NCBI GenBank assembly: GCA_050259235.1
Contig: JBLNAG010000001.1
Span: 86,640 to 150,639 of the forward strand
Reading direction: 5' to 3'
DNA length: 64,000 nt
DNA from: Ignavibacteriales bacterium
Lineage (GTDB): Bacteria > Bacillota_I > Bacilli_A > RF39 > UBA660
Shown here: positions 1-64,000 of the stretch, one piece after another
Layout: each line of letters begins with the position of its first letter
How positions within the stretch are numbered: the stretch's first letter is position 1
Made by a program: the position numbers and the translations under genes
The notes under the pieces: generated by a model
What the model was told of the DNA's origin: nothing
Seen by the model: the letters and a program-made list of their open reading frames with translations, nothing else
Database searches by the model: none

Positions 1-194
1 TATTTAGCATCAGCTTCAAAATAAAATTTAACAGTATCATTTTTTTGATAATTTGTATCATTACTTGCGGTTAAAATATAACCATTCTTATAAAATGTTT
101 TATAAGAATGATTATTTATATGAAACGAAATATAAAAAATCGCTCCTATCATTATACTAACTGAAACAATAATGAAAAAAACTTTTCCTTTCAT
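1..194 (-). CDS. Partial CDS (start near 194, runs off the window edge); small protein with an N-terminal transmembrane helix; hypothetical
   Basis: Own translation of the reverse strand gives MKGKVFFIIVSVSIMIGAIFYISFHINNHSYKTFYKNGYILTASNDTNYQKNDTVKFYFEADAK... It is not in the ORF track because it is truncated by the window edge. Confidence 0.3.
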   Translation of the reverse strand, partial: MKGKVFFIIVSVSIMIGAIFYISFHINNHSYKTFYKNGYILTASNDTNYQKNDTVKFYFEADAK

Positions 195-383
195 AATCCA
201 CACTCCTGTTATACTATTACTACTATAATTTATAATTCTTAATATATTTTAACACATTTCTACACAATTGACAATATTTTACAAAAAAAAACACTTTTTT
301 GTATTTTTTAACTAAAAATGTCGATTGAATTTGCTTTTTATTTCCTTTTGTGATATAGTATCTCATGCAAAAGAGGTGAGAAT

Positions 384-1010
384 ATGATTGAAATTAAAAC
401 AAAATATGATAATTTTACAAATAATAATATTTATACTTTTATTAATAAGGATAAAAATCAAATATTAAAATGGTATCTTGGGAATAATGGAGATTTATAT
501 TGGCACCTTGTAAACTTTCGAAATCAAATAAATAATGAAAGTCACGAATTTGAAATCTCTATTGAAGATTACCCATTATATCAAATAATTGAAAATTTAG
601 CGGCAGAAGTAAAAAACGGTGACATATTTATTAATGAATCTGGATTTAATATTAGTCATAGTAATATAAATTACCATATGAATGCTAGATATATTTCAAG
701 TGAAATTTATAATCCAAAATATGATGAATTAGTTTGGTTTAGTGATGATGAAAAAATACCTAACACTAATAGTGTATGGATTAGAAAAGAAGATAATTGT
801 TATCACTTATCATTTAATAATATATATAAAACACCTAGTACTTGTATTAGATTTAAAGTAAATGGAAGTTTTTATGGATCCGGTTATTTACCATTCTTAA
901 GAGCTTATAGTCGTGTTGAAAAGATTAAAGATAATCCTGTATTTGCTACATTTGCTGATGAACCAGTTGCAAAACAAAAAGTATTAGAAATTAAAAGAGA
1001 AGTTGCTTAA
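384..1010 (+). CDS. Hypothetical protein
   Basis: 208-aa ORF with RBS AAGAGGTGAG 7 nt upstream of the ATG; no recognisable motif. Confidence 0.5.
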   Translation: MIEIKTKYDNFTNNNIYTFINKDKNQILKWYLGNNGDLYWHLVNFRNQINNESHEFEISIEDYPLYQIIENLAAEVKNGDIFINESGFNISHSNINYHMNARYISSEIYNPKYDELVWFSDDEKIPNTNSVWIRKEDNCYHLSFNNIYKTPSTCIRFKVNGSFYGSGYLPFLRAYSRVEKIKDNPVFATFADEPVAKQKVLEIKREVA

Positions 1011-1022
1011 ACTTCTCTTTTT

Positions 1023-1700
1023 TTATTTTAGTGTTAACACTTTATCTTTCTCTAAATAATTAAATAATTCATCAAAAAATTCATATGAAAGATTAGATGA
1101 TGTTATTTGATCAATATATTCATTTTTTACCTTATAGCGACTTAGTACTTCTTTATCATTAAAGAAGTATTCTTCGTCAAATAAACATTCTATTATCATT
1201 GATTTTAATTGATTGTATATCTCCTTTTTTCTTTTATTGTTTTTAGATTGATTTGTTGATATAAAAGCACTATCAGTATCAATTAATTCAACTTTATTAT
1301 TAGGAGTAATTAGTACATTCTCACTATCTAAATCATCATAATAAATATTATTTAATATTAGTTCATTAATATTATCGTTAAGTTGTTTAAATTTATCAAT
1401 CCTATAAGAATGATCAGGAGAATTAATTAAGCTTTCAAAGTTAACAGAATTTCTATGATATATATGAACACATCCAATAAATTCATCCTTAAAATACACT
1501 CTTCCTAATGGTAGATGGGTATTTTTTATTAATGGTTGCATTTCTGATAATAATAATATTTTTCTTTCTAAAAATGCTTTAGGGGTATGATATATTTTTA
1601 ATACTTTATCTTTACTAAATTGAAATATTTCCGCTTCATTACTTTCCCCTACTTTAGGTAAAGTTATTACTTCATTTAAAAAAATATCATGTTCCTTCAT
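1023..1700 (-). CDS. Protein kinase-like / aminoglycoside-choline phosphotransferase family protein
   Basis: Gly-rich N-terminus followed by VLKIY (Lys of a VAIK-like motif). Catalytic-loop-like YDDLDSENVLI (HxDxxxxN pattern) and DFG-like LIDTDSA. Confidence 0.45.
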   Translation of the reverse strand: MKEHDIFLNEVITLPKVGESNEAEIFQFSKDKVLKIYHTPKAFLERKILLLSEMQPLIKNTHLPLGRVYFKDEFIGCVHIYHRNSVNFESLINSPDHSYRIDKFKQLNDNINELILNNIYYDDLDSENVLITPNNKVELIDTDSAFISTNQSKNNKRKKEIYNQLKSMIIECLFDEEYFFNDKEVLSRYKVKNEYIDQITSSNLSYEFFDELFNYLEKDKVLTLK

Positions 1701-1783
1701 TTTAACATCCCCTTTAGTAGGAAATATTATAACTGTTTTTTAAATTTTATCAAATAAGAGTATTTACAATTAATAAAAAAATA

Positions 1784-2212
1784 TTATTTTGTAATTAAAT
1801 AAATAATATTTTTAATTAATTTATCTTCATCTTGTTTAGTTCTTTTTTTAGGACCCTTTAGATGAGAATGCTTTCTTATTTTTGCTTTAACATGTCTAAT
1901 ATTCATTAAATAATCGATATTAGAGTTATCATATATCATTCCACTAGGATTAATAGCAAGTCCACCTTTACCTAAAACAAGAGTAGCTAGACCATAATCC
2001 TGGGTAATAACAATATCATTAATTTTAGCTTCATTAATAATGGCCATATCAACGCTTTGATATCCAGAATCAATTATATTAATAGTGCTGTAATTACTTG
2101 AAATACGATGGTTATAATCACAAAATATCAAACATTCAATATTATGATATAAAGCAATATCTTCAATCCTTGATATAGATGGACAAGCATCAGCATCAAT
2201 TATTATTCTCAT
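1784..2212 (-). CDS. yaiI: UPF0178/YaiI (DUF188) family protein
   Basis: The N-terminus MRIIIDADACP matches the conserved start of the YaiI/YqxD family (M.I.VDADACP); length ~140 aa. Confidence 0.7.
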   Translation of the reverse strand: MRIIIDADACPSISRIEDIALYHNIECLIFCDYNHRISSNYSTINIIDSGYQSVDMAIINEAKINDIVITQDYGLATLVLGKGGLAINPSGMIYDNSNIDYLMNIRHVKAKIRKHSHLKGPKKRTKQDEDKLIKNIIYLITK

Positions 2213-3584
2213 TTATACCTAAATGTTTAATAATGGCACTTGCTATACCATCAATATATTTATTTTGATTGTTTGTAAGATTATCAATATCAACTTTATT
2301 TTGAACATAACCTAATTCTAAGATATATGCTTCCATTCCAACATTGCTAAAACGATATGGATTTTCTATTTTATCATCATTATCACCATCAACATATGAT
2401 CCAGTCATCATACCGCCTGTTTCGCGAATCATGTAGTAATATGGAGTTTTAGTTGTAATAGTAGTATAAGGTTTTTGCTCCTTCTCTACTCTTTCTTCGT
2501 TATAATCAGTTATTTCAGCATTGGTAAAGGTTCTTGTATATATGCCGTCAGTAATGTAATTATGTTTGTTAGTAGAATAATTAGTACCAGATGCATTTTT
2601 AACACTTTCTGCTAATTCTTTAGCAAACGTATAATCAATGTTATTTGGTGTATATAATTCTAATCCATTTAAGTCATATGAATAACCACTATTTAAATGA
2701 ATTGAAAAGACAAATTTAGCATTTAAATTATACCCAGTAGTAACACGACCATTAGTGCCATATTCTACTACTTTTTCACTGCTCTTAACATCAGTCCAAC
2801 TAAGAGCTACTTTTAGGCCATAACTTTCTAACTTTTCCTTTAATGCCTTACTATATTTAACAGTAAAATCTGTTTCACATGGTACTGTTGAACGATAACA
2901 TGCACCAGGATCTATACCACCATGTCCTGGATCTATAACAATATCATAAATGCTTTCACTATCAGATTTATCAATAGCAAAACTAATAGTATTTAAATCG
3001 TTATTTGAGTCAATTGCAATTCTATATTTATTTCCTATTGGATAATACTCAGTATTTTTATATGTTGTTGTATTGTTCAATAAATAATACTTACTTTCAT
3101 CGTGTTTATAAAAAACCTTTAAAAAAACATAGTAATCTTTTATATCAAAGTTATCTAAATTGATACCATTATTTAGTTTATCCCCTACTACAAAACTTAT
3201 ATTATTTCCTTCAATATTAGTTTTTAAGTCGTAATATTGATCTTCTCCATCGTATAAAACTAATTTAGCATTTTCAATCTCTAAAGTTGGATATAATATT
3301 TCAATACCCGCAAATTTTTCACTATGTGCATTAACACTATTAGTTAGAGATATACTACCTGACATATTTAAATGATTACCATATATATATATATTATTAA
3401 TATTAACTATTTCTTCTTCAATATTTAATTTATCCTCTTCGCTTTTACTTAAAAATGAAGGTACTTCATTTTCATTTTTATTTACTACTTCTGCATAAAA
3501 GCTACCAATTATCAATATAACTATAATTATAATTCTCTTTATCATTCGCTGTATTCCCTCTTTCTGGAATAAGTACATCCACAA
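2196..3584 (-). CDS. N-acetylmuramoyl-L-alanine amidase (Amidase_3/MurNAc-LAA) with N-terminal membrane anchor
   Basis: DIVIDPGHGGIDPGA and FSIHLNS motifs typical of Amidase_3 (CwlD/AmiC type); hydrophobic N-terminus. Confidence 0.8.
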   Translation of the reverse strand: MWMYLFQKEGIQRMIKRIIIIVILIIGSFYAEVVNKNENEVPSFLSKSEEDKLNIEEEIVNINNIYIYGNHLNMSGSISLTNSVNAHSEKFAGIEILYPTLEIENAKLVLYDGEDQYYDLKTNIEGNNISFVVGDKLNNGINLDNFDIKDYYVFLKVFYKHDESKYYLLNNTTTYKNTEYYPIGNKYRIAIDSNNDLNTISFAIDKSDSESIYDIVIDPGHGGIDPGACYRSTVPCETDFTVKYSKALKEKLESYGLKVALSWTDVKSSEKVVEYGTNGRVTTGYNLNAKFVFSIHLNSGYSYDLNGLELYTPNNIDYTFAKELAESVKNASGTNYSTNKHNYITDGIYTRTFTNAEITDYNEERVEKEQKPYTTITTKTPYYYMIRETGGMMTGSYVDGDNDDKIENPYRFSNVGMEAYILELGYVQNKVDIDNLTNNQNKYIDGIASAIIKHLGINENNN

Positions 3585-4165
3585 TAATCTTGGCGATATA
3601 GTTGATATTTTTTAGATAGTTCTATTGATTTTTTATATCCATCATTCTTTTTAAAATCACTATATAAGTACTTAATTTTATATTCATTTTCTAGATTTTT
3701 ACCAATGTTGTTTAGTACACTAGCATTTTTATACGGACTAATTGATAAAGTAGTAGTAAAGTAGTCAAAATTTAATTCTAAAGCTTTTTTTGCAGTTTCT
3801 TCTAATCTAAGATTGAAACATTTAAAACAACGCTTTCCGCCTTCCTTTTCTTCTTCTAAACCCTTAATCATTTCTTCATATATATTATTATCATAATTTC
3901 CTTCAATAATTTTGACATCATTATTAAATTCATTTACAAATCTATCAAGTTCAATAATTCTTTTATCATATTCTTCCTTTGGTGCAATGTTTGGATTGTA
4001 AAAAAATAAACTAATATTAAAATAACTAGAAAGATATTCCAATACGTAACTACTACATGGTGCACAGCATACATGTAACAAAAGTTTTGGTTTGTAATCT
4101 AATTTTTTTATTTCATCGATTGTCTTATTTAATATTAGTTGATAATTATCTTTCATATACAACAC
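3542..4165 (-). CDS. queH: Epoxyqueuosine reductase QueH (DUF208)
   Basis: LLLHVCCAPCSSYV and KRCFKC...CGC Cys motifs characteristic of QueH. Confidence 0.8.
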   Translation of the reverse strand: MLYMKDNYQLILNKTIDEIKKLDYKPKLLLHVCCAPCSSYVLEYLSSYFNISLFFYNPNIAPKEEYDKRIIELDRFVNEFNNDVKIIEGNYDNNIYEEMIKGLEEEKEGGKRCFKCFNLRLEETAKKALELNFDYFTTTLSISPYKNASVLNNIGKNLENEYKIKYLYSDFKKNDGYKKSIELSKKYQLYRQDYCGCTYSRKREYSE

Positions 4166-4225
4166 CTATTTTTATTATATCACAAAATGATAATATGATA
4201 ATGCAAAATGTATTTAAATGTCTTA

Positions 4226-4840
4226 TTAATTATAATTGGAATATGCTTTAATAAATTCAATTAAAGAGTCACATATTTTTTTACATTTTTCTATAGCATT
4301 ACAATCTCTAAATTTGTGGTTAATTTCAATTTGAATAATATCAATATCATTATTTTCAAAAATATGTTTAGTTATTCCACCGCCGCAAAAAGGTTCATTA
4401 TATTTAATATTATTAATGCCATTACGATTAAAGCAATCTTTTAATGTATTTTGTGTATTTATATCAATCGTCATATTTTTTAAAGTCCCAAATTCAACAT
4501 CAAAATCTCTATCAGCAGCAGCACCATGAATATCAATTAATAATTTAATATTGTTTTTATTGATTTTATGATTTAATACCTCTTTAAATTCATCTAAATT
4601 AGTAGAATTAGAATCTACTCCATTATCAATTGATTTGATCATATAATAACTGTTAACAATATTTCCTACATACTGACATATGGCTGAAGTATAAGATTCA
4701 CCATATTTAATGCCATCTTCTTTTTGTTGTTCAACAGTATGTACAGCTGTTAGTATAACAGGTACTTTACCTTCTTTTATCATATATGAAAATGTTTTAA
4801 CATTATTCTCATAATCATTAATTGTTTTATTGAAATCCAT
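4226..4840 (-). CDS. Putative zinc amidohydrolase (N-formylglutamate amidohydrolase-like)
   Basis: Weak resemblance only: LTAVHTV and LIDIHG His motifs. Assignment is tentative. Confidence 0.3.
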   Translation of the reverse strand: MDFNKTINDYENNVKTFSYMIKEGKVPVILTAVHTVEQQKEDGIKYGESYTSAICQYVGNIVNSYYMIKSIDNGVDSNSTNLDEFKEVLNHKINKNNIKLLIDIHGAAADRDFDVEFGTLKNMTIDINTQNTLKDCFNRNGINNIKYNEPFCGGGITKHIFENNDIDIIQIEINHKFRDCNAIEKCKKICDSLIEFIKAYSNYN

Positions 4841-4899
4841 ATATTTTACCTCCTATATTTTAATAATTATAACATGAAAAATATTATAATAAAAAGAAT

Positions 4900-5295
4900 C
4901 TAATGTAGATTCTCTTTTTTTTCAATAAATATTTTTCTTGTTACAAAATTCCATACCATAACTATTCCAGTTGCGACTATCTTAGTAAGCATGTAATATA
5001 CATGCATTAATTCAACCATAGTGTACATTACTAATTGATTGATACCTAATCCAATAATACTACCAATTATAAAGATAATAAAATGTTTCCTACTTTCTTT
5101 TTTATCTGTTTCAAAAACAAATTTAATACTAGCAATATAATTAAATATTAGTGAAATTGTAAAAGAAATAATAGACGAAACCAAATAATATATGCCACAA
5201 TATTCAGTTAAAATATATAGTAATGAATAGTCAATTAGGAAAGCAATTCCGCCTACTACTAAAAATTTAAATATTTGTTTCGTTAGTTTATTCAT
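4900..5295 (-). CDS. gtrA: GtrA family small membrane protein (putative lipid-linked sugar flippase component)
   Basis: 131 aa with 4 predicted TM helices and the VVGGIAFLIDY GtrA-like start; immediately downstream of a GT2 gene. Confidence 0.7.
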   Translation of the reverse strand: MNKLTKQIFKFLVVGGIAFLIDYSLLYILTEYCGIYYLVSSIISFTISLIFNYIASIKFVFETDKKESRKHFIIFIIGSIIGLGINQLVMYTMVELMHVYYMLTKIVATGIVMVWNFVTRKIFIEKKENLH

Positions 5296-6217
5296 GTTTC
5301 CTCAAGTTATTTAAAAGTAATTCAAATAGTTGTTTATGTTTTTTAACTATTACTTGTAAGATAATACCACATATCCATAACAATGCAGCTAACATCATTA
5401 AGAATCCTGAGAATATTAATGTTGGATATCTAGGAACTAATCCTGTTTTAAAATATTCAATGAACACTGGAGTGCCAAAAGCAATTGATAATAATGCTAA
5501 TAATAAGGCTACCATACTGAAAAATATAGCAGGTTTATATTCTTTAAATAAAGTTGCAATTGTTTTTAATACTTTAAATCCATCTTTATATGTATTTAAT
5601 TTTGATACGCTACCTTCAGGACGATCACGATAACTTACAGGTACTTCTACTAACATAAAGTTTTTATCTACAGCATGAATAGTCATTTCTGTTTCTATTT
5701 CAAATCCCTTAGATAATACTGGGAATGTTTTAACAAATTCGTAACTAAATGCGCGGTAACCAGTCATGATATCATGAACATTATTGTTAAATAGTTTATT
5801 AATTAAAAATCTTACTATCTTATTACCAAAGTTATGAAATGCTCTTTTATTTTCAGTAAAATATGTTGAAGATAAACGATCTCCAATAACCATATCTGCT
5901 CTTCCTTCTAGAATATAGTTACACATTTCTAAAGCATTTTCAGCTGGATATGTATCATCACCATCAATCATTAAATAGCAGTCTGCATCAATTTGACGGA
6001 ACATACTTCTAATAACATTTCCTTTACCTTGTTTATATTCATATCTAACTATAGCACCAGCTTTTTTAGCAATTTCATCAGTTTTATCTTTTGAATTATT
6101 ATCATAGACATAGATATCTGCATCTGGCAAAACCTTCTTATAATCAGTTATTACTTTCTTTATTGTTTTACTTTCATTGTAACAAGGAATTAATACAGCA
6201 ATTTTTTTATTTTTCAT
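5288..6217 (-). CDS. GT2 polyprenyl-phosphate glycosyltransferase (GtrB/CsbB/DPM1-like) with two C-terminal TM helices
   Basis: IAVLIPCYNESKTI and DGDDTYP motifs (DXD); C-terminal hydrophobic tail as in GtrB. Confidence 0.8.
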   Translation of the reverse strand: MKNKKIAVLIPCYNESKTIKKVITDYKKVLPDADIYVYDNNSKDKTDEIAKKAGAIVRYEYKQGKGNVIRSMFRQIDADCYLMIDGDDTYPAENALEMCNYILEGRADMVIGDRLSSTYFTENKRAFHNFGNKIVRFLINKLFNNNVHDIMTGYRAFSYEFVKTFPVLSKGFEIETEMTIHAVDKNFMLVEVPVSYRDRPEGSVSKLNTYKDGFKVLKTIATLFKEYKPAIFFSMVALLLALLSIAFGTPVFIEYFKTGLVPRYPTLIFSGFLMMLAALLWICGIILQVIVKKHKQLFELLLNNLRKHE

Positions 6218-8060
6218 GTTTCACTTCTCCTTCAAAACTTTTTTTATTAATATTTATAAACATTGCTATTAAAATTGGGATTGAAAATATATATGGCATT
6301 GCATACCTGAAATATGTGTTGGCTGGTGAAGCTACACATATTAACAATAAAGCTAAACTAGGTAGTAAGTAAATTAAATATTTTCGTTTATTTAGTACTA
6401 AAAGATAAATAGCCATTGTCATAATCATCCATCCACAGAATGCAATATTAACTATCATTCCAACAATTGGAAAATATGGATACATTATTCCTAAATAACT
6501 TAAATTTTTACACATTCCATTTAAACTATTATAATGATAATTAAATAATCCAGTTTCTTCTAATCTTGAATCATATTTATGGTATATATACCACTTGCTA
6601 GTATTAGGATAAAAGTACCCATAAGTATTATTAATGGTAGCCTCAGTATAAATACATGGACGATTCATAAAGCCTTTAAACCATACTTTAAAGTAATTTT
6701 TCAAGTCCTCACTTGTATAATCTTTATTAAACTGATTTTTAACTGGATCAGATAATATTGGATTATATCTACTAGCTAATGTCTCATAATCTAATAATTT
6801 ATCAACTATTTCAATATCTTCCTTTGTTAGATGATTATAATACTTAATATATCTAGCTGTTTGTTGAAAAGGAATAGAAAGAATCTCTCTAATACTTCCA
6901 GGTGTAATATGTAAGGCAGGTAATAAAATTTTGTTGTAACCTTGAAATAATAATATTGGAATAATTAAAATAATACCAAGTTTAATACGATTCTTTTTTT
7001 CTATTAAGAATAAGAATGGAAATGATAATATTATCATATATATACCATTATTTCTAAATAACATAATTAGTAATAGTAATAAAGTATATAAAATTATTTG
7101 TTTTATTTTAATATTTTGCTTATTAATTATTTCAAATAACATAATTGTATATAGAATAACTAAAGATGTAAAAATGGTATCTTTAACTGCGGACATCGCA
7201 TAAAAAGGAAATACTGGGACAAGTGCATATATAATTAAAACTATTGTTCTTAACCAATATGGTGTATTTAATTTCTTCATATATTTAATAGTAAAAGCTA
7301 AGACTGATACTAAGATACTTATTTGAATTATACTATATATGAACAATCCAAAATTATCTGAACCTAGCATTCTACCAATCTTTACTGATCCTCCAAGTAA
7401 GGCTGTATGTAATACCGGATGATGATTTGTTATTAAAACATTTTCATCAATTAAATTAACGCCTTCAATATAATGAGTTTCAAGTCCAAAAAATTGTTTA
7501 ATTTGGTTACTAGGATCTGGTGATAAAATTGCTGGATAAAAAGCAATAATATAAGGTAACCAACAGATTAACATGATTAATATACTACTCAGCATCGGAT
7601 GATCTTCAAATATTAACTTTGACCATTTATTAGGAATTTTTAAGTTAAATATCTTAGTGTTATTAATAAAATCAAAGATAATATTAATAGTACATAAAAT
7701 TAAATTATAATATCCGAATATTAAAACACATGAGATTAGAAAATTACTAATACTTCCCATAACTAAATTCCAATTACCAATTTCCTCATAACTATTACCT
7801 ACTACTAAGAATAACGAAAAAAGTAATGATAGTATTTTGAAACTAAGCTTGCTTTTGATATTTTTAAAATAGTATTTATTATAAAATTGATAAATTAAAA
7901 TACTGACTACAAATATGGTAAAACTACGACCTTTTAGAATAGCAAGTGGATTACTTTTACCAATCATATTAACATCTAAGAAAAATGAAAGGGTTGTAAT
8001 GATTGAAAGTAATAATAAAATAAATATTCTGAAATACTTATTGTTTTTGATATTAGTCAT
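6207..8060 (-). CDS. Large polytopic membrane protein, putative GT-C-type glycosyltransferase (GtrC/YfhO-like role)
   Basis: 617 aa with >12 hydrophobic segments; first gene of the membrane-protein/GT2/GtrA operon. Role assigned by synteny only. Confidence 0.45.
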   Translation of the reverse strand: MTNIKNNKYFRIFILLLLSIITTLSFFLDVNMIGKSNPLAILKGRSFTIFVVSILIYQFYNKYYFKNIKSKLSFKILSLLFSLFLVVGNSYEEIGNWNLVMGSISNFLISCVLIFGYYNLILCTINIIFDFINNTKIFNLKIPNKWSKLIFEDHPMLSSILIMLICWLPYIIAFYPAILSPDPSNQIKQFFGLETHYIEGVNLIDENVLITNHHPVLHTALLGGSVKIGRMLGSDNFGLFIYSIIQISILVSVLAFTIKYMKKLNTPYWLRTIVLIIYALVPVFPFYAMSAVKDTIFTSLVILYTIMLFEIINKQNIKIKQIILYTLLLLLIMLFRNNGIYMIILSFPFLFLIEKKNRIKLGIILIIPILLFQGYNKILLPALHITPGSIREILSIPFQQTARYIKYYNHLTKEDIEIVDKLLDYETLASRYNPILSDPVKNQFNKDYTSEDLKNYFKVWFKGFMNRPCIYTEATINNTYGYFYPNTSKWYIYHKYDSRLEETGLFNYHYNSLNGMCKNLSYLGIMYPYFPIVGMIVNIAFCGWMIMTMAIYLLVLNKRKYLIYLLPSLALLLICVASPANTYFRYAMPYIFSIPILIAMFININKKSFEGEVKHEK

Positions 8061-8122
8061 AGTAAAACCTCCGTCAATATTATACCATATTTTAACATAA
8101 AAAAAGATACTTAATTAAGTAT

Positions 8123-9331
8123 CTAAATTTTTCTTGTTAATACTTTTCCTTCAGAAAATTTACAGTCAGATGAGCATTCATAATCTGGGAAAGTACATCT
8201 TGCTCCTTTAGTATATTTGATAATATCATCTTTTAAAGGATGATTATTTTTCTTAAGAGCTTCTTGATATTTCAATAAATTAGCTCTAGTTTGATTACAT
8301 ACTTCTACTTGGACCGCAGAGCATAATCTTTCTTTGCATTTTAAGATAAAGTTATCATATGTTCCTCTTTCAGTAACGTCAACAAGAGTACCTTGAGGTA
8401 TAACATTTTCAATTGATTTTATATCATTTAACCATTCTTCAGTTAATTCTTTATTATCTAGGAGAATTGGTGGTATAAAGTATTCTTTAGTTTTAGAAAA
8501 CTTAAATTCATAACTAAGTGTTCTATGTCTTTGAGCATCAGCTAAATGAGCAAATGTTGCTTTATATTTAACACAATATGATTCTCCAAATTCTTCTACT
8601 TTATCACGTTTAGATAACAATGAGAAACTCCTATCTTTACGATTAGTTTGTAATCTATCATCTAAAACATTAAGTTTTGTAAAAATATCAATAAATTCTT
8701 TAAGATATGGAATTAATTTTTCTTCTAATTCACTAACAGGATTATTAATAATTCGTCTCATAAAGGCGACAACACGATTTAATTGTGCAAGGGGTATGGT
8801 ATGTATTAATCTTGTTGGCATAAATATAGTTACAAGATATCTGCAGTTTTCTTGTGCTAGTTTTTGTATTTTAAAATCTTTTAAAACATTACCATATTTT
8901 TCTTTAATGAGAGGCTTTAATATCTCCATCCATTTCATATATAATTGCTCTTCTTTTTCAGATATAACGGTATGATCAGTACCTACTACGATTGTATAGC
9001 GACCTGACTTTTCACTTGTATTATATTGTTTTTCATTATTTAATATCATAACTAATATCTTAGGAATGTTAACTATTTCAAAAGTAATATTTACGTGATC
9101 ATATACTGAATGGTGTTCATTTTCAATTGTTATTTTTTCACGCTTATTTGTTTGTTCTATAGGCTCATTTTTTAATTTTGACCACCCATCAGGTTCATAA
9201 CATTCTCCAGCTATTTTAGCACTAAAGCTAATAGCTTCTTTCAAATCAAAACCAATGATTTCTCCAGCTTCATTTCTCTTTAAAAATGGTGTGTTAGGTA
9301 ATAGTTCAACCTTCATTCTTCCTTCTTCCAT
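8123..9331 (-). CDS. ThyX (Thy1/FAD-dependent thymidylate synthase) family-like protein, atypical
   Basis: MKVELL start, HHSVYDHVNITFEIVN and SEKSGRY match the ThyX core, but the first RHR motif is replaced by NNE. A single RHRTLSYE motif occurs later. Length is 402 aa against ~220 typical, with a Cys-rich C-terminus. Confidence 0.45.
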   Translation of the reverse strand: MEEGRMKVELLPNTPFLKRNEAGEIIGFDLKEAISFSAKIAGECYEPDGWSKLKNEPIEQTNKREKITIENEHHSVYDHVNITFEIVNIPKILVMILNNEKQYNTSEKSGRYTIVVGTDHTVISEKEEQLYMKWMEILKPLIKEKYGNVLKDFKIQKLAQENCRYLVTIFMPTRLIHTIPLAQLNRVVAFMRRIINNPVSELEEKLIPYLKEFIDIFTKLNVLDDRLQTNRKDRSFSLLSKRDKVEEFGESYCVKYKATFAHLADAQRHRTLSYEFKFSKTKEYFIPPILLDNKELTEEWLNDIKSIENVIPQGTLVDVTERGTYDNFILKCKERLCSAVQVEVCNQTRANLLKYQEALKKNNHPLKDDIIKYTKGARCTFPDYECSSDCKFSEGKVLTRKI

Positions 9332-9408
9332 AAAAACCTCCTACATATCATATGTTCGGTATCCTACCTTTTTAATTGTACCACATAATAAAAAAAATTG
9401 ACATATTT

Positions 9409-10281
9409 TTATGCAACTTTTTTAATACTTAAATTATTTAACCAACTTAGTTCATGTAAATCAATGTTTTCTTGTTTAATAATATTTTGATTTTCAGTTC
9501 CGTGATAATCACTTCCCCCACTTATTAACAATTTATGTTTATAGCAAAAGTCAATATACTCTACTGTTTCTTCATTGGAGTGAATTGGATAGTAGCACTC
9601 TACTCCATCAATATCAGTATTGGCAAATAAATCACCTATAAAAGCAATCTTATCATTTATTGTTTTATATTGACCTGGTTGAGCAAGAAATGCAAGTCCT
9701 CCAGCTTCGTGAATTTTATTTACTACCTCTTCAGATGTAATTGCTAAACTTTCTTCTGAAACATAAAATGGACTATTCTTATCACAAAATGTTTTACGAT
9801 AAAAAGTACTAGCATTACTTAGAATATTTGCACCTAATATTTGAACATTATGATCATAATACTTACGAAGTAAATCATATAATACTGATCCTGCCCATTC
9901 TCCAGGTTTAAGTGCATATTCATCATACTTTAATCTTAAAGATTTAGATACTTCTATTCCTTTACTGTATGCATATTGTTGGAATGTTATAATTTTCATT
10001 TTATTGCTATTTAAATATGATTTTATAATTTCAGGATCAATATTTATTCCTAATATTTCAATTGGCAATCCCTTATGAATACATTTAACTTCAACCCCTT
10101 GAATTAATTTGCCAGTATAATATTCTTCAATATTAACCCCTTTTAATTTATCATAAACATTAACGGTATCATGATCAGTAATAGAAGCAATTCTTACTCC
10201 ATTAGCTTCTAATTTTTTTAATAATTCAATCGGCTCTAAAATGCCATCAGAACAATTAGTATGTAAGTGCAAATTTATCAT
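9409..10281 (-). CDS. PHP-domain metal-dependent phosphoesterase
   Basis: MINLHLHTNCSDG and ITDHDT motifs of the PHP family. Confidence 0.75.
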   Translation of the reverse strand: MINLHLHTNCSDGILEPIELLKKLEANGVRIASITDHDTVNVYDKLKGVNIEEYYTGKLIQGVEVKCIHKGLPIEILGINIDPEIIKSYLNSNKMKIITFQQYAYSKGIEVSKSLRLKYDEYALKPGEWAGSVLYDLLRKYYDHNVQILGANILSNASTFYRKTFCDKNSPFYVSEESLAITSEEVVNKIHEAGGLAFLAQPGQYKTINDKIAFIGDLFANTDIDGVECYYPIHSNEETVEYIDFCYKHKLLISGGSDYHGTENQNIIKQENIDLHELSWLNNLSIKKVA

Positions 10282-10282
10282 C

Positions 10283-10711
10283 TTTCATCCTCTTTTCATA
10301 AAATATCTACTATCAGTTTCGTCTATGATTTTAAAATCATATTTTTTATATAAATTGATTGCCTTATTATCTTTATAAACCCATAAATATATTAGTTTAT
10401 TTGTCTTTATAATATTATTAATTATATTTGAACCAATTCCTTTGTTTCGATACAAATTTTCAATATATATTTCATCTAATAATTAATAATTTACCATCGT
10501 CATAATCTCTTAATAAGACACAACCACATATAGTATTATTTAATATAATAATTTTATAATCTTTTAAATACTTTGATGTATTTGTCTTAACATAATTAAT
10601 TATCTTTTCTTTATCATCAATATTTTTATTATATTCAAAGATAGTTTTGAACTTATATTTAATTAAAATATCAATATTTTCTTTAGTAGCTTTAATTAAT
10701 TTATAATTCAT
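10283..10711 (-). pseudogene. GNAT acetyltransferase interrupted by a frameshift (or sequencing error)
   Basis: The track ORF 10472..10711 encodes only the GNAT N-terminus. Own translation downstream in another frame gives LDEIYIENLYRNKGIGSNIINNIIKTNKLIYLWVYKDNKAINLYKKYDFKIIDE, which is GNAT motif A (Q/RxxGxG) plus the C-terminus. Confidence 0.5.
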
Positions 10712-10740
10712 TTTACCACCAACCTCATTATAACAAAAAA

Positions 10741-10759
10741 ATCTAGTAAAATACTAGAT
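10741..10759 (-). terminator. Copy 1 of a repeated palindromic terminator element (AACAAAAAAATCTAGnnnnnnCTAGATTT)
   Basis: ATCTAGTAAAATACTAGAT hairpin; on the minus strand it is followed by a 7-T run. Downstream of the GNAT gene. Confidence 0.6.
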
Positions 10760-10764
10760 TTTAT

Positions 10765-11196
10765 TTATAAATATAGATTATATTTCACGCTATTCATTTT
10801 TACAAAACCCATTTTTTCATATAGGTGATGAGCGGCATAAGCACTATCAAGACAAGTAAGATAAATTGATTTATAGCCATAGTCTTTAGCATAATCAATA
10901 ATAAATTGAAATAGTTTTTGAGCTATTTCTCTTCCTCGATACTCTTTTAAGACCGCCACATTAAAGATTTCTAATGCTGGTTGAAATGAAAAAGTAAATA
11001 AATCAATTTTATAAAATGTTGCACTGCCAACTATCTTATTATCTTCTTTAGCAACAACAACTTCATAATTGCCATTTTCTGAATAATTACTCATATATTG
11101 TTCAATGTCATTACTACCATCAAAACATTCATCAATTAATTCCTTATATAATTTTAGATCATCATATTTTAATCTTTCAATAGTCACATCTATCAC
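10765..11196 (-). CDS. GNAT family N-acetyltransferase
   Basis: VLKEYRGREIAQKLF motif A and 143-aa length. Confidence 0.8.
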   Translation of the reverse strand: MIDVTIERLKYDDLKLYKELIDECFDGSNDIEQYMSNYSENGNYEVVVAKEDNKIVGSATFYKIDLFTFSFQPALEIFNVAVLKEYRGREIAQKLFQFIIDYAKDYGYKSIYLTCLDSAYAAHHLYEKMGFVKMNSVKYNLYL

Positions 11197-11220
11197 CTAT
11201 ATTTATTATAACAAAAAAAT

Positions 11221-11238
11221 CTAGCCTATACTAGATTT
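11221..11238 (-). terminator. Copy 2 of the same palindromic terminator element
   Basis: ATCTAGCCTATACTAGAT with flanking AACAAAAAAA and TTTAATTACT; downstream of mntH. Confidence 0.6.
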
Positions 11239-11266
11239 AATTACTCTAACTATAAGCCCATTTTTA

Positions 11267-12580
11267 TTATACATTTCCAGTAAATGTTAGATATAGTAAT
11301 ACAACATTCATAGTTATAATAGTTAATGAAATCAACCATCCGAGAAATTTAGTAAATGGTTTATTTACAAAACTTCCCATTATATCTTTACGATTAGTAA
11401 TTTTTAGCATTGAAATAATGGCGACAGGTAAAACAAAACTTAAGCATACTTGACTCATTAATAATGCTTTCATAGGATTCACACCTATTAAAATAATAAT
11501 TATTCCAGGAAGCATAGTTATTATTCTTCTAATAAATACAGGTATTTTTAAATCAATAAATCCATCCATGATTGTTTCACCTGCCATTGCTCCTACAGAA
11601 GATGATGAAAAACCAGATGCTAGCAGTGAAGCTCCAAAAGCTCCACTTGATAATCCCCCTAAAAGAGGTTGAAGTGAACGATGTGCTTGTTCTATAGAGT
11701 TAACAACTATTCCACTACTATAGAAGACTGAGGCTGATACAATTACCATTGCAGCATTAACAATAAAAGCAATATTCATAGCAAAGAAAACATCAATTTT
11801 TTCCATGAATAAATGTTTTTTCTTTTCTGCTATCGTTTTACCGCCATTACGGCATTGTACTAACTCAGAATGCAAATATATAACATGTGGCATTACTGTT
11901 GCTCCAAGCATACCTACTGCAATTAAAACGGCCTGCCCATTTGGTAGAGATGGTAATAAGGTATGAAGTGCTACTTGAGGCCAATCTGGGCGAGCTAGAA
12001 ATAATTCTATTGTATAAGCTCCACAAATTACGGCTATTAATAGTGTTATAACGATTTCAACTACTCTTTGGCCATATTTTTGCAAGTAAACAATCATAAA
12101 TGTTACAATTGCCGTTAATATGACTGAATAAGATAATGAAATACCAAATAATAAATAAAAACCTAATACCCCACCTAAAAATTCAGCCATTGTAGTAGCC
12201 ATTGCTGCTAGAGTTGCCACGATATAAAAGAACCAATTTAATTTCTTTGAATATACCTTTCGACACATTTGGGTTAAATTACGACCCGTAACTATACCCA
12301 ATTTAGCAGACATTATTTGTAGAAATATAGCCATTAAATTACTCCATAATATAACCCATATAAGATTATAATTAAAAATAGAGCCTCCACTAATATTAGT
12401 AGCAAAATTACCAGGATCAATATAAGCTACACTAACAATAAAAGCTGGGCCTAAATATTTAAGTCCCATCTTAATTTTACTTATTATACTATTGGTTTTA
12501 ATTTCAGCCTTTCTAATATTAATTTCTATACCATTTAACATAGTAGTATCCTCATTCATTATTACACCTTCCACATTCAA
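11267..12580 (-). CDS. mntH: Nramp-family divalent metal (Mn2+/Fe2+) transporter MntH
   Basis: DPGNFATNISGGS (Nramp DPGN motif) and 11-12 TM helices. Confidence 0.9.
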   Translation of the reverse strand: MNVEGVIMNEDTTMLNGIEINIRKAEIKTNSIISKIKMGLKYLGPAFIVSVAYIDPGNFATNISGGSIFNYNLIWVILWSNLMAIFLQIMSAKLGIVTGRNLTQMCRKVYSKKLNWFFYIVATLAAMATTMAEFLGGVLGFYLLFGISLSYSVILTAIVTFMIVYLQKYGQRVVEIVITLLIAVICGAYTIELFLARPDWPQVALHTLLPSLPNGQAVLIAVGMLGATVMPHVIYLHSELVQCRNGGKTIAEKKKHLFMEKIDVFFAMNIAFIVNAAMVIVSASVFYSSGIVVNSIEQAHRSLQPLLGGLSSGAFGASLLASGFSSSSVGAMAGETIMDGFIDLKIPVFIRRIITMLPGIIIILIGVNPMKALLMSQVCLSFVLPVAIISMLKITNRKDIMGSFVNKPFTKFLGWLISLTIITMNVVLLYLTFTGNV

Positions 12581-12614
12581 TACTTAATAAATATAATTGC
12601 CTTTGACTTAAAAA

Positions 12615-12628
12615 GTTAGGACCAACTA
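12615..12628. promoter_or_regulatory. Putative MntR/DtxR-family operator palindrome TTAGGACCAACTAA in the mntH promoter region
   Basis: Imperfect palindrome (TTAGnnnnnnCTAA, iron-box-like) about 35-48 nt upstream of the mntH start codon, between the divergent mntH and mntR genes. Confidence 0.35.
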
Positions 12629-12748
12629 AATTTATTTGCCTGATATAAAGTATGAAAGTGTTTTTTAAGTGTTACACTTCAGTGATTATTTCTAGTGATA
12701 TTGTATATATTGTAGTAAGTATATAATATATGGAGTTGATGAATATAT

Positions 12749-13222
12749 ATGAATAATAATGATTTTCTTACTTTTAGTAACTATATGAAAAAAGATAAAA
12801 AGATGCTTACTGCTTCAATGGAAGATTATCTTGAAATGATTTATAGGCTTTCATCAAATGCCAATTTTACAAGAATCAATGACTTATCTAAAGCTCTTAA
12901 TGTTCATCCACCTTCTGCTACTAGGATGGTTCAACGTCTTGGTAAATTAAATTATTTAAAATATGAAAAATATGGAATGATTATTCTTAAAGGAAAGGGT
13001 TTAAAATTAGGGAAATTGTTATTGACACGTCATAATACCATTGAAAGTTTTCTATCACTCCTTGGTATTTCTAAAGAAGAAGTTGTAAAGGAAACTGAAA
13101 AAATTGAACATACCGTTAGTGCGGAAACAACTAAATGTCTTAATGATTATATAAACTTTGCTAAAGATAATCCTGATGTTATTACTAAATTTAAAGAATA
13201 TAGAGAAAAAGAATTACCATAG
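12749..13222 (+). CDS. mntR: DtxR/MntR family metal-dependent transcriptional regulator
   Basis: SMEDYLEMIYRL start and HPPSATRMVQRL winged-helix region are typical of MntR/DtxR; divergent to mntH. Confidence 0.85.
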   Translation: MNNNDFLTFSNYMKKDKKMLTASMEDYLEMIYRLSSNANFTRINDLSKALNVHPPSATRMVQRLGKLNYLKYEKYGMIILKGKGLKLGKLLLTRHNTIESFLSLLGISKEEVVKETEKIEHTVSAETTKCLNDYINFAKDNPDVITKFKEYREKELP

Positions 13223-13260
13223 TAATTTCTATTTCTTTTTTATTTTCATGCAACAAAAAA

Positions 13261-13278
13261 ATCTAGTATATACTAGAT
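13261..13278. terminator. Copy 3 of the same palindromic element; bidirectional terminator between mntR (+) and tRNA-Met (-)
   Basis: ATCTAGTATATACTAGAT with identical flanks AACAAAAAAA / TTTAATTACT. Confidence 0.6.
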
Positions 13279-13289
13279 TTAATTACTTA

Positions 13290-13366
13290 TGGTAGCGACG
13301 GAGGGGATCGAACCCACGACCTTCCGGGTATGAACCGGACGCTCTAGCCAGCTGAGCTACATCGCC
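13290..13366 (-). tRNA. tRNA-Met (elongator, anticodon CAT)
   Basis: Reverse complement is GGCGATGTAGCTCAGCTGGCTAGAGCGTCCGGTTCATACCCGGAAGGTCGTGGGTTCGATCCCCTCCGTCGCTACCA. It is 77 nt with a cloverleaf, a CAT anticodon in a 7-nt loop and an encoded CCA, and is near-identical to Bacillus elongator tRNA-Met. Confidence 0.85.
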
Positions 13367-13432
13367 ATTAACAAAGCAATATAATAATATCAAAAAAACT
13401 TGTCTTTGGCAAGTCTTTTCTTTAAAAATACT

Positions 13433-13840
13433 TTATTTAGTTTTCTTTGTTTGTTTTTTTAATAAATCTCTAATTTCTTCTAAAAGTAATATATCTTTTG
13501 GCTCAACAACTTCTTTTGGTTCTTGATTTTCATCTTCTTTAGTAAGTTCTTTTAATTTATTTGCAATTTTCATAAAGAAGAATATTGAGAAAGCTATAAT
13601 TATAAAATCTACTATTTGTTGTAAGAATAAACCATATGAAATTACTGTATCTTTCCATTTAATACTTAAATCATTAAAGTCTAAGCCACCTAGTAATAAT
13701 CCAAATAAAGGCATTAAGATATCATTTACTAGAGATGTTACTATTTTACCAAAAGCACCACCAATAATAACCCCAATAGCCATATCTAGAACATTACCTT
13801 TAACAGCAAATGCTCTAAATTCATTAAAAAACTTCTTCAT
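13433..13840 (-). CDS. mscL: Large-conductance mechanosensitive channel MscL
   Basis: [30 protein letters not shown] matches the MscL N-terminus; 135 aa. Confidence 0.9.
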
Positions 13841-13848
13841 TATATCAC

Positions 13849-14451
13849 CTATTCTTTATTATAATTATCCTTATTTACTTGTCTAGCTCTAGCTATGCAT
13901 AATGCATTTTCATTAACATCTTCCGTAACCGTTGAACCAGCTGCTATTAAAGAATTTTTATGTAGTGTTACTGGAGCAATTAGATTACTATTGCATCCAA
14001 CAAAGACATGATCTTCAATTATCGTTTTATGCTTGTTTTTACCGTCATAATTAGCTGTAATAACACCACAACCTATATTGACATTAGATCCTACTTCCGC
14101 GTCTCCTACATAGGATAAATGTGGTATTTTGGTATTGCTTTCAATAATGCTGTTTTTTAACTCAACAAATGATCCTATTTTAATATTATCTTTAATATTA
14201 TTATTGGGTCTTATATTAGCAAAAGGACCTATTTGATTATTATTGCCTATTTTACTTTCAATAACATATGAGCTATAAATAGTATTATTATCACCGATAG
14301 TTGAATCTTTTATATAACTACCATTATGTATAACGCAATTATTACCAATTACTGTAGATCCTTCAATAGTAACGTTAGGATATATAATAGTACCTTCTCC
14401 TATTATGACTTTTTCATCAATATAAGTAGATCTTTCATCTATTAACTTCAT
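13849..14451 (-). CDS. Left-handed beta-helix (hexapeptide-repeat) acetyltransferase, resembling the stand-alone C-terminal acetyltransferase domain of GlmU
   Basis: Hexapeptide repeats throughout; [29 protein letters not shown] resembles the GlmU C-terminal motif. Confidence 0.55.
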
Positions 14452-14458
14452 ATATACC

Positions 14459-15535
14459 TCAATTCACATGTTTTTCAAATAATAAGTATGATAATTTTTC
14501 TCTAATATCATCATTTCTAACTATTATTAATTCATCATTTTCTATATCATGTTCACAGAATTTAATATTAGTTCTATCAAATTTATCTATTAAATATAAA
14601 TATGTTTTATTATCTAATTTTAATGTATCAAGAACATTATACTCATTACCATCACTTAATTTAACAGTATAATCATTAACTAAATTCTTATATTTAAAAC
14701 TCTTATCAGATTTCTTATAACTAATTATAACATTATTTAAAAGCATTGCTACTGTCATTGGTCCTACTCCACCTGGAACAGGAGTAATATAACTTACTTT
14801 GCTATAAACATCTTCATAATCAACGTCACCATATACTTTACCATCTACTCTATTAATTCCAACATCTATAATAATGGCGCTATTTTTTATCATATTTGCT
14901 TTAATTAAATCCTTATGACCAGTTGCGACTACTAATATATCAGCTTGTTTAGTTATGACATCCATATTGATAGTTTTAGAGTGACAAATAGTAACGGTAG
15001 CATCATTATTTAACATTAATGTCATTAATGGACGACCTACTAATTCACTTCTACCAATAATAACAACATGTTTTCTAGCAACATCTATGTCATAGGATTT
15101 TAATAAATACATAATACCAGCAGGTGTACATGAAACAAAACTTTCTTTTCCACCCATCAAACGTCCCAAACTAGTTTCAGTTAGTCCATCAACATCTTTA
15201 TCAGGACTAATGGTATTTATTATACGATGCTTATTAAAACCAGCTGGAATTGGTAATTGAACAATAATACCAAAAATATATTGGTTATTATTAAGTTCTA
15301 CTATCTTATTTATTACCATTTCTTCAGTATCGTTTTTATCAAATTTATAATGTTTAAATGTTATACCTACTTCATTACAAGCTTTTTCTTTTTGATTAAT
15401 ATAAATATTACTAGCAGAGTCATCTCCTATTTGAATGACTGCTAAACCAGGTTTAATAATTAAATCTTTTGTAAATTCTTTTATATTTTCTTTAATTACT
15501 TTACTAATTTTTTTACCATCAATATCTTTATCCAT
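14459..15535 (-). CDS. folD: Bifunctional methylene-THF dehydrogenase/methenyl-THF cyclohydrolase FolD with C-terminal DUF1292-like extension
   Basis: FolD core (AVIQIGDDSASNIYI...IVQLPIP...GGVGPMTVAML, ~285 aa) followed by ~75 extra aa (EYNVLDTLKLDNKTYLYLID...DELIIVRND) fitting the DUF1292 pattern. Confidence 0.85.
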   Translation of the reverse strand: MDKDIDGKKISKVIKENIKEFTKDLIIKPGLAVIQIGDDSASNIYINQKEKACNEVGITFKHYKFDKNDTEEMVINKIVELNNNQYIFGIIVQLPIPAGFNKHRIINTISPDKDVDGLTETSLGRLMGGKESFVSCTPAGIMYLLKSYDIDVARKHVVIIGRSELVGRPLMTLMLNNDATVTICHSKTINMDVITKQADILVVATGHKDLIKANMIKNSAIIIDVGINRVDGKVYGDVDYEDVYSKVSYITPVPGGVGPMTVAMLLNNVIISYKKSDKSFKYKNLVNDYTVKLSDGNEYNVLDTLKLDNKTYLYLIDKFDRTNIKFCEHDIENDELIIVRNDDIREKLSYLLFEKHVN

Positions 15536-15544
15536 AATTCGCCT

Positions 15545-16768
15545 CTATTCATACAAAGGATATTTTTTTGTTAAATTTAATACTTCTTGTTTTAATTTAT
15601 TTAATTCATCTTCATTATCTTTATTTTTTAAAGCACTACTAATAATTCTACCAATTTCTTCAAAATCTTTTTCCTTTAATCCACGACTAGTCATAGCAGG
15701 ACTTCCTAATCTTATCCCACTTGCTTTTTGAGGGGATTCCGTTTCATTAGGAATGGTATTTTTATTACATGTTATATTAGTTCTATCTAAGATTGTTTCA
15801 GCTTCTTTACCTGTTATACCAACTGAACCTTTAATATCTACTAGTATTAAATGATTATCAGTACCACCTGAAATTATTTTAAATCCTTCTTTAATTAAAG
15901 TATCTGATAATACTTTAATATTTTTTAATACTTGTTCTTGATATGTTTTAAAACTTGGTTGTAATGCTTCATGAAAGCATTGAGCCTTAGCTGCAATAAC
16001 ATGCATTAATGGACCACCTTGAATACCAGGGAAGATAATTTTATCAATTTTCTTTGCAATTTCTTCACTATTAGTAAGGATTAAACCTCCACGAGGTCCT
16101 CTTAATGTTTTATGGGTTGTAGAAGTTACAACATCAGCATAAGGAAATGGACTTGGATGTAAGCCTACTGCAACTAAACCAGCAATATGCGCCATATCAA
16201 CCATTAAATATGCCCCACAAGCATCCGCAGCTTCTCTAAATTTTTTAAAATCGATAGTTCTTGAATAAGCACTAGCACCGGCAATAATCATTTTAGGTTG
16301 TTCTTTTTTAGCTAATTCGATTAATTTATCATAATCAATGTATTCAGTCTTTTCATTAACATTATAAGATACAATATTATAATCTAAGCCACTAAAGTTA
16401 ATGGTGTAACCATGAGTCAAATGTCCTCCATGACTTAAGTTCATCCCCATTACTTTATCACCATTTTGTAATAATGCTTTATATACTGCCATATTAGCAC
16501 TACTACCTGAATGTGGTTGTACATTTGCATATTCACATTTAAATAATTCTTTCGCAAATTTAATAGCTAAACTTTCTACTACATCAACATATTCACAACC
16601 TCCATAATATCTTTTACCAGGATATCCTTCAGCATATTTATTTGTAAATACACTACCTTGTAATTTTAATATATCTTTGGATACAAAATTTTCTGAGGCA
16701 ATTAACTCGATATTGTTTTTTTGCCTATTTAATTCGTTATTTAAGGCCAATTCTAGTTCTTTATTCAC
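15545..16768 (-). CDS. glyA: Serine hydroxymethyltransferase
   Basis: Full-length GlyA with [12 protein letters not shown] and PLP-lysine context. Confidence 0.95.
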
Positions 16769-16818
16769 TTACCATCATCTCCAACTATATTATATCATAG
16801 ATTAAAAATTAAAATATA

Positions 16819-16845
16819 AAAAAAGGATATTAAATATCCTTTTAT
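16819..16845 (-). terminator. Rho-independent terminator downstream of rubrerythrin
   Basis: AAGGATAT-TAA-ATATCCTT hairpin with a T-run on the minus strand. Confidence 0.6.
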
Positions 16846-17384
16846 AAATAATTTTCATTTTTAACTTCAAAGTAACTTTGTGGATGTTCACATACTGGAC
16901 ATACTCCAGGAGCTTTATCTCCAAAATGAAGATGACCACAATTGCGACATTGCCAAACAGTTTTTTGACCTTTAGCAAATACCGTTTTATTATCTAAGTT
17001 TGAAGTTAAAGCACGATATCTTTCTTCATGTTCTTTCTCAATTTTAGCAACACTTTCAAATAGATATGCAATATGATTAAATCCTTCTTCTTTGGCTTCT
17101 TTAGCCATTTTATCATACATATCTGTCCATTCATAATTTTCACCAGAAGCTGCACCTTTTAGGTTTTCTTCAGTACTTGGTACTTCACCACCATGTAATA
17201 ATTTAAACCAGATTTTAGCATGTTCTTTTTCATTATTAGCTGTTTCTTCGAATATAGCAGCCATTTGTTCAAATCCATCTTTTTTTGCTTTAGATGCATA
17301 AAATGTATATTTATTTCTTGCTTTACTTTCACCAGCAAATGCTTCCCACAAATTTTGTTCTGTTTTTGATCCTTTTAATTCCAT
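16842..17384 (-). CDS. rbr: Rubrerythrin
   Basis: Ferritin-like diiron domain (EKEH, EHEERY motifs) plus C-terminal rubredoxin-like CRNCGH...CPVCEHP. Confidence 0.9.
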
Positions 17385-17417
17385 AAAATTATCCCCCTTT
17401 CTATAATTTACAGTTCA

Positions 17418-17446
17418 ATTATATAATTATAAATAAGTGTTGTCAA
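17418..17446 (-). promoter_or_regulatory. SigA-type promoter of rubrerythrin (TTGACA-17nt-TATAAT); TTATAATTATATAAT overlaps it and resembles a PerR box
   Basis: Minus-strand read is TTGACAacacttatttataattaTATAAT, about 27 nt upstream of the rbr start. The 7-1-7 PerR-box similarity (TTATAATnATTATAA) is only approximate. Confidence 0.55.
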
Positions 17447-17458
17447 TTAAACAAAATA

Positions 17459-17482
17459 AAACTACTCATTTGAGTAGTAAAA
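17459..17482 (-). terminator. Terminator hairpin downstream of the 17486..18058 gene
   Basis: ACTACTCA-TT-TGAGTAGT stem with a T-run on the minus strand. Confidence 0.5.
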
Positions 17483-17485
17483 TAT

Positions 17486-18058
17486 TTATTTTTTAGGACT
17501 ATAAACGTATGAAATCATTTTGGAAAATTCATATAATATAAAATTCCCTTTATTAATTGCAAAACCTTTACCAATTGCTTTACCGCCGATTGTTAAAGCA
17601 GCAATTACACCAGTTATAATTAATGACATAATAAGTAAATCAACATTTAATTTTGAACTTAGGGATGCTGCAACTACAACACCAGCAGTACCTGACATAA
17701 TACCACATACATCTCCAACAACATCACAACAAAATGATGATACTTTATCAGCATTCTTTATGAACATTACTGCTACATCTGATCCTCTTACTTTTCTAGT
17801 ACTCATTGAATGAAATGGTTTCTCGTCAGCAGAAGTAACAGATACTCCAATAATATCAAATAAAATACCAATAAATATAAATATTAATACTAATATTGAA
17901 CTAATAACTATACTAGCATCATTCAAAATATTTTCTGATATAAAACTAAATGAAATAGAAATAATAAAAGCTATCAAAGTTACTTTAATAATCCAAGGAT
18001 AATTAACCTTTTGCTTCTTTTTCTTATTTAATTGTTTTAAATCATCTTTTTTCGCCAT
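17486..18058 (-). CDS. Hypothetical integral membrane protein
   Basis: 190 aa with 4-5 hydrophobic helices and a CCDVVGDVCGIMSG segment; no confident family assignment. Confidence 0.45.
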   Translation of the reverse strand: MAKKDDLKQLNKKKKQKVNYPWIIKVTLIAFIISISFSFISENILNDASIVISSILVLIFIFIGILFDIIGVSVTSADEKPFHSMSTRKVRGSDVAVMFIKNADKVSSFCCDVVGDVCGIMSGTAGVVVAASLSSKLNVDLLIMSLIITGVIAALTIGGKAIGKGFAINKGNFILYEFSKMISYVYSPKK

Positions 18059-18118
18059 AATTCACCTCTAATACAAAAAATTATACAATAAATACCTATT
18101 TAAATCAAGATAGGCAAT

Positions 18119-18720
18119 AAAAAAAGGGGTTCACCCTTGTTTTTTAATGAATGGCTATTAATATAGTAAACTTTACGTCTTAGGTCAAGTTGGTTTTCCC
18201 TAGTTTCTACATCACGTTACCATGAATGCGGTTCCCCTTTAAAGATTCTAATACATTGTCTCCAAATGTATGACTTGATTACCACTTAGTACGCACTGCA
18301 ATCCTATATTAATGTTACACCCTAGGAGATTTCCTCCTCAGTTTTTATTATTTATTCTCTTTTGCAAATATAGTTTCAAATCGCGATTTTCAAATAATTT
18401 TAGCTATAAACTACTTGAAATTGTTCAATTATTCCCTATACCCACTCAAGACAAGCTACACTACTCATAACTTTCGCCATAAATAGGTTTAATCTTGATC
18501 GTAATAAGTCTATCATGTATGCTTACCACAAGATTAGATCTCAACAAATAGTGGGTCATGATCGTATGCCATTACGGATTCCCCATTATTCTACCTTTCA
18601 GCACCCACCCCAAACTGGGCGTAAGAAGCAAGAACCAAAAGTTTCTCAATGTGCTCAACAACGGTTTTTTAATCCCGTCCTCATAATAAAATTGACTGAC
18701 TAGAATAATGTGCCACTCAA
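18119..18720. ncRNA. ORF-free, GC-enriched, probably structured RNA region; identity unresolved (candidates: cis-regulatory leader/riboswitch of the downstream membrane-protein gene, RNase P RNA or SRP RNA)
   Basis: ~650 nt without a credible ORF in an otherwise ~90% coding genome, with local GC clearly above background. A bidirectional hairpin terminator lies at 18119-18148 (AAGGG-TGAAC-CCCTT, flanked by T/A runs). There are several internal hairpins, e.g. AGGAG-GAAAT-CTCCT. The 62-aa ORF 18515..18703 is probably spurious. Confidence 0.3.
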
Positions 18721-18813
18721 TATGCCAATAATTCTAACATAAAAAATATTTTTTGTCAAATTTATGTAAACTTCATCATGATATTATATGCAATAAAATA
18801 AGATTAATCACTT

Positions 18814-20061
18814 TTAATATATTAATGTTTTTAGATAATCGACATCATCATCACGTACAACTGTATATCTTGGAATCAATAATTTATTAACGCCTTGTAC
18901 TGCCTTACGATATCCTCCTATAAATGCTAATTTAAACCCAGCTTCTTTTAATACCGAAACTGCATAGTCATTATATTCATAAAAAGGATAACAAAATACT
19001 TTACTATTATTTAATATTTCACTACTAGTTTTTAAATCAGCAAGTAACATTTCTTTTGGAAGACATTTTATTCCCCCACCTTGACCTCCAGGACATACAC
19101 CTTGTTTATGAAGATTATTTCCATGAGAATGTAATTCTAAATAATCTGATTTATATATTTCAGGACTATATGAACTAGTAATTAAAAACAATGTAGCATT
19201 AATTTTATATTTTTCTAATATTGGTATAGCTCTAACACCAAGATACCCATCATCAATGGTAATAGAAACACTATTAGTTGGTATTCTAATTTTGCCATCT
19301 AAAAATAAATCCATTTCCTCCATAGTTAATGAAAGAAAGTTATTATCCGCAAAAAACTTTATATGTGAATCAAATTGACTCTCTGTGTGACATATTTCTG
19401 AAGTACAGGTTTCGACATTTGGATCATATATAGCGTGATAAGTTAATATGGCAATATTGTTTCTTGAATTATCTATAGTATTTTGAGTAGTAACTACTTC
19501 TTTAACATCACTTTTTAATACATAATATAATTCATTATTTAATTCAACATAATATTTATCAGTATCTTTGATAATAATCGGTAAATTATATGATTTGTTA
19601 ATAGTTAAAACTAAATTATTATCATTATAAAAATTAGTAATATTATTAGTAACAATATTCTCATTAAATAATATATATTTCTTGTATCTAGTATTCTTTT
19701 CACTAGGATTTTCAATTTTATCGACATCTTGATATTTAACATAATAATTTAATTCATCAATTAAAAAGTATTCTGTTTCATAAGTAATATTTATATTGCT
19801 TAATTTTAATTCATAGCCTTGATCAATACTACCGATTTGTTTATATTGTTCATCATATAGGTTTGTCTTTTTATTTGTAATAACAAAATTTCCATAATGT
19901 TTATTGATATCATCTACTTTATTTTGTCTTTCTTTTTCTATTTTTTCTTGCTTAGCAATTTCTTCTTTTTTATTTTGTTGATCAATTATGTAAGTAATGG
20001 TAAGTATACTTATTAATAATAGAATAATACTTAAAAAAATAAATACTACTTTCTTTTTCAT
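18814..20061 (-). CDS. Polysaccharide deacetylase (NodB homology/CE4) with N-terminal TM anchor
   Basis: SITIDDGYLGV...NATLFLI and HSHGNNLH motifs of the CE4 family; N-terminal TM helix and Lys/Glu-rich linker. Confidence 0.75.
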   Translation of the reverse strand: MKKKVVFIFLSIILLLISILTITYIIDQQNKKEEIAKQEKIEKERQNKVDDINKHYGNFVITNKKTNLYDEQYKQIGSIDQGYELKLSNINITYETEYFLIDELNYYVKYQDVDKIENPSEKNTRYKKYILFNENIVTNNITNFYNDNNLVLTINKSYNLPIIIKDTDKYYVELNNELYYVLKSDVKEVVTTQNTIDNSRNNIAILTYHAIYDPNVETCTSEICHTESQFDSHIKFFADNNFLSLTMEEMDLFLDGKIRIPTNSVSITIDDGYLGVRAIPILEKYKINATLFLITSSYSPEIYKSDYLELHSHGNNLHKQGVCPGGQGGGIKCLPKEMLLADLKTSSEILNNSKVFCYPFYEYNDYAVSVLKEAGFKLAFIGGYRKAVQGVNKLLIPRYTVVRDDDVDYLKTLIY

Positions 20062-20149
20062 TTTTTACCTCCAAATTATACAATAATATATCTAAATTAC
20101 TACTATGATATTATATCATAAAAAAACACAAGTTATTGTGTTTTTTATA

Positions 20150-21244
20150 TTATTTAAACTTTTCAATTATTGCATCAGCAATACGCTTACTAGCATGACC
20201 ATCACCATATGGATTACTAGCATGACTCATTATTTCATACACCTTTTTATCAGTTAATAATTCTTTAGTTAATTTGTAAATGTTTTCTTCATTAGTACCA
20301 GCTAATTTTAATGTGCCAGCACCTATTCCTTCCGGTCTTTCAGTAGTATCCCTTAATACTAAAACTGGTTTTCCTAATGATGGAGCTTCTTCTTGAATTC
20401 CACCACTATCAGTTAAAATAATGTATGATTTATTGATAAAATTATGAAAATCAACTACTTCTAGAGGTTCAATCATTTTTACTCTATCAGTTTCTCCTAA
20501 TACTTCATTTGCAATTTCTCTTACTTTTGGATTCATATGAATTGGATAAATAACTTTAACATCATCAAATTCTTCTACAATTCTTTTAATTGCTCCAAAA
20601 ATATGATACATTGGTTCACCCAAGTTTTCTCTTCGATGAGCAGTAAGTAATATCATACGTGATTTTCCTACCCACTCAAATATTTCATGGTAATAATTTT
20701 CTTTAACTGTAGTAGCCATAGCATCAATTGCAGTATTACCAGTAATATAAATATTTCCCCTACCTTCATTTTTTAAGTTACTTGCACTTAATTCAGTAGG
20801 ACAGAAATTCATATCTGACACACAACTTACCATTTGACGATTCATTTCTTCAGGATATGGTGAATATTTATCAAATGTTCTAAGTCCTGCTTCAACATGC
20901 CCAATTGCAACTTGATTATAGAAAGCTGCTAAAGCCCCTACAAAAGTAGTTGTAGTATCACCATGTACTAATACTATATTAGGTTTTACTTCTTTAATAA
21001 CACTTTCTAATCCAGTTAAAGCTCTAGTTGTAATATCTCCTAATGTTTGTCCTTGTTGCATAATATTTAAATCATAATCAGGTACTATCTCAAATGTATT
21101 TAATACTTGATCTAACATTTGTCTATGTTGTGCTGTAACGCAAACAATCGTTTCAATTTCTTTTCTTGTTTTTAATTCTTTAACTAACGGTGCCATTTTA
21201 ATTGCTTCAGGTCTTGTCCCAAATATTGTCATAACTTTTATCAT
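20150..21244 (-). CDS. mnaA: UDP-N-acetylglucosamine 2-epimerase (non-hydrolysing), MnaA/WecB
   Basis: MIKVMTIFGTRPEAIKMAPL N-terminus and conserved HVEAGLRT and DSGGIQEEAP motifs. Confidence 0.9.
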   Translation of the reverse strand: MIKVMTIFGTRPEAIKMAPLVKELKTRKEIETIVCVTAQHRQMLDQVLNTFEIVPDYDLNIMQQGQTLGDITTRALTGLESVIKEVKPNIVLVHGDTTTTFVGALAAFYNQVAIGHVEAGLRTFDKYSPYPEEMNRQMVSCVSDMNFCPTELSASNLKNEGRGNIYITGNTAIDAMATTVKENYYHEIFEWVGKSRMILLTAHRRENLGEPMYHIFGAIKRIVEEFDDVKVIYPIHMNPKVREIANEVLGETDRVKMIEPLEVVDFHNFINKSYIILTDSGGIQEEAPSLGKPVLVLRDTTERPEGIGAGTLKLAGTNEENIYKLTKELLTDKKVYEIMSHASNPYGDGHASKRIADAIIEKFK

Positions 21245-21257
21245 AATAAATCTCCCA

Positions 21258-21971
21258 TCACTTCGTCATTTTTTTAACTTTTAAAATAAATTTAATATTG
21301 TTATTATAAAATCTTTTAATTCTCTTTGGTTCCATACAAATTCGATATAACCATTCTAAATTTAATTTGATAAATATTTTAGGGGCTCTTTTTTTTATAC
21401 CACTAAGTACATCTAGTGAACCACCTACTCCAACGAAAATACCTTTTTTAAAATTATCCAGATGTTTATATATTAACTTTTCTTGATTTCCCATTCCAAG
21501 CGCTACTAAAACTATATCTGGTTTAGCTTTAATTATTTCTTCAAAGTCTTTATCTTTATTTTTACTATATCCGTTTAAAGTAACTGCAACTTTTAAATTA
21601 GGATACTTACGTTTAAAAACTACTTTCAAAGCATCTATAACTTCTTGTTTGGAACCTAATATGCATATAGTTTTTTCTAATTCATTGCCGTATTCTAATA
21701 GTTTTTCAGCTATATCAACACCTGTTATACGTTCTTTAATATCATATCCTAGCATTTTAGTAGCTTTAACTATTCCTACACCGTCAGGTACCATAATTGT
21801 ATTATCATCAAGTAATAATCTATTAAATTCAATATCATTATTTGCAATCATCATTGTTTCTGGATTAGCAGTAACAATAAACTTCTTTTTTTCTTGAATC
21901 AATGCTTTCTTTAAATCTTGATAGAAAGATGTAGCATTTTTTTTATATAATTTTTTAAACAACTTCTTCAT
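21258..21971 (-). CDS. tagA: WecG/TagA/CpsF family (GT26) N-acetylmannosaminyltransferase
   Basis: 237 aa; LLLDDNTIMVPDGVGIV and LGSKQEV motifs of GT26; adjacent to mnaA as in wall teichoic acid linkage-unit loci. Confidence 0.8.
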   Translation of the reverse strand: MKKLFKKLYKKNATSFYQDLKKALIQEKKKFIVTANPETMMIANNDIEFNRLLLDDNTIMVPDGVGIVKATKMLGYDIKERITGVDIAEKLLEYGNELEKTICILGSKQEVIDALKVVFKRKYPNLKVAVTLNGYSKNKDKDFEEIIKAKPDIVLVALGMGNQEKLIYKHLDNFKKGIFVGVGGSLDVLSGIKKRAPKIFIKLNLEWLYRICMEPKRIKRFYNNNIKFILKVKKMTK

Positions 21972-23275
21972 TATTTATTCTCACTTTCACTAAGTAATTT
22001 CACAATTGCTTTTGCTTTTTCTTTCCAATCATTTTCTTTAGCTTCTTTATCTAATAATTTTAAATATTTTTTATCATTTTTCATTTTTAGAGCTTTATCA
22101 ATATTTTCAATAAACTCTTGATGATTTTTTCCAATAAAAACAGATTCATATTTACGACATTCATTCATATCTGTTGTTACAATAGGCTTTTTTAAAGCCA
22201 TGTATTCAAATATTTTAACTGGAGAAGTTGCTTTAGTTATATCATTTATTAAAAATGGAATTGTTAAAACATCTATTTTATTAGCATAATTCTTTAACAC
22301 TTTATAGTCTCTAGAGCCTAAAAAATATACATTTTTACAATCTTTAATATTATTTTTATCAAATGAATCATCATACTTAATTCCAAATATAACTATATTA
22401 TATTTATTAGTTTCATCTAATTTCTTTAATAAATCATAATCAAACCACTTAGCTAATGCACCATAATATCCAATTAAAGGTTTTGAATCATCTATTAATT
22501 TCTTAAATTCTTTTTCAAATTTAAACTTCTTATCGATTGTTTGAAAATGACCATAATCAACACCATTAGAAGAAAATGCTAATTTAACATCTCCTCTTTT
22601 AGATATGACATCATTTTGTAACATATCTGCAGTAACTACTACAAATACATTTTCAGTATCAACCATTGCATATTCATATTTTTCTTTAACATTTACAGGT
22701 AATTCTTTAGTACCAGCAAGTAAAGGACTTAAATCATCAATATATTCATAAATAATCTTATAACCCTTATCTATATATTCATTAATTGTTTTCAAATTTA
22801 ATACCCAATCTGTAGAATAGAATTGGAGATATTTAGGCTTTAAATTACTATCAATTCTTTTCATTAATAATTTAGAAAAATTTTTATTTTTAAAATTGAC
22901 TAAATATAAATTATTTTGAACTTTTTGAATAGTATTAACCTTATCTGTCATCGTAGTTACTTCATAAAAAACTAAACATTTTTGCTTTGATAAGTTATTT
23001 GAAATGTGTTGTGGTCTTTGAAATAAAGGTACATTCCAGCCAAAAGAACTTCGCCAAATAATAATTCGATCATATTTTTCTTTCTTTATTATTTCATCTA
23101 TATATTTAATATATTGTTTCTTGTTTTTTATAAAATCAATTTTTGAACCTAAATTCAAAACATGAGAGAACTCAGCATATATATATTTTATAGCTTTTTT
23201 CATAAATCCTAATAATCCATCTTTTTTTAAAATTGATTTTAATTTTGATATCTTATCTTGCATACTACACCTCAC
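21971..23275 (-). CDS. GT-B fold glycosyltransferase (GT1/GT4-like, TuaH-like)
   Basis: C-terminal SPVKIFEYMALKKPIVTTDMNE fits the GT4 EX7E nucleotide-sugar-binding motif. Tandem paralog of the next gene. Confidence 0.55.
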   Translation of the reverse strand: MRCSMQDKISKLKSILKKDGLLGFMKKAIKYIYAEFSHVLNLGSKIDFIKNKKQYIKYIDEIIKKEKYDRIIIWRSSFGWNVPLFQRPQHISNNLSKQKCLVFYEVTTMTDKVNTIQKVQNNLYLVNFKNKNFSKLLMKRIDSNLKPKYLQFYSTDWVLNLKTINEYIDKGYKIIYEYIDDLSPLLAGTKELPVNVKEKYEYAMVDTENVFVVVTADMLQNDVISKRGDVKLAFSSNGVDYGHFQTIDKKFKFEKEFKKLIDDSKPLIGYYGALAKWFDYDLLKKLDETNKYNIVIFGIKYDDSFDKNNIKDCKNVYFLGSRDYKVLKNYANKIDVLTIPFLINDITKATSPVKIFEYMALKKPIVTTDMNECRKYESVFIGKNHQEFIENIDKALKMKNDKKYLKLLDKEAKENDWKEKAKAIVKLLSESENK

Positions 23276-24467
23276 TAATAAAATTAATTATTTCGTTACA
23301 CTTACTAGACCAAGTATTATTTAGTGCATCTTTTCTCAACAACTCTATATAATTTTTGTCTTTAGCAAGTCCAATTGCTTTATCTAAATTTTCAATAAAC
23401 TCTTGATGATCTTTAGATATTAATATTGATTTATATTTATGACATTCCGGCAAATTTGTGGTAACAATAGGCTTTTCACTTGCCATATATTCAAATAATT
23501 TTACCGGTGAAGTAGATAATGTTATTTCATTAATGATAAATGGAATAATACATACATCAAAGTAACTTGAATATATAGGAAGTTCATCATAATCTTTTTT
23601 ACCTAAATAATAAACGTTTTCCAAATTCAAAATGTCACTTTCTTCTAACGAATCATCATATTTTAAACCAATTAAAACAATTTCATATTTATTAGTATCG
23701 GACATTTTTTTTATAAGATCATAATCAAACCAACTAGCTAACGCTCCATAATAACCAATAATTGGTTTATTACTGTTTTTAATTTTTGCTATTTCATTTG
23801 GTATTTTATATTCTTTCTTTTTAAAATGTTCATAATCACACCCATTAGTAATAAGTTTTACTCTGGCATTTTTATTTGAATTTAAAACATTATTATATAG
23901 TTTATTTGCAGTACATATAATATAATTCCTATTGTTCATTACTATATTGTTAAAGTTTTCAAATAATTTTTGAGTGGTTTTTTTACCACATAATTTTTCA
24001 TCTATATCATCAACGTATTCATAAATTAATTTAAACTTATGGTTTTTGTATATATTTATAGTTTTTTCACTTATATAATTAGTTGAATATATCATTAAAA
24101 ATTTATCTGAAAATTTTCTCAAATATTTTAAAATTTTATTTCTATATATATCCATATTAATTAAAATTAGATTATCTTTTATTTCTTTATATTGATATTT
24201 GTTATCATATTTATCACGATTCGAATGATAAATAAATAGAATATTATCATCAAAATTTGAAGCAATTTGTTGTGGCCTTTGCTTCATAATACCATTCCAG
24301 CCAAAATTGTTTTCAAAAATAACTATTGTTTCATATTTATGAACGTTAATTTTTTCTAAAATTTCCTTTATCTTTTTATCTTTCTTCATTGTAATATACG
24401 GTTTAATCATAATTAAAGATTTATTAATTATTTTGCTAATTTTTTTCATTATTACACCCCATACCAT
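23265..24467 (-). CDS. GT-B fold glycosyltransferase (GT1/GT4-like), paralog of 21971..23275
   Basis: SPVKLFEYMASEKPIVTTNLPE motif; collinear similarity to the adjacent gene (GYYGALA(K/S)WFDYDL, IPF(L/I)INEIT, HQEFIEN(I/L)DKA). Confidence 0.55.
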   Translation of the reverse strand: MVWGVIMKKISKIINKSLIMIKPYITMKKDKKIKEILEKINVHKYETIVIFENNFGWNGIMKQRPQQIASNFDDNILFIYHSNRDKYDNKYQYKEIKDNLILINMDIYRNKILKYLRKFSDKFLMIYSTNYISEKTINIYKNHKFKLIYEYVDDIDEKLCGKKTTQKLFENFNNIVMNNRNYIICTANKLYNNVLNSNKNARVKLITNGCDYEHFKKKEYKIPNEIAKIKNSNKPIIGYYGALASWFDYDLIKKMSDTNKYEIVLIGLKYDDSLEESDILNLENVYYLGKKDYDELPIYSSYFDVCIIPFIINEITLSTSPVKLFEYMASEKPIVTTNLPECHKYKSILISKDHQEFIENLDKAIGLAKDKNYIELLRKDALNNTWSSKCNEIINFISEV

Positions 24468-24532
24468 TTTATATATATTATATCATATATTATATATAAA
24501 ATAAAAGAAAGATAAATTTATATTTCTTTCTT

Positions 24533-27016
24533 TTATTTTAATAACTTATTTATTAATCTTGATATTTTCGGATGGTTTTTAAATTTGAAAGATACAATAT
24601 TTTTTAAGGTTGTACGATCATTTCTATATAAATAAATAAATTTTTTAATTTGTTTAATCGGTATAATACCCCTTTTTGTATAAGAAGTACTATCTTCCTT
24701 AACTATCTCATATAATTTCTCATTATATGTATGGATTATTTTTTGGACATCTAAATTGTCGTATTCTATTTTCATACCTTTATCTACAACAACATTATTA
24801 TTTATATACAATTTGTCATAATTTTTCTTATTATTGCCATATAGTGTTTTTGTTAGATTATTCAATTTGTCACTTATTAATTTTGATTGCTTTTCATTAA
24901 AATTGGTTTTTGATGTAAAGAAATCAGACACATCTTTAAAATTATCATCTCGTTGGTAAATTTCTTCATATAATTCAACTATTTTTTTGTTATAAATATT
25001 TACATCATAATGTTTTTCTGCTAGTTTACGAGCTAATTTTCCTCTTTTGATTCTTTCATTTTCATTTTCAATAAGTAATAATATTGCATTTGATAATGCA
25101 AGCGAATTTTTATTTTCAACTAGAACTCCGCATTCTGGAGCAAATGTAATTGAAGGTAGAGATGTATTATTAAAAACAATCACTGGTCTACCACAAGCCA
25201 TAGATTCTATTGCCATCATTCCAAAACTTTCACCAATTGATGGCATTAAAAAGAAATCACACGCCCTATATGCACTAATTAGTGTATCAGTATCAATTTC
25301 TCCTAAATCAATAATATTAAATTTGTTTTTTATTTCATTCAATAGTCCAACTTCATCACACGTAATTATCGTTATTTTTTTATTTGTTACCAATTTTTTC
25401 ATTGCTTCAAGAATATATTCAGTGCCTTTAAAATGCTTTTGTGCCCTATGAAAAATGACAATATCACTTTCATCAATATTAAATTTCTTTCTTGCAATAG
25501 CACTTGACATTTTTTCATTAAACTTATCTAGGTCGATACCAAATGGTATTAAGTGAACATTTTTAAAGTTTTTTGTTAAAGGACTAGTTTTAATTAGATT
25601 TAGCATATATTCAGAAGATACAACTATATCTACATTAATATTATCATATACTAATTTTTTTAAGTTCCATAATTGATTACAGTTATCCTCATTTAAAGGG
25701 AAAAGAGTCTTTAAATGATTACAATTTTTACAACCACTTTTCCATTTATCACATTCACCAAAATGAACACATCTACCAGTTATGGTCCAAGGATCGTGAA
25801 TACTAAAAACTGATTTCTTTTTATTGCATAATTCAATTAAAGAATATAAAGATAATTTTGTATTATGTATCAAATGATAATGAGCAATATCACTATTATT
25901 AAATAAAAAATTTCTCTTTAATGCAGGAGAAGTTAATGACAAATTGGAATGTACGGACATTTTGTCTGATTCGAATGTTGAAATGTACTGTTCATATTGT
26001 TTTTCATAATTATTCAAAAGAATTTTGACATTATCATCATTCGAAATCTTGTCTGTTACTAATTGTATACATTTGTGTTTTGTATTATTATTTATATATT
26101 TTTGGATATCATATCCATTAAAACGACGACCAAGAATATCAATATTATTAATCTCTAATATTTTTATTACGTTATTATTTTTATATATTTCATTCAATTT
26201 ATTTTGGCAATGAGTTAAAGCTTCAAAATATGGTGTTGAACTTAAAAATTCAATCATAGTTTCATAATATTTATCAATACCCATGCATAATTCGATTTTT
26301 TGTTGATCTGAAAAATTCTCAACTAATTTTATCCAAAATGTGTTTCCCTCACTAGCAACTTTCGGATTTATATTGGTTTGTTGATTCTTATGTAAACGTG
26401 TAGTTGCTAGAACATCTTCCATATGAATAAATGGATATTTTTTGATCATTTCTAGCCATTTTTCATAATCTTGAGTACATCTTAAATTTTCATCAAATAA
26501 GCCACAAGTATCAAATGCAATTTTAGGTATTAGAAGTGTGATACCATTAATACACCCATTTAGTAAACAAAATTCTGGATGTTCAAGTAATAACTTATGA
26601 TCATGAATTACTGGTTCTGCAAATTTTCTTCCTCTAGCATTGATAAAATCATAATTTGAATATAATATTACATTTTTATTTTTTTCATTATTTAAAAATT
26701 CAATTTGTTTTTCAATTTTATTTTTGTAATAAACATCATCATGACTTAACCATGAAAAATAATCACCTGTCATATTTTTTATCGCTAGATTCAATGCAGA
26801 AGAAACACCGCCGTTTGATTTTGAAAAATATCTGATTTTTTTCCCATAAGATTGCGCAATTTTATCGGTTTTCCCAGAATCATTTGAGCCATCATTTACA
26901 ACAATTATTTCAATATTTTTATATGTTTGACTTATTGCACTATCAATGGCTTTTTTCATATATTTACTACCATTATATACAGGTATTACGATTGTTACTT
27001 TGGGATTAAATTTCAC
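24533..27016 (-). CDS. Bifunctional glycosyltransferase: N-terminal GT2 plus C-terminal GT4 with Cys-rich linker
   Basis: N-terminus VTIVIPVYNGSKYMKKAIDSAISQTYKNIEIIVVNDGSNDSG (GT2, DXD). C-terminus GESFGMMAIESMACGRPVIV (GT4 EX7E). Linker CVHFGECDKWKSGCKNCNHLK. Confidence 0.75.
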   Translation of the reverse strand: MKFNPKVTIVIPVYNGSKYMKKAIDSAISQTYKNIEIIVVNDGSNDSGKTDKIAQSYGKKIRYFSKSNGGVSSALNLAIKNMTGDYFSWLSHDDVYYKNKIEKQIEFLNNEKNKNVILYSNYDFINARGRKFAEPVIHDHKLLLEHPEFCLLNGCINGITLLIPKIAFDTCGLFDENLRCTQDYEKWLEMIKKYPFIHMEDVLATTRLHKNQQTNINPKVASEGNTFWIKLVENFSDQQKIELCMGIDKYYETMIEFLSSTPYFEALTHCQNKLNEIYKNNNVIKILEINNIDILGRRFNGYDIQKYINNNTKHKCIQLVTDKISNDDNVKILLNNYEKQYEQYISTFESDKMSVHSNLSLTSPALKRNFLFNNSDIAHYHLIHNTKLSLYSLIELCNKKKSVFSIHDPWTITGRCVHFGECDKWKSGCKNCNHLKTLFPLNEDNCNQLWNLKKLVYDNINVDIVVSSEYMLNLIKTSPLTKNFKNVHLIPFGIDLDKFNEKMSSAIARKKFNIDESDIVIFHRAQKHFKGTEYILEAMKKLVTNKKITIITCDEVGLLNEIKNKFNIIDLGEIDTDTLISAYRACDFFLMPSIGESFGMMAIESMACGRPVIVFNNTSLPSITFAPECGVLVENKNSLALSNAILLLIENENERIKRGKLARKLAEKHYDVNIYNKKIVELYEEIYQRDDNFKDVSDFFTSKTNFNEKQSKLISDKLNNLTKTLYGNNKKNYDKLYINNNVVVDKGMKIEYDNLDVQKIIHTYNEKLYEIVKEDSTSYTKRGIIPIKQIKKFIYLYRNDRTTLKNIVSFKFKNHPKISRLINKLLK

Positions 27017-27066
27017 TATAAATCACGTCTCTCTCATACATTCTTATTTACTTTTATGCCTAAAAA

Positions 27067-28188
27067 CTATTTTCTCCAAGTTCTAATATTAATAATATTG
27101 TAATAGCTTTGTATAATATTTACTACCTTATTTGAAACATTAATATCTCTATAATCTTTTACAGGATTTGCTCTATTTATATCAAAACTGTTTACTGCTA
27201 TTTCAATTGCACTAATCATATCCTTTTCATTTATTCCGCCAAGTACAATACTTCCAGCGTCTAATGCTTCTGGCCTTTCAGTACTAGTACGTAAAGAAAT
27301 AGCTGGGAAATTTAATATTGAAGACTCTTCAGGGATGGTACCACTATCTGATAATACACAGAAAGCATTTTTTTGTAATGTAATATAATCAAAGAAACCA
27401 AGAGGTTCTAAAATTTTTATTAATGGATTTAGTTTAATTCCTTTAGCCAACATTTTTTTTGATGTTCTTGGATGAGCAGAAAAAATTATTGTTTTTTTGT
27501 ATTTTTCTGCTACTGCATTTAATCCATTCATTAATTCATTGAAGTTTTTTTCAATATCAATATTTTCTTCACGATGAGCGCTAACTACAAAATAATCTTT
27601 TTCATTTAAGTTTAATTTTTTAAGAACTTCACTCTTATTTATAAAATCAATATTTTTATATATTACTTCTGCCATTGGTGAACCAGTAACATATAGAAAA
27701 TCGTTTTTTATTCCCTCATTAATTAAGTATCTTCTTGCATTTTCAGTGTATGCTAAATTAACATCTGAAATATGATCAACGACTCTACGATTGATCTCTT
27801 CAGGTACATTAAAATCGAAGCATCTATTTCCTGCTTCCATATGAAAAATAGGAACTTTATGTCTCTTTGCAGAATATGCAGATAAACAACTATTAGTATC
27901 CCCTAAAACTAGAAGAGCATCTGGTTTTTCTTTCTCAATGACATCGTATGTCTTAGAAATTATATTTCCAACTGTTTCACCTAAATTTTTACCTGGGGTA
28001 TCAAGATAATAATCTGGCTTTTTTAATTTAAACTCTTCAAAAAATATATCATTTAATGTATAGTCATAATTTTGTCCGGTATGAACTAAAACTAAATTAA
28101 AATGCTTTTCAATCTTTTTAATTACCTCTGATAAACGTATTATTTCTGGTCTAGTACCTACTACAACCATTACTTTTAATTTTTCCAT
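27067..28188 (-). CDS. fnlC: UDP-2-acetamido-2,6-dideoxy-L-talose 2-epimerase (Cap5G/FnlC-like UDP-GlcNAc 2-epimerase family)
   Basis: MEKLKVMVVVGTRPEIIRLSEVIKK...VLVHTGQNYDYTLNDIFFEEFKLKKPDYYL closely matches S. aureus Cap5G / FnlC. Confidence 0.8.
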   Translation of the reverse strand: MEKLKVMVVVGTRPEIIRLSEVIKKIEKHFNLVLVHTGQNYDYTLNDIFFEEFKLKKPDYYLDTPGKNLGETVGNIISKTYDVIEKEKPDALLVLGDTNSCLSAYSAKRHKVPIFHMEAGNRCFDFNVPEEINRRVVDHISDVNLAYTENARRYLINEGIKNDFLYVTGSPMAEVIYKNIDFINKSEVLKKLNLNEKDYFVVSAHREENIDIEKNFNELMNGLNAVAEKYKKTIIFSAHPRTSKKMLAKGIKLNPLIKILEPLGFFDYITLQKNAFCVLSDSGTIPEESSILNFPAISLRTSTERPEALDAGSIVLGGINEKDMISAIEIAVNSFDINRANPVKDYRDINVSNKVVNIIQSYYNIINIRTWRK

Positions 28189-28318
28189 TATTCTACTCCT
28201 TTACAAAAATAATAATTTTTTATATCGATTTCTGATATCTTTATAGTTAATAATCAGATATATTAAATTTTACTTTTCTATTTAATTATACATTATATTT
28301 TTTTAATTTGAAATATAT

Positions 28319-28358
28319 TTGTTCATCAAAAATACTTTTTATATTTTTTGATGAACAA
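28319..28358. repeat. Perfect 14-bp inverted repeat TTGTTCATCAAAAA...TTTTTGATGAACAA immediately downstream of the 626-aa membrane-protein gene
   Basis: Seen directly in the sequence; probably a terminator hairpin or a protein-binding site. Confidence 0.5.
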
Positions 28359-28399
28359 TCTATATTAACATTATTTTGCCAATAGTTAATCATATAATA

Positions 28400-30280
28400 T
28401 CATGGTAATATTAATTCTAATATTACTTTGTTATCTTTATTCACCTTATATAATTGATTATCTTCAATATTACTATTAAATAATTGTCCATATTGGTCTA
28501 CAAATTGTTGATCTATATCAAAAAGATATACGAAGTCATAGTTTTCTATTAATTCTTTCTTCCAACTTTCAGTTGTTTTTAACACAGTCCAAATGTCATC
28601 TTCACTATATTTTTTGCCAATACTCCATGCATAATTTACATTCATTTTCTTAGGTGTTATTTCGTAATTGGCTACGTAAAAATCAAAACCGTTGTCATTT
28701 GTGGAGATAAAATATATATTATTGTCATTTGTAACATATTTATCTACCATATTTTTGAATTGTTTATAACTATTTCTAATGTCATGAGTATTGGATATAA
28801 TTTCTCGGGCAAATATAGTTGTATTTAAAAGGGCAATAAAATTTGCAAAACATAATAAAAATGTAAAAAAGATAATTAATAATTTATTGAATTCTTTAAT
28901 TTTATCTCTATATTTATTAATAAGTAAAGCAATAATTATAATAAACATTCCAAGAGTATAAGTACTTATATATCTTTGAAACGATGCTAAATTAACAGCT
29001 TCGTATTCACAAAATATAGTCAAATAAGTTAATAGCAGTAAAAATGAATATCCAATTGCCCCAAGTAAAATAAACAAGCCAGATAATATATAACTGTTTT
29101 TAAAGATACTTTTTTTCATATTGTTTGTTAAAATATAAAAAATAATTATAAATATCCCGACTGATGTAAAAAAAGTAATTGGCATCATTGAAGAATCAGT
29201 TAATGGAGTATAGAATAAGGCTTTAATGTAATCATATACAACATCTCTTCTATATCCAATTAGGTTACCAGATAGTATCGTTTTTATACTGTCAAGCATA
29301 CTATCATTTTGAAGTGGTAAATTGACATTTTTAACAATCAATGTCCCAATCCACATAAGTTTTACTGCTATTAATGGGATCAATGAAAATATCAAATACT
29401 TACTGTTTCTCCATATATATTTTAAATTGAATTTGAATTTATTACGAATAAAAATATTATCAATAAAAATAATTACGAAGGTAAGAAATGCAAATACCAT
29501 ACCTATTTCTTTAATCATAATTAAAAACAAAAGCGATGCTGATAGATTAATAATATTAAATTTATTTAATCCGTCGTTGTAATTTAAATAATAACTATAA
29601 ATTGAATATGCAAAAGTTGTACCTAAAATAGCATCAACATATAAACTGTTGTACAGGTCTGGATAAAACAAAGTTGGTACAATCATAATCATTATAAATG
29701 CTAGATGTATTGATAAGTTTTTAATATTTTTAAAATTCTTAAACATAGGTAGTATTAATGATAAAAAGGTTAAATTCATTCCAAAATATAGCATACCTTC
29801 GTTAAAAGTACCACTCAATTTAACAGCAAAATATTGAAATAGAGATGTTCCAGATAAATAACTCTTTGCAATCACATTCCCATCTAGGCCAATTCCAAAG
29901 TTATTAAGTAGATACATATTTTTTACAACTAGCGCCCAATGAGAAAATTCATCCCATATAATAGATAAACGATTATGATTTGTCCATATAAATAGTAATG
30001 ACCCAAGCATTAATAAACAAAATCCAACCGTCAAAACTTTTTCCTTAATAATAGTTTTATTTTTATAGATTGATTTAATGTTGAATATTAATAAAGGTAT
30101 ACCTAGTATCAATATAAAATAATAACCAACTAATAAATTAAAAAAAACGCCAGATAGAAATAATATAAATATTTTAACTATAATTGATAAAAAAATAGTC
30201 TCTTCTACTCTCTTATCAAAATGAATAGCAAAAGCTATCGCTGTATTTAGAACTATCAATAATAATAAAACATAATCCAT
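28400..30280 (-). CDS. Large polytopic membrane protein, putative polysaccharide polymerase/GT-C-like; paralog of 37894..39807
   Basis: 626 aa, about 14 TM helices. Shares blocks with the 637-aa protein: VGYYFILILG vs IGYYLILLLS, WDEFSHWAL vs FDELRMWAL, SGTSLFQYFAVK vs PGMSLFQYFFAK. Confidence 0.45.
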   Translation of the reverse strand: MDYVLLLLIVLNTAIAFAIHFDKRVEETIFLSIIVKIFILFLSGVFFNLLVGYYFILILGIPLLIFNIKSIYKNKTIIKEKVLTVGFCLLMLGSLLFIWTNHNRLSIIWDEFSHWALVVKNMYLLNNFGIGLDGNVIAKSYLSGTSLFQYFAVKLSGTFNEGMLYFGMNLTFLSLILPMFKNFKNIKNLSIHLAFIMIMIVPTLFYPDLYNSLYVDAILGTTFAYSIYSYYLNYNDGLNKFNIINLSASLLFLIMIKEIGMVFAFLTFVIIFIDNIFIRNKFKFNLKYIWRNSKYLIFSLIPLIAVKLMWIGTLIVKNVNLPLQNDSMLDSIKTILSGNLIGYRRDVVYDYIKALFYTPLTDSSMMPITFFTSVGIFIIIFYILTNNMKKSIFKNSYILSGLFILLGAIGYSFLLLLTYLTIFCEYEAVNLASFQRYISTYTLGMFIIIIALLINKYRDKIKEFNKLLIIFFTFLLCFANFIALLNTTIFAREIISNTHDIRNSYKQFKNMVDKYVTNDNNIYFISTNDNGFDFYVANYEITPKKMNVNYAWSIGKKYSEDDIWTVLKTTESWKKELIENYDFVYLFDIDQQFVDQYGQLFNSNIEDNQLYKVNKDNKVILELILP

Positions 30281-30379
30281 GTCAAATACCTCCTAGATAT
30301 TAATAAACCTTTTAATTTTAATGAATATCTATATTAAAATGTAGATATATATACCAATTGATAATAGTTTACTAATATA

Positions 30380-31588
30380 CTACTTTTTTTCACTTTTCTT
30401 AATTAAATTATACATTATATTCTCTAAATTTGAAATATGAATATCTTTCTCAAAATGTTTTTTATAATAAATTAATGAATTGTTTGACCATTGCTGTATC
30501 ATATTTTTATCATTAAACATCTTTAATATTATTTTTGATAATGATACATAATCAAGTGATTCACAACATAGGCCACATTTTGATTCCTCAATAACATTTT
30601 TTACTTCCCCACTAATTGCACCAACAATTGGCTTCCCAGCGGCCATATACGATTGAAGTTTTGCCGGTAAAGTACTATTTACTACGTCGTTGTTAACCAT
30701 TGTGATAATGAATGCATCAGCTAAATCATAATATTTTTTCATTTCTTCAATATCATGAAAACCATAGAATTTAATGTTACTTAAATTATATTTTTTTGCC
30801 ATGCTTTCACAATTTTTTTTATTTAATCCATCACCAACAATATGAAATAATATTTTTGATTTATCTTTTAATATGTTTGCCGCCTCAATAATTGTTTCAA
30901 CACTTTGGGCGGGACCGATATTACCAGCAAAAACAATATCAAAGTAATCATTTTTGATGTGTTCAGTTTTCTCATAATTACTTTCAGCATATGAAGGACA
31001 ATATATTAATCCTTTTTCATTACTGTTAATCTGCAAAACATTCTCAAAATAGTTTTTGAAAGATTTAGAACTAATTGTAATTAAATCAGCAGCATTATAA
31101 GTTTTTCTACTCCATCGAAGTAAAATCTTATATACAATACTTTTTCTGCTTATTCCACCCGTTGTTATACTTTCTGGCCATTGATCAAGGCAATGTATAA
31201 TCAAAGGAATTTTTCCAAAATTTTTAACTACTATCGCTGGCCACACCATTGTGATAGGCGATAATTGATAGACATATACAATATCAAACCTTTTATGCAT
31301 TAATAATGCTTTTATTGATGCACTTATAGCAAACGACATATAATTAATTGCCATTTTAATAATTGACTGTCCTCTGCCAATCAAAAATGTTCTTATAATT
31401 TTTACTCCATTTATAGTCTGTTTTCTATTCTTAAAAAACCTATATTCATTAGAAACTTTACCCGTAGGATAATTGGGCAGCCCAGTCAACACTGTAACAC
31501 TATGTCCCCTTTTTACAAGCTCATAACATATATCATTTATTCTAAATTGTTCGGGATAAAAATGCTGACATACTACTAGTATCTTCAT
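30380..31588 (-). CDS. GT4 glycosyltransferase, WbuB/WcaI-like (candidate L-FucNAc transferase)
   Basis: MKILVVCQHFYPEQFRINDICYELVKRGHSVTVLTGLPNYPTG is typical of the WbuB/WcaI GT4 subfamily. Confidence 0.7.
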   Translation of the reverse strand: MKILVVCQHFYPEQFRINDICYELVKRGHSVTVLTGLPNYPTGKVSNEYRFFKNRKQTINGVKIIRTFLIGRGQSIIKMAINYMSFAISASIKALLMHKRFDIVYVYQLSPITMVWPAIVVKNFGKIPLIIHCLDQWPESITTGGISRKSIVYKILLRWSRKTYNAADLITISSKSFKNYFENVLQINSNEKGLIYCPSYAESNYEKTEHIKNDYFDIVFAGNIGPAQSVETIIEAANILKDKSKILFHIVGDGLNKKNCESMAKKYNLSNIKFYGFHDIEEMKKYYDLADAFIITMVNNDVVNSTLPAKLQSYMAAGKPIVGAISGEVKNVIEESKCGLCCESLDYVSLSKIILKMFNDKNMIQQWSNNSLIYYKKHFEKDIHISNLENIMYNLIKKSEKK

Positions 31589-31594
31589 AATTTC

Positions 31595-32116
31595 TTACTC
31601 CTTACTACATTGCTGTATATATTTTGCTGCATCTAATAAATCATTTGCAAAAATATACTTATCATTTTTAGACCCAATTATTATTCCCTCAATAGATGTA
31701 TATTCACAAATAGATAAATCTCGTTCTCTATCACCTATTACATAAGATTTATTTAAATCAGGATTATATTCTTCAATTGCTTTTTTATATAGTCCAATTT
31801 TAGGTTTCCTACAATCACAATTGTCTTCCTCAGTATGTGGGCAAAAATAAACATTTGTAATTTTAATTCCAGCCTCAAGTAGCTTATCAATAAAATATTT
31901 ATTAAACTTATTATATTCATCTATAGTATACATTTTTCTTCCAATTCCCGATTGATTTGTTACTACAATTAACATATAACCCATCTTAGTCATTAGCTTT
32001 AGACCTTCAATTGCATTTTTCATAAAAACTAAGTCTGTTAACTTATGAACATAACCATAATCTACATTAATTGTTCCATCTCTATCTAAAAAAATAACTT
32101 TATTCATTTTTTCCAT
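31595..32116 (-). CDS. gmhB: D-glycero-D-manno-heptose 1,7-bisphosphate 7-phosphatase GmhB (HAD, histidinol-phosphatase-like)
   Basis: VIFLDRDGTIN (HAD motif I), TNQSGIGR, CDCRKPK and GDRERD motifs. Confidence 0.8.
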   Translation of the reverse strand: MEKMNKVIFLDRDGTINVDYGYVHKLTDLVFMKNAIEGLKLMTKMGYMLIVVTNQSGIGRKMYTIDEYNKFNKYFIDKLLEAGIKITNVYFCPHTEEDNCDCRKPKIGLYKKAIEEYNPDLNKSYVIGDRERDLSICEYTSIEGIIIGSKNDKYIFANDLLDAAKYIQQCSKE

Positions 32117-33557
32117 AAACCTTTAATATTTTATCAATTATTTTTGTTGTGGACTTTCCGTCTCTAAGGGAAATAAATTCTATTCTCCCTCCATAACTCT
32201 CAATAACTTCTTTTTCTGGAACATATTTATTTTTCCAATCATCACCCTTTATAGAAATATCGGGTTTTAAATAATTTATTAAATTTACTGGTGTTTTGTC
32301 CTCCATTAGTATCACATAATCAACACACTCTAATTCACTAATCATTTCAACACGATCCTCTTGATTGATTATCGGCCTTAGATCACCTTTATTTTCTCTT
32401 ACTGAATCATCAGAATTTATAGCAACAATCAATATATCTCCAAAACTTTTTGCCTTTTTAAAAGATGATATGTGACCAACATGTAATAAATCAAAACAAC
32501 CGTTGGTAAATACAATTTTTTTACCTTTTTCTTTCAAATCATCAATAATGTATTTAGCAGTTTCATTAGATATCAATTTAAAATCTCCAGTATTATAAAT
32601 ACTACTTAACAATTCATTTAAACTAACTGTACTTGCGCCAAATTTTGATATTACGACAGATGCAGCTGAATTTGCTACTTGACATATTTCTCCAATTTCA
32701 AAAGCAAGTGGTAATAGTATTGCAAATATTGAAACAACTGTATCACCAGCACCAGTTACATCAATAACATCTTTAGCAAATGTAGGAAAATCAATTTTAC
32801 TATGTTTTGAATAATCAAATAAAGAAATTCCTTTTTCTGATCTTGTTAATGCAAGATACTTTAAATGAGTATCTTCACAAAGTTTTAATCCAGCATCAAA
32901 AATTGAATCTTCAGAATCAAATTTATTATTTGAAACAATTCCTAATTCTTTAACATTAGGGGTAAGAATTGTAGCATGATTATATTTGCTATAGTCCTTT
33001 CCTTTTGGATCAACAATTATAGGGATATTGTTTTCATTAGCATGTTTAATCATAATTTGAGCAATATCTTTACTTACTGCTCCTTTTCCGTAGTCAGATA
33101 TAACAAATGAATCTATTCCATCAAATATTTCTTTCAAATTTGATAAAATAAATTTTTTATATTCTTCAGGCATCTCCATAATTATTTCTTCATCTAAACG
33201 AAGAAATTGTTGATTTTTAGACACAATTCTTGTTTTTATAATAGTCTTAGCATTCTTACACTTTTTTAGAAATTGTGTGTCAACTCCTGCTTCATATAAA
33301 TTATTTATAAAGAAGGTTCCATCTTCATCTTCTCCAACACAACCTATTGGTCTTACCTTTGCTCCAAGTGTAATTATGTTATTTATAACATTTCCTGCAC
33401 CACCTAATCGTGACATTTTGCTATTTACTTCAACAACTGGTACAGGTGCCTCTGGTGAAATACGGCTAACATTTCCATCAATGTATTTATCAACCATATA
33501 ATCACCAAAAACTAAAATTGTTTCTTCTTTTATTTTACTTAACATTTCAACTTTCAT
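32100..33557 (-). CDS. hldE: Bifunctional D-beta-D-heptose 7-phosphate kinase / D-beta-D-heptose 1-phosphate adenylyltransferase HldE (RfaE)
   Basis: N-terminal pfkB/ribokinase-like domain (DVTGAGDT). C-terminal cytidylyltransferase-like domain FTNGCFDLLHVGHISSFKKAK (HxGH). Confidence 0.9.
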   Translation of the reverse strand: MKVEMLSKIKEETILVFGDYMVDKYIDGNVSRISPEAPVPVVEVNSKMSRLGGAGNVINNIITLGAKVRPIGCVGEDEDGTFFINNLYEAGVDTQFLKKCKNAKTIIKTRIVSKNQQFLRLDEEIIMEMPEEYKKFILSNLKEIFDGIDSFVISDYGKGAVSKDIAQIMIKHANENNIPIIVDPKGKDYSKYNHATILTPNVKELGIVSNNKFDSEDSIFDAGLKLCEDTHLKYLALTRSEKGISLFDYSKHSKIDFPTFAKDVIDVTGAGDTVVSIFAILLPLAFEIGEICQVANSAASVVISKFGASTVSLNELLSSIYNTGDFKLISNETAKYIIDDLKEKGKKIVFTNGCFDLLHVGHISSFKKAKSFGDILIVAINSDDSVRENKGDLRPIINQEDRVEMISELECVDYVILMEDKTPVNLINYLKPDISIKGDDWKNKYVPEKEVIESYGGRIEFISLRDGKSTTKIIDKILKVYGKNE

Positions 33558-33559
33558 AA

Positions 33560-34843
33560 TTATCTCCTATCTTGGTCATCTATCATTTTTTTTACTATAC
33601 ACCAAGCATCTTCAATTGATATTTCATTTAAACATGGCCATATTTTATTTTGCTTTTTTAATTTAATACAATTATTATCACAATTAAAACAATCCATTTT
33701 GTGAACAATAATATAAGGTTTTAAATAATTATCCATATTCTTAAATTTATATGAAACATACCTATCATATGTATAACCACCTGTAATTATTGCCGTTGGA
33801 ACTTGATTTATAACTCCAATATGATAAGTACTTGTATCATTTGTAACTATAAATTCTGCTTTTGTTATAACATATATGAACTCTAATAATGATGTTTTTC
33901 CGACTATATCAATATATGGTATATCATCAATCTTTTGCTTTAATTCATTAATACTATCTAGATCACTGTTTGTCCCACAAAATAATAATGGAATTTTACA
34001 TGATTTATATATCCTCTTTATTAACTCAGCATAGTTTTCAATGGGCCATCTCTTCAATTGTGTACTAGCACTAGGAAATACAATAAAATATTTTTTTGGT
34101 AATTCAATTTTAGGTTTTACTGTTTCAATTTTATGTAACTCAAGATTATAGTCTTTTAGTCCTAATCCTCTTAAAAGTTCAGCATAATATTCCAATAATG
34201 ATATATGTTTATCTTTTATTTGTATTATTTGGTTATATATTATATTTGAAATCCAATAAGGACATATAACTGGCATATTAATTTTATCAATTATTGTAAT
34301 TTTATTTTGAGCACATATTGCTCTGCTCATAAATATATTTGTCGTGCATTCATTAGCTCCAATTGGATCAATAACAATATCATAGTATTTATTACGAAGC
34401 AATTTAAATAACCCAAATCTTTTCTTTAAATTAAAAGTTGATTCGGTTAAATTATATGGAATAATTTCATCAAAAAGTTTAGAATTTTCATATATTGAAT
34501 TTAAACCCTTTTGGCAAATTAAGGTAATATTATAATGATTTTTTGGATATAATTTTCGAATACCATTTATCGCAGTTAGCCAGATCATTCCATCACCAAA
34601 AGCATAATTATACATAATAATTATTTGTTTTTTTTGACTATTTTGAATTTTTGGTTTTCTAATAAACATTAATAAAATTGCATCTGTAAAAAACAGTATT
34701 ATTTTAAGTTTTCTTAAAAATGGCATTTTTTGGCATAAAACATATAGTTTTAATGAAAAATTTGAGTAGTAACTTTCTTTTTTCATATAATTATATTCAT
34801 GCCATTTCTTTTTCGACAAGTTCACATATTGTATGAATTGCAA
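33560..34843 (-). CDS. GT9 family glycosyltransferase (ADP-heptose-dependent heptosyltransferase-like) with N-terminal hydrophobic extension
   Basis: GT9-like core ([27 protein letters not shown]...[11 protein letters not shown]...[17 protein letters not shown]) preceded by ~90 extra aa including a TM-like segment. Confidence 0.7.
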
Positions 34844-35366
34844 TAATATGTGCTTCTTGAACTCTTGCAGTAATTTTAAATGGTATAATTAGAGAAATAT
34901 CACACATTGATGCTAATTTACCACCGTCTTTTCCAAGAAAACCAATAGTAATCATCTTTTGTTTTTTAGCTTCTTCAACAGCCTCAATTACATTATTGGA
35001 ATTGCCACTTGTTGAAATTCCAATAAATATATCCCCTTCATTACCTAAAGCTTCTACTTGCCTACTGAATACTTTGTCGTAGCCATAATCATTTCCTATA
35101 CAAGTAAGTACAGATGTATCAGTACTTAGTGAAATAGCAGGCATTCCTTTTCTTTCAAGTAGAAATCTTCCAACAATTTCACCAGCAAAATGTTGTGCAT
35201 CAGAAGCGCTACCACCATTACCAGCAATTAATATTTTCTTGCCATCTTTTAAAGCCTTAATTTGAGTAGCAACAATTTTTTCAATTGTGCTAATATATTC
35301 TCCCTCTCTAAGTAATGATATATTACATATGTGTTCTTCAAGTATTTCACTAATTCGTTCTTTCAT
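34797..35366 (-). CDS. gmhA: Phosphoheptose isomerase GmhA (SIS domain)
   Basis: [25 protein letters not shown] and [13 protein letters not shown] motifs; overlaps the downstream GT9 gene by 47 nt. Confidence 0.85.
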
Positions 35367-35396
35367 TTTTTTCCTCCTTCTTCCGATAATATAATA

Positions 35397-36821
35397 TTAT
35401 TTGCTCTTTCCATTTAATACTTGGTTAAATATAAACAATATGTTTCTTCTATTTAATATATATATTATAATTATTGCAATAATAAATATTAGATATCTTA
35501 TTATAAAATTATTAATAAAATATAAATTAGCAAAACATAGAAAAAATAATGCTAATGAATAAAATAATATTATCTTAGAATCAAAAATCTTCTTTTTACC
35601 AATTTTTTTCATACCATAATAGTTAAATACTGTTAATAATATATAGCTTATTAACGTTGTGTATGCTGCAGCTGTATATCCATAATTTTTTATAAAAATA
35701 TAATTCAATATAATATTAATAATCGCTGTAAGTATTGAATAATAAGCAATTATTTTGCCTTGTTCATAATAATATTCTACATCATAAAATATTACATACA
35801 ATCCTTGAAAATACATTCCTAAACTTATTGGTACAATTATATTAACAGCAGAAAAATAAGTTGAATTTAGAAAAGTCTTTATCATTTCTGGAGCAACTGT
35901 AATTAAACCTAGAGTTATTATAAAAAATAAAATTATTATATTTGATGAATTTTTATATATTGGTTCTATTTCATCATTATCAAGTCTTCTATATACCCAT
36001 GGTGACCATGGTTTTAAAATACATATAATAAGACTATAAACTATATTACTTATAGTATACGCAACACTATATATACCTGCAGACTCTGCCCCAACCATGC
36101 TTTTAATCATTAATAAATCACTATTTGATAATAATACTTGTGATAACAAATGAGCAACAAATGGTGTACTGATTTGTAATCCATATTTTAAATATTTTTT
36201 ATCAAAACTAAATTTCCCTTTTATCAAAATATATATTAGAAATAATATACCAATGACAATTGGTAATGCTTTTAATCCAATTATTTTACCCCAGTATTTA
36301 TCTGTGTGACAAAAAAGTACTAAAAATATTGATAATATTTGTGATAATGGTGAAGTTATAAAATTATAAATAAAAACTTTTATATATTCATTTTTAAAAG
36401 TCCATTTTGTAAAAAAGTAAAGAACTATATTATCAAACAATATCGATAAAAACAAAAAGGTCATCAGTAATGTATTAAAACCAAATAGACTATTAAATGA
36501 TCCTTTAAATATATAATATAATATATAATAACCAATAATAGATATTATTGTAAATATTGTAATCGTAGAAAAATAATTGTCGAGTTCTATTTTTTTATTT
36601 AACATTACTTTATTTATCGATGTATAAATTGATAAAGTAATAATATAGGAAATAACAGTTTGAAGTGTAATAAATGAGGTTGATATACCCATATCGGAAG
36701 GTGTTAATAAATTAGATAAAATCGATAAAGATACTAAACTCACTATCATAGATATTCCAACCGAAATAATATTCACGATGCTGGCTTTAATTGTTTTTTT
36801 GCCATCATTTTCTCTTGACAT
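35397..36821 (-). CDS. wzx: Wzx-like oligosaccharide flippase (polysaccharide biosynthesis protein, MOP superfamily)
   Basis: 474 aa, about 12-14 TM helices; located inside the glycan locus. Confidence 0.65.
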   Translation of the reverse strand: MSRENDGKKTIKASIVNIISVGISMIVSLVSLSILSNLLTPSDMGISTSFITLQTVISYIITLSIYTSINKVMLNKKIELDNYFSTITIFTIISIIGYYILYYIFKGSFNSLFGFNTLLMTFLFLSILFDNIVLYFFTKWTFKNEYIKVFIYNFITSPLSQILSIFLVLFCHTDKYWGKIIGLKALPIVIGILFLIYILIKGKFSFDKKYLKYGLQISTPFVAHLLSQVLLSNSDLLMIKSMVGAESAGIYSVAYTISNIVYSLIICILKPWSPWVYRRLDNDEIEPIYKNSSNIIILFFIITLGLITVAPEMIKTFLNSTYFSAVNIIVPISLGMYFQGLYVIFYDVEYYYEQGKIIAYYSILTAIINIILNYIFIKNYGYTAAAYTTLISYILLTVFNYYGMKKIGKKKIFDSKIILFYSLALFFLCFANLYFINNFIIRYLIFIIAIIIIYILNRRNILFIFNQVLNGKSK

Positions 36822-37161
36822 TTTTATCTTTGATTCCCTTCAATATACTTACCTCTTGAATCAATAATTTTAATTGCTCTTTTTGTTTTGAAACAATTAT
36901 AGTCAATGAAATTGTGATAACAAATAAAAAAGCAATAATTAATATAAATAATAAATTTGAGGCAACTTGTATTTTGAATATATTTGTTAACCAAACAAGT
37001 ATTGGTGGAAAAATAACAAAAAGTAATAACACAAAAGTACAGGAATACCATACTAATGAATATTTAATAGTAATTTTATCTTTTCTTACAAATAATGTTA
37101 TTATTAGAATAATTGCTAAGAGAAATAACAGTGCTGCTAATTTTAAATTTTCCGATATCAT
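36805..37161 (-). CDS. DUF2304-like small membrane protein (GtrA-like partner of the adjacent GT2)
   Basis: 118 aa, 3 TM helices, charged C-terminal coil; immediately downstream of a GT2 DPM1-like gene, the common GT2+DUF2304 pairing. Confidence 0.5.
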   Translation of the reverse strand: MISENLKLAALLFLLAIILIITLFVRKDKITIKYSLVWYSCTFVLLLFVIFPPILVWLTNIFKIQVASNLLFILIIAFLFVITISLTIIVSKQKEQLKLLIQEVSILKGIKDKNVKRK

Positions 37162-37877
37162 TATTTATACCTCCTTATACTTGTAATTAGTATAGACAGA
37201 AGCACATTGATCATATAATATATATTTTTCCATGCACGAATCGAAGATTGACCTTCTTTTCTACTATGCATAACGACAGGAACCTCTAATATATTATATT
37301 TCATTTTTAATAACATAACTTCTGAAATAGGTTCTGGATATTCTGATGGATATTCATTAATAAATTCTCGCATAATATTTTTATCTATTGCTCGAAAACC
37401 CGATGTTGGATCATATACTTTATTTTTTGTAAATAATTTGATAAATAACGAAATTATCTTAATTCCTACTCTTCTTGCTTTTGAAGATTTAAATCCTTTA
37501 GTTTTTGGTAAGATAAATCTTGACCCAATACACATATTACATTCATTATTTATAATGGGTTCTATTATATTTTTTACATAATTAATATCATGTTGACCAT
37601 CACCATCAAATTGAACGGCAATGTCATAATCATGAGTTGCTGCATACTTATATCCTGTTTGAACAGCTCCACCAATGCCCAAATTGGTTATTAAATCAAT
37701 ATGAGGAATATTATTCACATCTAAAATTTCACCAGTTTTATCAAAGGAACCATCATTAATAAATATACAATCATAAGTTTCTTGATTTTTGCTGTTATAT
37801 TCACATATTTTATTCCATAAATTAAGAACATTTTTTTCTTCGTTATACGAAGGTATTATTAATAATATTTTTTTCAT
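37161..37877 (-). CDS. GT2 polyprenyl-phosphate glycosyltransferase (DPM1-like)
   Basis: LLIIPSYNEEKNV...FINDGSFD...QFDGDGQHD (DXD) motifs; 238 aa, soluble GT-A domain. Confidence 0.8.
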   Translation of the reverse strand: MKKILLIIPSYNEEKNVLNLWNKICEYNSKNQETYDCIFINDGSFDKTGEILDVNNIPHIDLITNLGIGGAVQTGYKYAATHDYDIAVQFDGDGQHDINYVKNIIEPIINNECNMCIGSRFILPKTKGFKSSKARRVGIKIISLFIKLFTKNKVYDPTSGFRAIDKNIMREFINEYPSEYPEPISEVMLLKMKYNILEVPVVMHSRKEGQSSIRAWKNIYYMINVLLSILITSIRRYK

Positions 37878-37893
37878 ATTACTTCCCCTATAC

Positions 37894-39807
37894 TTAATAG
37901 CTAGATATTTTCTTCATTAATAGTTTTCCATCACCAGTAATAGTTTTTTTAAACATATCACCAGCTTGTGGTTTGTTACCAAATAATTCTTTACTCTCTT
38001 CATCTAAATTTTCTATATCTTCAACAACAAAAACATAATCAAATTTCGTCAAAAGTGTATTAATGTTATCATTATTGGTTTTAATATAATATAAAGGTGG
38101 AGTTGTTACGTCACTAGCGAGATACATCCCAGAAGTTAATGGATAAATGCCATTGTCCACAAGAGATAAAAATAAATGATGTTGGTAGAGAACACAACTA
38201 TACGTTGTAGAATCACAATAATTATATATTGTGAGAACATTTACACCTTCATTTTTTTCCCCTATAATAGAAATCATTTTATTCGCATATTCATTTGTTT
38301 TTGTCTCAATTTCTTGCTCATAAACAAATTTACTAATTTTTGGAAGGTTATAACTATATAATATAATAAAAAATAGAATGAGGCCATAATATAATGGAAT
38401 TTTTTTAATTTTTGAAGACATATCATAGACAAATAATAATGTGAACGTTGATATTCCAGTTATAACAGCGCCAATATATCTTTCATAGCACAAAATTGTA
38501 TTATTAAATGTAAATACATATATATATAAATATAATAGTAAGAATATTATTATAGAAAAAATTCCAAAGATGAAGCTACTAATAATAATTTTTCTTTTTT
38601 CTTTAACAACTGCAAAAAATAATACCAACATCACTAGAAAGTAAAATATACATATATTTGGTAGTGTAGCTAAATTAGTATATTTTAAATCACCAATAAT
38701 AAAACTACTACTTTTTATATATGAAATGTATGATGTTAAAAATTCCCTTTGATCTGCATTTGGATTTAAAAATAGATTTAATGAATCTCTTATTTTATTT
38801 GAAGAAACAATTGAAGAAGATGCATCAATATCCAAATTCAATTTTACGATAAGTTGCCAACTTAAAAAGGTAAAAATAACTACGAAAATTGGAGTCACAA
38901 TTTTAATATAATCTATAACATTTTTCTTTTGGAATTTAAAATTATAATTTTTATATATAAATATTTGATTTATTAAAAATGATAATACAACACAACCAGC
39001 TAATGCAATACCAACCACTTTCATTAATATAATCATTGATAATGACAAACAAAATAAAATGTAAGTAAATTTATCTTTTTTTAGGTCTCGGGTGGATAAA
39101 AATAAAGAATAACCAAATGATATCCCTAAAATAGGATCAATATACAATGATCTGTAATAGTATTGTAAGTCAAGACCAGTATTAGCAAAGGTCATTGGAA
39201 AAGTAAATAATAAGATTACTATTGGAAATATTATTAAAAATTTTTTCCATTTTATTTTTTTTGTTATTGGAAGTAAAAACGATAAACCAACTAATGAATA
39301 ACTTAAAAACAAATTACTCTCGGTAAAATTTCCGATATTTTTTGCAAAAAAATATTGAAATAGTGACATACCAGGATAATAGTCAGTAGAAAAAAACAAA
39401 TCATTACCTATCATTAGTTTATTAGTTATAAAAATACTCTTTGGATATAAAGCCCACATTCTAAGTTCATCAAATGTCATTGCAAAATTAGTTTTTGTTA
39501 CCATATATATTATAAAAAATAATACAATGAAAATAAATAAGCCTGGTGTAAAAAATAAGTTTATAGAGCTTTTTCTAATATTTTTATCTTTTATAAACTT
39601 TTTTATAGAAATGAATAATATTATAAAAGATAGTAGTAAAATTAAATAATATCCAATTATAACTATATTTAGCATGTAAAAAACAAATAATATAAATATT
39701 ACACTCATAACTGTAAATGGAATCATTTCTTCAAATCGTTTATTAAGATATATACTCCCATATATACTCCCAATTGATAATAATACTATATTGAAAATTA
39801 GACCCAC
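37894..39807 (-). CDS. Large polytopic membrane protein, paralog of 28400..30280 (putative GT-C glycosyltransferase/polymerase)
   Basis: 637 aa, many TM helices; paralogy blocks as listed for 28400..30280. Confidence 0.45.
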   Translation of the reverse strand: MGLIFNIVLLSIGSIYGSIYLNKRFEEMIPFTVMSVIFILFVFYMLNIVIIGYYLILLLSFIILFISIKKFIKDKNIRKSSINLFFTPGLFIFIVLFFIIYMVTKTNFAMTFDELRMWALYPKSIFITNKLMIGNDLFFSTDYYPGMSLFQYFFAKNIGNFTESNLFLSYSLVGLSFLLPITKKIKWKKFLIIFPIVILLFTFPMTFANTGLDLQYYYRSLYIDPILGISFGYSLFLSTRDLKKDKFTYILFCLSLSMIILMKVVGIALAGCVVLSFLINQIFIYKNYNFKFQKKNVIDYIKIVTPIFVVIFTFLSWQLIVKLNLDIDASSSIVSSNKIRDSLNLFLNPNADQREFLTSYISYIKSSSFIIGDLKYTNLATLPNICIFYFLVMLVLFFAVVKEKRKIIISSFIFGIFSIIIFLLLYLYIYVFTFNNTILCYERYIGAVITGISTFTLLFVYDMSSKIKKIPLYYGLILFFIILYSYNLPKISKFVYEQEIETKTNEYANKMISIIGEKNEGVNVLTIYNYCDSTTYSCVLYQHHLFLSLVDNGIYPLTSGMYLASDVTTPPLYYIKTNNDNINTLLTKFDYVFVVEDIENLDEESKELFGNKPQAGDMFKKTITGDGKLLMKKISSY

Positions 39808-40919
39808 TACTTAATCTCCAAATAAAATGTGTCGGGATTTTCAGGATCAAATAATTCATTACACCAAATTAGCAAAATCATCTCACCATCACCAATGTTT
39901 TCAATATTATGAGTATATCCTACTGGAATTGTAACAATTTCAATATTATTTTCATCAACAACAAATTCGACCTTTTCTCCAGTAACAACATGTTCAAATT
40001 TTATTTTTGCTATTCCCTTGATAACGATAAATCTTTCTACTTTAGTATTATGATAATGATTTCCACGAATTACATTTGGTTTAGATATTGATACGGAAAA
40101 TTGCCCACAATTTAATGTTCTATTTATTTCAGTGAAACTACCCCTATCATCTACATTTTTCTTAGTTAAAATATGCATTTGATCTATAGGAACATAGCTA
40201 ATGTACGTAGAATATAATTTTTTAATAAATTCATTCCCTGTTTCGGGGGTATATATTGATCTCATTGAATCCCTAAATGAATATATCAATTTTGAAAGAT
40301 TTCCAAGTGTAATCTTTTTTACTGGTTTAATATAATTAATTTGCTTTTTTATTCTAATATTAGTTTTATTATTGTCAGTTACCAAAGATATAAGTTCTTT
40401 ACATATATCATCTATATATATCAACTGAATTTCAGTTTTTTTATCATTTATTTGAATTGGCAGATCATTTGCAATATTATAACAAAAAGTAGCCACTACA
40501 GAGTTATAATTTGGTCTGCACCATTTTCCAAAAACATTATGAAATCTATAAATAATACCATATTTATAATTGTTAATAATATAGTCTTCAGCTTGTTTTT
40601 TGCTTTTACCATAATCATTATCTAATTCAGCTTGAATGCTTGATGAATAAATCAAAGGTATTTTTTTATTTTTTTCATTTAAAAGATTAATAATATCTTT
40701 GGTTAAATTAGTATTTCCTTCATAAAATTCTGATACATCTTTTGGCCTATTTATCCCAGCAAAATGAAATATAAAATCGATAGTATCAATATTTTCTTTT
40801 ATTTTTGAAAATTCATCTTCCACGTTAAATTCAATCACTTCAACATCTTTAGTTTCTCGTAAGAAAACCAGCATATTTCTACCAATAAATCCTTTTGAAC
40901 CAGTTAATAATACTTTCAT
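39807..40919 (-). CDS. fnlB: CapF/FnlB-like bifunctional UDP-sugar reductase/epimerase (N-terminal SDR plus C-terminal cupin)
   Basis: MKVLLTGSKGFIGRN Rossmann motif, then FGKWCRPNYNSVVATFCY, VDDRGSFTE, IPVGYTHNIEN, FDPENPDTFYLE. Collinear with S. aureus CapF (369 aa). Confidence 0.85.
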   Translation of the reverse strand: MKVLLTGSKGFIGRNMLVFLRETKDVEVIEFNVEDEFSKIKENIDTIDFIFHFAGINRPKDVSEFYEGNTNLTKDIINLLNEKNKKIPLIYSSSIQAELDNDYGKSKKQAEDYIINNYKYGIIYRFHNVFGKWCRPNYNSVVATFCYNIANDLPIQINDKKTEIQLIYIDDICKELISLVTDNNKTNIRIKKQINYIKPVKKITLGNLSKLIYSFRDSMRSIYTPETGNEFIKKLYSTYISYVPIDQMHILTKKNVDDRGSFTEINRTLNCGQFSVSISKPNVIRGNHYHNTKVERFIVIKGIAKIKFEHVVTGEKVEFVVDENNIEIVTIPVGYTHNIENIGDGEMILLIWCNELFDPENPDTFYLEIK

Positions 40920-40932
40920 AATAACCTCCTAA

Positions 40933-41928
40933 TTATTGAAATAAATCTAATTTTAATAATAACTTTTTCATTCCTTCAACATCAAGTCTTACAGTATTAT
41001 GAGAATTATATTCTTCAATATTATTAAAATCAGTTATTCCCTTTGTCTCATATTTTGCATAGTTTAAATTGCGATTATCAGATGGTATTTTGAAATAATC
41101 TCCAAGATCTACTGCATTTACCATTTCCTCTTTTGTAACTAAAACTTCATATAATTTTTCACCATGTCGTTCTCCGATGTTTTTAATTTCAGCATCGGAT
41201 TTTTTTAATTCTTTGATAGCTTGCGCTAATACATCAATTGTTGCAGCAGGAGCTTTTTGAACGAATAAATCTCCTTGTTCTCCATGTTCAAATGCATACA
41301 ATACCAAATCAACAGCATCATCTAATGTCATCATAAAACGTGTCATATTTGGATTTGTAATTGTCAATGACTTACCAGCTTCAATTTGGTCTAAAAATAA
41401 TGGTATTACAGATCCACGTGAAGCCATTACATTTCCATATCTAGTTCTACATATTACTGTTTGATCTGGTCGCAAATTTCTTCCTTTTGCAACTGCAACT
41501 TTTTCCATTAAAGCTTTGCTCATTCCCATAGCATTTATAGGATAAGCTGCCTTGTCAGTACTTAAACATATTACTTTTTTAACACCTTTTTCAATTGCAG
41601 CAGTTAAAACATTATTTGTTCCTAAAATATTTGTTTGCACTGCTTCAATTGGAAAAAATTCACACGAAGGGACTTGTTTTAATGCGGCAGCATGGAATAC
41701 ATAATCTACCCCCTCCATAGCATCACTTACACTGGAATAATCACGTACGTTTCCGATGTAAAATTTAATTTTTTCATTATTGTATTTAATTCTCATATCT
41801 TCTTGTTTTTTTTCATCTCTTGAAAATATTCGTATTTCCTTTATATCTGTGTCAAGAAATCTTTTTAGTACAGCATTTCCAAATGATCCTGTACCACCTG
41901 TAATTAATAATATTTTGTCATTAAACAT
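40933..41928 (-). CDS. fnlA: CapE/FnlA-like UDP-GlcNAc 4,6-dehydratase/5,3-epimerase
   Basis: MFNDKILLITGGTGSFGNAVLKRFLDTDIKEIRIFSRDEKKQ...HAAALKQVPSCEFFP...STDKAAYPINAMGMSKA, near-collinear with Cap5E/FnlA. Confidence 0.9.
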   Translation of the reverse strand: MFNDKILLITGGTGSFGNAVLKRFLDTDIKEIRIFSRDEKKQEDMRIKYNNEKIKFYIGNVRDYSSVSDAMEGVDYVFHAAALKQVPSCEFFPIEAVQTNILGTNNVLTAAIEKGVKKVICLSTDKAAYPINAMGMSKALMEKVAVAKGRNLRPDQTVICRTRYGNVMASRGSVIPLFLDQIEAGKSLTITNPNMTRFMMTLDDAVDLVLYAFEHGEQGDLFVQKAPAATIDVLAQAIKELKKSDAEIKNIGERHGEKLYEVLVTKEEMVNAVDLGDYFKIPSDNRNLNYAKYETKGITDFNNIEEYNSHNTVRLDVEGMKKLLLKLDLFQ

Positions 41929-41957
41929 AAACTTTCTCCTTTTCTTATTATAAATAT

Positions 41958-43025
41958 TTATTTTTTGTTATTAATTTTTAATTCCTCTATTTTTTTATCG
42001 ATATATTCAACCATTTCAGTTATACAATTATTTGAATAAAATCTTCTCATTACTGTATAAAAATTGTACATACTACCCTCTAAATTAATCTTCACTTCAT
42101 CTGGTATATTATCAATAATTTTTTTTCTTGCTTCATTTGTCTCAATTATTACTTTTTCGTTTGTATTTGTAACTTGTTCACCATGACTTCTTATCAGTGT
42201 AGTTGCAATAGGTATACTAACAAATCGGTACTTTGGCATGATTCTAGACCACATTTCTCGCTCTTGGGAAATTCTAAGTTTTTCGTTAAAAAGGCCAACT
42301 TCATCTAATATTTTTTTACTTATTAACACTGAACCGCCATTTATTTCTCCTTGCAATAATGCATACTCAGGTTTAAGCTTGGTCATTTTATAATCAAAGC
42401 AATGTAAATTGCACGTTACTGTTTGATCTAACAGTATATTTAAATCTTTATCAACAATATTGAAATTAGTATAAGTTACTACATTTCTATCTGAAATATT
42501 TGCTAAATATTCAATATGTGTTTCAATATTATTAGGTAAATATATATCATCATGGCTTAACCAAGCAAAATATTCACCAGTCATATTTTTTATGCCATAA
42601 TTTAATGCAGATGAAACGCCACCATTTTCTTTTTTTAGATATCTAATTCTATTTTTATATGATTTTGCAATTTTCTCCGTTGCACCATCATCATTACTGC
42701 CATCGTTAACCACAATTATTTCAATATTTTTATATGTTTGAGACAAAGCACTATCAATTGCTTGTCCTAAATATTTTTCTCCATTATAAACTGGTATTAT
42801 TATTGAAACTTTTGGGTTAAATATAGTAGAATCAAGATTTTTCATTTCAATTTTTTTTAATCGCAAATCAATATCGTATAGTAATTGATTTGTATTGTTA
42901 TTAAATTCATAAATTTTATATTCTAAGACATTATACATTTTATGCATTCTAACTTCAAAATCATAAGTACTTTCATTAACAATCGTTCTTACAATTTTTT
43001 TTATTACTTTTTTAAGAAATTTCAA
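41958..43025 (-). CDS. GT2 glycosyltransferase
   Basis: VSIIIPVYNGEKYLGQAIDSALSQTYKNIEIIVVNDGSNDDGATEKIAKSY is a clear paralog of the GT2 domain of the 827-aa protein. Confidence 0.75.
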   Translation of the reverse strand: MKFLKKVIKKIVRTIVNESTYDFEVRMHKMYNVLEYKIYEFNNNTNQLLYDIDLRLKKIEMKNLDSTIFNPKVSIIIPVYNGEKYLGQAIDSALSQTYKNIEIIVVNDGSNDDGATEKIAKSYKNRIRYLKKENGGVSSALNYGIKNMTGEYFAWLSHDDIYLPNNIETHIEYLANISDRNVVTYTNFNIVDKDLNILLDQTVTCNLHCFDYKMTKLKPEYALLQGEINGGSVLISKKILDEVGLFNEKLRISQEREMWSRIMPKYRFVSIPIATTLIRSHGEQVTNTNEKVIIETNEARKKIIDNIPDEVKINLEGSMYNFYTVMRRFYSNNCITEMVEYIDKKIEELKINNKK

Positions 43026-43101
43026 GATTATTACCTTCTTCCATAATGTACTTTAACATTTTAATTTGATTCATATAGATAAAAACTTATAAAATTGAAT
43101 A

Positions 43102-44385
43102 CTACTTTATGAATTTCTTATCCTTTAATAAGCTTTTATTAATATTTGTCCATTTATTAACAAAATAGTTACCCTTTTCCATTATTAGTTTAGTATGATT
43201 ATCACTACCGCTTTTTGTTGTTTGATGTGGCAAATGCTTTATGCCAAGATATGGACAATAAACTATCTTTTTACCTACATTACGAATCTTCATTGAAATA
43301 TCAGTATCCTCATAACAAGTAGGGTCATAATTTATATCAAAACCATCTATTTCATTAAACAATTTACGTTCAAGAATCATTCCGCCAGTACCTAAATAAC
43401 CAATATCATCACGATACAAACCATTTGGTGGCATATATCTGTAAGGAAAATTATCAGTTACTTGGCAAGCGTAACCTTTTTTATTAAACCATCCTGCTGC
43501 CCAACCAATAGCACCAATCGAAGTAGAATTGTCAATAATATCAAGGTAATTGTCTAACCAATAATCATTTAATACCCATTGATCACTATCTAAAAACATA
43601 ATATATTTTCTATTTGATAAATTAACACCTAAATTTCTACCAGACGAACACCCATTTTTACTATTTTGAATTAATTTAATTTTATTGGTGTACTTTTTAA
43701 TTAGATTTTCATAAGACCCATCAACACTTCTATTGTCAACAACAATAACTTCATAATTGTATCTTCCATTATGTTTTAATAAGGAGTCAATACAAGTATC
43801 AATAATGCCCATATTATTGTAATTTAAGACAATAATTGATATGTTTTCATAAAATTTATGATTACAATATCCTTTTTTATCCACAAGTCTTATACAATTA
43901 TTATATACATTTTCTTCTTTAGTACCGTTTAGTATATATGCCTTCTTTAAAAGGGATTTGTGAACATATTTTTTTAATGAATGGTCTAGAATAAAAATAT
44001 CGTTATCACTTATATTAACATTAATCTTATTTTTAATTTTAATATGCTTACTTACGGGTAATATAGTATTTGTTTGATTCTTATAATTATTTAAATAGTA
44101 ATATTCAACTAAATAACCCATTTCGTTTAAGATATTTGCATAATGGTTATTGATGTAATCACCATCGTTATAATACACGGGATAACTGGATACAATAAAT
44201 GCTTTTTTTAAATTTTTATAAAATATATTCTTTTTATTTTTTTTCTTAATTATATATAATCTTTTTTTATTTGCAACTATTTCAGATTTAAATTTCAAAC
44301 GTAAATATAAAATAATTTTTTTTATTGTATTTTTTAGCCCATTCTCATTAAAATTTTTAATAATCTTAATAATTTTATTTTTCAT
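43102..44385 (-). CDS. GT2 glycosyltransferase with ~170-aa N-terminal domain of unknown function
   Basis: C-terminal ISIIVLNYNNMGIIDTCIDSLLKH...VVDNRSVDGS...DSDQ GT2 motifs (rhamnosyltransferase-like). Confidence 0.7.
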   Translation of the reverse strand: MKNKIIKIIKNFNENGLKNTIKKIILYLRLKFKSEIVANKKRLYIIKKKNKKNIFYKNLKKAFIVSSYPVYYNDGDYINNHYANILNEMGYLVEYYYLNNYKNQTNTILPVSKHIKIKNKINVNISDNDIFILDHSLKKYVHKSLLKKAYILNGTKEENVYNNCIRLVDKKGYCNHKFYENISIIVLNYNNMGIIDTCIDSLLKHNGRYNYEVIVVDNRSVDGSYENLIKKYTNKIKLIQNSKNGCSSGRNLGVNLSNRKYIMFLDSDQWVLNDYWLDNYLDIIDNSTSIGAIGWAAGWFNKKGYACQVTDNFPYRYMPPNGLYRDDIGYLGTGGMILERKLFNEIDGFDINYDPTCYEDTDISMKIRNVGKKIVYCPYLGIKHLPHQTTKSGSDNHTKLIMEKGNYFVNKWTNINKSLLKDKKFIK

Positions 44386-44414
44386 TTTCCACCTCCTACT
44401 TAATAAAGAAAATA

Positions 44415-45161
44415 TTACTTGTTTTTCATGTAATTTATATACTCATCACACACTTTATTAGCAGGACCAACTTTTATAATTTCGCCTTTATCTAACCATA
44501 TGACCTTATTACATAAAGATTTAATTGAATCTATTGAGTGAGAAACATATAAAACTGTAGTTCCCCCACCTATCATATTTCTCATTTTATTTTCACTTTT
44601 CTGTTGAAAGTTAATATCTCCAACGGATAAAATTTCGTCAACAATTAATATTTCCGGATCAACTACTGTGGCAATAGAAAAAGCTAATCTTGCCACCATT
44701 CCAGAGGAAAAATTTCGAACTGGAACATCAAGAAATTCAATTAATTCAGAAAATTCAACAATCTCATCAAATTTACTATCTATAAATTTTTTTGAATATC
44801 CTAACACAGCACCATTCAAATAAATATTTTCTCTGGCTGTTAAATCCGGATCAAAACCAGCACCAAGTTCAATCATAGGACAAATATTACCTCCAATTTG
44901 AACTTTTCCTTTTGTAGGCTTCATAACCCCAGCAACGATTTTCAATAATGTTGATTTTCCAGCACCATTGCTACCAATAAATCCTACAACTTCGCCCTTT
45001 TCAACTTCAAAATTAACATTTTTTAATGCCCAAAAGTCACTTTTATTTTTCTTTATTTTGCCACTAAATAAATCAACAAAAAATTGTTTTATAGAGAAAT
45101 TTCTTTCTATTCCCAAATTAAAGCGCATCGATACATTTGTAATTTTTATCATTTTTTTCAC
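44415..45161 (-). CDS. tagH: ABC transporter ATP-binding protein, polysaccharide/teichoic acid export (TagH/Wzt-like, short form)
   Basis: Walker A GSNGAGKST, signature LSGGM..., Walker B ILIVDE; NLGIERNFSIKQFF N-terminus typical of TagH/Wzt. Confidence 0.85.
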   Translation of the reverse strand: MKKMIKITNVSMRFNLGIERNFSIKQFFVDLFSGKIKKNKSDFWALKNVNFEVEKGEVVGFIGSNGAGKSTLLKIVAGVMKPTKGKVQIGGNICPMIELGAGFDPDLTARENIYLNGAVLGYSKKFIDSKFDEIVEFSELIEFLDVPVRNFSSGMVARLAFSIATVVDPEILIVDEILSVGDINFQQKSENKMRNMIGGGTTVLYVSHSIDSIKSLCNKVIWLDKGEIIKVGPANKVCDEYINYMKNK

Positions 45162-45166
45162 CTTCT

Positions 45167-45976
45167 CTATACATAGTAAATAAATTTATCTTGATATTTT
45201 CTAAAAATAAATAGTCCTATAAATAATGTAATTAATGCTGACGTTCCACACCAAATAAAATTAGACAGAGTTGGTAATTGGCTTTCCAAAATAATAGTAC
45301 GAGCAAAATCAATATATTGATATAAAGGATTTAATTTAAAAAAGAACTGATATTTTGGTGCAATCATAGAAATATCATACATAATTGGAGTTAAATAGGT
45401 CCATATTGTAATAACAATTCCATATATATAGAACATATCTCTTAAAAAAACAGATATAGTAGCTAAAACAAAGCTAACTCCAATCGTAAACAATAATAAG
45501 CACATAAATGCATATGGCAATAGTAAATGTAAAAAAGTTATTGCACATTCAGTATCACCACTACCAGTAAATATTATGACAAGATAAAGAGGTATTAATG
45601 TTAGAAGAAAATTAATACCTACAAATAAGATTTTTGATAAAGGAAATATATATTTAGGAATATATATTTTATTTATCAGTGAAAAATTAGCTACAACAGA
45701 ACTCATAGCAAGATTAGATGCTTCACTAAAATAATTAAAAAATGTTAATCCTATCATTAAATATACTAGATAGTTAACACCTGGCACACTAAATTTAAAT
45801 ACATTTGAAAAAACTAATGCCATAACAGTCATCATCAATAAAGGATATAATAAACTCCATATAACACCTAAGAAAGATCTTTTATATTTAACCTTAAAAT
45901 CTCTTGCTATTAATTGTTGCAATAAAAAAGAGTATCTTTTTAAATTGTAATATATATTTTTTATAAACATAAACAC
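45167..45976 (-). CDS. tagG: ABC-2 type transporter permease (TagG/Wzm-like)
   Basis: 269 aa, 6 TM helices, ABC-2 family layout; immediately upstream of tagH. Confidence 0.8.
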   Translation of the reverse strand: MFMFIKNIYYNLKRYSFLLQQLIARDFKVKYKRSFLGVIWSLLYPLLMMTVMALVFSNVFKFSVPGVNYLVYLMIGLTFFNYFSEASNLAMSSVVANFSLINKIYIPKYIFPLSKILFVGINFLLTLIPLYLVIIFTGSGDTECAITFLHLLLPYAFMCLLLFTIGVSFVLATISVFLRDMFYIYGIVITIWTYLTPIMYDISMIAPKYQFFFKLNPLYQYIDFARTIILESQLPTLSNFIWCGTSALITLFIGLFIFRKYQDKFIYYV

Positions 45977-46181
45977 CCTCCATATATATAAGCATTTGTT
46001 TACCTAGTTAATTATAACATATATTTTCGACTTTTTTCAATTATTTTTGCTTTTTATAACTGGTTTTCTATTTAAAAATATCAATATTAATATAATTATT
46101 TGTTACTTAATCTTTACATTATCCAAATACTTACAGTTCACTTTTAAGTTAAAATAAGATATAATTAATTAAGGTGATAGT

Positions 46182-47978
46182 ATGAGAAATATAAGTAGAA
46201 AAGATGTAATTAATGAATTAAGAAAGCAAAATAATATCTCGAATAAAGATAATATGGTTATAAACACTATAAAAGTAACATTTTTAATAATTGCGTTAGT
46301 AGTAAGTGTAATATATTTAATTTATACAATATCTACTTCTAAAGATGAAATAAATCAAATCTATTTAATAATAAATAGTTCAATTATTACTGGATTAATG
46401 TTATTTTTGTCATTAGCAATGATAATAAAAAAGAAAACAATCCAAGGATTACTTTCTATATTTACAGCAATGATATTTATTTGTTTTATTGGATTTAATA
46501 TATCAGTAAGTGCTAATAAATTAAAGTTACCTTTACAAGCAACACTCCAAGATTTTACTAGTGCTAATATTAATGATGCACTACTCTGGGCTAATGAACA
46601 TGATATAAGTGTTGAAACTTTATATGTAAATAGTGATGATGTTGAAGAAGGTAATATTATAAGTCAAGATATAAAACCTAACACCTTATTAAAAGGAATT
46701 AAAAAAATTGTCCTTACAATATCTAGTGGTCCAAATTATGATAAAGAAGTGGTTATCTCCAATATGATTGGATGGAATATTGATGAAGCTTTAAAAGTAA
46801 TAAAAGATAATTTTTTAAATAATGTTACTATCAATTTTGAAGTTAATGATAGTATAGAAAAAAATATAATTATTAGTCAAAGTGTTAATGGACAGATAAA
46901 AAGAAATACTAAAATAGCTATTACTGTTTCACTTGGTAGTGCCTCTACCCTAGCCCCAATTGAAATTATTGATTTAAAAAATAAAAGTTTATTTGATGCA
47001 ACATATTACTTACAAAATAATGGTATCCAATATGAATTAACATATGAATTTAGTGATAAAGTCAAGAAGGATTATATTATTAGTCAAAGTGCTAAAAAAG
47101 GAACAACAATTGATCCAAAAGTTGATAAAGTTACTTTGATTGTTTCTAAAGGTAAAGAAATTAAGAGCCCGGATTTAAAAGGTATGGAAGTTGAAGAAAT
47201 CGTTAATTGGGTTATTAAAAATAATTTAAAAATTGTATTTGAAGAACAATATGATTATAGTATTAAATTAGGTGAAATAATCAGCACTAATTATAAAAAA
47301 GATGATATTATTTCTGAAGGTACTATTATTAAGGTAGTTACTTCAAAAGGTCAATTAATGATGAAATCATTTAATAATTTAAGTGAATTTAGAACATGGG
47401 CAGCTAGTTATAACATTGCATATAAAGAAGTATATGAATACAACAACACAGTTGCTAAAGGTAATATTATAAAATTATCTCAAGAAGCTAATACGCCAAT
47501 TGATCCAACATCTACTATAACTGTTTATGTATCAAATGGTAAACCAATTACAGTTCCATATTTTATTGGTAAGAATAAAACTACTATAGTTAGTAACTGT
47601 AACAGTTTAGGATTAAATTGTACATTCTATTATACTGGGTATTCAAACACAGCTAAAGATGTGGCTACTAATCAAAATGTTGCTAGTGGTGCTACTGTTA
47701 TATCTGGCACTTATGTAAGTATTGGTTTAAGTAGTGGACCTGCTCAATCATTTAGTGTTTATATACAAGATACATTATTTGGGTCAACTGCTGATGCTAC
47801 TATTGCTAATTTAACATCTTATTTTAATACAAATTGTCCTGGAGTATATTTTACATATGTTAAGAAGAGTTCTAACACTGGTGCAGCAGCAGGATTCATT
47901 CATGAAGATTCACCAATTAAAGGTGGTAATAATACATTTACTCAAGGTCGTACATATACAATTTGGGTAATACAATAG
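46182..47978 (+). CDS. Membrane-anchored multi-PASTA-domain protein (no kinase or PBP domain)
   Basis: N-terminal TM helices, then at least 5 PASTA-like ~65-aa repeats (e.g. IISQSVNGQIKRNTKIAITVSLG, IISQSAKKGTTIDPKVDKVTLIVSKG). C-terminal ~90 aa of unknown function. Confidence 0.65.
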   Translation: MRNISRKDVINELRKQNNISNKDNMVINTIKVTFLIIALVVSVIYLIYTISTSKDEINQIYLIINSSIITGLMLFLSLAMIIKKKTIQGLLSIFTAMIFICFIGFNISVSANKLKLPLQATLQDFTSANINDALLWANEHDISVETLYVNSDDVEEGNIISQDIKPNTLLKGIKKIVLTISSGPNYDKEVVISNMIGWNIDEALKVIKDNFLNNVTINFEVNDSIEKNIIISQSVNGQIKRNTKIAITVSLGSASTLAPIEIIDLKNKSLFDATYYLQNNGIQYELTYEFSDKVKKDYIISQSAKKGTTIDPKVDKVTLIVSKGKEIKSPDLKGMEVEEIVNWVIKNNLKIVFEEQYDYSIKLGEIISTNYKKDDIISEGTIIKVVTSKGQLMMKSFNNLSEFRTWAASYNIAYKEVYEYNNTVAKGNIIKLSQEANTPIDPTSTITVYVSNGKPITVPYFIGKNKTTIVSNCNSLGLNCTFYYTGYSNTAKDVATNQNVASGATVISGTYVSIGLSSGPAQSFSVYIQDTLFGSTADATIANLTSYFNTNCPGVYFTYVKKSSNTGAAAGFIHEDSPIKGGNNTFTQGRTYTIWVIQ

Positions 47979-48004
47979 AAAAGACATTTATTGTCTTTTT
48001 TTGT
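47979..48004 (+). terminator. Rho-independent terminator after the PASTA gene
   Basis: AAGACA-TTTAT-TGTCTT followed by TTTTTTT. Confidence 0.6.
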
Positions 48005-48077
48005 TGAAAAAATACAATTTTAAATATATAATATGAATTAAGAACATACATGTTTTATAATAGTAAGAAGGAATAGC

Positions 48078-49094
48078 ATGGAAAGAAATAAAACAATTGA
48101 TGTAACAAAAGGAATTGCAATTATATTGGTGGTAATTGGTCATTGTATTCAATATGGAATGGGCAGTAGTTGGATTAATAATTGGTATTTTTTTCATGAT
48201 GTAATTTTTAAACTAATATATGGATTGCACATGCCTCTTTTTATTCTTATAAGTGGTTATTTATTTTTTAGTACCATAAAAAAAAGAAATACAATTGAAA
48301 TAATAAAAAGTAGAATATTCAATATTTTAATTCCTATATTTTTATGGGTTATCCTGTACAAAATAATAGATTTATTGATATTTGAAAAACCTTTTATATT
48401 TGATACATTTTTTTATGATTTCTTTAACAGTCTATGGTTTTTATGGGCAATATTTTATATTTCTCTAATTGTCCTATTTGTTAATAAAATTTTTAAAGAT
48501 AACATATTTATATATGTATTAATAAACATCCTGCTTTTGTTATTAACAGATAAATATAACATTGCATTATATTCATATTTATATCCATATTTTATAATTG
48601 CTTACTTTTATCATAAATACCAAACAAAAATTAATCAATTTTTATATAAAATAAATGATTATATTAAAATATTAATATCCGGGTTATCATATTTTATATT
48701 AATGAGTTTTTATAATATTAATTGCTATATATATATTGGGGGATTTAGTATTATAAACAAAGATATATTGCCACAGTTAAAAATAGATATTTATCGATAT
48801 GCAGTAGGTTTTTTTGGTTGTATATTTATATTATCCCTTATAACTATGATATTAAAAAGTAAACCAAGAAAAGAATGGAAAACCTTAACAATTTTAGGTC
48901 AAAACTCTCTAGCAATATATACGGTATCTTGTTATTTGAATTGTAATTTATTATTGTTATTAACACCAAATGCCCCAAGTAATTATTATGTTGTTATAAT
49001 TGAATCAATATTAATGATTGGTATTTGTCTTATCTTTGCAACTTTAATAAAAAAAATACGGATCTTAAATAAGTTATTATTAGGGGGAAGATAA
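48078..49094 (+). CDS. Acyltransferase family 3 (OatA/NolL-like membrane O-acyltransferase)
   Basis: IDVTKGIAIILVVIGHC N-terminal motif of Acyl_transf_3; 10 TM helices. Confidence 0.8.
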   Translation: MERNKTIDVTKGIAIILVVIGHCIQYGMGSSWINNWYFFHDVIFKLIYGLHMPLFILISGYLFFSTIKKRNTIEIIKSRIFNILIPIFLWVILYKIIDLLIFEKPFIFDTFFYDFFNSLWFLWAIFYISLIVLFVNKIFKDNIFIYVLINILLLLLTDKYNIALYSYLYPYFIIAYFYHKYQTKINQFLYKINDYIKILISGLSYFILMSFYNINCYIYIGGFSIINKDILPQLKIDIYRYAVGFFGCIFILSLITMILKSKPRKEWKTLTILGQNSLAIYTVSCYLNCNLLLLLTPNAPSNYYVVIIESILMIGICLIFATLIKKIRILNKLLLGGR

Positions 49095-49099
49095 TACAA

Positions 49100-49127
49100 T
49101 AAAAAAGACGAATTAATCGTCTTTTTT
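49100..49127. terminator. Bidirectional terminator between the acyltransferase gene (+) and htpX (-)
   Basis: AAAGACGA-TTAA-TCGTCTTT hairpin flanked by A-run and T-run. Confidence 0.6.
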
Positions 49128-50020
49128 TATTGAATGTTTTGTAATCTTTCAATTCTATTTTCAATTGAAGGATGAGTACTCCATAATGAATTTTGTTTTT
49201 TTCTTTCTTTTACTAATGGATTAACTATAAATAATGAACTGGATGATTTATTAGCTTGTTCTAATACTTCCTTATCATCAGTTAATTTTCTTAAAGCACT
49301 AATTAATCCTTCTTTATTTCTAGTTAATTCTACGGCCTTAGCATCTGCTAAATATTCTCTATTACGTGATATAGCTAACTTCATTAATTCAGCAAATATA
49401 GGTGATAAAACAATAAATATAATGCCAATTATAGCAATAATAGCACCTGCTTTATTATCATCATCCCTACTACCTCTACCGCCATAGAACATTGATCTAG
49501 TAACAGCATCAGATAATATTACAACAAACCCAACCATAACAATAACAATTGTTTGAAGTAAAATATCATAATTACGAATATGAGATAACTCGTGAGCTAT
49601 AACACCTTCTAATTCATTCTTATCTAATTTGTTTAATAACCCAGTTGTAATACAAATAACAGCATGTTCAGGATTTCTGCCTGTTGCAAAAGCATTTAAA
49701 GCAGTATCTTCCATTACATATAACTTTGGTACAGGTATATTAGCTGCAATACATAATCCTTCTAAAATATAGTTTAATTGTAAATACTCTTCTTTAGTAG
49801 CTACTCTAGCTTTATTTAATTTTAAAACTATTTGATCAGAGTAATAGTAAGCATTATATGAAATTAAAATTGATATTGTTAAACCGAATATAACAGCAAA
49901 TATTACATTATCAAAGAATATTACTGATAAGAAATAAACAAATAAAGTAACAAACAAGAAAAATAAACTTACAATAAAGAATGTTTTTCTTTTGTTTTTT
50001 CTTACATCTCTTAAAATCAT
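49127..50020 (-). CDS. htpX: Zinc metalloprotease HtpX (M48)
   Basis: HELSHI (HEXXH) motif, 4 TM helices, about 300 aa. Confidence 0.85.
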   Translation of the reverse strand: MILRDVRKNKRKTFFIVSLFFLFVTLFVYFLSVIFFDNVIFAVIFGLTISILISYNAYYYSDQIVLKLNKARVATKEEYLQLNYILEGLCIAANIPVPKLYVMEDTALNAFATGRNPEHAVICITTGLLNKLDKNELEGVIAHELSHIRNYDILLQTIVIVMVGFVVILSDAVTRSMFYGGRGSRDDDNKAGAIIAIIGIIFIVLSPIFAELMKLAISRNREYLADAKAVELTRNKEGLISALRKLTDDKEVLEQANKSSSSLFIVNPLVKERKKQNSLWSTHPSIENRIERLQNIQ

Positions 50021-50556
50021 AATTTAACACTCACATTTTCTTTTTCTTCATCGCTTACTTTAAAATATTCTCTTTCTTTATACTTTAACATTTTAGCAAA
50101 TATATTGTTTGGAAACATCATAATAGTAGTATTAAAATATTGAACACAATCATTATAAAATTGTCTAGCATAAGCAATTTTATCTTCAGTTCCAGTTAAT
50201 TCAATTTGAAGATTTAAAAATAATTGATTAGCTTTTAAATCAGGATAACTTTCTCCTAAAGCTAATAATTTATTGACATTTTTACTTATTTCTTCACTTT
50301 GCTTAGCTTTTTCACTAATACTACCACTTCTTGCTTCAATTATTTTTTCTAATGTTTCAGATTCATATTTTGCATAACCTTTAGTTACATTAACTAAGTT
50401 AGGGATTAAATCATTTCTTCTTTTTAGTTGATTATCAATACCTGACCAAGCATTATTACATCTTATATTTAACTTTATAAAACGGTTATACATGATAATT
50501 AAGGTTATAGCAATTACTGCAATAACTATGAAAATCAATAAAATGATATCTTGCAT
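50017..50556 (-). CDS. lemA: LemA family protein
   Basis: N-terminal TM plus NAWSGIDNQLKRRNDLIPNLV and YNDCVQYFNT motifs; canonical lemA-htpX pair. Confidence 0.85.
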   Translation of the reverse strand: MQDIILLIFIVIAVIAITLIIMYNRFIKLNIRCNNAWSGIDNQLKRRNDLIPNLVNVTKGYAKYESETLEKIIEARSGSISEKAKQSEEISKNVNKLLALGESYPDLKANQLFLNLQIELTGTEDKIAYARQFYNDCVQYFNTTIMMFPNNIFAKMLKYKEREYFKVSDEEKENVSVKL

Positions 50557-50580
50557 AAAAATCCTCCTTCATATATATTA

Positions 50581-50985
50581 TTAATTATTACCTATGTAAT
50601 ATTCTTCTAAGATTTGAATAGCAAGCGCTACTTTATTTTTATTATTAACCTCAGTACTATTAAATACATTTTTGATATTAGTTATGTCATTTAATAATTC
50701 ATCTTTAGTTTTAGGCATAATAGTATTAATTTTCTTTAAAGATGAACTATATCCTCTAATATCTTTATAAGAAGAAAAGTCTATATTCAAATTATCTTTA
50801 ATAGTGTTTTTAGCTATTAAAAGAAAACTTTTATACATTTTTTCTTTTTCTAAAGCACTGCTTTTTATCATGTCATTATATTGAACACTACCAATTATCT
50901 TATTTTGATAATCTGATTCTATTTTATTAATTTTATTATTAATTTCTAACATTCTATCTTTAAAAATATCTATATTATTATTCAT
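50581..50985 (-). CDS. Hypothetical protein
   Basis: 134-aa ORF, coiled-coil-like, no motif. Confidence 0.4.
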   Translation of the reverse strand: MNNNIDIFKDRMLEINNKINKIESDYQNKIIGSVQYNDMIKSSALEKEKMYKSFLLIAKNTIKDNLNIDFSSYKDIRGYSSSLKKINTIMPKTKDELLNDITNIKNVFNSTEVNNKNKVALAIQILEEYYIGNN

Positions 50986-50994
50986 ACTATTCTC

Positions 50995-51873
50995 CTATTC
51001 AAATACAAAAGGAATACCACCATTAGGTGGACAAGTATTATTAGTACTTATTGGAAGACAATAAATAAAATATTTTATTCCTTCTTGATAATTCTTTAAA
51101 TTAATATTGATATCTTTTGCTTCATCAACGTGTAACTCAAAAGCATCATCTATTACTTCTTTATTATCTAAGTAGTTAATTGTTCCTGCTCCACTAATTA
51201 ATTTATTTCCTTTATTAGCTAAATTAACATTGATTAAGTGTTGATTATTTAGTACATCTTTATTACTTATTAGTTTAATTTCTAGATCATCTATTCTTTG
51301 TTTCATATTAGTAGTAATATAAACAATAACTTCTCTAGTTAAACTTTTCTTATTACCATAATAATCTGAAACTTCATAAGTTAAATTATATATACCAGGA
51401 GTAGTAATATCAACATCCCCAACAACGTTTACTTTAGTGTTACTTACATTTATTTCATAACCAGGATCAGTAAATTTAGTATCTTTTTTTACTAAAAGTT
51501 CTTCATCACCTTTTAAAGTAAGTGCAATATCTTTTTCTTCAATAGTATCAGGTACTAATATTTTTACCCACATTGGTGAATATATTGAAGCAATATATCC
51601 TTGAATACCGTTTTTAGTTTCAATTTTATACCATAAATAGTTATCATCAAAACTAAAATCTTTTATTGTATATACTTCTCCTTTATTAATAACCCCTATT
51701 TTCTTAGAATCAATAGTAGCATCTTCTCTAATATTAATTGAATCAGTTATTACCTCAAATTGATAAACACTATTATTAATATCATTTGTTTGATCTTCAT
51801 TAATATTAATAGTTTCCTTTTTAGAACAACCACTAATTAATATCAAAATTACTAATATTATTACTTTTTTCAT
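50995..51873 (-). CDS. Putative lipoprotein
   Basis: Lipobox ILISGCS after a hydrophobic leader; beta-rich C-terminus. Confidence 0.5.
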   Translation of the reverse strand: MKKVIILVILILISGCSKKETININEDQTNDINNSVYQFEVITDSINIREDATIDSKKIGVINKGEVYTIKDFSFDDNYLWYKIETKNGIQGYIASIYSPMWVKILVPDTIEEKDIALTLKGDEELLVKKDTKFTDPGYEINVSNTKVNVVGDVDITTPGIYNLTYEVSDYYGNKKSLTREVIVYITTNMKQRIDDLEIKLISNKDVLNNQHLINVNLANKGNKLISGAGTINYLDNKEVIDDAFELHVDEAKDININLKNYQEGIKYFIYCLPISTNNTCPPNGGIPFVFE

Positions 51874-54824
51874 TTCAATTCCTCTAATTTTACACTTACT
51901 AATTTACTTACACCGGATTCTTGCATTGTAATACCATATAATACATCTACAAATTCCAGTGTCTTCTTTTTATGTGTAACTAATATAAATTGTGTTTTAT
52001 TTTTTAATTTAGTTAAATATTCACCAAAACTATTTACGTTGGCTTCATCAAGAGCTGCTTCTACTTCATCAAGAATACAGAATGGTACTGGTCTAGATTT
52101 TAGTATAGCAAATAGTAAACTGATAGCTGTAAATGTTTTTTCGCCACCGGATAATAGTGATATACTAGTTAATTTTTTACCTGGAGGTGAAGCAATTATT
52201 TCAACACCAGTTTCTAATATATTATTTGGATCAGTTAATTCTAAAGATGCTGTTCCACCTTTAAATAACTCTTGGAAAACAGTCGTAAAATTATCTTTTA
52301 TAATATTAAATGTTTGCATGAATTCCTTCTTCATAACATTATCCATTTCTTCAATAATTTCCAATAAAGTGTTTTCTGCTTTCAATAAATCTTCTCTTTG
52401 ATTAATTAAGAATTCATACCTTGTACTAATACGATCATATTCTTCAGGTGCACCTAAATTAACAACACCAATTTCTTTTATGATATTTTTTAAGCTATTT
52501 ACTTTACTTCTAGCTTCATTACTAGGTATATCTAATTTATATGAACTAACAGCTTTTTCATAGGTTATATTATATAATTCATTTAAACTATTTAATAAAT
52601 TATCTAATTTAACATCCATTCTATTAACTTCAATTTCTAAATCCTTTAATTCTTTATTTTTATTATTATATAAATTATTTTCTCTTCTTAAGGATAATTC
52701 AAATTCTTCCAAACTATCACTAAGATCATTTTTTATTTTATTTAAGTTATTTATTTCATTATTAATAACATCTTTTTCTTTCATTGCTTGATAGTATTCA
52801 TTTAAAATACTTTCTTCTTCATCACTAATAGTATTATTTAATAAATTATTTGTTCCTTTAATTTCTAAGGTAACATCATTAATACGATCACTTAAATAAC
52901 TTAACATATTGTTTTTATTTTGTATAAAATCATTAATAGTAATTTTTTCACGATTAATTAAATATAATTTATCTTCAATTGATTTAAATAAATAATCATT
53001 TTCATTTATTTTGTCTTCTAATAATTTTATTTCTTCAATAGTTTTATCATAGTCTTTGATAGCAGTTTCTAGTTCATATTTATCAACGATAACACTTCTT
53101 TGTTTAACAGCATTACCACCCGTAACTGAACCGCCAACATGCAATAATTCACCATCGATTGTAACTACACGATAACGATAATTTATCTTCTTACTTATTG
53201 TATTGGCACTATCAATATTTCTACAAACAATAACATTACCTAATTGGTTTAAAATAATATTATTATATTTAGAATCAAATTTAATTAAATCTGAAGCTAC
53301 CCCAATATACCCTTCAATCCTCTTTGACATATCAATTATTTCAGGTTCAATTGCTTTAGGTTTAATAATATTTAAAGGAAAGAATGTAGCTCGTCCTAAA
53401 TTATTATCTTTTAAGTAATTTATTGCCTCTTTAGCACTTAATTCACTATCAACTACTATATTTGTACTAGCAAACCCTAAAGACGTAGAAATGGCCGTAG
53501 AATACTCTTTTTCCACTTCAATTAAATTACCTATTACATCATGTACTCCTCTTAATTTAGGATTATTTAAAACATTTTTAACGGCACTAGGTAAAGCACT
53601 GTTGTTTTCAATACTTTCTTTTAAATTTTCAATTCTATTTTTTAATATATCCTTATGACGATACTTAATATTTAATTCATCAACTAATTTATTTTTAATA
53701 TCTTTTGCTTTATTTAAATTAGTATTTTCTAATTCACTATTCTTATTTACTTTTACTAATTCTTCATTTTTATTAGATATTTCTAATTTAATACTATTAA
53801 AATCATTTTGTAATTTTAATTCTGTTTCTTTTAATTCAATTAAATTATTGTGTAATTTAGAATCTTCAACATTATATTTTTGTCTTTCTAGAATAATCTT
53901 CTTTTGACTATTGATTTTTTCTACTTTAGTTGTAACATCAATTAAAGATTGTTGCTTGATGTTTAATTCATTACTAACCTTATTAATATTTAATTTATAT
54001 TCTTCTATTTTAGCTTCATATCCTGTATTAGAAGTGGTTAAAGTTAATAATTCATTATTTATTTCATCAACTTTTGATTTCTTTTCTTTATATTTATAAT
54101 TAATATTAGTAATATCTTCTGTAATTAAAGCTATTTCAATTGATTCTAATTCTTCTTTAGCACTTAAATATGCTAAAGCTTTTTCTTTTTGTTCCTTTAA
54201 AGGTCCAACTTGCGTTTCTAATTCATTAATTATATCTGTAACACGATTCATATTATCATGAGTACGATCTAATTTTCTTAAGGCATCTTCTTTTCTTTTC
54301 TTATACTTTAAAACACCCGCAGCTTCTTCAAAAACAACCCTGCGATCACTTGGTTTATTACTTAATATTTCTTCAATTTTACCTTGAGAAATAATATTAA
54401 AACTTTCTTTAGCAATACCACTATCCATTAATAAATCAGAAATATCTTTAAGACGACATTTCTCATTATTTAATAAATATTCATTAGTACCATCTTTATA
54501 TAGAATTCTTTTAATAGATATTTCATTATAATCAAGTGGTAAATAATGATCACTATTATCAAATACTAAAGTGACACTAGCAACATTTAATGGGTTTCTA
54601 CTTTTACTACCAGAAAATATTACATCACTCATCGCACCATCACCACGTAGTGATTTTACAGATTGTTCACCCAAGACCCATCTAACAGCATCTACTATAT
54701 TACTTTTACCACTACCATTAGGTCCAACAATACCGGTAATATCTTTATTAAGATCAATTGTAATACGATCTGCAAACGATTTAAATCCGTGTGCTTTTAT
54801 TTCTTTTAAATACATAAATATCAT
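51870..54824 (-). CDS. smc: Chromosome segregation protein SMC (true start probably MYLKEI, a few codons downstream)
   Basis: Walker A GPNGSGKSN, hinge region, C-terminal LSGGEKTFTAISLLFAIL signature and ILDEVEAALD Walker B; long coiled coils. 984 aa is short for SMC. Confidence 0.9.
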   Translation of the reverse strand: MIFMYLKEIKAHGFKSFADRITIDLNKDITGIVGPNGSGKSNIVDAVRWVLGEQSVKSLRGDGAMSDVIFSGSKSRNPLNVASVTLVFDNSDHYLPLDYNEISIKRILYKDGTNEYLLNNEKCRLKDISDLLMDSGIAKESFNIISQGKIEEILSNKPSDRRVVFEEAAGVLKYKKRKEDALRKLDRTHDNMNRVTDIINELETQVGPLKEQKEKALAYLSAKEELESIEIALITEDITNINYKYKEKKSKVDEINNELLTLTTSNTGYEAKIEEYKLNINKVSNELNIKQQSLIDVTTKVEKINSQKKIILERQKYNVEDSKLHNNLIELKETELKLQNDFNSIKLEISNKNEELVKVNKNSELENTNLNKAKDIKNKLVDELNIKYRHKDILKNRIENLKESIENNSALPSAVKNVLNNPKLRGVHDVIGNLIEVEKEYSTAISTSLGFASTNIVVDSELSAKEAINYLKDNNLGRATFFPLNIIKPKAIEPEIIDMSKRIEGYIGVASDLIKFDSKYNNIILNQLGNVIVCRNIDSANTISKKINYRYRVVTIDGELLHVGGSVTGGNAVKQRSVIVDKYELETAIKDYDKTIEEIKLLEDKINENDYLFKSIEDKLYLINREKITINDFIQNKNNMLSYLSDRINDVTLEIKGTNNLLNNTISDEEESILNEYYQAMKEKDVINNEINNLNKIKNDLSDSLEEFELSLRRENNLYNNKNKELKDLEIEVNRMDVKLDNLLNSLNELYNITYEKAVSSYKLDIPSNEARSKVNSLKNIIKEIGVVNLGAPEEYDRISTRYEFLINQREDLLKAENTLLEIIEEMDNVMKKEFMQTFNIIKDNFTTVFQELFKGGTASLELTDPNNILETGVEIIASPPGKKLTSISLLSGGEKTFTAISLLFAILKSRPVPFCILDEVEAALDEANVNSFGEYLTKLKNKTQFILVTHKKKTLEFVDVLYGITMQESGVSKLVSVKLEELK

Positions 54825-54881
54825 TCCAAACTATTACTAATTATACATTATAAACAAAGAAAAAACAATAAATTATTGTTT

Positions 54882-55418
54882 TTAGTTAATTAATATCTGA
54901 CTAATATATTCACCAAGATTATATATATTATCTCTTATACGGTATTTACAATTTTTTAAAATTTTTGCCTTAGCATCTTTTACATTTATCTCTAATAGAA
55001 AATGTTCTTCATCAGTTTTAACTTTTACCTTTATACCATATCTTTCATATCGGTATCTCAATTCATCTATTTCATAATCACTATTTTTGCCATATAGATA
55101 AATAGTATCATTATTTAAATTAATGCTATTTTTAATAAAAGAATTAAAGTATTTTTTAAGATTTCTAATATCTCCAATAAAATAATTAACACTTTTTTTC
55201 TTAAAATACTTTCTGATTTTTTTAATATTATATTTTTTTCTACTTATGCTTGATTTCATCTTTGGAGCTACTCTACCTCCAAAAGTAAATTCATAATAAT
55301 CATTTATTTTTTTATTGTTTCTAATAGCTTCAATTATATTATTATTATTAACATCAAAACATACTAAACTACCTTTTATTTTTTTAGTAATATTTACTAA
55401 TTCACGCTCTAACTTCAT
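54882..55418 (-). CDS. Hypothetical basic protein
   Basis: 178-aa Lys-rich ORF without a recognisable motif. Confidence 0.4.
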   Translation of the reverse strand: MKLERELVNITKKIKGSLVCFDVNNNNIIEAIRNNKKINDYYEFTFGGRVAPKMKSSISRKKYNIKKIRKYFKKKSVNYFIGDIRNLKKYFNSFIKNSINLNNDTIYLYGKNSDYEIDELRYRYERYGIKVKVKTDEEHFLLEINVKDAKAKILKNCKYRIRDNIYNLGEYISQILIN

Positions 55419-55422
55419 AATA

Positions 55423-56097
55423 TCACCTTACTATATCATTAATAATGTAAGCAGCACATAATAAACCGGCTGTTCCTGGGACAAAAGATGTTGAACCAAT
55501 TGTTTTAGAATTAGTTTTTTTAGGTAATTCTTTACTACATACAACTAATACTTTATCTTTAATTTTTTCTTCACTTACCATCTTACGAATAACTCTAGCT
55601 AAAGGATCATAACTAGTTTTGCGAATATCAATTATTTCTAATTTAGTAGGATCTAATTTATTTCCTGTTCCCATTGAACTAATAAATTTAATTTTTCTTC
55701 TTAAACATTCCTTAATTAATTCCATTTTAGTTAACACAGTATCACAGGCATCTACTACATAATCAATTTCTTCATTAAATAATATATGAATATTATCTTT
55801 AGTAATAAAATCTCTAATTTTAGTAACTTTGCATTTAGGATTAATTGACATAATTCTTTCTTCCATTGCATCAACTTTATGCATACCAATTGTAGAATGA
55901 GTTGCAATTATTTGACGATTAAGATTAGTAATTTCCACTTTATCATTATCAACTATAATAATTCTACCTATTCCACTTCTAGCCAAAGCTTCAACAACAT
56001 ATCCTCCAACTCCACCAAGTCCTAAAACTAATACTGTTTTATCCTTAATTAAGTTAATTTTATTTTCTACTAATATTTCTAATCTACTAAATTCCAT
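55423..56097 (-). CDS. tcdA: tRNA threonylcarbamoyladenosine dehydratase TcdA (ThiF/MoeB E1-like)
   Basis: VLVLGLGGVGGYVVEALARSGIGRIIIVDNDKVEITNLNRQ nucleotide-binding motif of the ThiF/TcdA family. Confidence 0.85.
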   Translation of the reverse strand: MEFSRLEILVENKINLIKDKTVLVLGLGGVGGYVVEALARSGIGRIIIVDNDKVEITNLNRQIIATHSTIGMHKVDAMEERIMSINPKCKVTKIRDFITKDNIHILFNEEIDYVVDACDTVLTKMELIKECLRRKIKFISSMGTGNKLDPTKLEIIDIRKTSYDPLARVIRKMVSEEKIKDKVLVVCSKELPKKTNSKTIGSTSFVPGTAGLLCAAYIINDIVR

Positions 56098-56125
56098 ACA
56101 TATCCCCCAATAATAATCTTTATTA

Positions 56126-56134
56126 ATTATAGCA
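56126..56134 (-). promoter_or_regulatory. Extended -10 (TGCTATAAT) promoter element of tcdA
   Basis: Minus-strand read is TGCTATAATtaataaagattattattGGGGGatatgtATG. Confidence 0.5.
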
Positions 56135-56149
56135 CATTAATTTACATAA

Positions 56150-56322
56150 AAAAAGCCCCGGATAATCGGTAGCCAATAACGACAAAACCTGTAAGTCCAG
56201 GTGGGCATCACATTACTAATTTTAGGATTCTTATATAAAATAAGCTTTCAACACCATCAGTAAATTAGATTCCCAATCGTTTAAAATATAGTGGTTTTTC
56301 TTAGAAGCAACCGTATTATCCA
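56150..56322 (-). ncRNA. ssrS: Probable 6S RNA (SsrS/BsrA-like)
   Basis: Own promoter on the minus strand (GTGACA-17nt-TGCTATAAT at 56332-56360). ~175-nt transcript whose 5' end CCUGGAUAAUACGGUUGC pairs with its 3' end GCUACCGAUUAUCCGGGG, a long terminal closing stem. Internal hairpin ACCUG-GACUUA-CAGGU; ends in GGGGCUUUUU. Lies immediately upstream of tcdA (yrvM homolog), as B. subtilis 6S-1 does in the aspS-yrvM intergenic region. Confidence 0.5.
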
Positions 56323-56394
56323 GGTACTTATATTATAGCATAATTATATGTTAATGTCACTACTAACAATGATAAATATTTTTAAATAAAGAAT

Positions 56395-58425
56395 TTATAA
56401 ACCTGTACCTACTGCCAAGACAGCACGGAAGGAAACGGTAGTATACACAGTACCATCAGACATACTGAAACCAAATGCCCCAGCAGTTCCTCCAAGGTTG
56501 TAATCACGACCACGGATAAATAATGGAAGACTAGCATAAGCCATATAAGCATAATCATTAAACCATGCAGTTGCACCAGTTCCAGTAGAACTTATCTCAT
56601 ATACTCCATCACCTTTTACATTTATTGCGTTAGTATAGTTTATAGCTTGATCATCAGTTGTTATTGTATATACATCTTTATATTTGGCAGCAGCATTCAA
56701 AATACTACTTGCAAATGTCGTTAAATTAGCATTTCCATTATTTACATATGCTGAAGTGTTTTCACAAGCCCCACCGCTTGTATCGTATATTCCATAAATA
56801 TTTCCCGTTGTACTTGCTTTTACACCATTAATTGTATCGTAGGTTCTTAAACAACCTGTAGTTGCAGCAGAAATAGCACTATCTCCAGCACAACCTGTTG
56901 TATAATTATTAGCTGGATTTATCCATATCTCTTCAGTATTTTTACCATAAATAGATTTACTTAAATATATCATTGCTCCCCATTCAATATTTTTCATTAA
57001 ATGTGTATCAATACCAGTTCCGGTTGTTCCCCAACCATATCGACTGTTTGTTTCCATGTTACGAGAAGCAGTGAACATATTTGATGCTGTTGTACTACGA
57101 AGAGATACTACATTTGGTTTAAAGTCTACTGCTGCAGTTGTACCACTTGCTTCAAATTTTGCCACCCATATTCCAGTTAATTCTGTAGTTCCAAAGGTGA
57201 AAGCTGGATGATTAGTCCATTTATTATTTGAAGCATTAGCTGTAGTACCAGTATCAATAGCTCCTATAACACTACTATTCCAATTATCATTGGTGTTTTT
57301 TGTAAATTGTATTTCTATTGTTCCAGCGGTATTAGTATGCCATCCACTTGATATTTTATAAACAAATCTTGGAATCCAAACCCAAAATGAACCATCTGAT
57401 GTTTTAGCATTTGCCCACTTCTTAGAATCATAGTTATACCAATCTGGATCACTTGAAGTAGTATTTACCCAACTTGTACCATTCCATTTTATAGGTGTCA
57501 TTCCTGTTGCTAATGCAGGAGAATTAACATAAGAGTTTCCTACAGTAATTGTACGTTTACCAGTAGCAACATTACCACTACTATCTGTTACTTTATAAGT
57601 TAAATAATATGTACCTGGTAAAACACTTAAATTACCAGTGATTTCAATTTTACTTGTTAAATCACCATCATAATTATCAGTTGCAGTAGCACCTGCTCTA
57701 GCATTAAATGTTAATACATCAGTTGAATTCAGATTAACATTACTTGGAACTACTAAATTAGGTTTAGTTCTATCACTTACCACTACTGTTCGAGTAACAG
57801 TTGTTTTATATCCATTATCCGGATCAGTTACTTGATATTTTACAGTATAGCTACCAAATTGATTAGTATTAATAGTACTTCCATCTCCACTGATGGTTGT
57901 TACTACATTTGATGCAACAATTACATTTCCTTCGCTATCTAAAGCTGTTACTCCTGGATCAGTATATGTATTCTTTATTTCAACATATAAAATTGCACCA
58001 CCGTTCAACATTAATATAGGTGCTTCAATATTAATCTCAGCTGTTCTAGTAGGAGTTCCCGTATCAGTTAATATTGCATATTGAAAACCATCGCTTTTCT
58101 TTGTAATGGTAAGAAACATATCATTTGGAAATAGTTCATCAGTTAAAGGATTCAATATATCTTCGCTAACGTAATCACCTTGTTTTAATTGAAACATTGT
58201 TAATGTAATTTTTTCTTCATTTTCAGATGGTAAATAAAATAAATTATCTGTTGCCCATTCTTTTAGACCTGATTCTATATTATTAATTTGTGTTTCATAT
58301 AATTTTTGTTTACTATTTTTAATATTTTTTTCTACTGTAGGAAGTGCTATTAAAACAATTAGTCCTAATATACTAATTACTCCTAATAGTTCAATTAAAG
58401 TAAATGCATTCTTCTTCATTAACAC
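56395..58425 (-). CDS. Giant modular type IV pilin-like protein (676 aa): class III signal, pilin-like N-domain, two DUF5011 Ig-like domains, conserved W-rich ~330-aa domain
   Basis: N-terminus M(L)MKKNA|FTLIELLGVISILGLIVLIALP (prepilin motif, Glu+5). YTDPGVTALDSEGN and ATATDNYDGDLTS are DUF5011 hallmarks. Probable true start is ATG two codons in, giving MKKNAF. Confidence 0.7.
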   Translation of the reverse strand: MLMKKNAFTLIELLGVISILGLIVLIALPTVEKNIKNSKQKLYETQINNIESGLKEWATDNLFYLPSENEEKITLTMFQLKQGDYVSEDILNPLTDELFPNDMFLTITKKSDGFQYAILTDTGTPTRTAEINIEAPILMLNGGAILYVEIKNTYTDPGVTALDSEGNVIVASNVVTTISGDGSTINTNQFGSYTVKYQVTDPDNGYKTTVTRTVVVSDRTKPNLVVPSNVNLNSTDVLTFNARAGATATDNYDGDLTSKIEITGNLSVLPGTYYLTYKVTDSSGNVATGKRTITVGNSYVNSPALATGMTPIKWNGTSWVNTTSSDPDWYNYDSKKWANAKTSDGSFWVWIPRFVYKISSGWHTNTAGTIEIQFTKNTNDNWNSSVIGAIDTGTTANASNNKWTNHPAFTFGTTELTGIWVAKFEASGTTAAVDFKPNVVSLRSTTASNMFTASRNMETNSRYGWGTTGTGIDTHLMKNIEWGAMIYLSKSIYGKNTEEIWINPANNYTTGCAGDSAISAATTGCLRTYDTINGVKASTTGNIYGIYDTSGGACENTSAYVNNGNANLTTFASSILNAAAKYKDVYTITTDDQAINYTNAINVKGDGVYEISSTGTGATAWFNDYAYMAYASLPLFIRGRDYNLGGTAGAFGFSMSDGTVYTTVSFRAVLAVGTGL

Positions 58426-58511
58426 CTCTATCTTATATAGAAATTATATAATTTATTACATTACCTCTTTTTTCAAATTGATTAAATCTTATTTTTCAAT
58501 AAGTATATTAA

Positions 58512-60806
58512 TTATTGACATACTTCTTCAAAATAATTTATATTTCTAATAGCTGTTGCTACATTCCCTGATTTATCTGTCACAGTATAAGTTACTGTGT
58601 GCGTATCATAAACATCTTCTACTTTTTGAATTTGACTTGTTAGATCTCCATCAACATTATCAATAGCTGTTGCTCCAGCATCAATATAATTGAGTTGACA
58701 TACGTGGAAAGGAACAGGATTATCACCAAGTATAGTTATTACCGGAGGGGTTGTATCTGGTGAAGTCGGTATTACTCCTGGAGTTGATACTAGAATAGGA
58801 CGGAAACTATGATAAGTACCACCATTACCATTGTAATAGCTAAAATTGAATACACCTGCACTGCCATTGATATTGTAAAGACCACCACGTATGAACCATG
58901 GAGAGGTACTATAAGCTGTTCTAGAATAAGTTCCATACCATGAATTTACATCACTAGCCCCACCGGAACTGCTTGTTTCATAGATGGCATCACCTTTTTT
59001 ATTAACTGCTAAGGCATAATTGTTATCCCAATTGTCAGTTGCACCAACAGTATAAATATCTTTATATTTGCTATCTGCGTTTATGATACTATTACCATAA
59101 GTTGTTAAACTAGCATTACCATTGTTAATATAAGCAGCTACATATTCATTTGCTCCACCGGACATATCATATATGCCATAAATATTGCCTGTTGTACTTG
59201 CTTGTTGTCCATTGCTTGTATCGTATGTGTACTGACATCCTGCATAAGATGAAGCTGTTTCACTTGCCCCTGCACAACCAGTAATATATGTGTTACTGTT
59301 ATTTAACCATATTGCTGCATTTTTACCATAAATTGATTGTGATAAATATGTTGCTGCTCCCCATTCTATGTTCTTAGCCATATGAGTATCGATATCATTT
59401 CCACTCGTTCCCCACCCATATCGACTATTAGTTTTCATGTTAAGAGTAGCTATAAACATATTACCAATAGTTATACTGCGTAGTGATGAAACATTTGGCT
59501 TAACATCAACAGCACTTGTTGTTCCACTTGCTTCAAATTTAGCCACCCATATTCCAGTTAATTCCGTAGTTCCAAAGGTGAAAGCAGGATGATTAGTCCA
59601 TTTATTATTTGAAGCATCAGCTGTAGTACCAGTATCAATACTTCCTATAACACTACTGTTCCAATTATCATTGGTATTTTTTGTGAATTGAATATCAATT
59701 GTTCCTGCAGTATTTGTATGCCATCCACTTGATATTCTATAAACAAACCTTGGTATCCATACCCACATCGATCCATCTGCTGTTTTAGCATTGGCCCATT
59801 TTTTAGAGTCATAGTTATACCAATTTGAATCACTTGAAGTGGTATTTACCCAACTTGTACCATTCCATTTAATAGGTGTCATTCCGGTTGCTAATACAGG
59901 AACATTAACATAGGAATTTCCTACAACAATTGTACGCTTACCACTAGCAACATTACCACTACTATCGGTTACTTTATAAGTTAAATAATATGTACCTGGT
60001 AAAACACTTAAATTACCAGTAATTTCGATTTGACTTGTTAAATCTCCATCATAATTATCAGTAGCAGTAGCATCAGTTCTTGCATTAAAAGTAAGTACAT
60101 TAGCAGGAGTTAATGTGATATTACCTGGAACTACTAAATTAGGTTTGGTTTTATCGCTTATTGCAACCGTACGAATCACGGCTGTTTTATACCCATTATC
60201 TGGATCTGTTACTTGATATTTTACTGTATAATTACCAAACACATTAGTATTAATAGAAGTTCCGTCTCCACCAATAGTTGTTACTACATTTGATGCAGCA
60301 ATTACATTTCCTTCGCTATCTAAAGCTGTTACTCCTGGATCAGTATATGTATTCTTTATTTCAACATATTGAAATGGTGAACCATTTATTATTAACACTG
60401 GTGCATCAGGATTTATTACAGCAGTTCCTGTTCTTGTACCAGTATCAGTTAATATTGCATATTGAAAACTGTTGCTTTTCTTTGTAATGGTAAGAAACAT
60501 ATCATTTGGAAATAGTTCGTCATTCAAAGGATTTAATATATTCTTTTCAATATATCCCCCTTGTTTTAATTGATACAACGTCAAAGTAACCATTTCGCCA
60601 TTTTCTGAAGGTAAATAAATTAAATTATCCGCCACCCAATTCATTAGTCCTGATTTTATATTACTAATTTGAGCTTCATATAATTTTTGTTTACTATTTT
60701 TAATATTCTTTTCTACTGCAGGAAGTGCTATTAAAACAATTAGTCCTAATATACTAATTACTCCTAATAGTTCAATTAATGTAAATGCATTCTTCTTCAT
60801 AAACAC
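58512..60806 (-). CDS. Giant modular type IV pilin-like protein (764 aa), paralog; third DUF5011 domain at the C-terminus
   Basis: Same N-terminal prepilin motif and domain order; C-terminal extra Ig-like domain IDAGATAIDNVDGDLTSQI. Confidence 0.7.
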   Translation of the reverse strand: MFMKKNAFTLIELLGVISILGLIVLIALPAVEKNIKNSKQKLYEAQISNIKSGLMNWVADNLIYLPSENGEMVTLTLYQLKQGGYIEKNILNPLNDELFPNDMFLTITKKSNSFQYAILTDTGTRTGTAVINPDAPVLIINGSPFQYVEIKNTYTDPGVTALDSEGNVIAASNVVTTIGGDGTSINTNVFGNYTVKYQVTDPDNGYKTAVIRTVAISDKTKPNLVVPGNITLTPANVLTFNARTDATATDNYDGDLTSQIEITGNLSVLPGTYYLTYKVTDSSGNVASGKRTIVVGNSYVNVPVLATGMTPIKWNGTSWVNTTSSDSNWYNYDSKKWANAKTADGSMWVWIPRFVYRISSGWHTNTAGTIDIQFTKNTNDNWNSSVIGSIDTGTTADASNNKWTNHPAFTFGTTELTGIWVAKFEASGTTSAVDVKPNVSSLRSITIGNMFIATLNMKTNSRYGWGTSGNDIDTHMAKNIEWGAATYLSQSIYGKNAAIWLNNSNTYITGCAGASETASSYAGCQYTYDTSNGQQASTTGNIYGIYDMSGGANEYVAAYINNGNASLTTYGNSIINADSKYKDIYTVGATDNWDNNYALAVNKKGDAIYETSSSGGASDVNSWYGTYSRTAYSTSPWFIRGGLYNINGSAGVFNFSYYNGNGGTYHSFRPILVSTPGVIPTSPDTTPPVITILGDNPVPFHVCQLNYIDAGATAIDNVDGDLTSQIQKVEDVYDTHTVTYTVTDKSGNVATAIRNINYFEEVCQ

Positions 60807-61006
60807 CTAACAAACACTTCTAGTAAAATCCTCAGGTAAGACCAATATTATATATAAGTGTATTATATAATTTTTGCCAAAATATGTCAATGTTTGAAAA
60901 AGTACAAAAAGAAGTAATAAAAATAAAACCCCAATTCAATTTTATATTGAATTAAGGTTCTATTCTCTTAAAATTATTTTTTTCAATTAATGTAATATTT
61001 AAACTT

Positions 61007-63577
61007 TTATGGTTCTAACCACACTTTATATAGTTTAGTTGTACCATTTTCTAATCCTCTTACATTAAGAACATATTTTATATAAAAATTTCCATTCATA
61101 CTTGAAATATCCAAACTAGTAATATTCCTTGAACCACTTGGATAAGTACCACAATTTATAGTAATCTTGGGTTCATCAGGTTGAGCAACTGTTTTTGATG
61201 CACTTATTATCAAATTCATGTAATTACAACTACCAGACTGTGAGGAATCAATCTTTAAAGTACTATAATCTGTTAAATCAACCGGATTATCAGTGACCCA
61301 AGTAGCAGATCCCACAGTATAATCATCACTACTTGATACAGTGGTAAGAAGATCTGTCGCCTCTTTTGTTCTAGTAACTGTTACATACGCACTACTTGTT
61401 GCAGAACCTACAACCCAAGCACTACTGTTAACCCCTTCATTATAAAGATAAGTAATTGCAGGTGGAGGTGTGATTATTAAAACTGGACGGAAACTAGAAT
61501 AATAATCAACATTTCCTCCTGTAGGACCAAAGGCAAACGTGTCTGCTAAATAGCCTTCTTCCCAATAATGGCCGCGAGTAAACCAAGGATTGTTTAAGCC
61601 AGGCATAACAGACTCTCCTGTAAACCATGAACATTCACCACACCCTGTCGGCCCAAAATTACTTGTTTCGTAAATTGCATCGCCTTTATGGGAAATAGTT
61701 AAAGAATAATTTTCATTTTCATCAGCACTACTTCCTTTACTATATATATCCTTATATTTTACATTTGCATTGATTATTGAAGAACCATATGTATTTAAAC
61801 TACTACTAGCATTATCTACATAAGCAGCTACATATTCGAATGTGCCACCACTCATATCATATATACCATATATTGTTCCTGTGGTACTTGCATTTACCCC
61901 ATTTGTTGTTTCATATGTATTTCTACACCCACCAATACTATCATTAGCCGAGTTACTTGCACAGCCTGTTGTTACTGGCTCGGAATCATTAATCCATACT
62001 TCACCATTTTTGCCATACGTTGATTGAGCTAGATATGCTACTGCTCCCCATTCAATATTCTTTATTAAATGAGTGTCTATTTCTGTTCCACTTGTTCCCC
62101 ATCCATATGTACTGTTGGTCTCCATATTTCTTGATACTGTAAAAGCATTACCTATTTTAAGACATATCCATGGGGATGCATTTGGTATTATTTTAACTGT
62201 TTTTGTTGTGACGTCATCAGCAGCAACACAACCATATCCATTAGATGCTACACCTGAAGCTGCTGTAGCTTCAAACTTAGCCACCCATATTCCAGTTAAT
62301 TCTGTAGTTCCAAAGGTGAAAGCTGGATGATTAGTCCATTTATTATTTGAAGCATTAGCTGTAGTACCAGTATCAATACTACCTATAACACTACTGTTCC
62401 AGTTATCATTAGTGTTTTTTGTGAATTGTATATCAATTGTTCCTGCAGTATTTGTATGCCATCCACTTGATATTTTATAAATAAATCTTGGAATCCAAAC
62501 CCAAAATGAACCATCTGCAGTTTTAGCATTTGCCCATTTCTTAGAATCATAATTATACCAATTTGGATCATCAGCAGTTGTATTTTTCCATGAACTTCCA
62601 TCCCATACAATTGGTGTCATTCCTGTTGCTAATTCTGGAGCATTAACGTATGTACTACCAACAGTTATTGTTCTTTTTTTAGAAGTAGTGTTATTACTAC
62701 TATCTGTTACTTTATATGTTAGATAATAGGTACCAGGTATTATACTCAAATCACCCATAATTTCAATTTGACTTGTTAAATCTCCATCATAATTATCAGT
62801 TGCTGTAGCACCTGTCCTTGCATTAAAAGTAAGTGCTTCAGCTGGAGCTAATACAATATTACCCGGTACTACTAATGATGGTTTAGTTTTATCACTTACA
62901 GTTACTGTACGAGTGACTGTTGTTTTATATCCATTATCAGGATCAGTTACTTGATATTTTACTGTATAAGTGCCAAAAGCACTTGTACTAATACTACTAC
63001 CAGAACCACTAATAGTTGTTATAACATTAGACTGAGCAATTAAATTACCTTCACTATCTAAAGCAATTACTCCAGGATCAGTATATACATCAAATATTTC
63101 AACACGTTGCATTGGTGAACCATTTATTATTAACACTGGTGCATCAGGATTTATTACAGCAGTTCCTGTTCTTGTACCAGTATTAACTAATACTTCATAT
63201 TCAAAAGTATTCAGTTTTTTAGTAATAGTTACTAGCATATCATTAGGAAATAATTCGTCTGTTAACGGATTCAATATACCTTTATTAACATATCCCCCTT
63301 GTTTTAATTGATATAATGTCAAAGTAATTATTTCGCCATCTTCAGAAGGTAAATAAGATAAATTATCAGTTGCCCATTCCTTTAGACTTGATTCTATATT
63401 ACTAATTTGTGTTTCATATAGTTTTTGTTTACTATTTTTAATATTTTTTTCTACTGCAGGAAGTGCTATTAAAACAATTAGTCCTAATATACTAATTACT
63501 CCTAATAGTTCAATTAATGTAAATGCGTTTCTTTTCATAAGCACCCCTTTAACATATATTTCTATAAATTTTATCAA
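61007..63577 (-). CDS. Giant modular type IV pilin-like protein (856-aa ORF; likely 843 aa starting at the ATG at 63538), paralog with internal insertion and ~150-aa C-terminal extension
   Basis: RBS AAAGGGGTG then ATG AAA AGA AAC GCA TTT gives MKRNAFTLIELLGVISILGLIVLIALP. Same DUF5011 pair and W-rich domain; insertion TAASGVASNGYGCVAADDVTTKTVKII... Confidence 0.7.
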   Translation of the reverse strand: MIKFIEIYVKGVLMKRNAFTLIELLGVISILGLIVLIALPAVEKNIKNSKQKLYETQISNIESSLKEWATDNLSYLPSEDGEIITLTLYQLKQGGYVNKGILNPLTDELFPNDMLVTITKKLNTFEYEVLVNTGTRTGTAVINPDAPVLIINGSPMQRVEIFDVYTDPGVIALDSEGNLIAQSNVITTISGSGSSISTSAFGTYTVKYQVTDPDNGYKTTVTRTVTVSDKTKPSLVVPGNIVLAPAEALTFNARTGATATDNYDGDLTSQIEIMGDLSIIPGTYYLTYKVTDSSNNTTSKKRTITVGSTYVNAPELATGMTPIVWDGSSWKNTTADDPNWYNYDSKKWANAKTADGSFWVWIPRFIYKISSGWHTNTAGTIDIQFTKNTNDNWNSSVIGSIDTGTTANASNNKWTNHPAFTFGTTELTGIWVAKFEATAASGVASNGYGCVAADDVTTKTVKIIPNASPWICLKIGNAFTVSRNMETNSTYGWGTSGTEIDTHLIKNIEWGAVAYLAQSTYGKNGEVWINDSEPVTTGCASNSANDSIGGCRNTYETTNGVNASTTGTIYGIYDMSGGTFEYVAAYVDNASSSLNTYGSSIINANVKYKDIYSKGSSADENENYSLTISHKGDAIYETSNFGPTGCGECSWFTGESVMPGLNNPWFTRGHYWEEGYLADTFAFGPTGGNVDYYSSFRPVLIITPPPAITYLYNEGVNSSAWVVGSATSSAYVTVTRTKEATDLLTTVSSSDDYTVGSATWVTDNPVDLTDYSTLKIDSSQSGSCNYMNLIISASKTVAQPDEPKITINCGTYPSGSRNITSLDISSMNGNFYIKYVLNVRGLENGTTKLYKVWLEP

Positions 63578-64000
63578 AATAAGATATTTTTAGTATTAAA
63601 AAAGAAGTAATTTTACTTCTAACTACTTCAAATACAAAAAATATTAAATATTTTTATCACAATCTATACTTTATTTGAACATTTATTTCCTTATTTGCTA
63701 TGCTCATCAAGTAATTAGTGCAATCGGTATTTGAGTTGTCAAAATTCATTCGTTAGATAACACACCTATATATTCTTCAAGTTCACGTTTTGATATATGA
63801 GGAAGTTATTTTAATATAAAAATTAAATAATTTCTTTACCAATCTCTATTAGTGTTGTTCTTTTATTATATATAAATACATTATATAATTTATCAATATA
63901 TAAGTCAACAATCTATACAAAAAAAAAGAAGTAATATTACTTCTTTGCTTGTTCTAAAACATTAGTAACTGCTTCATAATACTTGTCAACTGAAATAGTT

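What the first reader, a model, noticed from the sequence alone, without database searches (positions are those of the whole stretch)
8123..10281. Atypical ThyX-family protein with degenerate first RHR motif, cotranscribed with a PHP phosphoesterase
The 402-aa protein clearly aligns with the ThyX core: MKVELL start, HHSVYDHVNITFEIVN helix and SGRY. However, the substrate/FAD-binding RHR motif at the canonical position reads NNE, and only one RHRTLS motif occurs ~180 residues later. The protein is nearly twice normal ThyX length and has a Cys-rich C-terminus (CSAVQVEVCNQ...CTFPDYECSSDC).

It may be a divergent, possibly non-thymidylate-synthase member of the fold, for example a nucleotide-modifying enzyme. 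The upstream PHP phosphoesterase is in the same operon, so a nucleotide-metabolism or modification role is plausible.
Basis: partly seen in the sequence, partly recalled or inferred. Interest (0 to 1): 0.55.

Follow-up and report, generated by a model that had tools for sequence, protein, structure and literature searches.

The report
Fused two-domain ThyX thymidylate synthase
This gene most likely encodes a real flavin-dependent thymidylate synthase built from two fused ThyX-fold domains that have split the active-site residues between them; databases already call it ThyX, but I found no paper describing this layout or its conserved four-cysteine metal site.

Summary
The canonical ThyX RHR position reads N-N-E-K, nearly invariant across the family, and one RHR sits 170 residues downstream.

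AlphaFold2 (pLDDT 96) and Foldseek show two ThyX-fold domains in one chain: a complete N-domain, a truncated C-domain that Pfam cannot detect, and a Cys4 tail.

Residues that canonical "subunit A" supplies (RHR, Arg199) survive only in the C-domain. Those from "subunits B and C" (Ser71/Arg190; Arg87/Ser105/Arg107/Tyr108) survive only in the N-domain, including an Arg that sits at position 182 or 186 but never both. By inference, the enzyme is a homodimer acting as a pseudo-tetramer with two active sites instead of four.

Thymidylate kinase lies directly downstream in 27 of 73 related loci. The PHP neighbour is present in 0 of 80. A genuine thymidylate synthase is therefore more likely than a new nucleotide-modifying enzyme.

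A second, longer class (~520 aa; a cyanobacterium, Patescibacteria, Microcystis phage Ma-LMM01) has the same split layout without the cysteines.

The Cys4 site next to active-site Arg335 (zinc or iron-sulfur) remains unexplained.

The parts
8123..9331 (-). Whole ORF, 402 aa: fused two-domain ThyX-like protein (stop codon at 8123-8125)
8657..9331 (-). N-domain, residues 1-225: complete ThyX fold. It keeps the residues that canonical subunits B and C supply and lacks RHR and the Arg199 equivalent.
   Evidence: Pfam Thy1 38-186; hhalign N-half vs Mtb ThyX 96.1%; Foldseek PDB hits are ThyX only; conservation
9095..9115 (-). H73-H-S75-V-Y-D-H79. S75 is the equivalent of Mtb Ser71 (subunit-B role, FAD phosphate); H73 and H79 are conserved.
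9059..9061 (-). K91, equivalent of Mtb Arg87 (subunit-C role, dUMP); K in 91 of 93, R in 2 of 93
9029..9040 (-). N98-N99-E100-K101: the degenerate site where canonical ThyX has (x)RHR
8996..9007 (-). S109-G-R111-Y112: the SxRY half of the ThyX motif (Mtb Ser105/Arg107/Tyr108; subunit-C role)
8840..8842 (-). R164 in AQENxRY, aligned to Mtb Arg172; conserved in 91 of 93
8774..8788 (-). A182...R186: position 182 aligns to Mtb Arg190 (subunit-B role). This protein belongs to the minority type in which the Arg has moved one helix turn to position 186.
   Evidence: basic at 182 only in 77, at 186 only in 13, at both in 0, at neither in 3, of 93
8585..8656 (-). Inter-domain linker, residues 226-249
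   Evidence: secondary structure of the model
8237..8584 (-). C-domain, residues 250-365: a truncated second ThyX fold (strand, helix ending in RHR, strand, short helical part, strand, two helices). It is not detectable by Pfam or hhalign.
   Evidence: AF2 of the C-half alone: pLDDT 95.9; Foldseek PDB: 140 hits at E<=1e-3, ThyX throughout the 50 rows shown, best 1.1e-5, TMq 0.50-0.56; negative sequence tests
8522..8530 (-). R268-H269-R270: the only RHR motif (subunit-A role, FAD phosphates and isoalloxazine)
8321..8329 (-). R335-L-C337. R335 is the equivalent of Mtb Arg199 (subunit-A role, dUMP). C337 is the first ligand of the Cys4 site.
8126..8236 (-). C-terminal tail, residues 366-402, carrying C379, C386 and C390 (window 8162-8197). 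With C337 these form a conserved four-cysteine putative metal site.
   Evidence: tail pLDDT 96-97
9332..9408 (-). 77-nt gap between the PHP gene and the ThyX-like gene: AGGAGG ribosome-binding site, promoter-like ATGTCA-18-TGgTACAAT, no terminator
9409..10281 (-). Upstream PHP-domain phosphoesterase (290 aa). It is a neighbour in this genome only and is not part of the conserved unit.
   Evidence: Pfam PHP 31.1 bits; NCBIfam RNase RNM / 3',5'-bisphosphate phosphatase about 100 bits, far below cutoffs; absent from 80 of 80 related loci

Best explanation
The gene encodes a flavin-dependent thymidylate synthase (ThyX/FDTS type) in which two ThyX-fold domains are fused in one chain and have divided the active-site residues between them.

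Shown: the chain has a complete N-terminal ThyX domain and a truncated C-terminal ThyX-fold domain. The N-domain has lost RHR and the Arg199 equivalent but keeps S/T75, Arg182 or Arg186, K91, S109, R111, Y112 and R164. The C-domain has lost the SxRY segment but keeps R268-H269-R270 and R335. Four cysteines (C337, C379, C386, C390) are conserved. Relatives are operonically linked to thymidylate kinase.

Inferred: in the canonical homotetramer each active site is built from three subunits. Subunit A gives RHR and Arg199. Subunit B gives Ser71 and Arg190. Subunit C gives Arg87, Ser105, Arg107 and Tyr108. Here the C-domain can only play role A and the N-domain can only play roles B and C. Two chains would therefore assemble into a pseudo-tetramer (N, C, N', C') with two complete FAD/dUMP sites related by the dimer axis and two dead sites. 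Each site would use one C-domain and both N-domains. Chemistry would be as in ThyX: reduced FAD carries the methylene from CH2-H4folate to C5 of dUMP, giving dTMP, which the adjacent kinase phosphorylates.

The Cys4 site staples the C-terminal tail to the loop two residues after active-site Arg335. It is most simply a structural zinc site. An iron-sulfur cluster is not excluded.
For: Family membership: Pfam Thy1 at 51.1 bits against a 24.8 cutoff.

Fold: the full-length AF2 model has pLDDT 96.1 and pTM 0.92 and matches only ThyX in the PDB. The C-half modelled alone has pLDDT 95.9 and pTM 0.90 and again matches only ThyX: 140 hits at E<=1e-3, about 155 of 167 residues aligned.

Canonical plan: the three-subunit active-site map is taken from PMC6514825. 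Residue equivalences come from HMM alignments.

Partition across 93 members at 31-56% identity: R268 90, H269 86, R270 89 and R335 91 of 93, in the C-half only. K91 91, S109 92, R111 92, Y112 89, R164 91 and S/T75 90 of 93, in the N-half only. The N-half Arg199-equivalent position is 0% basic. The Arg190 equivalent is basic at 182 in 77 members, at 186 in 13, at both in 0 and at neither in 3, which is a compensatory relocation.

Context: thymidylate kinase (PF02223, 74.9 bits) occurs in 33 of 80 loci and is the immediate same-strand downstream gene in 27 of 73 informative loci, with gaps of -4 to +16 nt. Those pairs have 22 different upstream and 25 different downstream neighbour families. NT5C deoxynucleotidase is immediately upstream in 4 loci.

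Independent long class with the same split: Ma-LMM01 BAF36111.1 matches the whole model at Foldseek E 8.6e-11 and TMq 0.63. In that class 0 of 119 have RHR in the N-half and 117 of 119 have it in the C-half. Full-length hhalign is collinear at 96.7%. One member sits beside Tmk, dCTP deaminase, NDK and NUDIX.

Family size: 3020 hits; 625 clusters at 50% identity; 360 GTDB species.
Against: It scores only 28.5 bits against the thyX equivalog TIGR02170, whose cutoff is 87.9.

Sequence methods cannot recognise the C-half as ThyX: Pfam finds nothing, hhalign C-half vs N-half gives 0.4%, and C-half vs Mtb ThyX gives only P=0.011. Its assignment therefore rests on a predicted structure, with TM-scores of only about 0.5.

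I had no model coordinates and no multimer prediction. The pseudo-tetramer geometry and the count of two sites are deduced, not observed.

I could not scan any whole genome for thyA, a canonical thyX, tdk or folA, so 'sole thymidylate synthase' is untested.

The window itself has no tmk within 64 kb, and 40 of 73 informative loci have no tmk in the DNA held. Contexts in CPR-like genomes are uninformative.

No member is from a cultured organism and there are no biochemical data.
Confidence: 0.68

Rival explanations
1. A neofunctionalised ThyX paralogue. It would use the flavin/folate chemistry on another nucleotide, for example UMP, dCMP or CMP C5-methylation or hydroxymethylation, in the way PolB of polyoxin biosynthesis does. 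It would not be the cell's thymidylate synthase.
For: It is far below the thyX equivalog cutoff, has an unusual architecture and an extra Cys4 site. ThyX paralogues with altered specificity are known (PMC5954106). I could not show that thyA and canonical thyX are absent. A structurally similar 413-aa protein occurs in Bacillus phage SP-15, a phage I recall as having hypermodified DNA.
Against: Linkage to thymidylate kinase is tight and recurrent, and the sister class is linked to Tmk, Dcd and NDK. All dUMP-contacting residues of canonical ThyX are conserved. The gene is in housekeeping contexts in very small genomes (1.3 Mb Bacilli, 0.5-0.7 Mb CPR-like contigs). There is no biosynthetic-cluster or phage context. 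The PHP association is not conserved.
Confidence: 0.12
2. The same thymidylate synthase, but the Cys4 site holds a redox-active iron-sulfur cluster that passes electrons from ferredoxin or flavodoxin to the flavin. This would replace or supplement the NAD(P)H half-reaction of canonical ThyX.
For: Four cysteines are conserved at 90-93 of 93. C337 lies two residues after active-site R335, which is the Mtb Arg199 equivalent. The hosts look like anaerobes (rubrerythrin and QueH in the window; gut and CPR sources). The Cys tail is absent from the otherwise similar long class, so it is an added function rather than a requirement of the fold.
Against: The C-x41-C-x6-C-x3-C spacing matches no cluster motif I can name. 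A structural zinc site that pins the tail is simpler. No ferredoxin or flavodoxin gene recurs nearby. I had no coordinates to measure sulfur-sulfur distances or the distance to the flavin.
Confidence: 0.15
3. There was no duplication. The protein would be a single ThyX domain followed by an unrelated C-terminal metal-binding extension, and the downstream RHR would be coincidental.
For: Pfam and hhalign see no ThyX signal in the C-half.
Against: The C-half modelled on its own matches only ThyX structures at probability 1.00. RHR/RHR, 'yiPP'/'vvPP' and R335/Arg199 align in register. RHR and R335 are conserved at 86-91 of 93. A second class shows the same arrangement.
Confidence: 0.03
4. A catalytically dead ThyX-like pseudoenzyme, for example a nucleotide- or flavin-binding regulator.
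For: The contiguous ThyX motif is lost, and the equivalog score is low.
Against: Every catalytic or binding residue is retained once per chain, with a compensatory Arg relocation. The operon with tmk suggests a metabolic step rather than regulation.
Confidence: 0.02

Closest known systems
Canonical ThyX / flavin-dependent thymidylate synthase (T. maritima TM0449, M. tuberculosis Rv2754c, H. pylori; PDB 1O26, 3GWC, 3N3Y)
   Same: Same fold for both domains. Same set of FAD- and dUMP-contacting residues. The N-half is clearly homologous (hhalign 96.1%). Presumably the same chemistry and the same link to dTMP metabolism.
   Different: About 220-250 aa, forming a homotetramer with four identical sites, with the contiguous motif RHRxxSxxxxSxRY in every subunit. 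Here there are two unequal domains per chain, the motif is split (SxRY in the N-domain, RHR in the C-domain), two sites per dimer are predicted, there is an extra Cys4 site, and the TIGR02170 cutoff is failed.
Long (~460-590 aa) ThyX-annotated class: Microcystis phage Ma-LMM01 BAF36111.1 (PHROG 36506), Leptolyngbyaceae cyanobacterium JSC-12, and many Patescibacteria
   Same: The same tandem layout and the same split: HxS and SxRY in the N-half and a single RHR plus an 'LR' helix in the C-half. The whole-length structural match has E 8.6e-11 and TMq 0.63. hhalign is collinear at 96.7%. Tmk, Dcd and NDK are neighbours. Pfam sees only the N-half, with the identical score of 51.1 bits.
   Different: Some 60-190 residues longer, no Cys4 tail, ending in '...EFFDRS'. 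There is no BLAST-level similarity, and the C-halves are only weakly related (P=0.002). I found no published description of this class either.
PolB of polyoxin biosynthesis (ThyX paralogue, UMP/dUMP C5-methylase; PMC5954106)
   Same: A ThyX-family member that departs from the housekeeping enzyme.
   Different: PolB lies in a Streptomyces antibiotic gene cluster beside a normal thyX. From my own knowledge it is single-domain with a canonical motif. Here the context is tmk and housekeeping genes.
Chlamydia trachomatis ThyX (Griffin et al. 2005, J Biol Chem 280:5456; cited in PMC2386288)
   Same: From memory it is about 529 aa, the size of the long class above, and it is biochemically a functional FDTS. 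If it has the split layout, that design is already validated as a thymidylate synthase.
   Different: Not verified. I could obtain neither the sequence nor the paper. This is a lead, not evidence.
Thermus thermophilus Thy1 with an extra C-terminal domain (PDB 6J61)
   Same: A ThyX with an added C-terminal part. It appears among the fold hits.
   Different: About 240 residues in the crystal chain, so there is no room for a second ThyX-fold domain. It matches as an ordinary ThyX core. I did not inspect its sequence.

Membership tests
ThyX / Thy1 family (Pfam PF02511) | Pfam Thy1 profile match above the gathering score | tested here: met
   51.1 bits against 24.8, residues 38-186 matching profile positions 14-160 of 191
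ThyX / Thy1 family (Pfam PF02511) | ThyX alpha/beta fold | tested here: met
   The full model and the C-half model both match only ThyX chains in the PDB at probability 1.00; TM-scores are modest, 0.44-0.56
FAD-dependent thymidylate synthase equivalog (NCBIfam TIGR02170) | Score at or above the curated equivalog cutoff | tested here: not met
   28.5 bits against 87.9
Canonical ThyX (FDTS) | Contiguous ThyX motif RHRxxSxxxxSxRY within one domain | tested here: not met
   The N-domain reads N-N-E-K-Q-Y-N-T-S-E-K-S-G-R-Y. RHR occurs only at 268-270 in the C-domain, and no SxRY follows it.
Canonical ThyX (FDTS) | A complete set of FAD/dUMP ligands (Mtb Ser71, Arg87, Arg95-His96-Arg97, Ser105, Arg107, Tyr108, Arg190, Arg199) | tested here: met
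   All are present once per chain and conserved at 86-92 of 93, but distributed over two domains
Canonical ThyX (FDTS) | Homotetramer with four equivalent active sites, each at the interface of three subunits | not testable with these tools
   No multimer prediction or coordinates were available. The residue partition predicts a dimer with two sites (inference).
Canonical ThyX (FDTS) | Binds FAD and converts dUMP plus CH2-H4folate plus a reductant to dTMP | not testable with these tools
   Needs biochemistry or thyA complementation
Canonical ThyX (FDTS) | Genomic association with dTMP/dTTP metabolism | tested here: met
   tmk is immediately downstream in 27 of 73 loci; NT5C is immediately upstream in 4 loci. 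This is not seen in the window itself.
Canonical ThyX (FDTS) | Usually replaces ThyA (and often FolA) in the genome | not tested
There is no ThyA, DHFR or Tmk among the window ORFs scanned.
Long split-motif tandem ThyX class (Ma-LMM01 BAF36111.1 type) | Two ThyX-fold halves, SxRY only in the N-half and RHR only in the C-half | tested here: met
Long split-motif tandem ThyX class (Ma-LMM01 BAF36111.1 type) | Detectable sequence relationship over the full length | tested here: inconclusive
   Full-length hhalign 96.7% and collinear, driven by the N-halves (97.6%). The C-halves alone reach 14.7%, P=0.0018. There is no tblastn hit.
PolB-type ThyX paralogues (nucleoside-antibiotic biosynthesis) | Located in a nucleoside-antibiotic biosynthetic gene cluster | tested here: not met
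   Neighbours are tmk, ribosomal and other housekeeping genes

The most novel reading that the evidence does not exclude
The conserved Cys4 site next to active-site Arg335 holds an iron-sulfur cluster. This would make the family a ferredoxin- or flavodoxin-driven, NAD(P)H-independent thymidylate synthase, with an obligately asymmetric two-site architecture, used by anaerobic bacteria with reduced genomes (gut Bacilli and Patescibacteria). That would be a third way of supplying reducing power for dTMP synthesis.
Probability: 0.12. Interest if true: 0.8.

Novelty: new variant of a known kind. Interest (0 to 1): 0.5.

Why it matters
ThyX is the textbook case of an enzyme whose active sites exist only at the junction of three identical subunits, and it is an antibiotic target because humans lack it. 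This family, together with a longer sister class, shows that the homotetramer has been rebuilt as a fused pair of unequal domains, each of which keeps only its share of the site. It is a clean natural example of duplication followed by complementary loss at an oligomer interface, and it predicts half as many active sites.

The C-domain cannot be detected by Pfam or by the thyX equivalog model. Automated annotation therefore either under-scores these proteins or labels them without noticing the architecture, and motif-based ThyX surveys (RHRxxSxxxxSxR) would miss them.

The proteins occur in thousands of uncultured gut Bacilli and in Patescibacteria. These are organisms with minimal metabolism, where the source of dTMP matters for understanding their dependence on hosts.

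The added four-cysteine site beside the active site is unexplained and could be tested directly.

Tried and rejected
1. PHP phosphoesterase as functional partner: rejected. tblastn and phmmer of the window PHP protein against the 80 related loci found nothing.
2. Manual-alignment error as the cause of the missing RHR: rejected by HMM alignments and by conservation.
3. Sequence-level proof of internal duplication: failed. hhalign C-half vs N-half gave 0.4% and Pfam on the C-half gave nothing. Only the fold-level test worked.
4. Phage origin of this family: a viral-contig scan, tblastn against 50,697 phage records and PHROGs all found nothing for the window protein.
5. Other thymidylate synthase, DHFR or Tmk in the window: none among 20 ORFs scanned with Pfam, and none by tblastn with Tmk.
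6. Literature: eight full-text searches found no description of a fused, tandem or split-motif ThyX, or of a cysteine-rich or iron-sulfur ThyX. Leduc 2004 and Griffin 2005 are not held.
7. Whether Chlamydia ThyX belongs to the long class: could not be settled.
9. Organism names for distant members were mostly absent.
Full report
**1. The observation.**
The window has a 402-aa ORF at 8123-9331 (-) and a 290-aa ORF at 9409-10281 (-). Pfam assigns the first to Thy1/ThyX (PF02511, 51.1 bits against a cutoff of 24.8), but only over residues 38-186, which correspond to profile positions 14-160 of 191. It assigns the second to PHP. The NCBIfam thyX equivalog model scores only 28.5 bits against a cutoff of 87.9.

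Alignments to M. tuberculosis and H. pylori ThyX place the canonical R-H-R on N99-E100-K101 and the canonical SxRY on S109-G-R111-Y112. The only RHR is at 268-270. Of the five cysteines in the last third, C337, C379, C386 and C390 are conserved and C345 is not.

**2. It is a large family, not an oddity.**
- The word-indexed search found 3020 relatives, the best 120 all 393-412 aa.
- The exhaustive search found 625 clusters at 50% identity with E<=1e-3, of which 291 have E<=1e-30.
- 360 GTDB species encode a close relative. Nearly all are uncultured gut 'Bacilli', 'Tenericutes' or Erysipelotrichaceae MAGs, including a circular 1.31-Mb genome.
- More distant members (31-45% identity) lie in very small genomes that look like Patescibacteria.
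- Sources that name the protein call it 'FAD-dependent thymidylate synthase'.
- No member is from a cultured organism.

**3. Two ThyX folds in one chain.**
AlphaFold2 with a 93-sequence alignment gives pLDDT 96.1 and pTM 0.92. Foldseek against the PDB returns only ThyX, at probability 1.00, TM about 0.5 and about 250 aligned columns.

The order of secondary-structure elements suggested that residues 250-365 repeat the ThyX core from its second strand onward: a strand, a helix ending in RHR, a strand, a short helical part, a strand and two helices. Sequence methods do not see this. hhalign of the C-half against the N-half gives 0.4%, and Pfam finds nothing in the C-half.

I therefore modelled the C-half alone with 40 sequences. 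It folds confidently (pLDDT 95.9, pTM 0.90). Foldseek again returns ThyX alone in the rows shown: 140 hits at E<=1e-3, the best being T. maritima FDTS at 1.1e-5, with TMq 0.50-0.56 and about 155 of 167 residues aligned. The weak sequence signals that do exist are in register. RHR aligns to RHR and 'yiPP' to 'vvPP' (P=0.011). R335 aligns to Mtb Arg199 and E343 to Glu207.

**4. The active-site residues are partitioned along the known three-subunit plan.**
In canonical ThyX each site is built from three subunits (review PMC6514825):
- Subunit A supplies RHR (Mtb 95-97) and Arg199.
- Subunit B supplies Ser71 and Arg190, which bind the FAD phosphates.
- Subunit C supplies Arg87, Ser105, Arg107 and Tyr108, which bind dUMP.

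Across 93 members at 31-56% identity:
- The A-role residues are conserved only in the C-domain: R268 90, H269 86, R270 89 and R335 91 of 93.
- The C-role residues are conserved only in the N-domain: K91 91, S109 92, R111 92 and Y112 89 of 93.
- The B-role residues are also conserved only in the N-domain: S/T75 in 90 of 93.
- The N-domain position equivalent to Arg199 is never basic, and the C-domain has no SxRY after its RHR.

The Arg190 equivalent is basic at position 182 in 77 members. In 13 others, including this protein (A182, R186), it sits one helix turn later at 186. It is never at both positions and is absent from both in only 3. Such a compensatory relocation is hard to explain unless that arginine is functional.

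**5. Inferred mechanism.**
The C-domain can only play role A and the N-domain can only play roles B and C. One site also needs B and C from different subunits. A complete site therefore needs one C-domain and two N-domains, which means at least a homodimer.

Map this onto the 222-symmetric tetramer, with sites (A,B,C), (B,A,D), (C,D,A) and (D,C,B), and set A and D as C-domains and B and C as N-domains. Exactly two sites are then complete, they are related by the remaining twofold axis, and the other two are dead. This is a deduction. I had neither coordinates nor a multimer prediction.

**6. Function from context.**
- The PHP neighbour is not conserved: 0 of 80 loci by tblastn and phmmer.
- The 77-nt gap carries its own ribosome-binding site and a promoter-like extended -10 element, and no terminator.
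- The recurrent neighbour is thymidylate kinase (Pfam PF02223, 74.9 bits). It is present in 33 of 80 loci and is the immediate downstream same-strand gene in 27 of 73 informative loci, with gaps of -4 to +16 nt.
- Around those 27 pairs the flanks differ: 22 upstream and 25 downstream families, with ThyX-like identity of 45-100%. The pair is therefore kept as a unit.
- An NT5C 5'-deoxynucleotidase is the immediate upstream neighbour in 4 loci.

Together with the retained dUMP ligands, this favours a real thymidylate synthase over a new nucleotide-modifying activity. The caveats are that the window itself has no tmk, and that I could not test for thyA or a canonical thyX elsewhere in any genome.

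**7. A sister class with the same design.**
In the viral structure library the best match covers the whole model. It is the Microcystis phage Ma-LMM01 'thymidylate synthase' (491 aa, E 8.6e-11, TMq 0.63, 501 columns). Bacillus phage SP-15 (413 aa) and two unnamed proteins also match over most of the model.

The Ma-LMM01 protein (BAF36111.1) has GHGSV and STRY but no RHR in its N-half, and NRHRS plus a 'CQLRS' helix in its C-half. Pfam again sees only the N-half.

Its relatives form a class of 460-590 aa. At least 541 proteins have E<=1e-10, including Leptolyngbyaceae cyanobacterium JSC-12 and many Patescibacteria. In that class 0 of 119 have RHR in the N-half, 117 of 119 have it in the C-half, and 106 of 119 have SxRY in the N-half. 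The figures for the present class are 1, 224 and 228 of 237.

One 525-aa member lies beside Tmk, dCTP deaminase, NDK and a NUDIX hydrolase. The two classes align collinearly over both halves (hhalign 96.7%, E 4e-10), though the C-halves alone are only weakly related (P=0.0018). The longer class lacks the Cys-rich tail.

**8. The Cys4 site.**
C337 lies two residues after R335. C379, C386 and C390 are in the well-predicted tail (pLDDT 96-97). Their conservation at 90-93 of 93 implies a metal site. A structural zinc that pins the tail to the active-site helix-loop is the simplest reading. An iron-sulfur cluster close to the flavin is not excluded in these apparently anaerobic hosts (rubrerythrin and QueH in the window). 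No tool available here could decide between them.

**9. Comparison and novelty.**
The protein works like ThyX and belongs to the Thy1 superfamily. It fails two defining tests of the canonical enzyme: the contiguous ThyX motif and the equivalog score. It is predicted to fail a third, four equivalent sites in a homotetramer.

Databases already name it ThyX. Eight full-text searches found no description of a tandem or split-motif ThyX, or of a cysteine-rich one. That library omits most subscription journals. From memory, Chlamydia ThyX is about 529 aa and has been characterised, and it may belong to the longer class. I could not verify this.

I therefore rate the finding as a new variant of a known kind, of moderate interest.

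Noticed in passing
window 18135-18732 (-): Full-length OLE (ornate, large, extremophilic) RNA: Rfam RF01071, 356 bits, model positions 1-616. The ORF just downstream (17486-18058, 190 aa) has no Pfam match and could be an OLE-associated protein.
   Followed up: partly
window 56151-56329 (-) and 13293-13366 (-): 6S RNA (77.9 bits) and one tRNA gene.
   Followed up: no
whole window / protein P0001: NCBI labels the identical protein (MGE5455554.1, on a 295-kb contig) as coming from an 'Ignavibacteriales bacterium' MAG. However, the 23-33% G+C, the OLE RNA and the nearest homologues (all in Bacilli MAGs) point to a Bacillota genome, so the label is probably wrong. Several related loci labelled 'Muribaculaceae' look similarly mislabelled.
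   Followed up: partly
L085/L086 10001-11215 and L081 384-1541: In small genomes that look like Patescibacteria, the ThyX-like gene sits inside the ribosomal-protein operon between the L6 and S8 genes. In L085/L086 it is accompanied by a DUF3841 gene and two ORFs of unknown function. This looks like an insertion.
   Followed up: no
proteins P0275, P0450, P0474: MAGs labelled 'Candidatus Dojkabacteria' carry members of both long ThyX classes: the ~400-aa Cys4 class and the ~530-aa class. I did not establish whether both occur in one genome.
   Followed up: no
BFVD hit A0A127AWA5 (Bacillus phage SP-15): A 413-aa 'thymidylate synthetase' that is structurally similar over the whole model (E 1.2e-7, TMq 0.47). 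From memory, SP-15 has hypermodified thymine replacement in its DNA, so a tandem ThyX-like protein there might have a non-standard role.
   Followed up: no
window 11267-12580 (-) and 12749-13222 (+): A divergent pair of an Nramp/MntH-type manganese transporter and a MntR/DtxR-like repressor, judged from the translations only.
   Followed up: no
window 6207-8060 (-), 5288-6217 (-), 4900-5295 (-): Directly downstream of the ThyX-like gene is a DUF6020 membrane protein of 617 aa (Pfam, 213 bits). It is followed by a likely family-2 glycosyltransferase and a GtrA-like protein (both from the translations only), which looks like a cell-surface glycosylation module. A homologue of the DUF6020 protein lies near the ThyX-like gene in only 1 of 80 loci (L014).
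   Followed up: partly
window 3542-4165 (-) and 16842-17384 (-): Epoxyqueuosine reductase QueH (239.8 bits) and rubrerythrin (86.5 bits), which fit an anaerobic lifestyle.
   Followed up: no
L054 9436-10008 (+) and 3 similar loci: An NT5C-type 5'(3')-deoxyribonucleotidase (PF06941, 52.2 bits) lies immediately upstream of the ThyX-like gene in 4 loci. It is a second link to pyrimidine deoxynucleotide metabolism.
   Followed up: partly

Follow-up and report, generated by a model that had tools for sequence, protein, structure and literature searches.

A low-GC, monoderm gut bacterium, placed in the class Bacilli on the basis of its relatives, carries a self-contained heptosylation unit within a window (the whole stretch of DNA that was analysed) of 64,000 nucleotides. 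It consists of four genes on the minus strand: gmhA, encoding sedoheptulose-7-phosphate isomerase (34797..35366, 189 aa); a gene for a GT9 heptosyltransferase of a Cys4 subfamily (33560..34786, 408 aa from an ATG at 34786); hldE, encoding the bifunctional heptose-7-phosphate kinase and heptose-1-phosphate nucleotidyltransferase (32100..33557, 485 aa); and gmhB, encoding heptose-1,7-bisphosphate 7-phosphatase (31595..32116, 173 aa), which overlaps hldE by 17 nt. The original prediction had located the four genes correctly, and its main reading, that of a complete nucleotide-heptose pathway with a GT9 enzyme inside a monoderm-type wall-glycopolymer operon, is supported. The assignment of the pathway and of the heptosyltransferase is regarded as very secure. 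The model favoured here, at a probability of roughly 0.6, is that a D,D-heptose side chain would be built on undecaprenyl-monophosphate-HexNAc, flipped and joined to an ABC-exported wall polysaccharide.

The identities of the pathway enzymes were read from their sequences, and the chemistry ascribed to them is that of the established ADP-heptose pathway of Kneidinger and Valvano. GmhA (Pfam PF13580, SIS_2) scored 217.4 bits against the NCBIfam equivalog TIGR00441 (cut-off 209.45), and its best PDB match was Burkholderia GmhA (2xbl; E 1e-57, 173 aligned residues). Both domains of HldE also exceeded their NCBIfam cut-offs, the kinase with 349.8 bits for TIGR02198 (cut-off 345) and the adenylyltransferase with 187.3 bits for TIGR02199 (cut-off 181.5); the best PDB matches were HldA 4e84 (E 3e-52) and HldC 5x9q (E 1e-32). 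It had been suggested that a kinase domain grouping with other sugar kinases would speak against the pathway, and it was found that ribokinase and PfkB models reached at most 83.6 bits, compared with the 349.8 bits of the heptose-7-phosphate kinase model. GmhB fell slightly below the cut-offs of NF006506 (168.3 bits against 178, about 10 bits short, yet the top match) and TIGR00213 (145.7 against 149.6 bits); its best PDB match was E. coli GmhB (3l8e, E 9e-29), and the alignment shows the DRDGT and CPH…CDC motifs. The C-terminal motif of HldE is LRDGKSTT. In its nucleotide motif a Lys stands at the position that is Arg in promiscuous enzymes and Cys in the related loci L022 and L023 described below, and the nucleotide carrier is accordingly uncertain (ADP, CDP or UDP). 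A scan of 56 window ORFs of at least 100 aa gave no HldD, as had been claimed. The conclusion drawn from this, namely D,D-heptose, gained comparative support: a true HldD (TIGR02197, 402 bits) lies inside the cassette only in two Lachnospiraceae loci, L016 and L023, and is absent from the window and the Bacilli loci. Since no HldD epimerase is present, the pathway product is most likely ADP-D,D-heptose, an HldD elsewhere in the genome being possible.

The GT9 enzyme matched PF01075 with 73.3 bits (cut-off 22). The mechanical ORF (33560-34843, 427 aa) begins at a TTG at 34843, and this longest-ORF call produced the 47-nt overlap with gmhA described originally. Nearly all of the at least 120 homologues listed are about 400-420 aa long, with their first residue aligned to M20 (MKKESYY). 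Translation therefore begins at the ATG at 34786, and 10 nt separate this codon from the TGA stop of gmhA. The AF2 model of the enzyme (pLDDT 86) gave as best Foldseek matches 3tov, WaaF 1psw and WaaC 6dfe/2h1h, with E 1e-16 to 1e-12 and TM 0.73-0.75 on the target. Residues G83-D84, S260, K264, W266, D294, D336-T337, H341 and C385/C388/C392/C404 (TTG numbering) are invariant. In the alignment with WaaC, D84, S260/T261, K264, D294, D336-T337 and H341 correspond to D13, T187/T188, K192, E222, D261-T262 and H266, and these positions are invariant in 14 diverse homologues. For TibC and WaaC, an Asp acting as catalytic base and a Thr and a Lys that bind phosphate have been described (PMC4358343). 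Thus, loss of the donor-binding residues, named earlier as a finding that would undermine the assignment, was not observed; the catalytic Asp and the WaaC donor-binding positions are kept. The predicted N-terminal extension to the GT-B core is real, but at about 50 aa it is shorter than the ~90 aa given originally; it is conserved, forms helices and contains one hydrophobic segment of 15 residues. The enzyme belongs to a large uncharacterised subfamily whose hallmark is a C-terminal CxxCxxxC…C motif, and this Cys4 knuckle probably binds metal.

With WaaC (HepI), WaaF (HepII) and Veillonella parvula 3tov, the window enzyme shares the Pfam family (CAZy GT9), the GT-B fold, the Asp of an N-terminal GD motif, the Ser/Thr, the Lys, the Asp-Thr-x-x-x-His and the presumed donor, ADP-heptose. 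Its identity to them is only 15-17%, and it has in addition an N-terminal stretch of about 50 residues and a Cys4 insertion at the C-terminal end. GT9 and ADP-heptose genes are classical LPS genes, and the closest solved structure, 3tov, comes from a diderm Firmicute, so the locus could be read as one for LPS inner-core heptose in a diderm LPS-bearing Firmicute or another Gram-negative host. This reading is very hard to sustain: the enzyme scored only 26-54 bits against the equivalogs for heptosyltransferases I, II and III (cut-offs 134-185), lpx, kds and waaA genes did not appear in the 64 kb, TarA, MnaA, a PASTA-repeat protein and an Amidase_3 gene are present in the window, and among the relatives, which are Bacilli MAGs and Lachnospiraceae, there are cultured monoderm species. 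Because the host appears to be without LPS, the acceptor cannot be Kdo2-lipid A as it is for WaaC, and the donor is probably D,D-heptose (no HldD), in contrast to the L,D-heptose of the LPS enzymes.

Protein O-heptosyltransferases of the BAHT family, such as TibC and AAH, offer a further comparison (PMC4358343). Their common features with the window enzyme are GT-B catalysis that depends on ADP-heptose, a similar size (406 aa in TibC, 408 aa here), an extra N-terminal module and a four-cysteine knuckle near the C-terminus, which in the window enzyme stands just before the last helix and in TibC is the iron finger of Cys339/342/358/370; TibC prefers ADP-D,D-heptose (PMC4358343). If the GT9 enzyme acted in this way, its target would be a surface or S-layer protein, and surface proteins, e.g. 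the Ig-like proteins at 56395-63577, are encoded in the same window. These genes are, however, 20 kb off, past unrelated genes such as those for SMC and HtpX. TibC was not matched by sequence or profile search at E <=1 and ranked only 37th by fold (TM 0.46-0.50), behind WaaC, WaaF and 3tov; its N-terminal module is a beta-barrel whereas that of the window enzyme is helical, and its cysteine spacing is CxxC-x15-C-x11-C, unlike the CxxCxxxC-x11-C found here. The genomic context also differs, being an autotransporter substrate for TibC/AAH and lipid-carrier glycan assembly in the window; the conserved neighbours of the cassette are lipid-carrier enzymes and a flippase, and one relative is fused to Wzx. 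Protein heptosylation is accordingly judged to be quite improbable.

Synteny was compared in 25 related, independent genome loci, whose hosts include uncultured Bacilli and Lachnospiraceae, some of them cultured. The order gmhA-GT9-hldE-gmhB is kept in 19 of these. Four Lachnospiraceae loci (L016, L018, L022, L023) have all four genes in a rearranged order, and in L008 and L013 the sequence ends or the content differs after the GT9 gene. As the order recurs in most of the 25 independent loci, the four-gene arrangement is not due to chance, and the heptose module is a recurrent cassette in gut Bacillota and not a one-off. A GacI-like GT2 is found near the cassette in 20/25 loci, a GacJ-like DUF2304 protein in 18/25 and an adjoining flippase in 21/25. 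No GacI/GacJ pair was found within 10 kb in L016, L022 and L023, hence its coupling to the cassette is not universal. A metagenomic relative, P0150, is a natural Wzx::GT9 fusion at a locus with DUF2142, GacI, GacJ, Wzx::GT9, gmhA, two further GT9 genes, hldE and gmhB; the fusion comes from a single metagenomic contig with a coverage of about 5.5, and an error of assembly or a frameshift could have produced it.

In the window the cassette is part of an operon of about 26 kb of co-directional genes with gaps of at most 211 nt, all on the minus strand, as are all features described below. Adjoining gmhA is the gene for a Wzx-type flippase (35397..36821, 474 aa; PF13440, PF01943), which shares 46% identity with the N-terminal half of P0150 across 444 aa. 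It is followed, towards the start of the operon, by genes for a small GacJ/WpsB-like membrane protein (36805..37161, 118 aa; DUF2304, PF10066 73.4 bits), GacJ itself being a DUF2304 member (bioRxiv 10.1101/180810), and for a GacI/WpsA/PpgS-like GT2 (37161..37877, 238 aa; PF00535), a predicted polyprenyl-phosphate HexNAc synthase whose best NCBIfam matches were PpgS, AglJ, PgfS and ArnC, all below cut-offs. The next gene encodes a polytopic membrane protein of 637 aa (37894..39807) with no Pfam or NCBIfam match and an invariant D113-E114. Its AF2 model (pLDDT 80) hints weakly at a GT-C-like fold, the best 16 Foldseek PDB matches being all GT-C enzymes and weak (E 2e-3 to 0.3), with TM 0.33-0.38 in the best ten and down to 0.23 in the best 16. 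There is also a paralogue (28400..30280, 626 aa, 25-31% identity), again with no Pfam match; in L002 and L003, orthologues of it stand downstream of the GT4 gene. This GT4 gene, of the WcaI family (30380..31588, 402 aa; NF007640 139 bits, below cut-off), lies directly after gmhB in L001-L005. The same loci carry FnlA, FnlB and FnlC genes, and its product is a candidate L-FucNAc transferase. The corresponding window genes encode an FnlA-like UDP-GlcNAc 4,6-dehydratase/5-epimerase (40933-41928; TIGR04130 583.8 bits) and an FnlB/WbcJ-like reductase (39807-40919; NF047837 417 bits), for both of which these best matches were below cut-off and Pfam matches were also obtained, and an FnlC/CapG-like UDP-HexNAc 2-epimerase (27067..28188, 373 aa; TIGR00236 274 bits against 210), FnlC being syntenic with FnlA and FnlB in L002-L005.

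The first operon genes encode a Wzt/Wzm (TagH/TagG-like) glycan-export ABC transporter (44415..45976; PF00005, PF01061), which scored 204.8 bits for galactan-export Wzt and 180 bits for TagH, both below cut-offs, and they are followed by two GT2 glycosyltransferase genes (41958..44385, 355 and 427 aa; PF00535, TuaG-/EpsE-like in NCBIfam). Upstream of the ABC permease gene is a sigma-70-like promoter match (46011..46040; TTGAAA-18-TATAAT with an extended -10), which had the top score of the scan, the total site count being no higher than in shuffles. No terminator-like sites were found on the minus strand within 27000-46500. The distal genes of the co-directional block encode a GT2-GT4 fusion (24533-27016), two TuaH-like GT4 enzymes (21971-24467), a TarA-like ManNAc transferase (21258-21971; TIGR00696 160.8 bits against 69, NF041710 180 bits, below cut-off) and MnaA/WecB (20150-21244; WecB TIGR00236 534 bits). 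The mnaA, tagA and tagGH-like exporter genes of the original prediction were thus all recovered; the wall-teichoic-acid-like context holds for these genes and not in the sense of a classical teichoic-acid locus. The window yielded no polyol-phosphate genes and neither TagO nor an LCP ligase.

The adjoining Wzx flippase, the further GT2/GT4 genes and the L-FucNAc genes, which are typical of repeat-unit loci, could also indicate a capsule or exopolysaccharide, in which GT9 would add heptose to an undecaprenyl-diphosphate repeat unit, Wzx would flip it and polymerisation would take place outside, with GacI/GacJ serving a separate monosaccharide decoration; a Wzy-like polymerase might be one of the two unclassified polytopic proteins. 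Nevertheless, these proteins resemble GT-C enzymes and not Wzy, the window showed no initiating phosphoglycosyl transferase of the WbaP/WecA type, GacI/GacJ and the flippase are conserved beside the cassette more consistently than any other neighbours, and the operon is headed by an ABC exporter. Such a Wzx/Wzy heteropolysaccharide is therefore considered unlikely.

The favoured side-chain model may be described as follows. A nucleotide-heptose, probably ADP-D,D-heptose, would be made by GmhA, HldE and GmhB and transferred by GT9, an inverting GT-B enzyme, to a lipid-linked acceptor at the cytoplasmic membrane face, where the hydrophobic helical extension would provide membrane association. 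HexNAc-P-undecaprenol is proposed as the acceptor because the GacI/WpsA-like GT2, the GacJ/WpsB-like DUF2304 protein and Wzx almost always precede the cassette; a short extension of it by way of the L-FucNAc genes and the GT4 transferase is the other candidate. Wzx would flip the heptosylated unit, and the GT-C-like proteins may then join it to a backbone polysaccharide, for which MnaA and TarA would supply a GlcNAc-ManNAc linkage unit and the Wzm/Wzt transporter the means of export. That the product is a glycopolymer of a monoderm envelope is highly probable, while the undecaprenyl-monophosphate-primed route is put forward tentatively, at a little under even odds. Attachment of the polymer to the wall is assumed, since neither TagO/WecA nor an LCP ligase turned up in the window. 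A lipid-linked wall polysaccharide is the more probable product, ahead of an S-layer or pilin glycan.

In Lactococcus, WpsA/WpsB make GlcNAc-P-C55, cytoplasmic glycosyltransferases extend it, Wzx flips the product and a GT-C enzyme transfers it (PMC10821137). The scheme proposed here would be a copy of this WpsA/B-WpsC-WpsG-WpsJ 'dual-chain' system with heptose as cargo. The gene grammar of Lactococcus Wps and S. pyogenes GacI/J/K/L is matched in the window by a soluble GT2 overlapping its DUF2304 partner, Wzx, transferases for cytoplasmic elongation, large membrane proteins of GT-C type and, in the same operon, a backbone exported by an ABC transporter. The window departs from the Wps/Gac systems in that rhamnose genes were not seen in it, elongation would fall to a GT9 acting with heptose, a sugar not reported for those systems, and the GT-C-like proteins belong to a family without a Pfam model.

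GDP-D-alpha-D-heptose serves the S-layer glycan of Aneurinibacillus thermoaerophilus and the capsules of Campylobacter, where the GDP-alpha route (HddA/HddC) is used and not HldE as in the window. In Streptomyces, ADP-heptose feeds septacidin and hygromycin B (PMC10221265); these are secondary metabolites, whereas a wall glycan is proposed here, the likeness being that nucleotide-heptose is made by Gram-positive bacteria for products other than LPS. In Eubacterium (Lachnoanaerobaculum) saburreum, the antigenic polysaccharides are rich in heptose, namely galacto- and altro-heptoses. This species is one of the Lachnospiraceae, the family of several cassette carriers, in which heptose-containing wall antigens thus exist; its antigenic polysaccharides appear in the references of PMC11407970, and no link to their genes was found in the literature searched. 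Heptose is normally tied to the LPS of Gram-negative bacteria, and here a full set of genes for its activation lies in a wall-polysaccharide operon of a low-GC gut Firmicute.

Four tightly packed ORFs, gmhA, a GT9 glycosyltransferase gene, hldE and gmhB, are indeed present on the minus strand between 31595 and 35366, as the original prediction had described. The product of gmhA (34797-35366) has a SIS domain and scores above the threshold of the GmhA equivalog (TIGR00441, 217.4 bits; cut-off 209.45), and a PDB search aligned it from end to end with Burkholderia GmhA (2xbl, E 1e-57). In the product of hldE (32100-33557), PfkB and cytidylyltransferase-like domains are combined and both HldE domain equivalogs are passed. 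The kinase domain scores 349.8 bits with TIGR02198 (cut-off 345) and is matched in the PDB by HldA (4e84, E 3e-52), whereas the next-best sugar-kinase model, ribokinase, reaches 83.6 bits; it is thus of the heptose type, as had been supposed, and distinct from other PfkB kinases. The nucleotidyltransferase domain scores 187.3 bits with TIGR02199 (cut-off 181.5), with HldC as the PDB match (5x9q, E 1e-32). The gmhB gene (31595-32116) encodes a HAD-IIIA phosphatase whose top models are those of GmhB, at 4-10 bits under their cut-offs (NF006506, 168.3 against 178; TIGR00213, 145.7 against 149.6). It passes the HAD-IIIA and histidinol-phosphatase-domain models and scores better with the beta-anomer than with the alpha-anomer model (128.6); E. 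coli GmhB is its nearest solved relative, and the DxDxT and Cys/His motifs are visible in the alignment. The pathway enzymes are ordinary members of known families.

The GT9 ORF (33560-34843, minus strand) matches PF01075 at 73.3 bits (cut-off 22). Read mechanically from the TTG at 34843, the numbering kept here for its residues, it has 427 aa and would overlap gmhA by the 47 nt of the original prediction. Nearly all of the 120 homologues listed are about 400-420 aa long, and 13 aligned homologues begin at or near the position of Met20 (MKKESYY), the ATG at 34786, which lies 10 nt past the TGA stop of gmhA. The TTG start is ruled out by these homologue starts and by the sequence itself; the GT9 protein is hence of 408 aa, and the overlap is an artefact of taking the longest ORF. 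An N-terminal extension does exist, shorter than the roughly 90 aa first proposed: about 50 residues precede the GT-B core. This segment is predicted to be helical by AlphaFold, carries four invariant residues (K47, D54, F60 and K63) and contains a 15-residue hydrophobic stretch, which falls short of the length of a standard transmembrane helix and, judged from its sequence, would suit a monotopic anchor. In the coil region preceding the last helix lies an invariant Cys4 motif, CxxCxxxC-x11-C (C385, C388, C392 and C404). Of 120 close homologues, 119 carry the motif, as do 125 of the 140 full-length members among the best 150 cluster representatives. A profile of the family recovered at least 587 cluster representatives (50% identity) at E <=1e-30, of 19,550 GT9-like matches, and the Cys4 GT9 proteins constitute a large, uncharacterised GT9 subfamily.

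The AlphaFold model of the GT9 protein was built with 14 homologues (pLDDT 86, pTM 0.83; the spurious first 27 residues are not confident). Foldseek placed Veillonella 3tov, E. coli WaaF (1psw) and E. coli WaaC (6dfe/2h1h) at the first ranks, with E values of 1e-16 to 1e-12 and a target TM of 0.73-0.75. In a HMMER alignment with WaaC, D84 corresponds to the catalytic D13, S260/T261 to T187/T188, K264 to K192, D294 to E222, D336-T337 to D261-T262 and H341 to H266. These six functional positions are invariant or nearly so across the family, and the ADP-heptose-binding residues, the loss of which would have spoken against the original prediction, are kept. The roles of the donor-binding residues of WaaC were reportedly worked out by Grizot et al. 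in 2006. For the catalytic Asp (WaaC D13, TibC D110) and for the phosphate-binding Thr and Lys, roles have been described in TibC and WaaC (PMC4358343).

Similarity to WaaF and WaaC might be taken to indicate that the host is a diderm and the locus one for the LPS core. The models of heptosyltransferases I, II and III were matched at 26-54 bits against cut-offs of 134-185 (TIGR02195, 54.5 against 134.6; TIGR02193, 54.0 against 185.3; TIGR02201, 26.1 against 170.2), and on these scores, together with the genomic context, this reading was rejected as very improbable. Protein O-heptosylation of the TibC type was considered on account of the Cys4 motif and the similar size. Close to its C-terminus, TibC carries an iron finger of four cysteines (Cys339, Cys342, Cys358 and Cys370), on which its dodecamer depends; the GT9 motif occupies a comparable place before the last helix and has a different spacing. 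However, TibC was unmatched at E <=1 in sequence and profile searches with the GT9 protein and stands at rank 37 by fold (Foldseek TM 0.46-0.50), and its N-terminus forms a beta-barrel (residues 1-97) where that of the GT9 protein is helical. Assignment to the TibC family was rejected on sequence, fold rank and N-terminal architecture, and heptosylation of a protein acceptor appears improbable, if somewhat less so than an LPS core.

The conservation of the cassette was examined in a neighbourhood survey in which one genome per species was scanned, and 25 loci (designated by L numbers below) encoding GT9 relatives of 34-62% identity were obtained. Carriers include MAGs of uncultured Bacilli from rabbit, roe deer, chicken (Candidatus Onthousia) and human gut, as well as Lachnospiraceae, among them three in culture, Lachnospira multipara ATCC 19207, Eubacterium sp. 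14-2 and Parablautia muri. In 19 of the 25 loci, the genes follow one another as gmhA-GT9-hldE-gmhB. Four loci from Lachnospiraceae (L016, L018, L022 and L023) have all four genes in a rearranged order, and in L008 and L013 the sequence ends or differs past the GT9 gene. Clustering of the neighbouring ORFs in the 25 loci showed that the cassette keeps company with three further proteins: a GT2 of 231-313 aa (20 loci; window copy 37161-37877), a DUF2304 protein (18 loci; window copy 36805-37161, PF10066 73.4 bits) and a Wzx-type flippase of either of two families (21 loci, mostly directly upstream; window copy 35397-36821, PF13440/PF01943). In the window, the GT2 and DUF2304 genes overlap by 1 nt, and the top NCBIfam matches of the GT2 are the polyprenyl-phosphate sugar synthases PpgS, AglJ, PgfS and ArnC. 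By sequence, the two are predicted to be a polyprenyl-phosphate sugar synthase and its small membrane activator, a pair of the GacI/GacJ type. In Streptococcus pyogenes, GacJ, a DUF2304 member, activates the GlcNAc-P-undecaprenol synthase GacI (bioRxiv 10.1101/180810). The homologous WpsA/WpsB pair of Lactococcus synthesises GlcNAc-P-C55, which is elongated by cytoplasmic glycosyltransferases, translocated by the Wzx flippase WpsG and transferred by the GT-C protein WpsJ onto an ABC-exported rhamnan (PMC10821137).

A metagenomic protein of 892 aa (P0150; positions 4095-6773 of its locus, L026) bears on the link between flippase and heptosyltransferase. In its N-terminal half it shares 46% identity with the window flippase; the C-terminal half is a GT9 of the Cys4 type. 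The genes of this locus run DUF2142 (called product 438 aa), GT11, GacI-like GT2, DUF2304, Wzx::GT9, gmhA, GT9, GT9, hldE, gmhB and acyltransferase. The fusion comes from one metagenomic contig with a coverage of about 5.5 and may be an artefact of assembly or of a frameshift; if real, it would be a physical link between GT9 and the flippase, and hence between GT9 and a substrate carried on a lipid. A membrane domain and GT9 are similarly combined in P0198, a protein of 870 aa encoded by a high-GC organism. In L017, at 6702-9374, a 276-aa SDR (43.7 bits to heptose 6-epimerase, a weak match), a GT2-like protein of about 265 aa and an Acyl_transf_3 protein are encoded beside the cassette. Similar genes for all three occur in L015, L018, L019 and L021, and L010-L014 have the latter two without the SDR; this trio could act together on the heptose, through epimerisation or O-acetylation.

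Two polytopic membrane proteins of about 630 aa are encoded on the minus strand of the window, one of 637 aa upstream of the GacI-like gene (37894-39807) and a paralogue at 28400-30280. Neither had any Pfam or NCBIfam match, even at an E value of 1, and a search of 5.8 billion proteins gave only 21 homologues at E <1e-5; the first loop bears an invariant Asp-Glu pair. The AlphaFold model of the 637-aa protein has a pLDDT of 80. The top 16 Foldseek matches in the PDB are all GT-C proteins (STT3, ArnT, AftA, DPY19, PMT, ALG3), and they are weak, with E values of 2e-3 or worse and a TM of 0.33-0.38 in the best ten and lower beyond. From the model, the pair looks like an undescribed GT-C-like family. 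At other loci, the position of the 637-aa protein is occupied by DUF2142 or DUF7657 membrane proteins. Elsewhere in the window, at 4900-8060 (minus strand), there is a second, separate three-component glycosylation set, which consists of a GtrA-like protein (PF04138), an AglJ/CsbB-like polyprenyl-phosphate GT2 (TIGR04182, 231 bits) and a 617-aa DUF6020 membrane protein.

With a GC content of 0.23-0.29 over most of its length, the window is very AT-rich, and the cassette lies in a run of co-directional genes on the minus strand that begins at about 45976 and extends to about 18800. Intergenic gaps in the operon are at most 211 nt, and from 27000 to 46500 no terminator-like site was seen on the minus strand. 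Of the promoter-like sites, the total count of which is no higher than in shuffles, the best lies just upstream of the ABC permease gene. The first genes of the operon encode a Wzm/Wzt ABC exporter. Further products of the operon are FnlA-like, FnlB/WbcJ-like and FnlC-like enzymes; by sequence these would yield a UDP-2-acetamido-2,6-dideoxy-L-hexose, probably L-FucNAc. A WcaI-family GT4 lies immediately 3' of gmhB, an arrangement common to the window and L001-L005, and further genes encode several GT2 and GT4 proteins, a TarA-like ManNAc transferase and MnaA. The context had been called wall-teichoic-acid-like, and the TarA-like protein, MnaA and the TagGH-like ABC exporter agree with that description; however, polyol-phosphate proteins of the TagD/TagF/TarIJL type, TagO and an LCP ligase were absent among the window ORFs scanned, so that the likeness to a teichoic-acid locus is confined to the genes of the linkage unit and of export. 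A PASTA-repeat protein, Amidase_3, TarA/MnaA and rubrerythrin, the lack of any LPS genes seen in the window and the naming of the relatives as Bacilli or Lachnospiraceae point to a host from a monoderm, anaerobic, small-genome gut lineage of Bacilli.

Several other genes of the window deserve mention. The PASTA protein (598 aa, five repeats; 46182-47978, plus strand) is divergent from the glycopolymer operon, and neither a kinase nor a transpeptidase domain was detected in it. Three tandem paralogues of 676-856 aa with Bact_surface_Ig-like domains (56395-63577, minus strand; GC 0.32 against about 0.25) and a smaller SH3_3 and Ig-like protein (50995-51873, minus strand) are probably located at the surface, and none of them was matched in NCBIfam. 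In a 402-aa protein (8123-9331, minus strand), likewise unmatched in NCBIfam, the only domain recognised is a partial Thy1 (ThyX) at residues 38-186.

The configuration of the heptose depends on the epimerase HldD. No protein of this type (TIGR02197) was found among 56 of the 57 window ORFs of at least 100 aa, the set being exclusive of ORF 12749-13222 and of shadow ORFs inside larger genes. In Parablautia muri (L023), a bona fide HldD is encoded within the cassette (11190-12167 of that locus; TIGR02197, 402 bits against 274.6), and a homologue of it (family f39) is found in L016, a Lachnospiraceae MAG. Unlike the window with its bifunctional HldE, both loci have split hldA and hldC genes (8458-9964 in L023). 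The epimerase travels with the cassette wherever it is used. Because HldD is absent from the window and from all Bacilli loci, yet cassette-borne in L016 and L023, the transferred sugar would be D-glycero-D-manno-heptose, and the conclusion first drawn from the lack of HldD has gained support. For the window cassette, where the HldD search covered the window, the sequences support transfer of this D,D-heptose. The variant cassettes of L023 and L016 are predicted to give L,D-heptose and cassettes of the window type D,D-heptose; Lachnospira multipara ATCC 19207 and Eubacterium sp. 14-2, which have a bifunctional HldE and lack HldD, would belong to the D,D-heptose group. As to the nucleotide carrier, it has been reported that heptose nucleotidyltransferases bearing the STTR5 motif, (F/L)xxGRSTT, also produce CDP- and UDP-heptose (PMC11573728). 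The C-terminal motif of the window HldE is LRDGKSTT (residues 464-471), with Lys at position 5, the site of the diagnostic Arg. Among the relatives this position is occupied by K, I, L, C, R or N, and Burkholderia HldC has Arg. ADP-heptose is predicted for the window HldE as the default expectation.

From the enzyme identities and catalytic residues recognised by sequence and from the synteny, we infer the acceptor, the order of the steps and the attachment to the wall as follows. Nucleotide-D,D-heptose would be synthesised in the cytoplasm, and the GacI/GacJ-like pair would make an undecaprenyl-monophosphate-HexNAc primer. The Cys4 GT9 would put heptose on this primer, possibly along with L-FucNAc, and Wzx would flip the heptosylated product. 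The GT-C-like proteins would then join the flipped unit to the ABC-exported backbone polysaccharide. We assign this model as a whole a probability of about 0.6. A Wzx flippase also belongs to the Wzx/Wzy pathway, in which repeat units would be carried on undecaprenyl diphosphate; beside the GacI/GacJ-like pair and the Wzm/Wzt exporter, we consider this pathway unlikely, and still a better candidate than either protein O-heptosylation or an LPS core.

Heptose outside LPS is known in Gram-positive bacteria from the GDP-heptose route of S-layer glycans, and the antigens of Eubacterium saburreum are heptose-rich. ADP-heptose is usually seen as a Gram-negative signature, with antibiotic pathways of Streptomyces as a Gram-positive exception (PMC10221265). 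Enzymes of NDP-heptose synthesis have been reported in all kingdoms; a 2024 commentary stated that little is known of the physiological roles that heptose has beyond LPS, capsules, protein heptosylation and natural products, and advised study of the conserved neighbours of heptose enzymes (PMC11573728). Literature searches on heptose and gmhA in Gram-positive wall polysaccharides, on ALPK1 and hldE in Firmicutes and on ADP-heptose in Lachnospiraceae did not find the module described, nor was a Cys4-knuckle GT9 subfamily, its fixed coupling to GacI/GacJ-Wzx genes or its spread in gut Bacilli and Lachnospiraceae found in the literature.

The locus represents a conserved neighbourhood, a portable cassette that couples heptose synthesis and a distinct GT9 subfamily with putative GacI/GacJ-Wzx priming in monoderm gut bacteria, and it is directly testable in the three cultured strains. 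More tentatively, and with the odds against it, Cys4 GT9 proteins may be a widespread, uncharacterised route of heptose onto C55-P primers, so that Lachnospiraceae and small-genome Bacilli would show D,D-heptose in their walls and hold cytosolic ADP-heptose (or CDP- or UDP-heptose) as an overlooked source of ALPK1 agonist. If the model is confirmed, heptose would join the known chemistry of Gram-positive wall polysaccharides, and two groups would gain a function: a large GT9 clade, so far uncharacterised, and a family of polytopic membrane proteins that has no Pfam model. It would also raise the question of whether abundant Gram-positive commensals supply the ALPK1-TIFA pathway.

Follow-up and report, generated by a model that had tools for sequence, protein, structure and literature searches.

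Three adjacent paralogs (A, B and C) on the minus strand of the window (the whole stretch of DNA analysed, 64,000 nucleotides), from an uncultured low-GC Firmicute, raise the question of what such long proteins with prepilin-like N-termini may do, and of how copies so alike at their 5' ends have come to differ elsewhere. The array of three paralogs with a common domain order, as originally predicted, is borne out by open reading frames and domain matches (Table 1): all three products have a prepilin signal, a predicted pilin fold, two Ig-like domains and a conserved C-terminal domain of ~380 aa. Probable ATG start codons (58419 in A, 60800 in B and 63538 in C), each just preceded by a ribosome-binding site of the GG(T/G)G type, give proteins of 674, 762 and 843 aa, respectively.

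Table 1. Features of the A, B and C array and its flanks (positions are those of the window).
Feature	Position	Strand	Basis
Open reading frames A, B, C	56395-58425, 58512-60806, 61007-63577	-	open reading frame calls
Gene A, 674-aa modular type IV pilin-like protein	56395..58419	-	pilin module, two Ig-like domains and C-type-lectin head
Gene A pilin module, residues 1-125	58045..58419	-	signal MKKNA followed by FTLIE; alpha1 helix 8-58 and beta-sheet 70-117 (AlphaFold secondary structure)
Gene A, two Ig-like (Bact_surface_Ig-like / Big_3) spacer domains, residues ~130-295	57535..58032	-	PF16403, E 1e-25
Gene A C-type-lectin / FGE-subclass domain, residues 296-674, presumed ligand-binding head	56398..57534	-	
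Gene A VR-equivalent (VR, the DGR variable region in relatives), residues ~620-671	56407..56562	-	aligned with VR/TR pairs of L035, L043, L044, L063, L068
Gene B, 762-aa paralog, architecture as A plus third Ig-like domain	58512..60800	-	open reading frame and domain matches
Gene B third Ig-like domain, residues 683-751	58548-58754	-	PF16403
Gene B VR-equivalent (RGGLYNINGSAGVFNFSYYNGNGGTYHSFRP)	58782..58937	-	Asn/Tyr/Ser/Gly-rich
Gene C, 843-aa paralog, architecture as A plus insertion and C-terminal extension	61007..63538	-	open reading frame, domain matches, model
Gene C 17-aa Cys-containing insertion within C-type-lectin domain	about 62213-62263	-	paralog comparison
Gene C ~150-aa C-terminal extension	61010-61462	-	paralog comparison
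Gene C VR-equivalent	61469..61624	-	alignment with relatives' VR/TR pairs
Perfect sigma70-type consensus promoter (TTGACA-17-TATAAT), 5' of gene B	60862..60890	-	pattern match only
Terminator-like hairpin and T-run, 3' of gene C	60920..60966	-	pattern match only
Near-consensus promoter (11/12), ~340 nt 5' of gene C start	63880..63908	-	pattern match only

Domain architecture of the three proteins

The N-termini of A, B and C read MK(K/R)NA followed by FTLIELLGVISILGLIVLIALP, with the features of a class III signal: a short basic leader, Gly or Ala at -1, Phe at +1, Glu at +5 and ~20 hydrophobic residues. The residue at -1 is Ala in all three, where Gly is usual; Ala also occupies this position in the relatives L035, L047, L050 and L028 (in L047, on a neighbouring 573-aa prepilin). 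The class III prepilin signal claimed at first is upheld by the prepilin N-terminal domain TIGR02532, above whose cut-off all three proteins lie (18.6, 18.3 and 17.8 bits in A, B and C versus 16.3), whereas PF07963 scores them slightly under its own gathering score (20.2-20.9 versus 21.2). Structure prediction of the N-terminus, a check proposed beforehand, returned an alpha1 helix and a beta-sheet, not a mere signal or transmembrane anchor: the AlphaFold model of protein A (pLDDT 92.1 overall) has an alpha1 helix of 51 residues and a beta-sheet, and in the models of both A and C residues 8-58 are helical and residues 70-117 hold the strands (pLDDT 83-96) of a predicted pilin fold. The family profile matches solved pilins over residues 14-126 (8pfb PilE1, E 6e-11; 9egp; 8qqj; others), a match that covers the globular part of S. 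sanguinis PilE1. Signal, predicted fold and solved-pilin matches together support the classification of A, B and C as type IV pilin-like, and the proteins may be cleaved by prepilin peptidase.

PF16403 (Bact_surface_Ig-like, formerly DUF5011) has two matches in A, two in C and three in B, and the Ig-like domains of A match 2kpn and the Ig domains of the chitinase MmChi60. Domain search and alignment confirm the predicted pair of DUF5011 domains in each gene, the extra copy in B, and the insertion and ~150-aa extension in C. The insertion is also found in the second C-type-lectin domain of the relative P0004. The model of C is confident over residues 1-692, and residues 693-843 are at pLDDT 25-58.

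The strongly conserved domain that follows, correctly singled out by the original prediction (at ~330 aa) but left unnamed, has the C-type-lectin/FGE fold and is homologous to the variable proteins of diversity-generating retroelements (DGRs), an identity with which Foldseek agrees and which is the key to the function of the domain. Here, as in those proteins, the fold ends C-terminally in a variable segment. Trp, Tyr, Gly and Asp make up most of the invariant residues of the head in a 60-member family alignment. FGE requires a catalytic Cys pair in its active site, and an FGE/SUMF1-type enzyme was rejected as an identity for the head: the conserved catalytic pair is absent from the alignment, with Cys at none of its 30 invariant or ~70 near-invariant columns. 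Similarity of the head to the non-enzymatic TaqVP is also much higher than to formylglycine-generating enzyme, EgtB or PvdO (FGE-sulfatase fold, PF03781), from which the family is set apart by having no invariant cysteine.

The architecture IPR012902-IPR005532 is one that we take to be a pilin plus a sulfatase-modifying-factor/FGE domain. It is listed, with 8 proteins, in a catalogue of 1,219 modular pilins with sizes to 860 aa (Raynaud et al. 2021 PNAS, PMC8179133). In the sense of the same authors, A, B and C are modular type IV pilins, an already known kind, in which PF16403 Ig-like and C-type-lectin/FGE-fold domains come after the pilin module; the pilin-FGE-domain architecture is already catalogued among modular pilins, and the family to which the three belong is without experimental study. 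The genes had been called giant and unusually large, but their sizes are within the published range (a modular pilin of 860 aa is reported; PMC8179133) and in the upper quartile of a family of at least 2,700 cluster representatives (median length ~550 aa, largest ~4,500 aa or slightly more), 25% of whose members have at least 674 aa.

Filament subunits or membrane-anchored adhesins

The most probable reading of the locus (probability about 0.72) is that it encodes three modular type IV pilins, each made of a pilin module, an Ig stalk and a ligand-binding C-type-lectin head, and most likely low-abundance or tip subunits. The prepilin signal and pilin module would insert the protein into a type IV filament, the two Ig-like domains would act as a stalk, and the FGE-subclass C-type-lectin head, of the same domain family that is hypermutated by DGRs in relatives, would be the ligand-binding adhesin module; B and C alone would bear additional C-terminal domains. 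Filament incorporation and a tip location are suggested by analogy with PilB (vWA module) and PilC (lectin module) of S. sanguinis, likewise a monoderm host, in which non-pilin modules, presumably exposed on the filament, are also fused to a small pilin module with a class III signal (PMC8179133; PMC9934059), and adhesion is the presumed function of A, B and C. Unlike PilB and PilC, the proteins described here carry a C-type-lectin/FGE head, nearest to DGR variable proteins, after a two-Ig stalk, and are encoded by three tandem mosaic copies with machinery genes not nearby.

As had been noted at the outset, pilus assembly genes are absent from the 64-kb window, where searches for a prepilin peptidase, an assembly ATPase, a platform protein and a small major pilin were all negative, and the majority of relatives stand as orphans amid housekeeping genes. 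Both observations favour a reading in which A, B and C are not filament subunits and the prepilin-like N-terminus does no more than direct lectin-like surface adhesins to the membrane and anchor them there (or release them), as do the very large cargo (up to 4,500 aa in relatives) and the distribution of the pilin-type N-terminus, which is present in 74% of 252 family members but not recognisable in the other 26%, and which all viral members lack. Such anchored adhesins are nevertheless unlikely, given that an entire pilin fold is predicted beyond the hydrophobic helix, that Glu at +5 is conserved, that characterised modular pilins of like design polymerise into pili (PMC8179133), and that some family members adjoin pilus genes. 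A family gene ends a complete type IV pilus operon at L074, immediately after pilMN, the major pilin, pilD, minor pilins, pilB, pilT and pilC; at L047 a PilC-like gene, PilD and the 573-aa prepilin are followed by a family member with a leader ending in Gly; at L064 the family gene is followed, 640 nt downstream, by a PilD gene; and L067 is also among the relatives with prepilin peptidase or assembly genes adjacent.

The head domain and its relation to DGRs

The family-level link of the head domain to DGRs is notable. An RT and a TR/VR pair were identified at 5 of 80 GTDB loci and at 3-4 of 5 viral loci of the family; in the DGR-positive relatives TR adenines account for 88-100% of TR/VR mismatches, the final ~150 nt of the head domain constitute the VR, and the distance of TR and RT from the target gene is in every case no more than about 0.1-2 kb. 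The targets at L035 and L044 score above the TIGR02532 cut-off. Variability within the family peaks at the sites equivalent to the VR (entropy 3.38 bits versus 1.41 elsewhere in the domain, P=1e-11), and divergence among A, B and C is likewise greatest at these DGR-equivalent binding sites, with 0/16 identical in all three. Because differences among the paralogs are greatest at those positions which in relatives are randomised by DGRs, A, B and C may provide three fixed binding specificities.

Alternatively, A, B and C, or at least A and B, could be active targets of a remote DGR, their heads hypermutated by mutagenic retrohoming from distant TRs. The head domain family includes proven DGR targets, and the search covered 64 kb of a 295-kb contig. 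At the 16 test sites (positions that are AAY codons in the TRs of relatives), 15/16 codons are NNY in A and 15/16 in B (background 0.55, P ~0.001 each), versus 11/16 in C, which is not significant, and the segment of gene B is VR-like in its richness in Asn, Tyr, Ser and Gly; a binding surface rich in Tyr, Asn, Asp and Ser, however, can also give an excess of NNY. Neither a DGR-type RT (no match at E<=10 with a profile from the RTs of four relatives against the six-frame translation) nor a template repeat (TR)-like counterpart of the VR-equivalents was found in the 64-kb window, where the relatives would lead one to expect both close to the target. A single TR cannot serve A, B and C, because their VR-equivalents differ mutually at many positions; ATG in A and TGG, GAA, TTA and ACA in C, all at AAY-equivalent sites, cannot be produced by adenine mutagenesis of AAY; the GC content of the VR-equivalents (0.37-0.44, with A at 0.44 and B at 0.37) is below that of active VRs (0.49-0.54); and the proteins B and C continue past this segment at their C-terminal ends. 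Continuing diversification by a distant DGR is thus quite unlikely.

The C-type-lectin fold is shared with the DGR variable proteins TaqVP (5vf4), TvpA (2y3c) and Mtd (1yu0), from which A, B and C differ in having neither RT nor TR in the window, in codons (those of C, and partly of A) that are incompatible with pure adenine mutagenesis, and in the fusion of the head to a type IV pilin module, a combination with no described example among the solved variable proteins. A broader and rather doubtful proposal is that of a widespread system in which uncultured low-GC Firmicutes bear DGR-type C-type-lectin heads on type IV pili, the heads at this locus being either rewritten by a remote DGR or 'frozen' DGR products with a scaffold kept by gene conversion. 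If true, type IV pili would have here their equivalent of the DGR-diversified type V adhesins of Bacteroides, and this would be the first retroelement-driven hypervariation of a type IV pilin. The Bacteroides tip adhesins embody the same concept in gut bacteria, a pilus subunit with a distal C-type-lectin head as diversified binding surface, but they belong to type V pili of diderm Bacteroidota, with lipoprotein-based strand exchange, whereas the proteins of low-GC Firmicutes considered here have the prepilin signal and alpha1 helix of type IV; type IV pili are not mentioned in the report on the Bacteroides adhesins (bioRxiv 10.1101/2024.11.15.621889).

Mosaic identity and transcription of the array

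The near-identical 5' ends and internal blocks that first drew attention to the array are evident in pairwise identities of 93-98% over the first 135 nt of A, B and C and in exact internal runs of up to 99 nt shared between paralogs. Whether identity is blockwise rather than uniform had been set as a check, and informative-site patterns are indeed clustered, both for all sites (z=6.5, p<1e-4) and for synonymous sites only (z=2.8, p=0.004). The nearest paralog changes along the codon alignment (columns 361-450, B-C 0.91 versus A-B 0.69; columns 451-540, A-B 0.94; columns 991-1080, A-C 0.96), and in one B-C tract the synonymous codons are identical at 26/26, versus 0.53-0.61 for other pairs. Blockwise identity and the switching of the nearest paralog thus indicate gene conversion among A, B and C in the 5' ~1300 nt. 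Recombination blocks are limited to about this first part, in the conserved scaffold and outside the variable ligand-binding end, and the 3' half is evenly divergent with no block structure. Gene conversion between the tandem copies would give a uniform 5' scaffold, running from the signal through the alpha1 helix and Ig stalk into the first part of the head, which may be the portion required to fit the assembly machinery.

The array had been regarded as a substrate for gene conversion or antigenic variation, and inter-paralog recombination tracts bear out the first of these but the second fares poorly. Programmed antigenic or phase variation, in which recombination via the identical 5' blocks would switch the pilin variant, is not supported and very improbable: the array shares with Neisseria pilE/pilS several pilin paralogs, here tandem and direct, with conserved 5' sequence and statistically supported evidence of gene conversion, but in place of one expressed locus and silent, promoterless, 5'-truncated donors it has three complete, apparently expressible copies (3/3 with start codon, ribosome-binding site and full signal peptide), with consensus-like promoters of their own at B and C, no 5'-truncated silent cassettes, no invertase-type inverted repeats, no recombinase gene nearby, exchange tracts in the scaffold instead of the variable 3' binding region, and closest relatives only 56-62% identical.

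The leader of gene C has no match to an Rfam family, and its promoter region is 78% similar to that of gene B (repeat D8). Gene C looks like a transcription unit of its own, and B and A are probably co-transcribed.

Architecture and mosaicism of the three pilin-like genes

The window's three tandem genes, A, B and C, are each read from a likely start ATG that sits just 3' of a ribosome-binding site and encodes MK(K/R)NAFTLIELL... As the original prediction had it, they are consecutive minus-strand paralogs with a common domain order: their proteins can be aligned across ~690 residues; in addition, B contains a third Ig-like domain, and C contains an insertion of 17 aa and an extension of 150 aa. 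The TIGR02532 prepilin N-terminal domain is found in all three proteins (17.8-18.6 bits versus a cut-off of 16.3), PF07963 scores slightly below its cut-off in each, and PF16403 Ig-like domains number two in A, two in C and three in B. The final ~380 residues of A, B and C have no match in a Pfam scan, nor does the C-terminal extension of gene C (61010-61462, minus strand; residues 693-843), which is modelled with pLDDT of only 25-58.

In the AlphaFold model of protein A (60 homologs, pLDDT 92.1), an alpha1 helix of 51 residues (residues 8-58) and the small beta-sheet that follows it (residues 70-117) form a predicted pilin fold, after which come two Ig-like domains and a large C-terminal domain. 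Up to residue 692, the same structure is modelled for protein C. The family profile matches solved pilins (Streptococcus sanguinis PilE1, residues 14-126, E 6e-11; Geobacter PilA-N; Thermus PilA5; and others). With TIGR02532 above its cut-off, a pilin fold in the model and PF16403 domains, the earlier reading of the proteins as pilin-like and modular is upheld. The C-terminal domain, or head, has a predicted C-type-lectin fold of the FGE subclass, and weak PF03781 matches occur in 16 of the 60 family members. Since the family lacks a conserved cysteine, an enzyme of the FGE type is unlikely; this candidate was rejected also because the solved variable protein TaqVP of a diversity-generating retroelement (DGR) is much closer.

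Pairwise nucleotide identity of the paralogs, taken in 90-nt windows of the codon alignment, spans 0.47-0.99, and which two genes are closest depends on the position: B-C identity is 0.91 in columns 361-450 (versus 0.69 for A-B), A-B identity is 0.94 in columns 451-540, and A-C identity is 0.96 in columns 991-1080. Sites shared by two of the genes but not by the third cluster strongly (z=6.5, p<1e-4 for all sites; z=2.8, p=0.004 for synonymous sites only), and in one B-C tract the synonymous codons are identical at 26/26 positions (0.53-0.61 in the other pairs). Synonymous identity across the first 135 nt is 0.90-0.95 in every pair, in agreement with the near-identical 5' ends first noted; the homogenised sequence starts at the ribosome-binding site, with divergent regions upstream. 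The identity blocks end at about column 1300, and the 3' half of the genes is evenly divergent. Given the clustered sites, the switching of the closest pair and the block pattern, the mosaic, which had been proposed as blockwise and not uniform identity, is therefore real, with gene conversion between the tandem genes as its best explanation. Gene conversion acts on the scaffold and leaves the variable end unaffected, so that the antigenic variation originally suggested is unsupported; the effect of the conversion would be to keep the assembly scaffold uniform.

Features of the window locus and of relatives' loci (coordinates of L-numbered loci are those of the respective locus)
Feature	Position	Strand	Description
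Gene A	56395-58419	-	ORF from likely ATG, 674 aa
Gene B	58512-60800	-	ORF from likely ATG, 762 aa
Gene C	61007-63538	-	ORF from likely ATG, 843 aa
Promoter-like site of gene B	62 nt 5' of gene B and directly behind the terminator-like hairpin that follows gene C	-	perfect TTGACA-17-TATAAT; pattern match
Promoter-like site of gene C	63880-63908, ~340 nt upstream of gene C	-	11/12, similar to that of gene B; pattern match
Type IV pilus operon of L074 (uncultured Clostridium MAG)	94-11095		PilMN-like, 140-aa pilin, peptidase A24, two small pilins, T2SSE PilB, T2SSE PilT, T2SSF PilC, family member (520 aa)
DGR cassette of L035	1880-2462 and 3450-4469		VR, TR, RT; target is a family member
DGR cassette of L044	8664-9417 and 10264-11298		VR, TR, RT; target is a family member

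A large family tied to type IV pili

More than 2,446 relatives of A, B and C are found by a word-indexed search, the closest of which, the window's own NCBI entries aside, are 56-62% identical. When 1.84 billion cluster representatives are scanned exhaustively with HMMER for the head domain alone, 3,730 matches reach E<=1e-3 and 2,725 reach E<=1e-10; among them are proteins of 3,000-4,500 aa in which the head domain occurs several times. The GTDB species representatives contain at least 587 relatives, with record titles that are nearly all those of uncultured Bacilli, Clostridia, Mollicutes or Tenericutes MAGs (three are labelled Muribaculaceae), in genomes of 23-30% GC that often encode several family copies each. 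Of the 252 members collected, 74% begin with a pilin-type N-terminus and the median length is 551 aa, with 25% at 674 aa or more and 14% at 843 aa or more. The description of the three genes as unusually large giants does not hold in a family of thousands whose members reach 4,500 aa, and in which A, B and C are neither unique nor giants.

Single family genes are the rule, and tandem pairs are present at three loci (L016, L031 and L055). The close relative P0004 (L088 5804-8782) has two heads in one polypeptide, the second of which shares a Cys-containing insertion with gene C. Several heads per polypeptide are also found in P0121, P0124 and P0139, and relatives of 3,700-4,500 aa contain four to five complete copies of the head, for which the HMMER scan gives 7-9 matched stretches. 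Such multi-head relatives may be fused forms of tandem arrays like that of the window. A viral origin was rejected: 2.9 million viral contigs contain only five relatives, none of which has a pilin module, so the form fused to a pilin is cellular.

Within its 64 kb, the window lacks a prepilin peptidase, an assembly ATPase, a platform protein and a small pilin, as originally stated for pilus assembly genes. Among the relatives, one family member lies directly 3' of a complete type IV pilus operon (L074), and another (L047) follows a PilC-like gene, PilD and a 573-aa prepilin with an Ala(-1) leader as in A, B and C. PilD is located 640 nt downstream of a family member at L064, the pilus operon lies 6 kb from one at L067, and small prepilin genes are near family members at L006 and L050. 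At the level of the family, the tie to type IV pili is good. Most other members are orphans amid housekeeping genes, which leaves room for a non-filament role; an orphan position is common for minor pilins. The pilins of the L074 operon have a GITLI(A/S)LV N-terminus without Glu+5. A search near relatives for the PilB-type ATPase motif G[PS]TGSGK[ST]T gave four matches, all of them ABC exporters by Pfam.

Diversity-generating retroelements in relatives, and their improbable role at the window locus

At five of 80 genomic loci (L035, L043, L044, L063 and L068), a repeat of ~150 nt of the family gene's 3' end lies within ~0.1-0.45 kb downstream, and the same loci encode an RVT_1 reverse transcriptase (RT) of ~340 aa with the DGR motif IGNYTSQ, split over two ORFs at L068. 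Adenines of the downstream copy account for 88-100% of the repeat-pair mismatches, the signature of the template repeat (TR) and variable repeat (VR) of a DGR. Two of the DGR targets, those at L035 and L044, begin with a canonical prepilin sequence that passes the TIGR02532 cut-off; therefore, DGR-diversified type IV pilin-like proteins exist. Four of the five viral relatives have an RT, three of these with a VR/TR pair.

The TRs encode ...RGGNYNNGSNAG(L/V)FNFNNNNG.SNSNNSFRP..., which can be aligned residue for residue to the window proteins (for example, RGGLYNINGSAGVFNFSYYNGNGGTYHSFRP in gene B). The 16 head positions that are AAY codons in the relatives' TRs have a family-wide entropy of 3.38 bits, versus 1.41 bits elsewhere in the domain (P=1e-11), and 0/16 are identical in all of A, B and C.

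For the window locus itself, the evidence is mostly negative. NNY codons occupy 15 of these 16 sites in A and likewise in B (P ~0.001), an excess that fits descent from, or current exposure to, adenine mutagenesis, but that could alternatively reflect just a binding surface rich in Tyr, Asn, Ser and Asp. Every positive relative has both an RT and a template-like repeat within ~2 kb of the target, whereas no DGR reverse transcriptase was found in the window, and a search of it for a TR (BLAST and an adenine-specific mismatch scan) returned paralog-to-paralog matches only. Moreover, the segments equivalent to VRs (56407-56562 in A, 58782-58937 in B and 61469-61624 in C) differ mutually at many non-adenine positions and have a GC content of 0.37-0.44, versus 0.49-0.54 in active VRs, and the AAY-equivalent sites include ATG in gene A and TGG, GAA, TTA and ACA in gene C. 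Active targeting of A, B and C by a DGR is thus improbable, and a fixed repertoire of three heads is preferred.

The most likely role of A, B and C is to display three alternative lectin-fold adhesin heads as parts of a type IV filament. The usual view is that type IV pili owe variation in binding to the major pilin or to PilC/PilY1-type adhesins, and the C-type lectin is nature's scaffold for massive sequence variation. Many uncultured gut and digester Firmicutes attach such a head to a pilin module, hypermutated by a DGR in some relatives and present as several hard-wired tandem variants in others, including the window genome. The locus and its family are a testable bridge between the fields of type IV filaments and DGRs, and supply candidate adhesins for organisms without cultured representatives. 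The result for the window is modest: three well-behaved members of a large family, with no demonstrated switching system.

Known systems and surroundings of the locus

A, B and C belong to the modular type IV pilins, an established class. The architecture IPR012902-IPR005532 is a pilin joined to an FGE-type domain. Eight proteins of this architecture are contained in Dataset S1 of Raynaud et al. 2021 (PMC8179133), which describes 1,219 modular pilins in 264 architectures and of up to 860 aa; the pilin and FGE-type combination seen in A, B and C was already catalogued. Variable proteins of DGRs with a C-type-lectin fold are well known (PMC6328139), and DGR-diversified tip adhesins have been described for Bacteroides type V pili (bioRxiv 10.1101/2024.11.15.621889), whereas no work dedicated to DGR targeting of type IV pilins was found in the literature on DGRs with type IV pilins or PF07963; a 2024 survey mentions a 'GspG-type pilin' once among rare VR-holding domains. 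The tie of type IV pilins to DGRs at the family level is a more novel outcome than the window trio.

Promoter and terminator calls are pattern matches only. To judge from the positions of the promoter-like sites and hairpin and from the B-A gap of only 86 nt, which has no terminator-like site inside, gene C looks monocistronic and genes B and A look co-transcribed. Use of the promoter-like site of gene C would give it an AT-rich leader of ~340 nt (63539-63879, minus strand). An Rfam scan of the locus, this leader included, found no cis-regulatory family; its sole match is a full-length 6S RNA (RF00013; 56151-56329, minus strand; 77.9 bits, E 1.5e-14) directly downstream of gene A. Next to smc, a 292-aa lipoprotein gene (50995-51873, minus strand) has a segment that resembles the DUF5011/Ig-like domains of the pilin genes, with a weak nucleotide match at 51352-51399.

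At positions 1-49000, the greater part of the window, genes that by eye encode glycosyltransferases and nucleotide-sugar enzymes, together with an ABC polysaccharide exporter and YfhO-like membrane proteins, form a very large cluster that looks like a locus of cell-wall polysaccharide or teichoic-acid biosynthesis. These genes, the whole-window GC of 0.26 and the assignment of nearly all relatives to Bacilli, Clostridia or Mollicutes MAGs suggest that the source is a low-GC Firmicute, and the bin, for which NCBI gives the name 'Ignavibacteriales bacterium', may be mislabelled.
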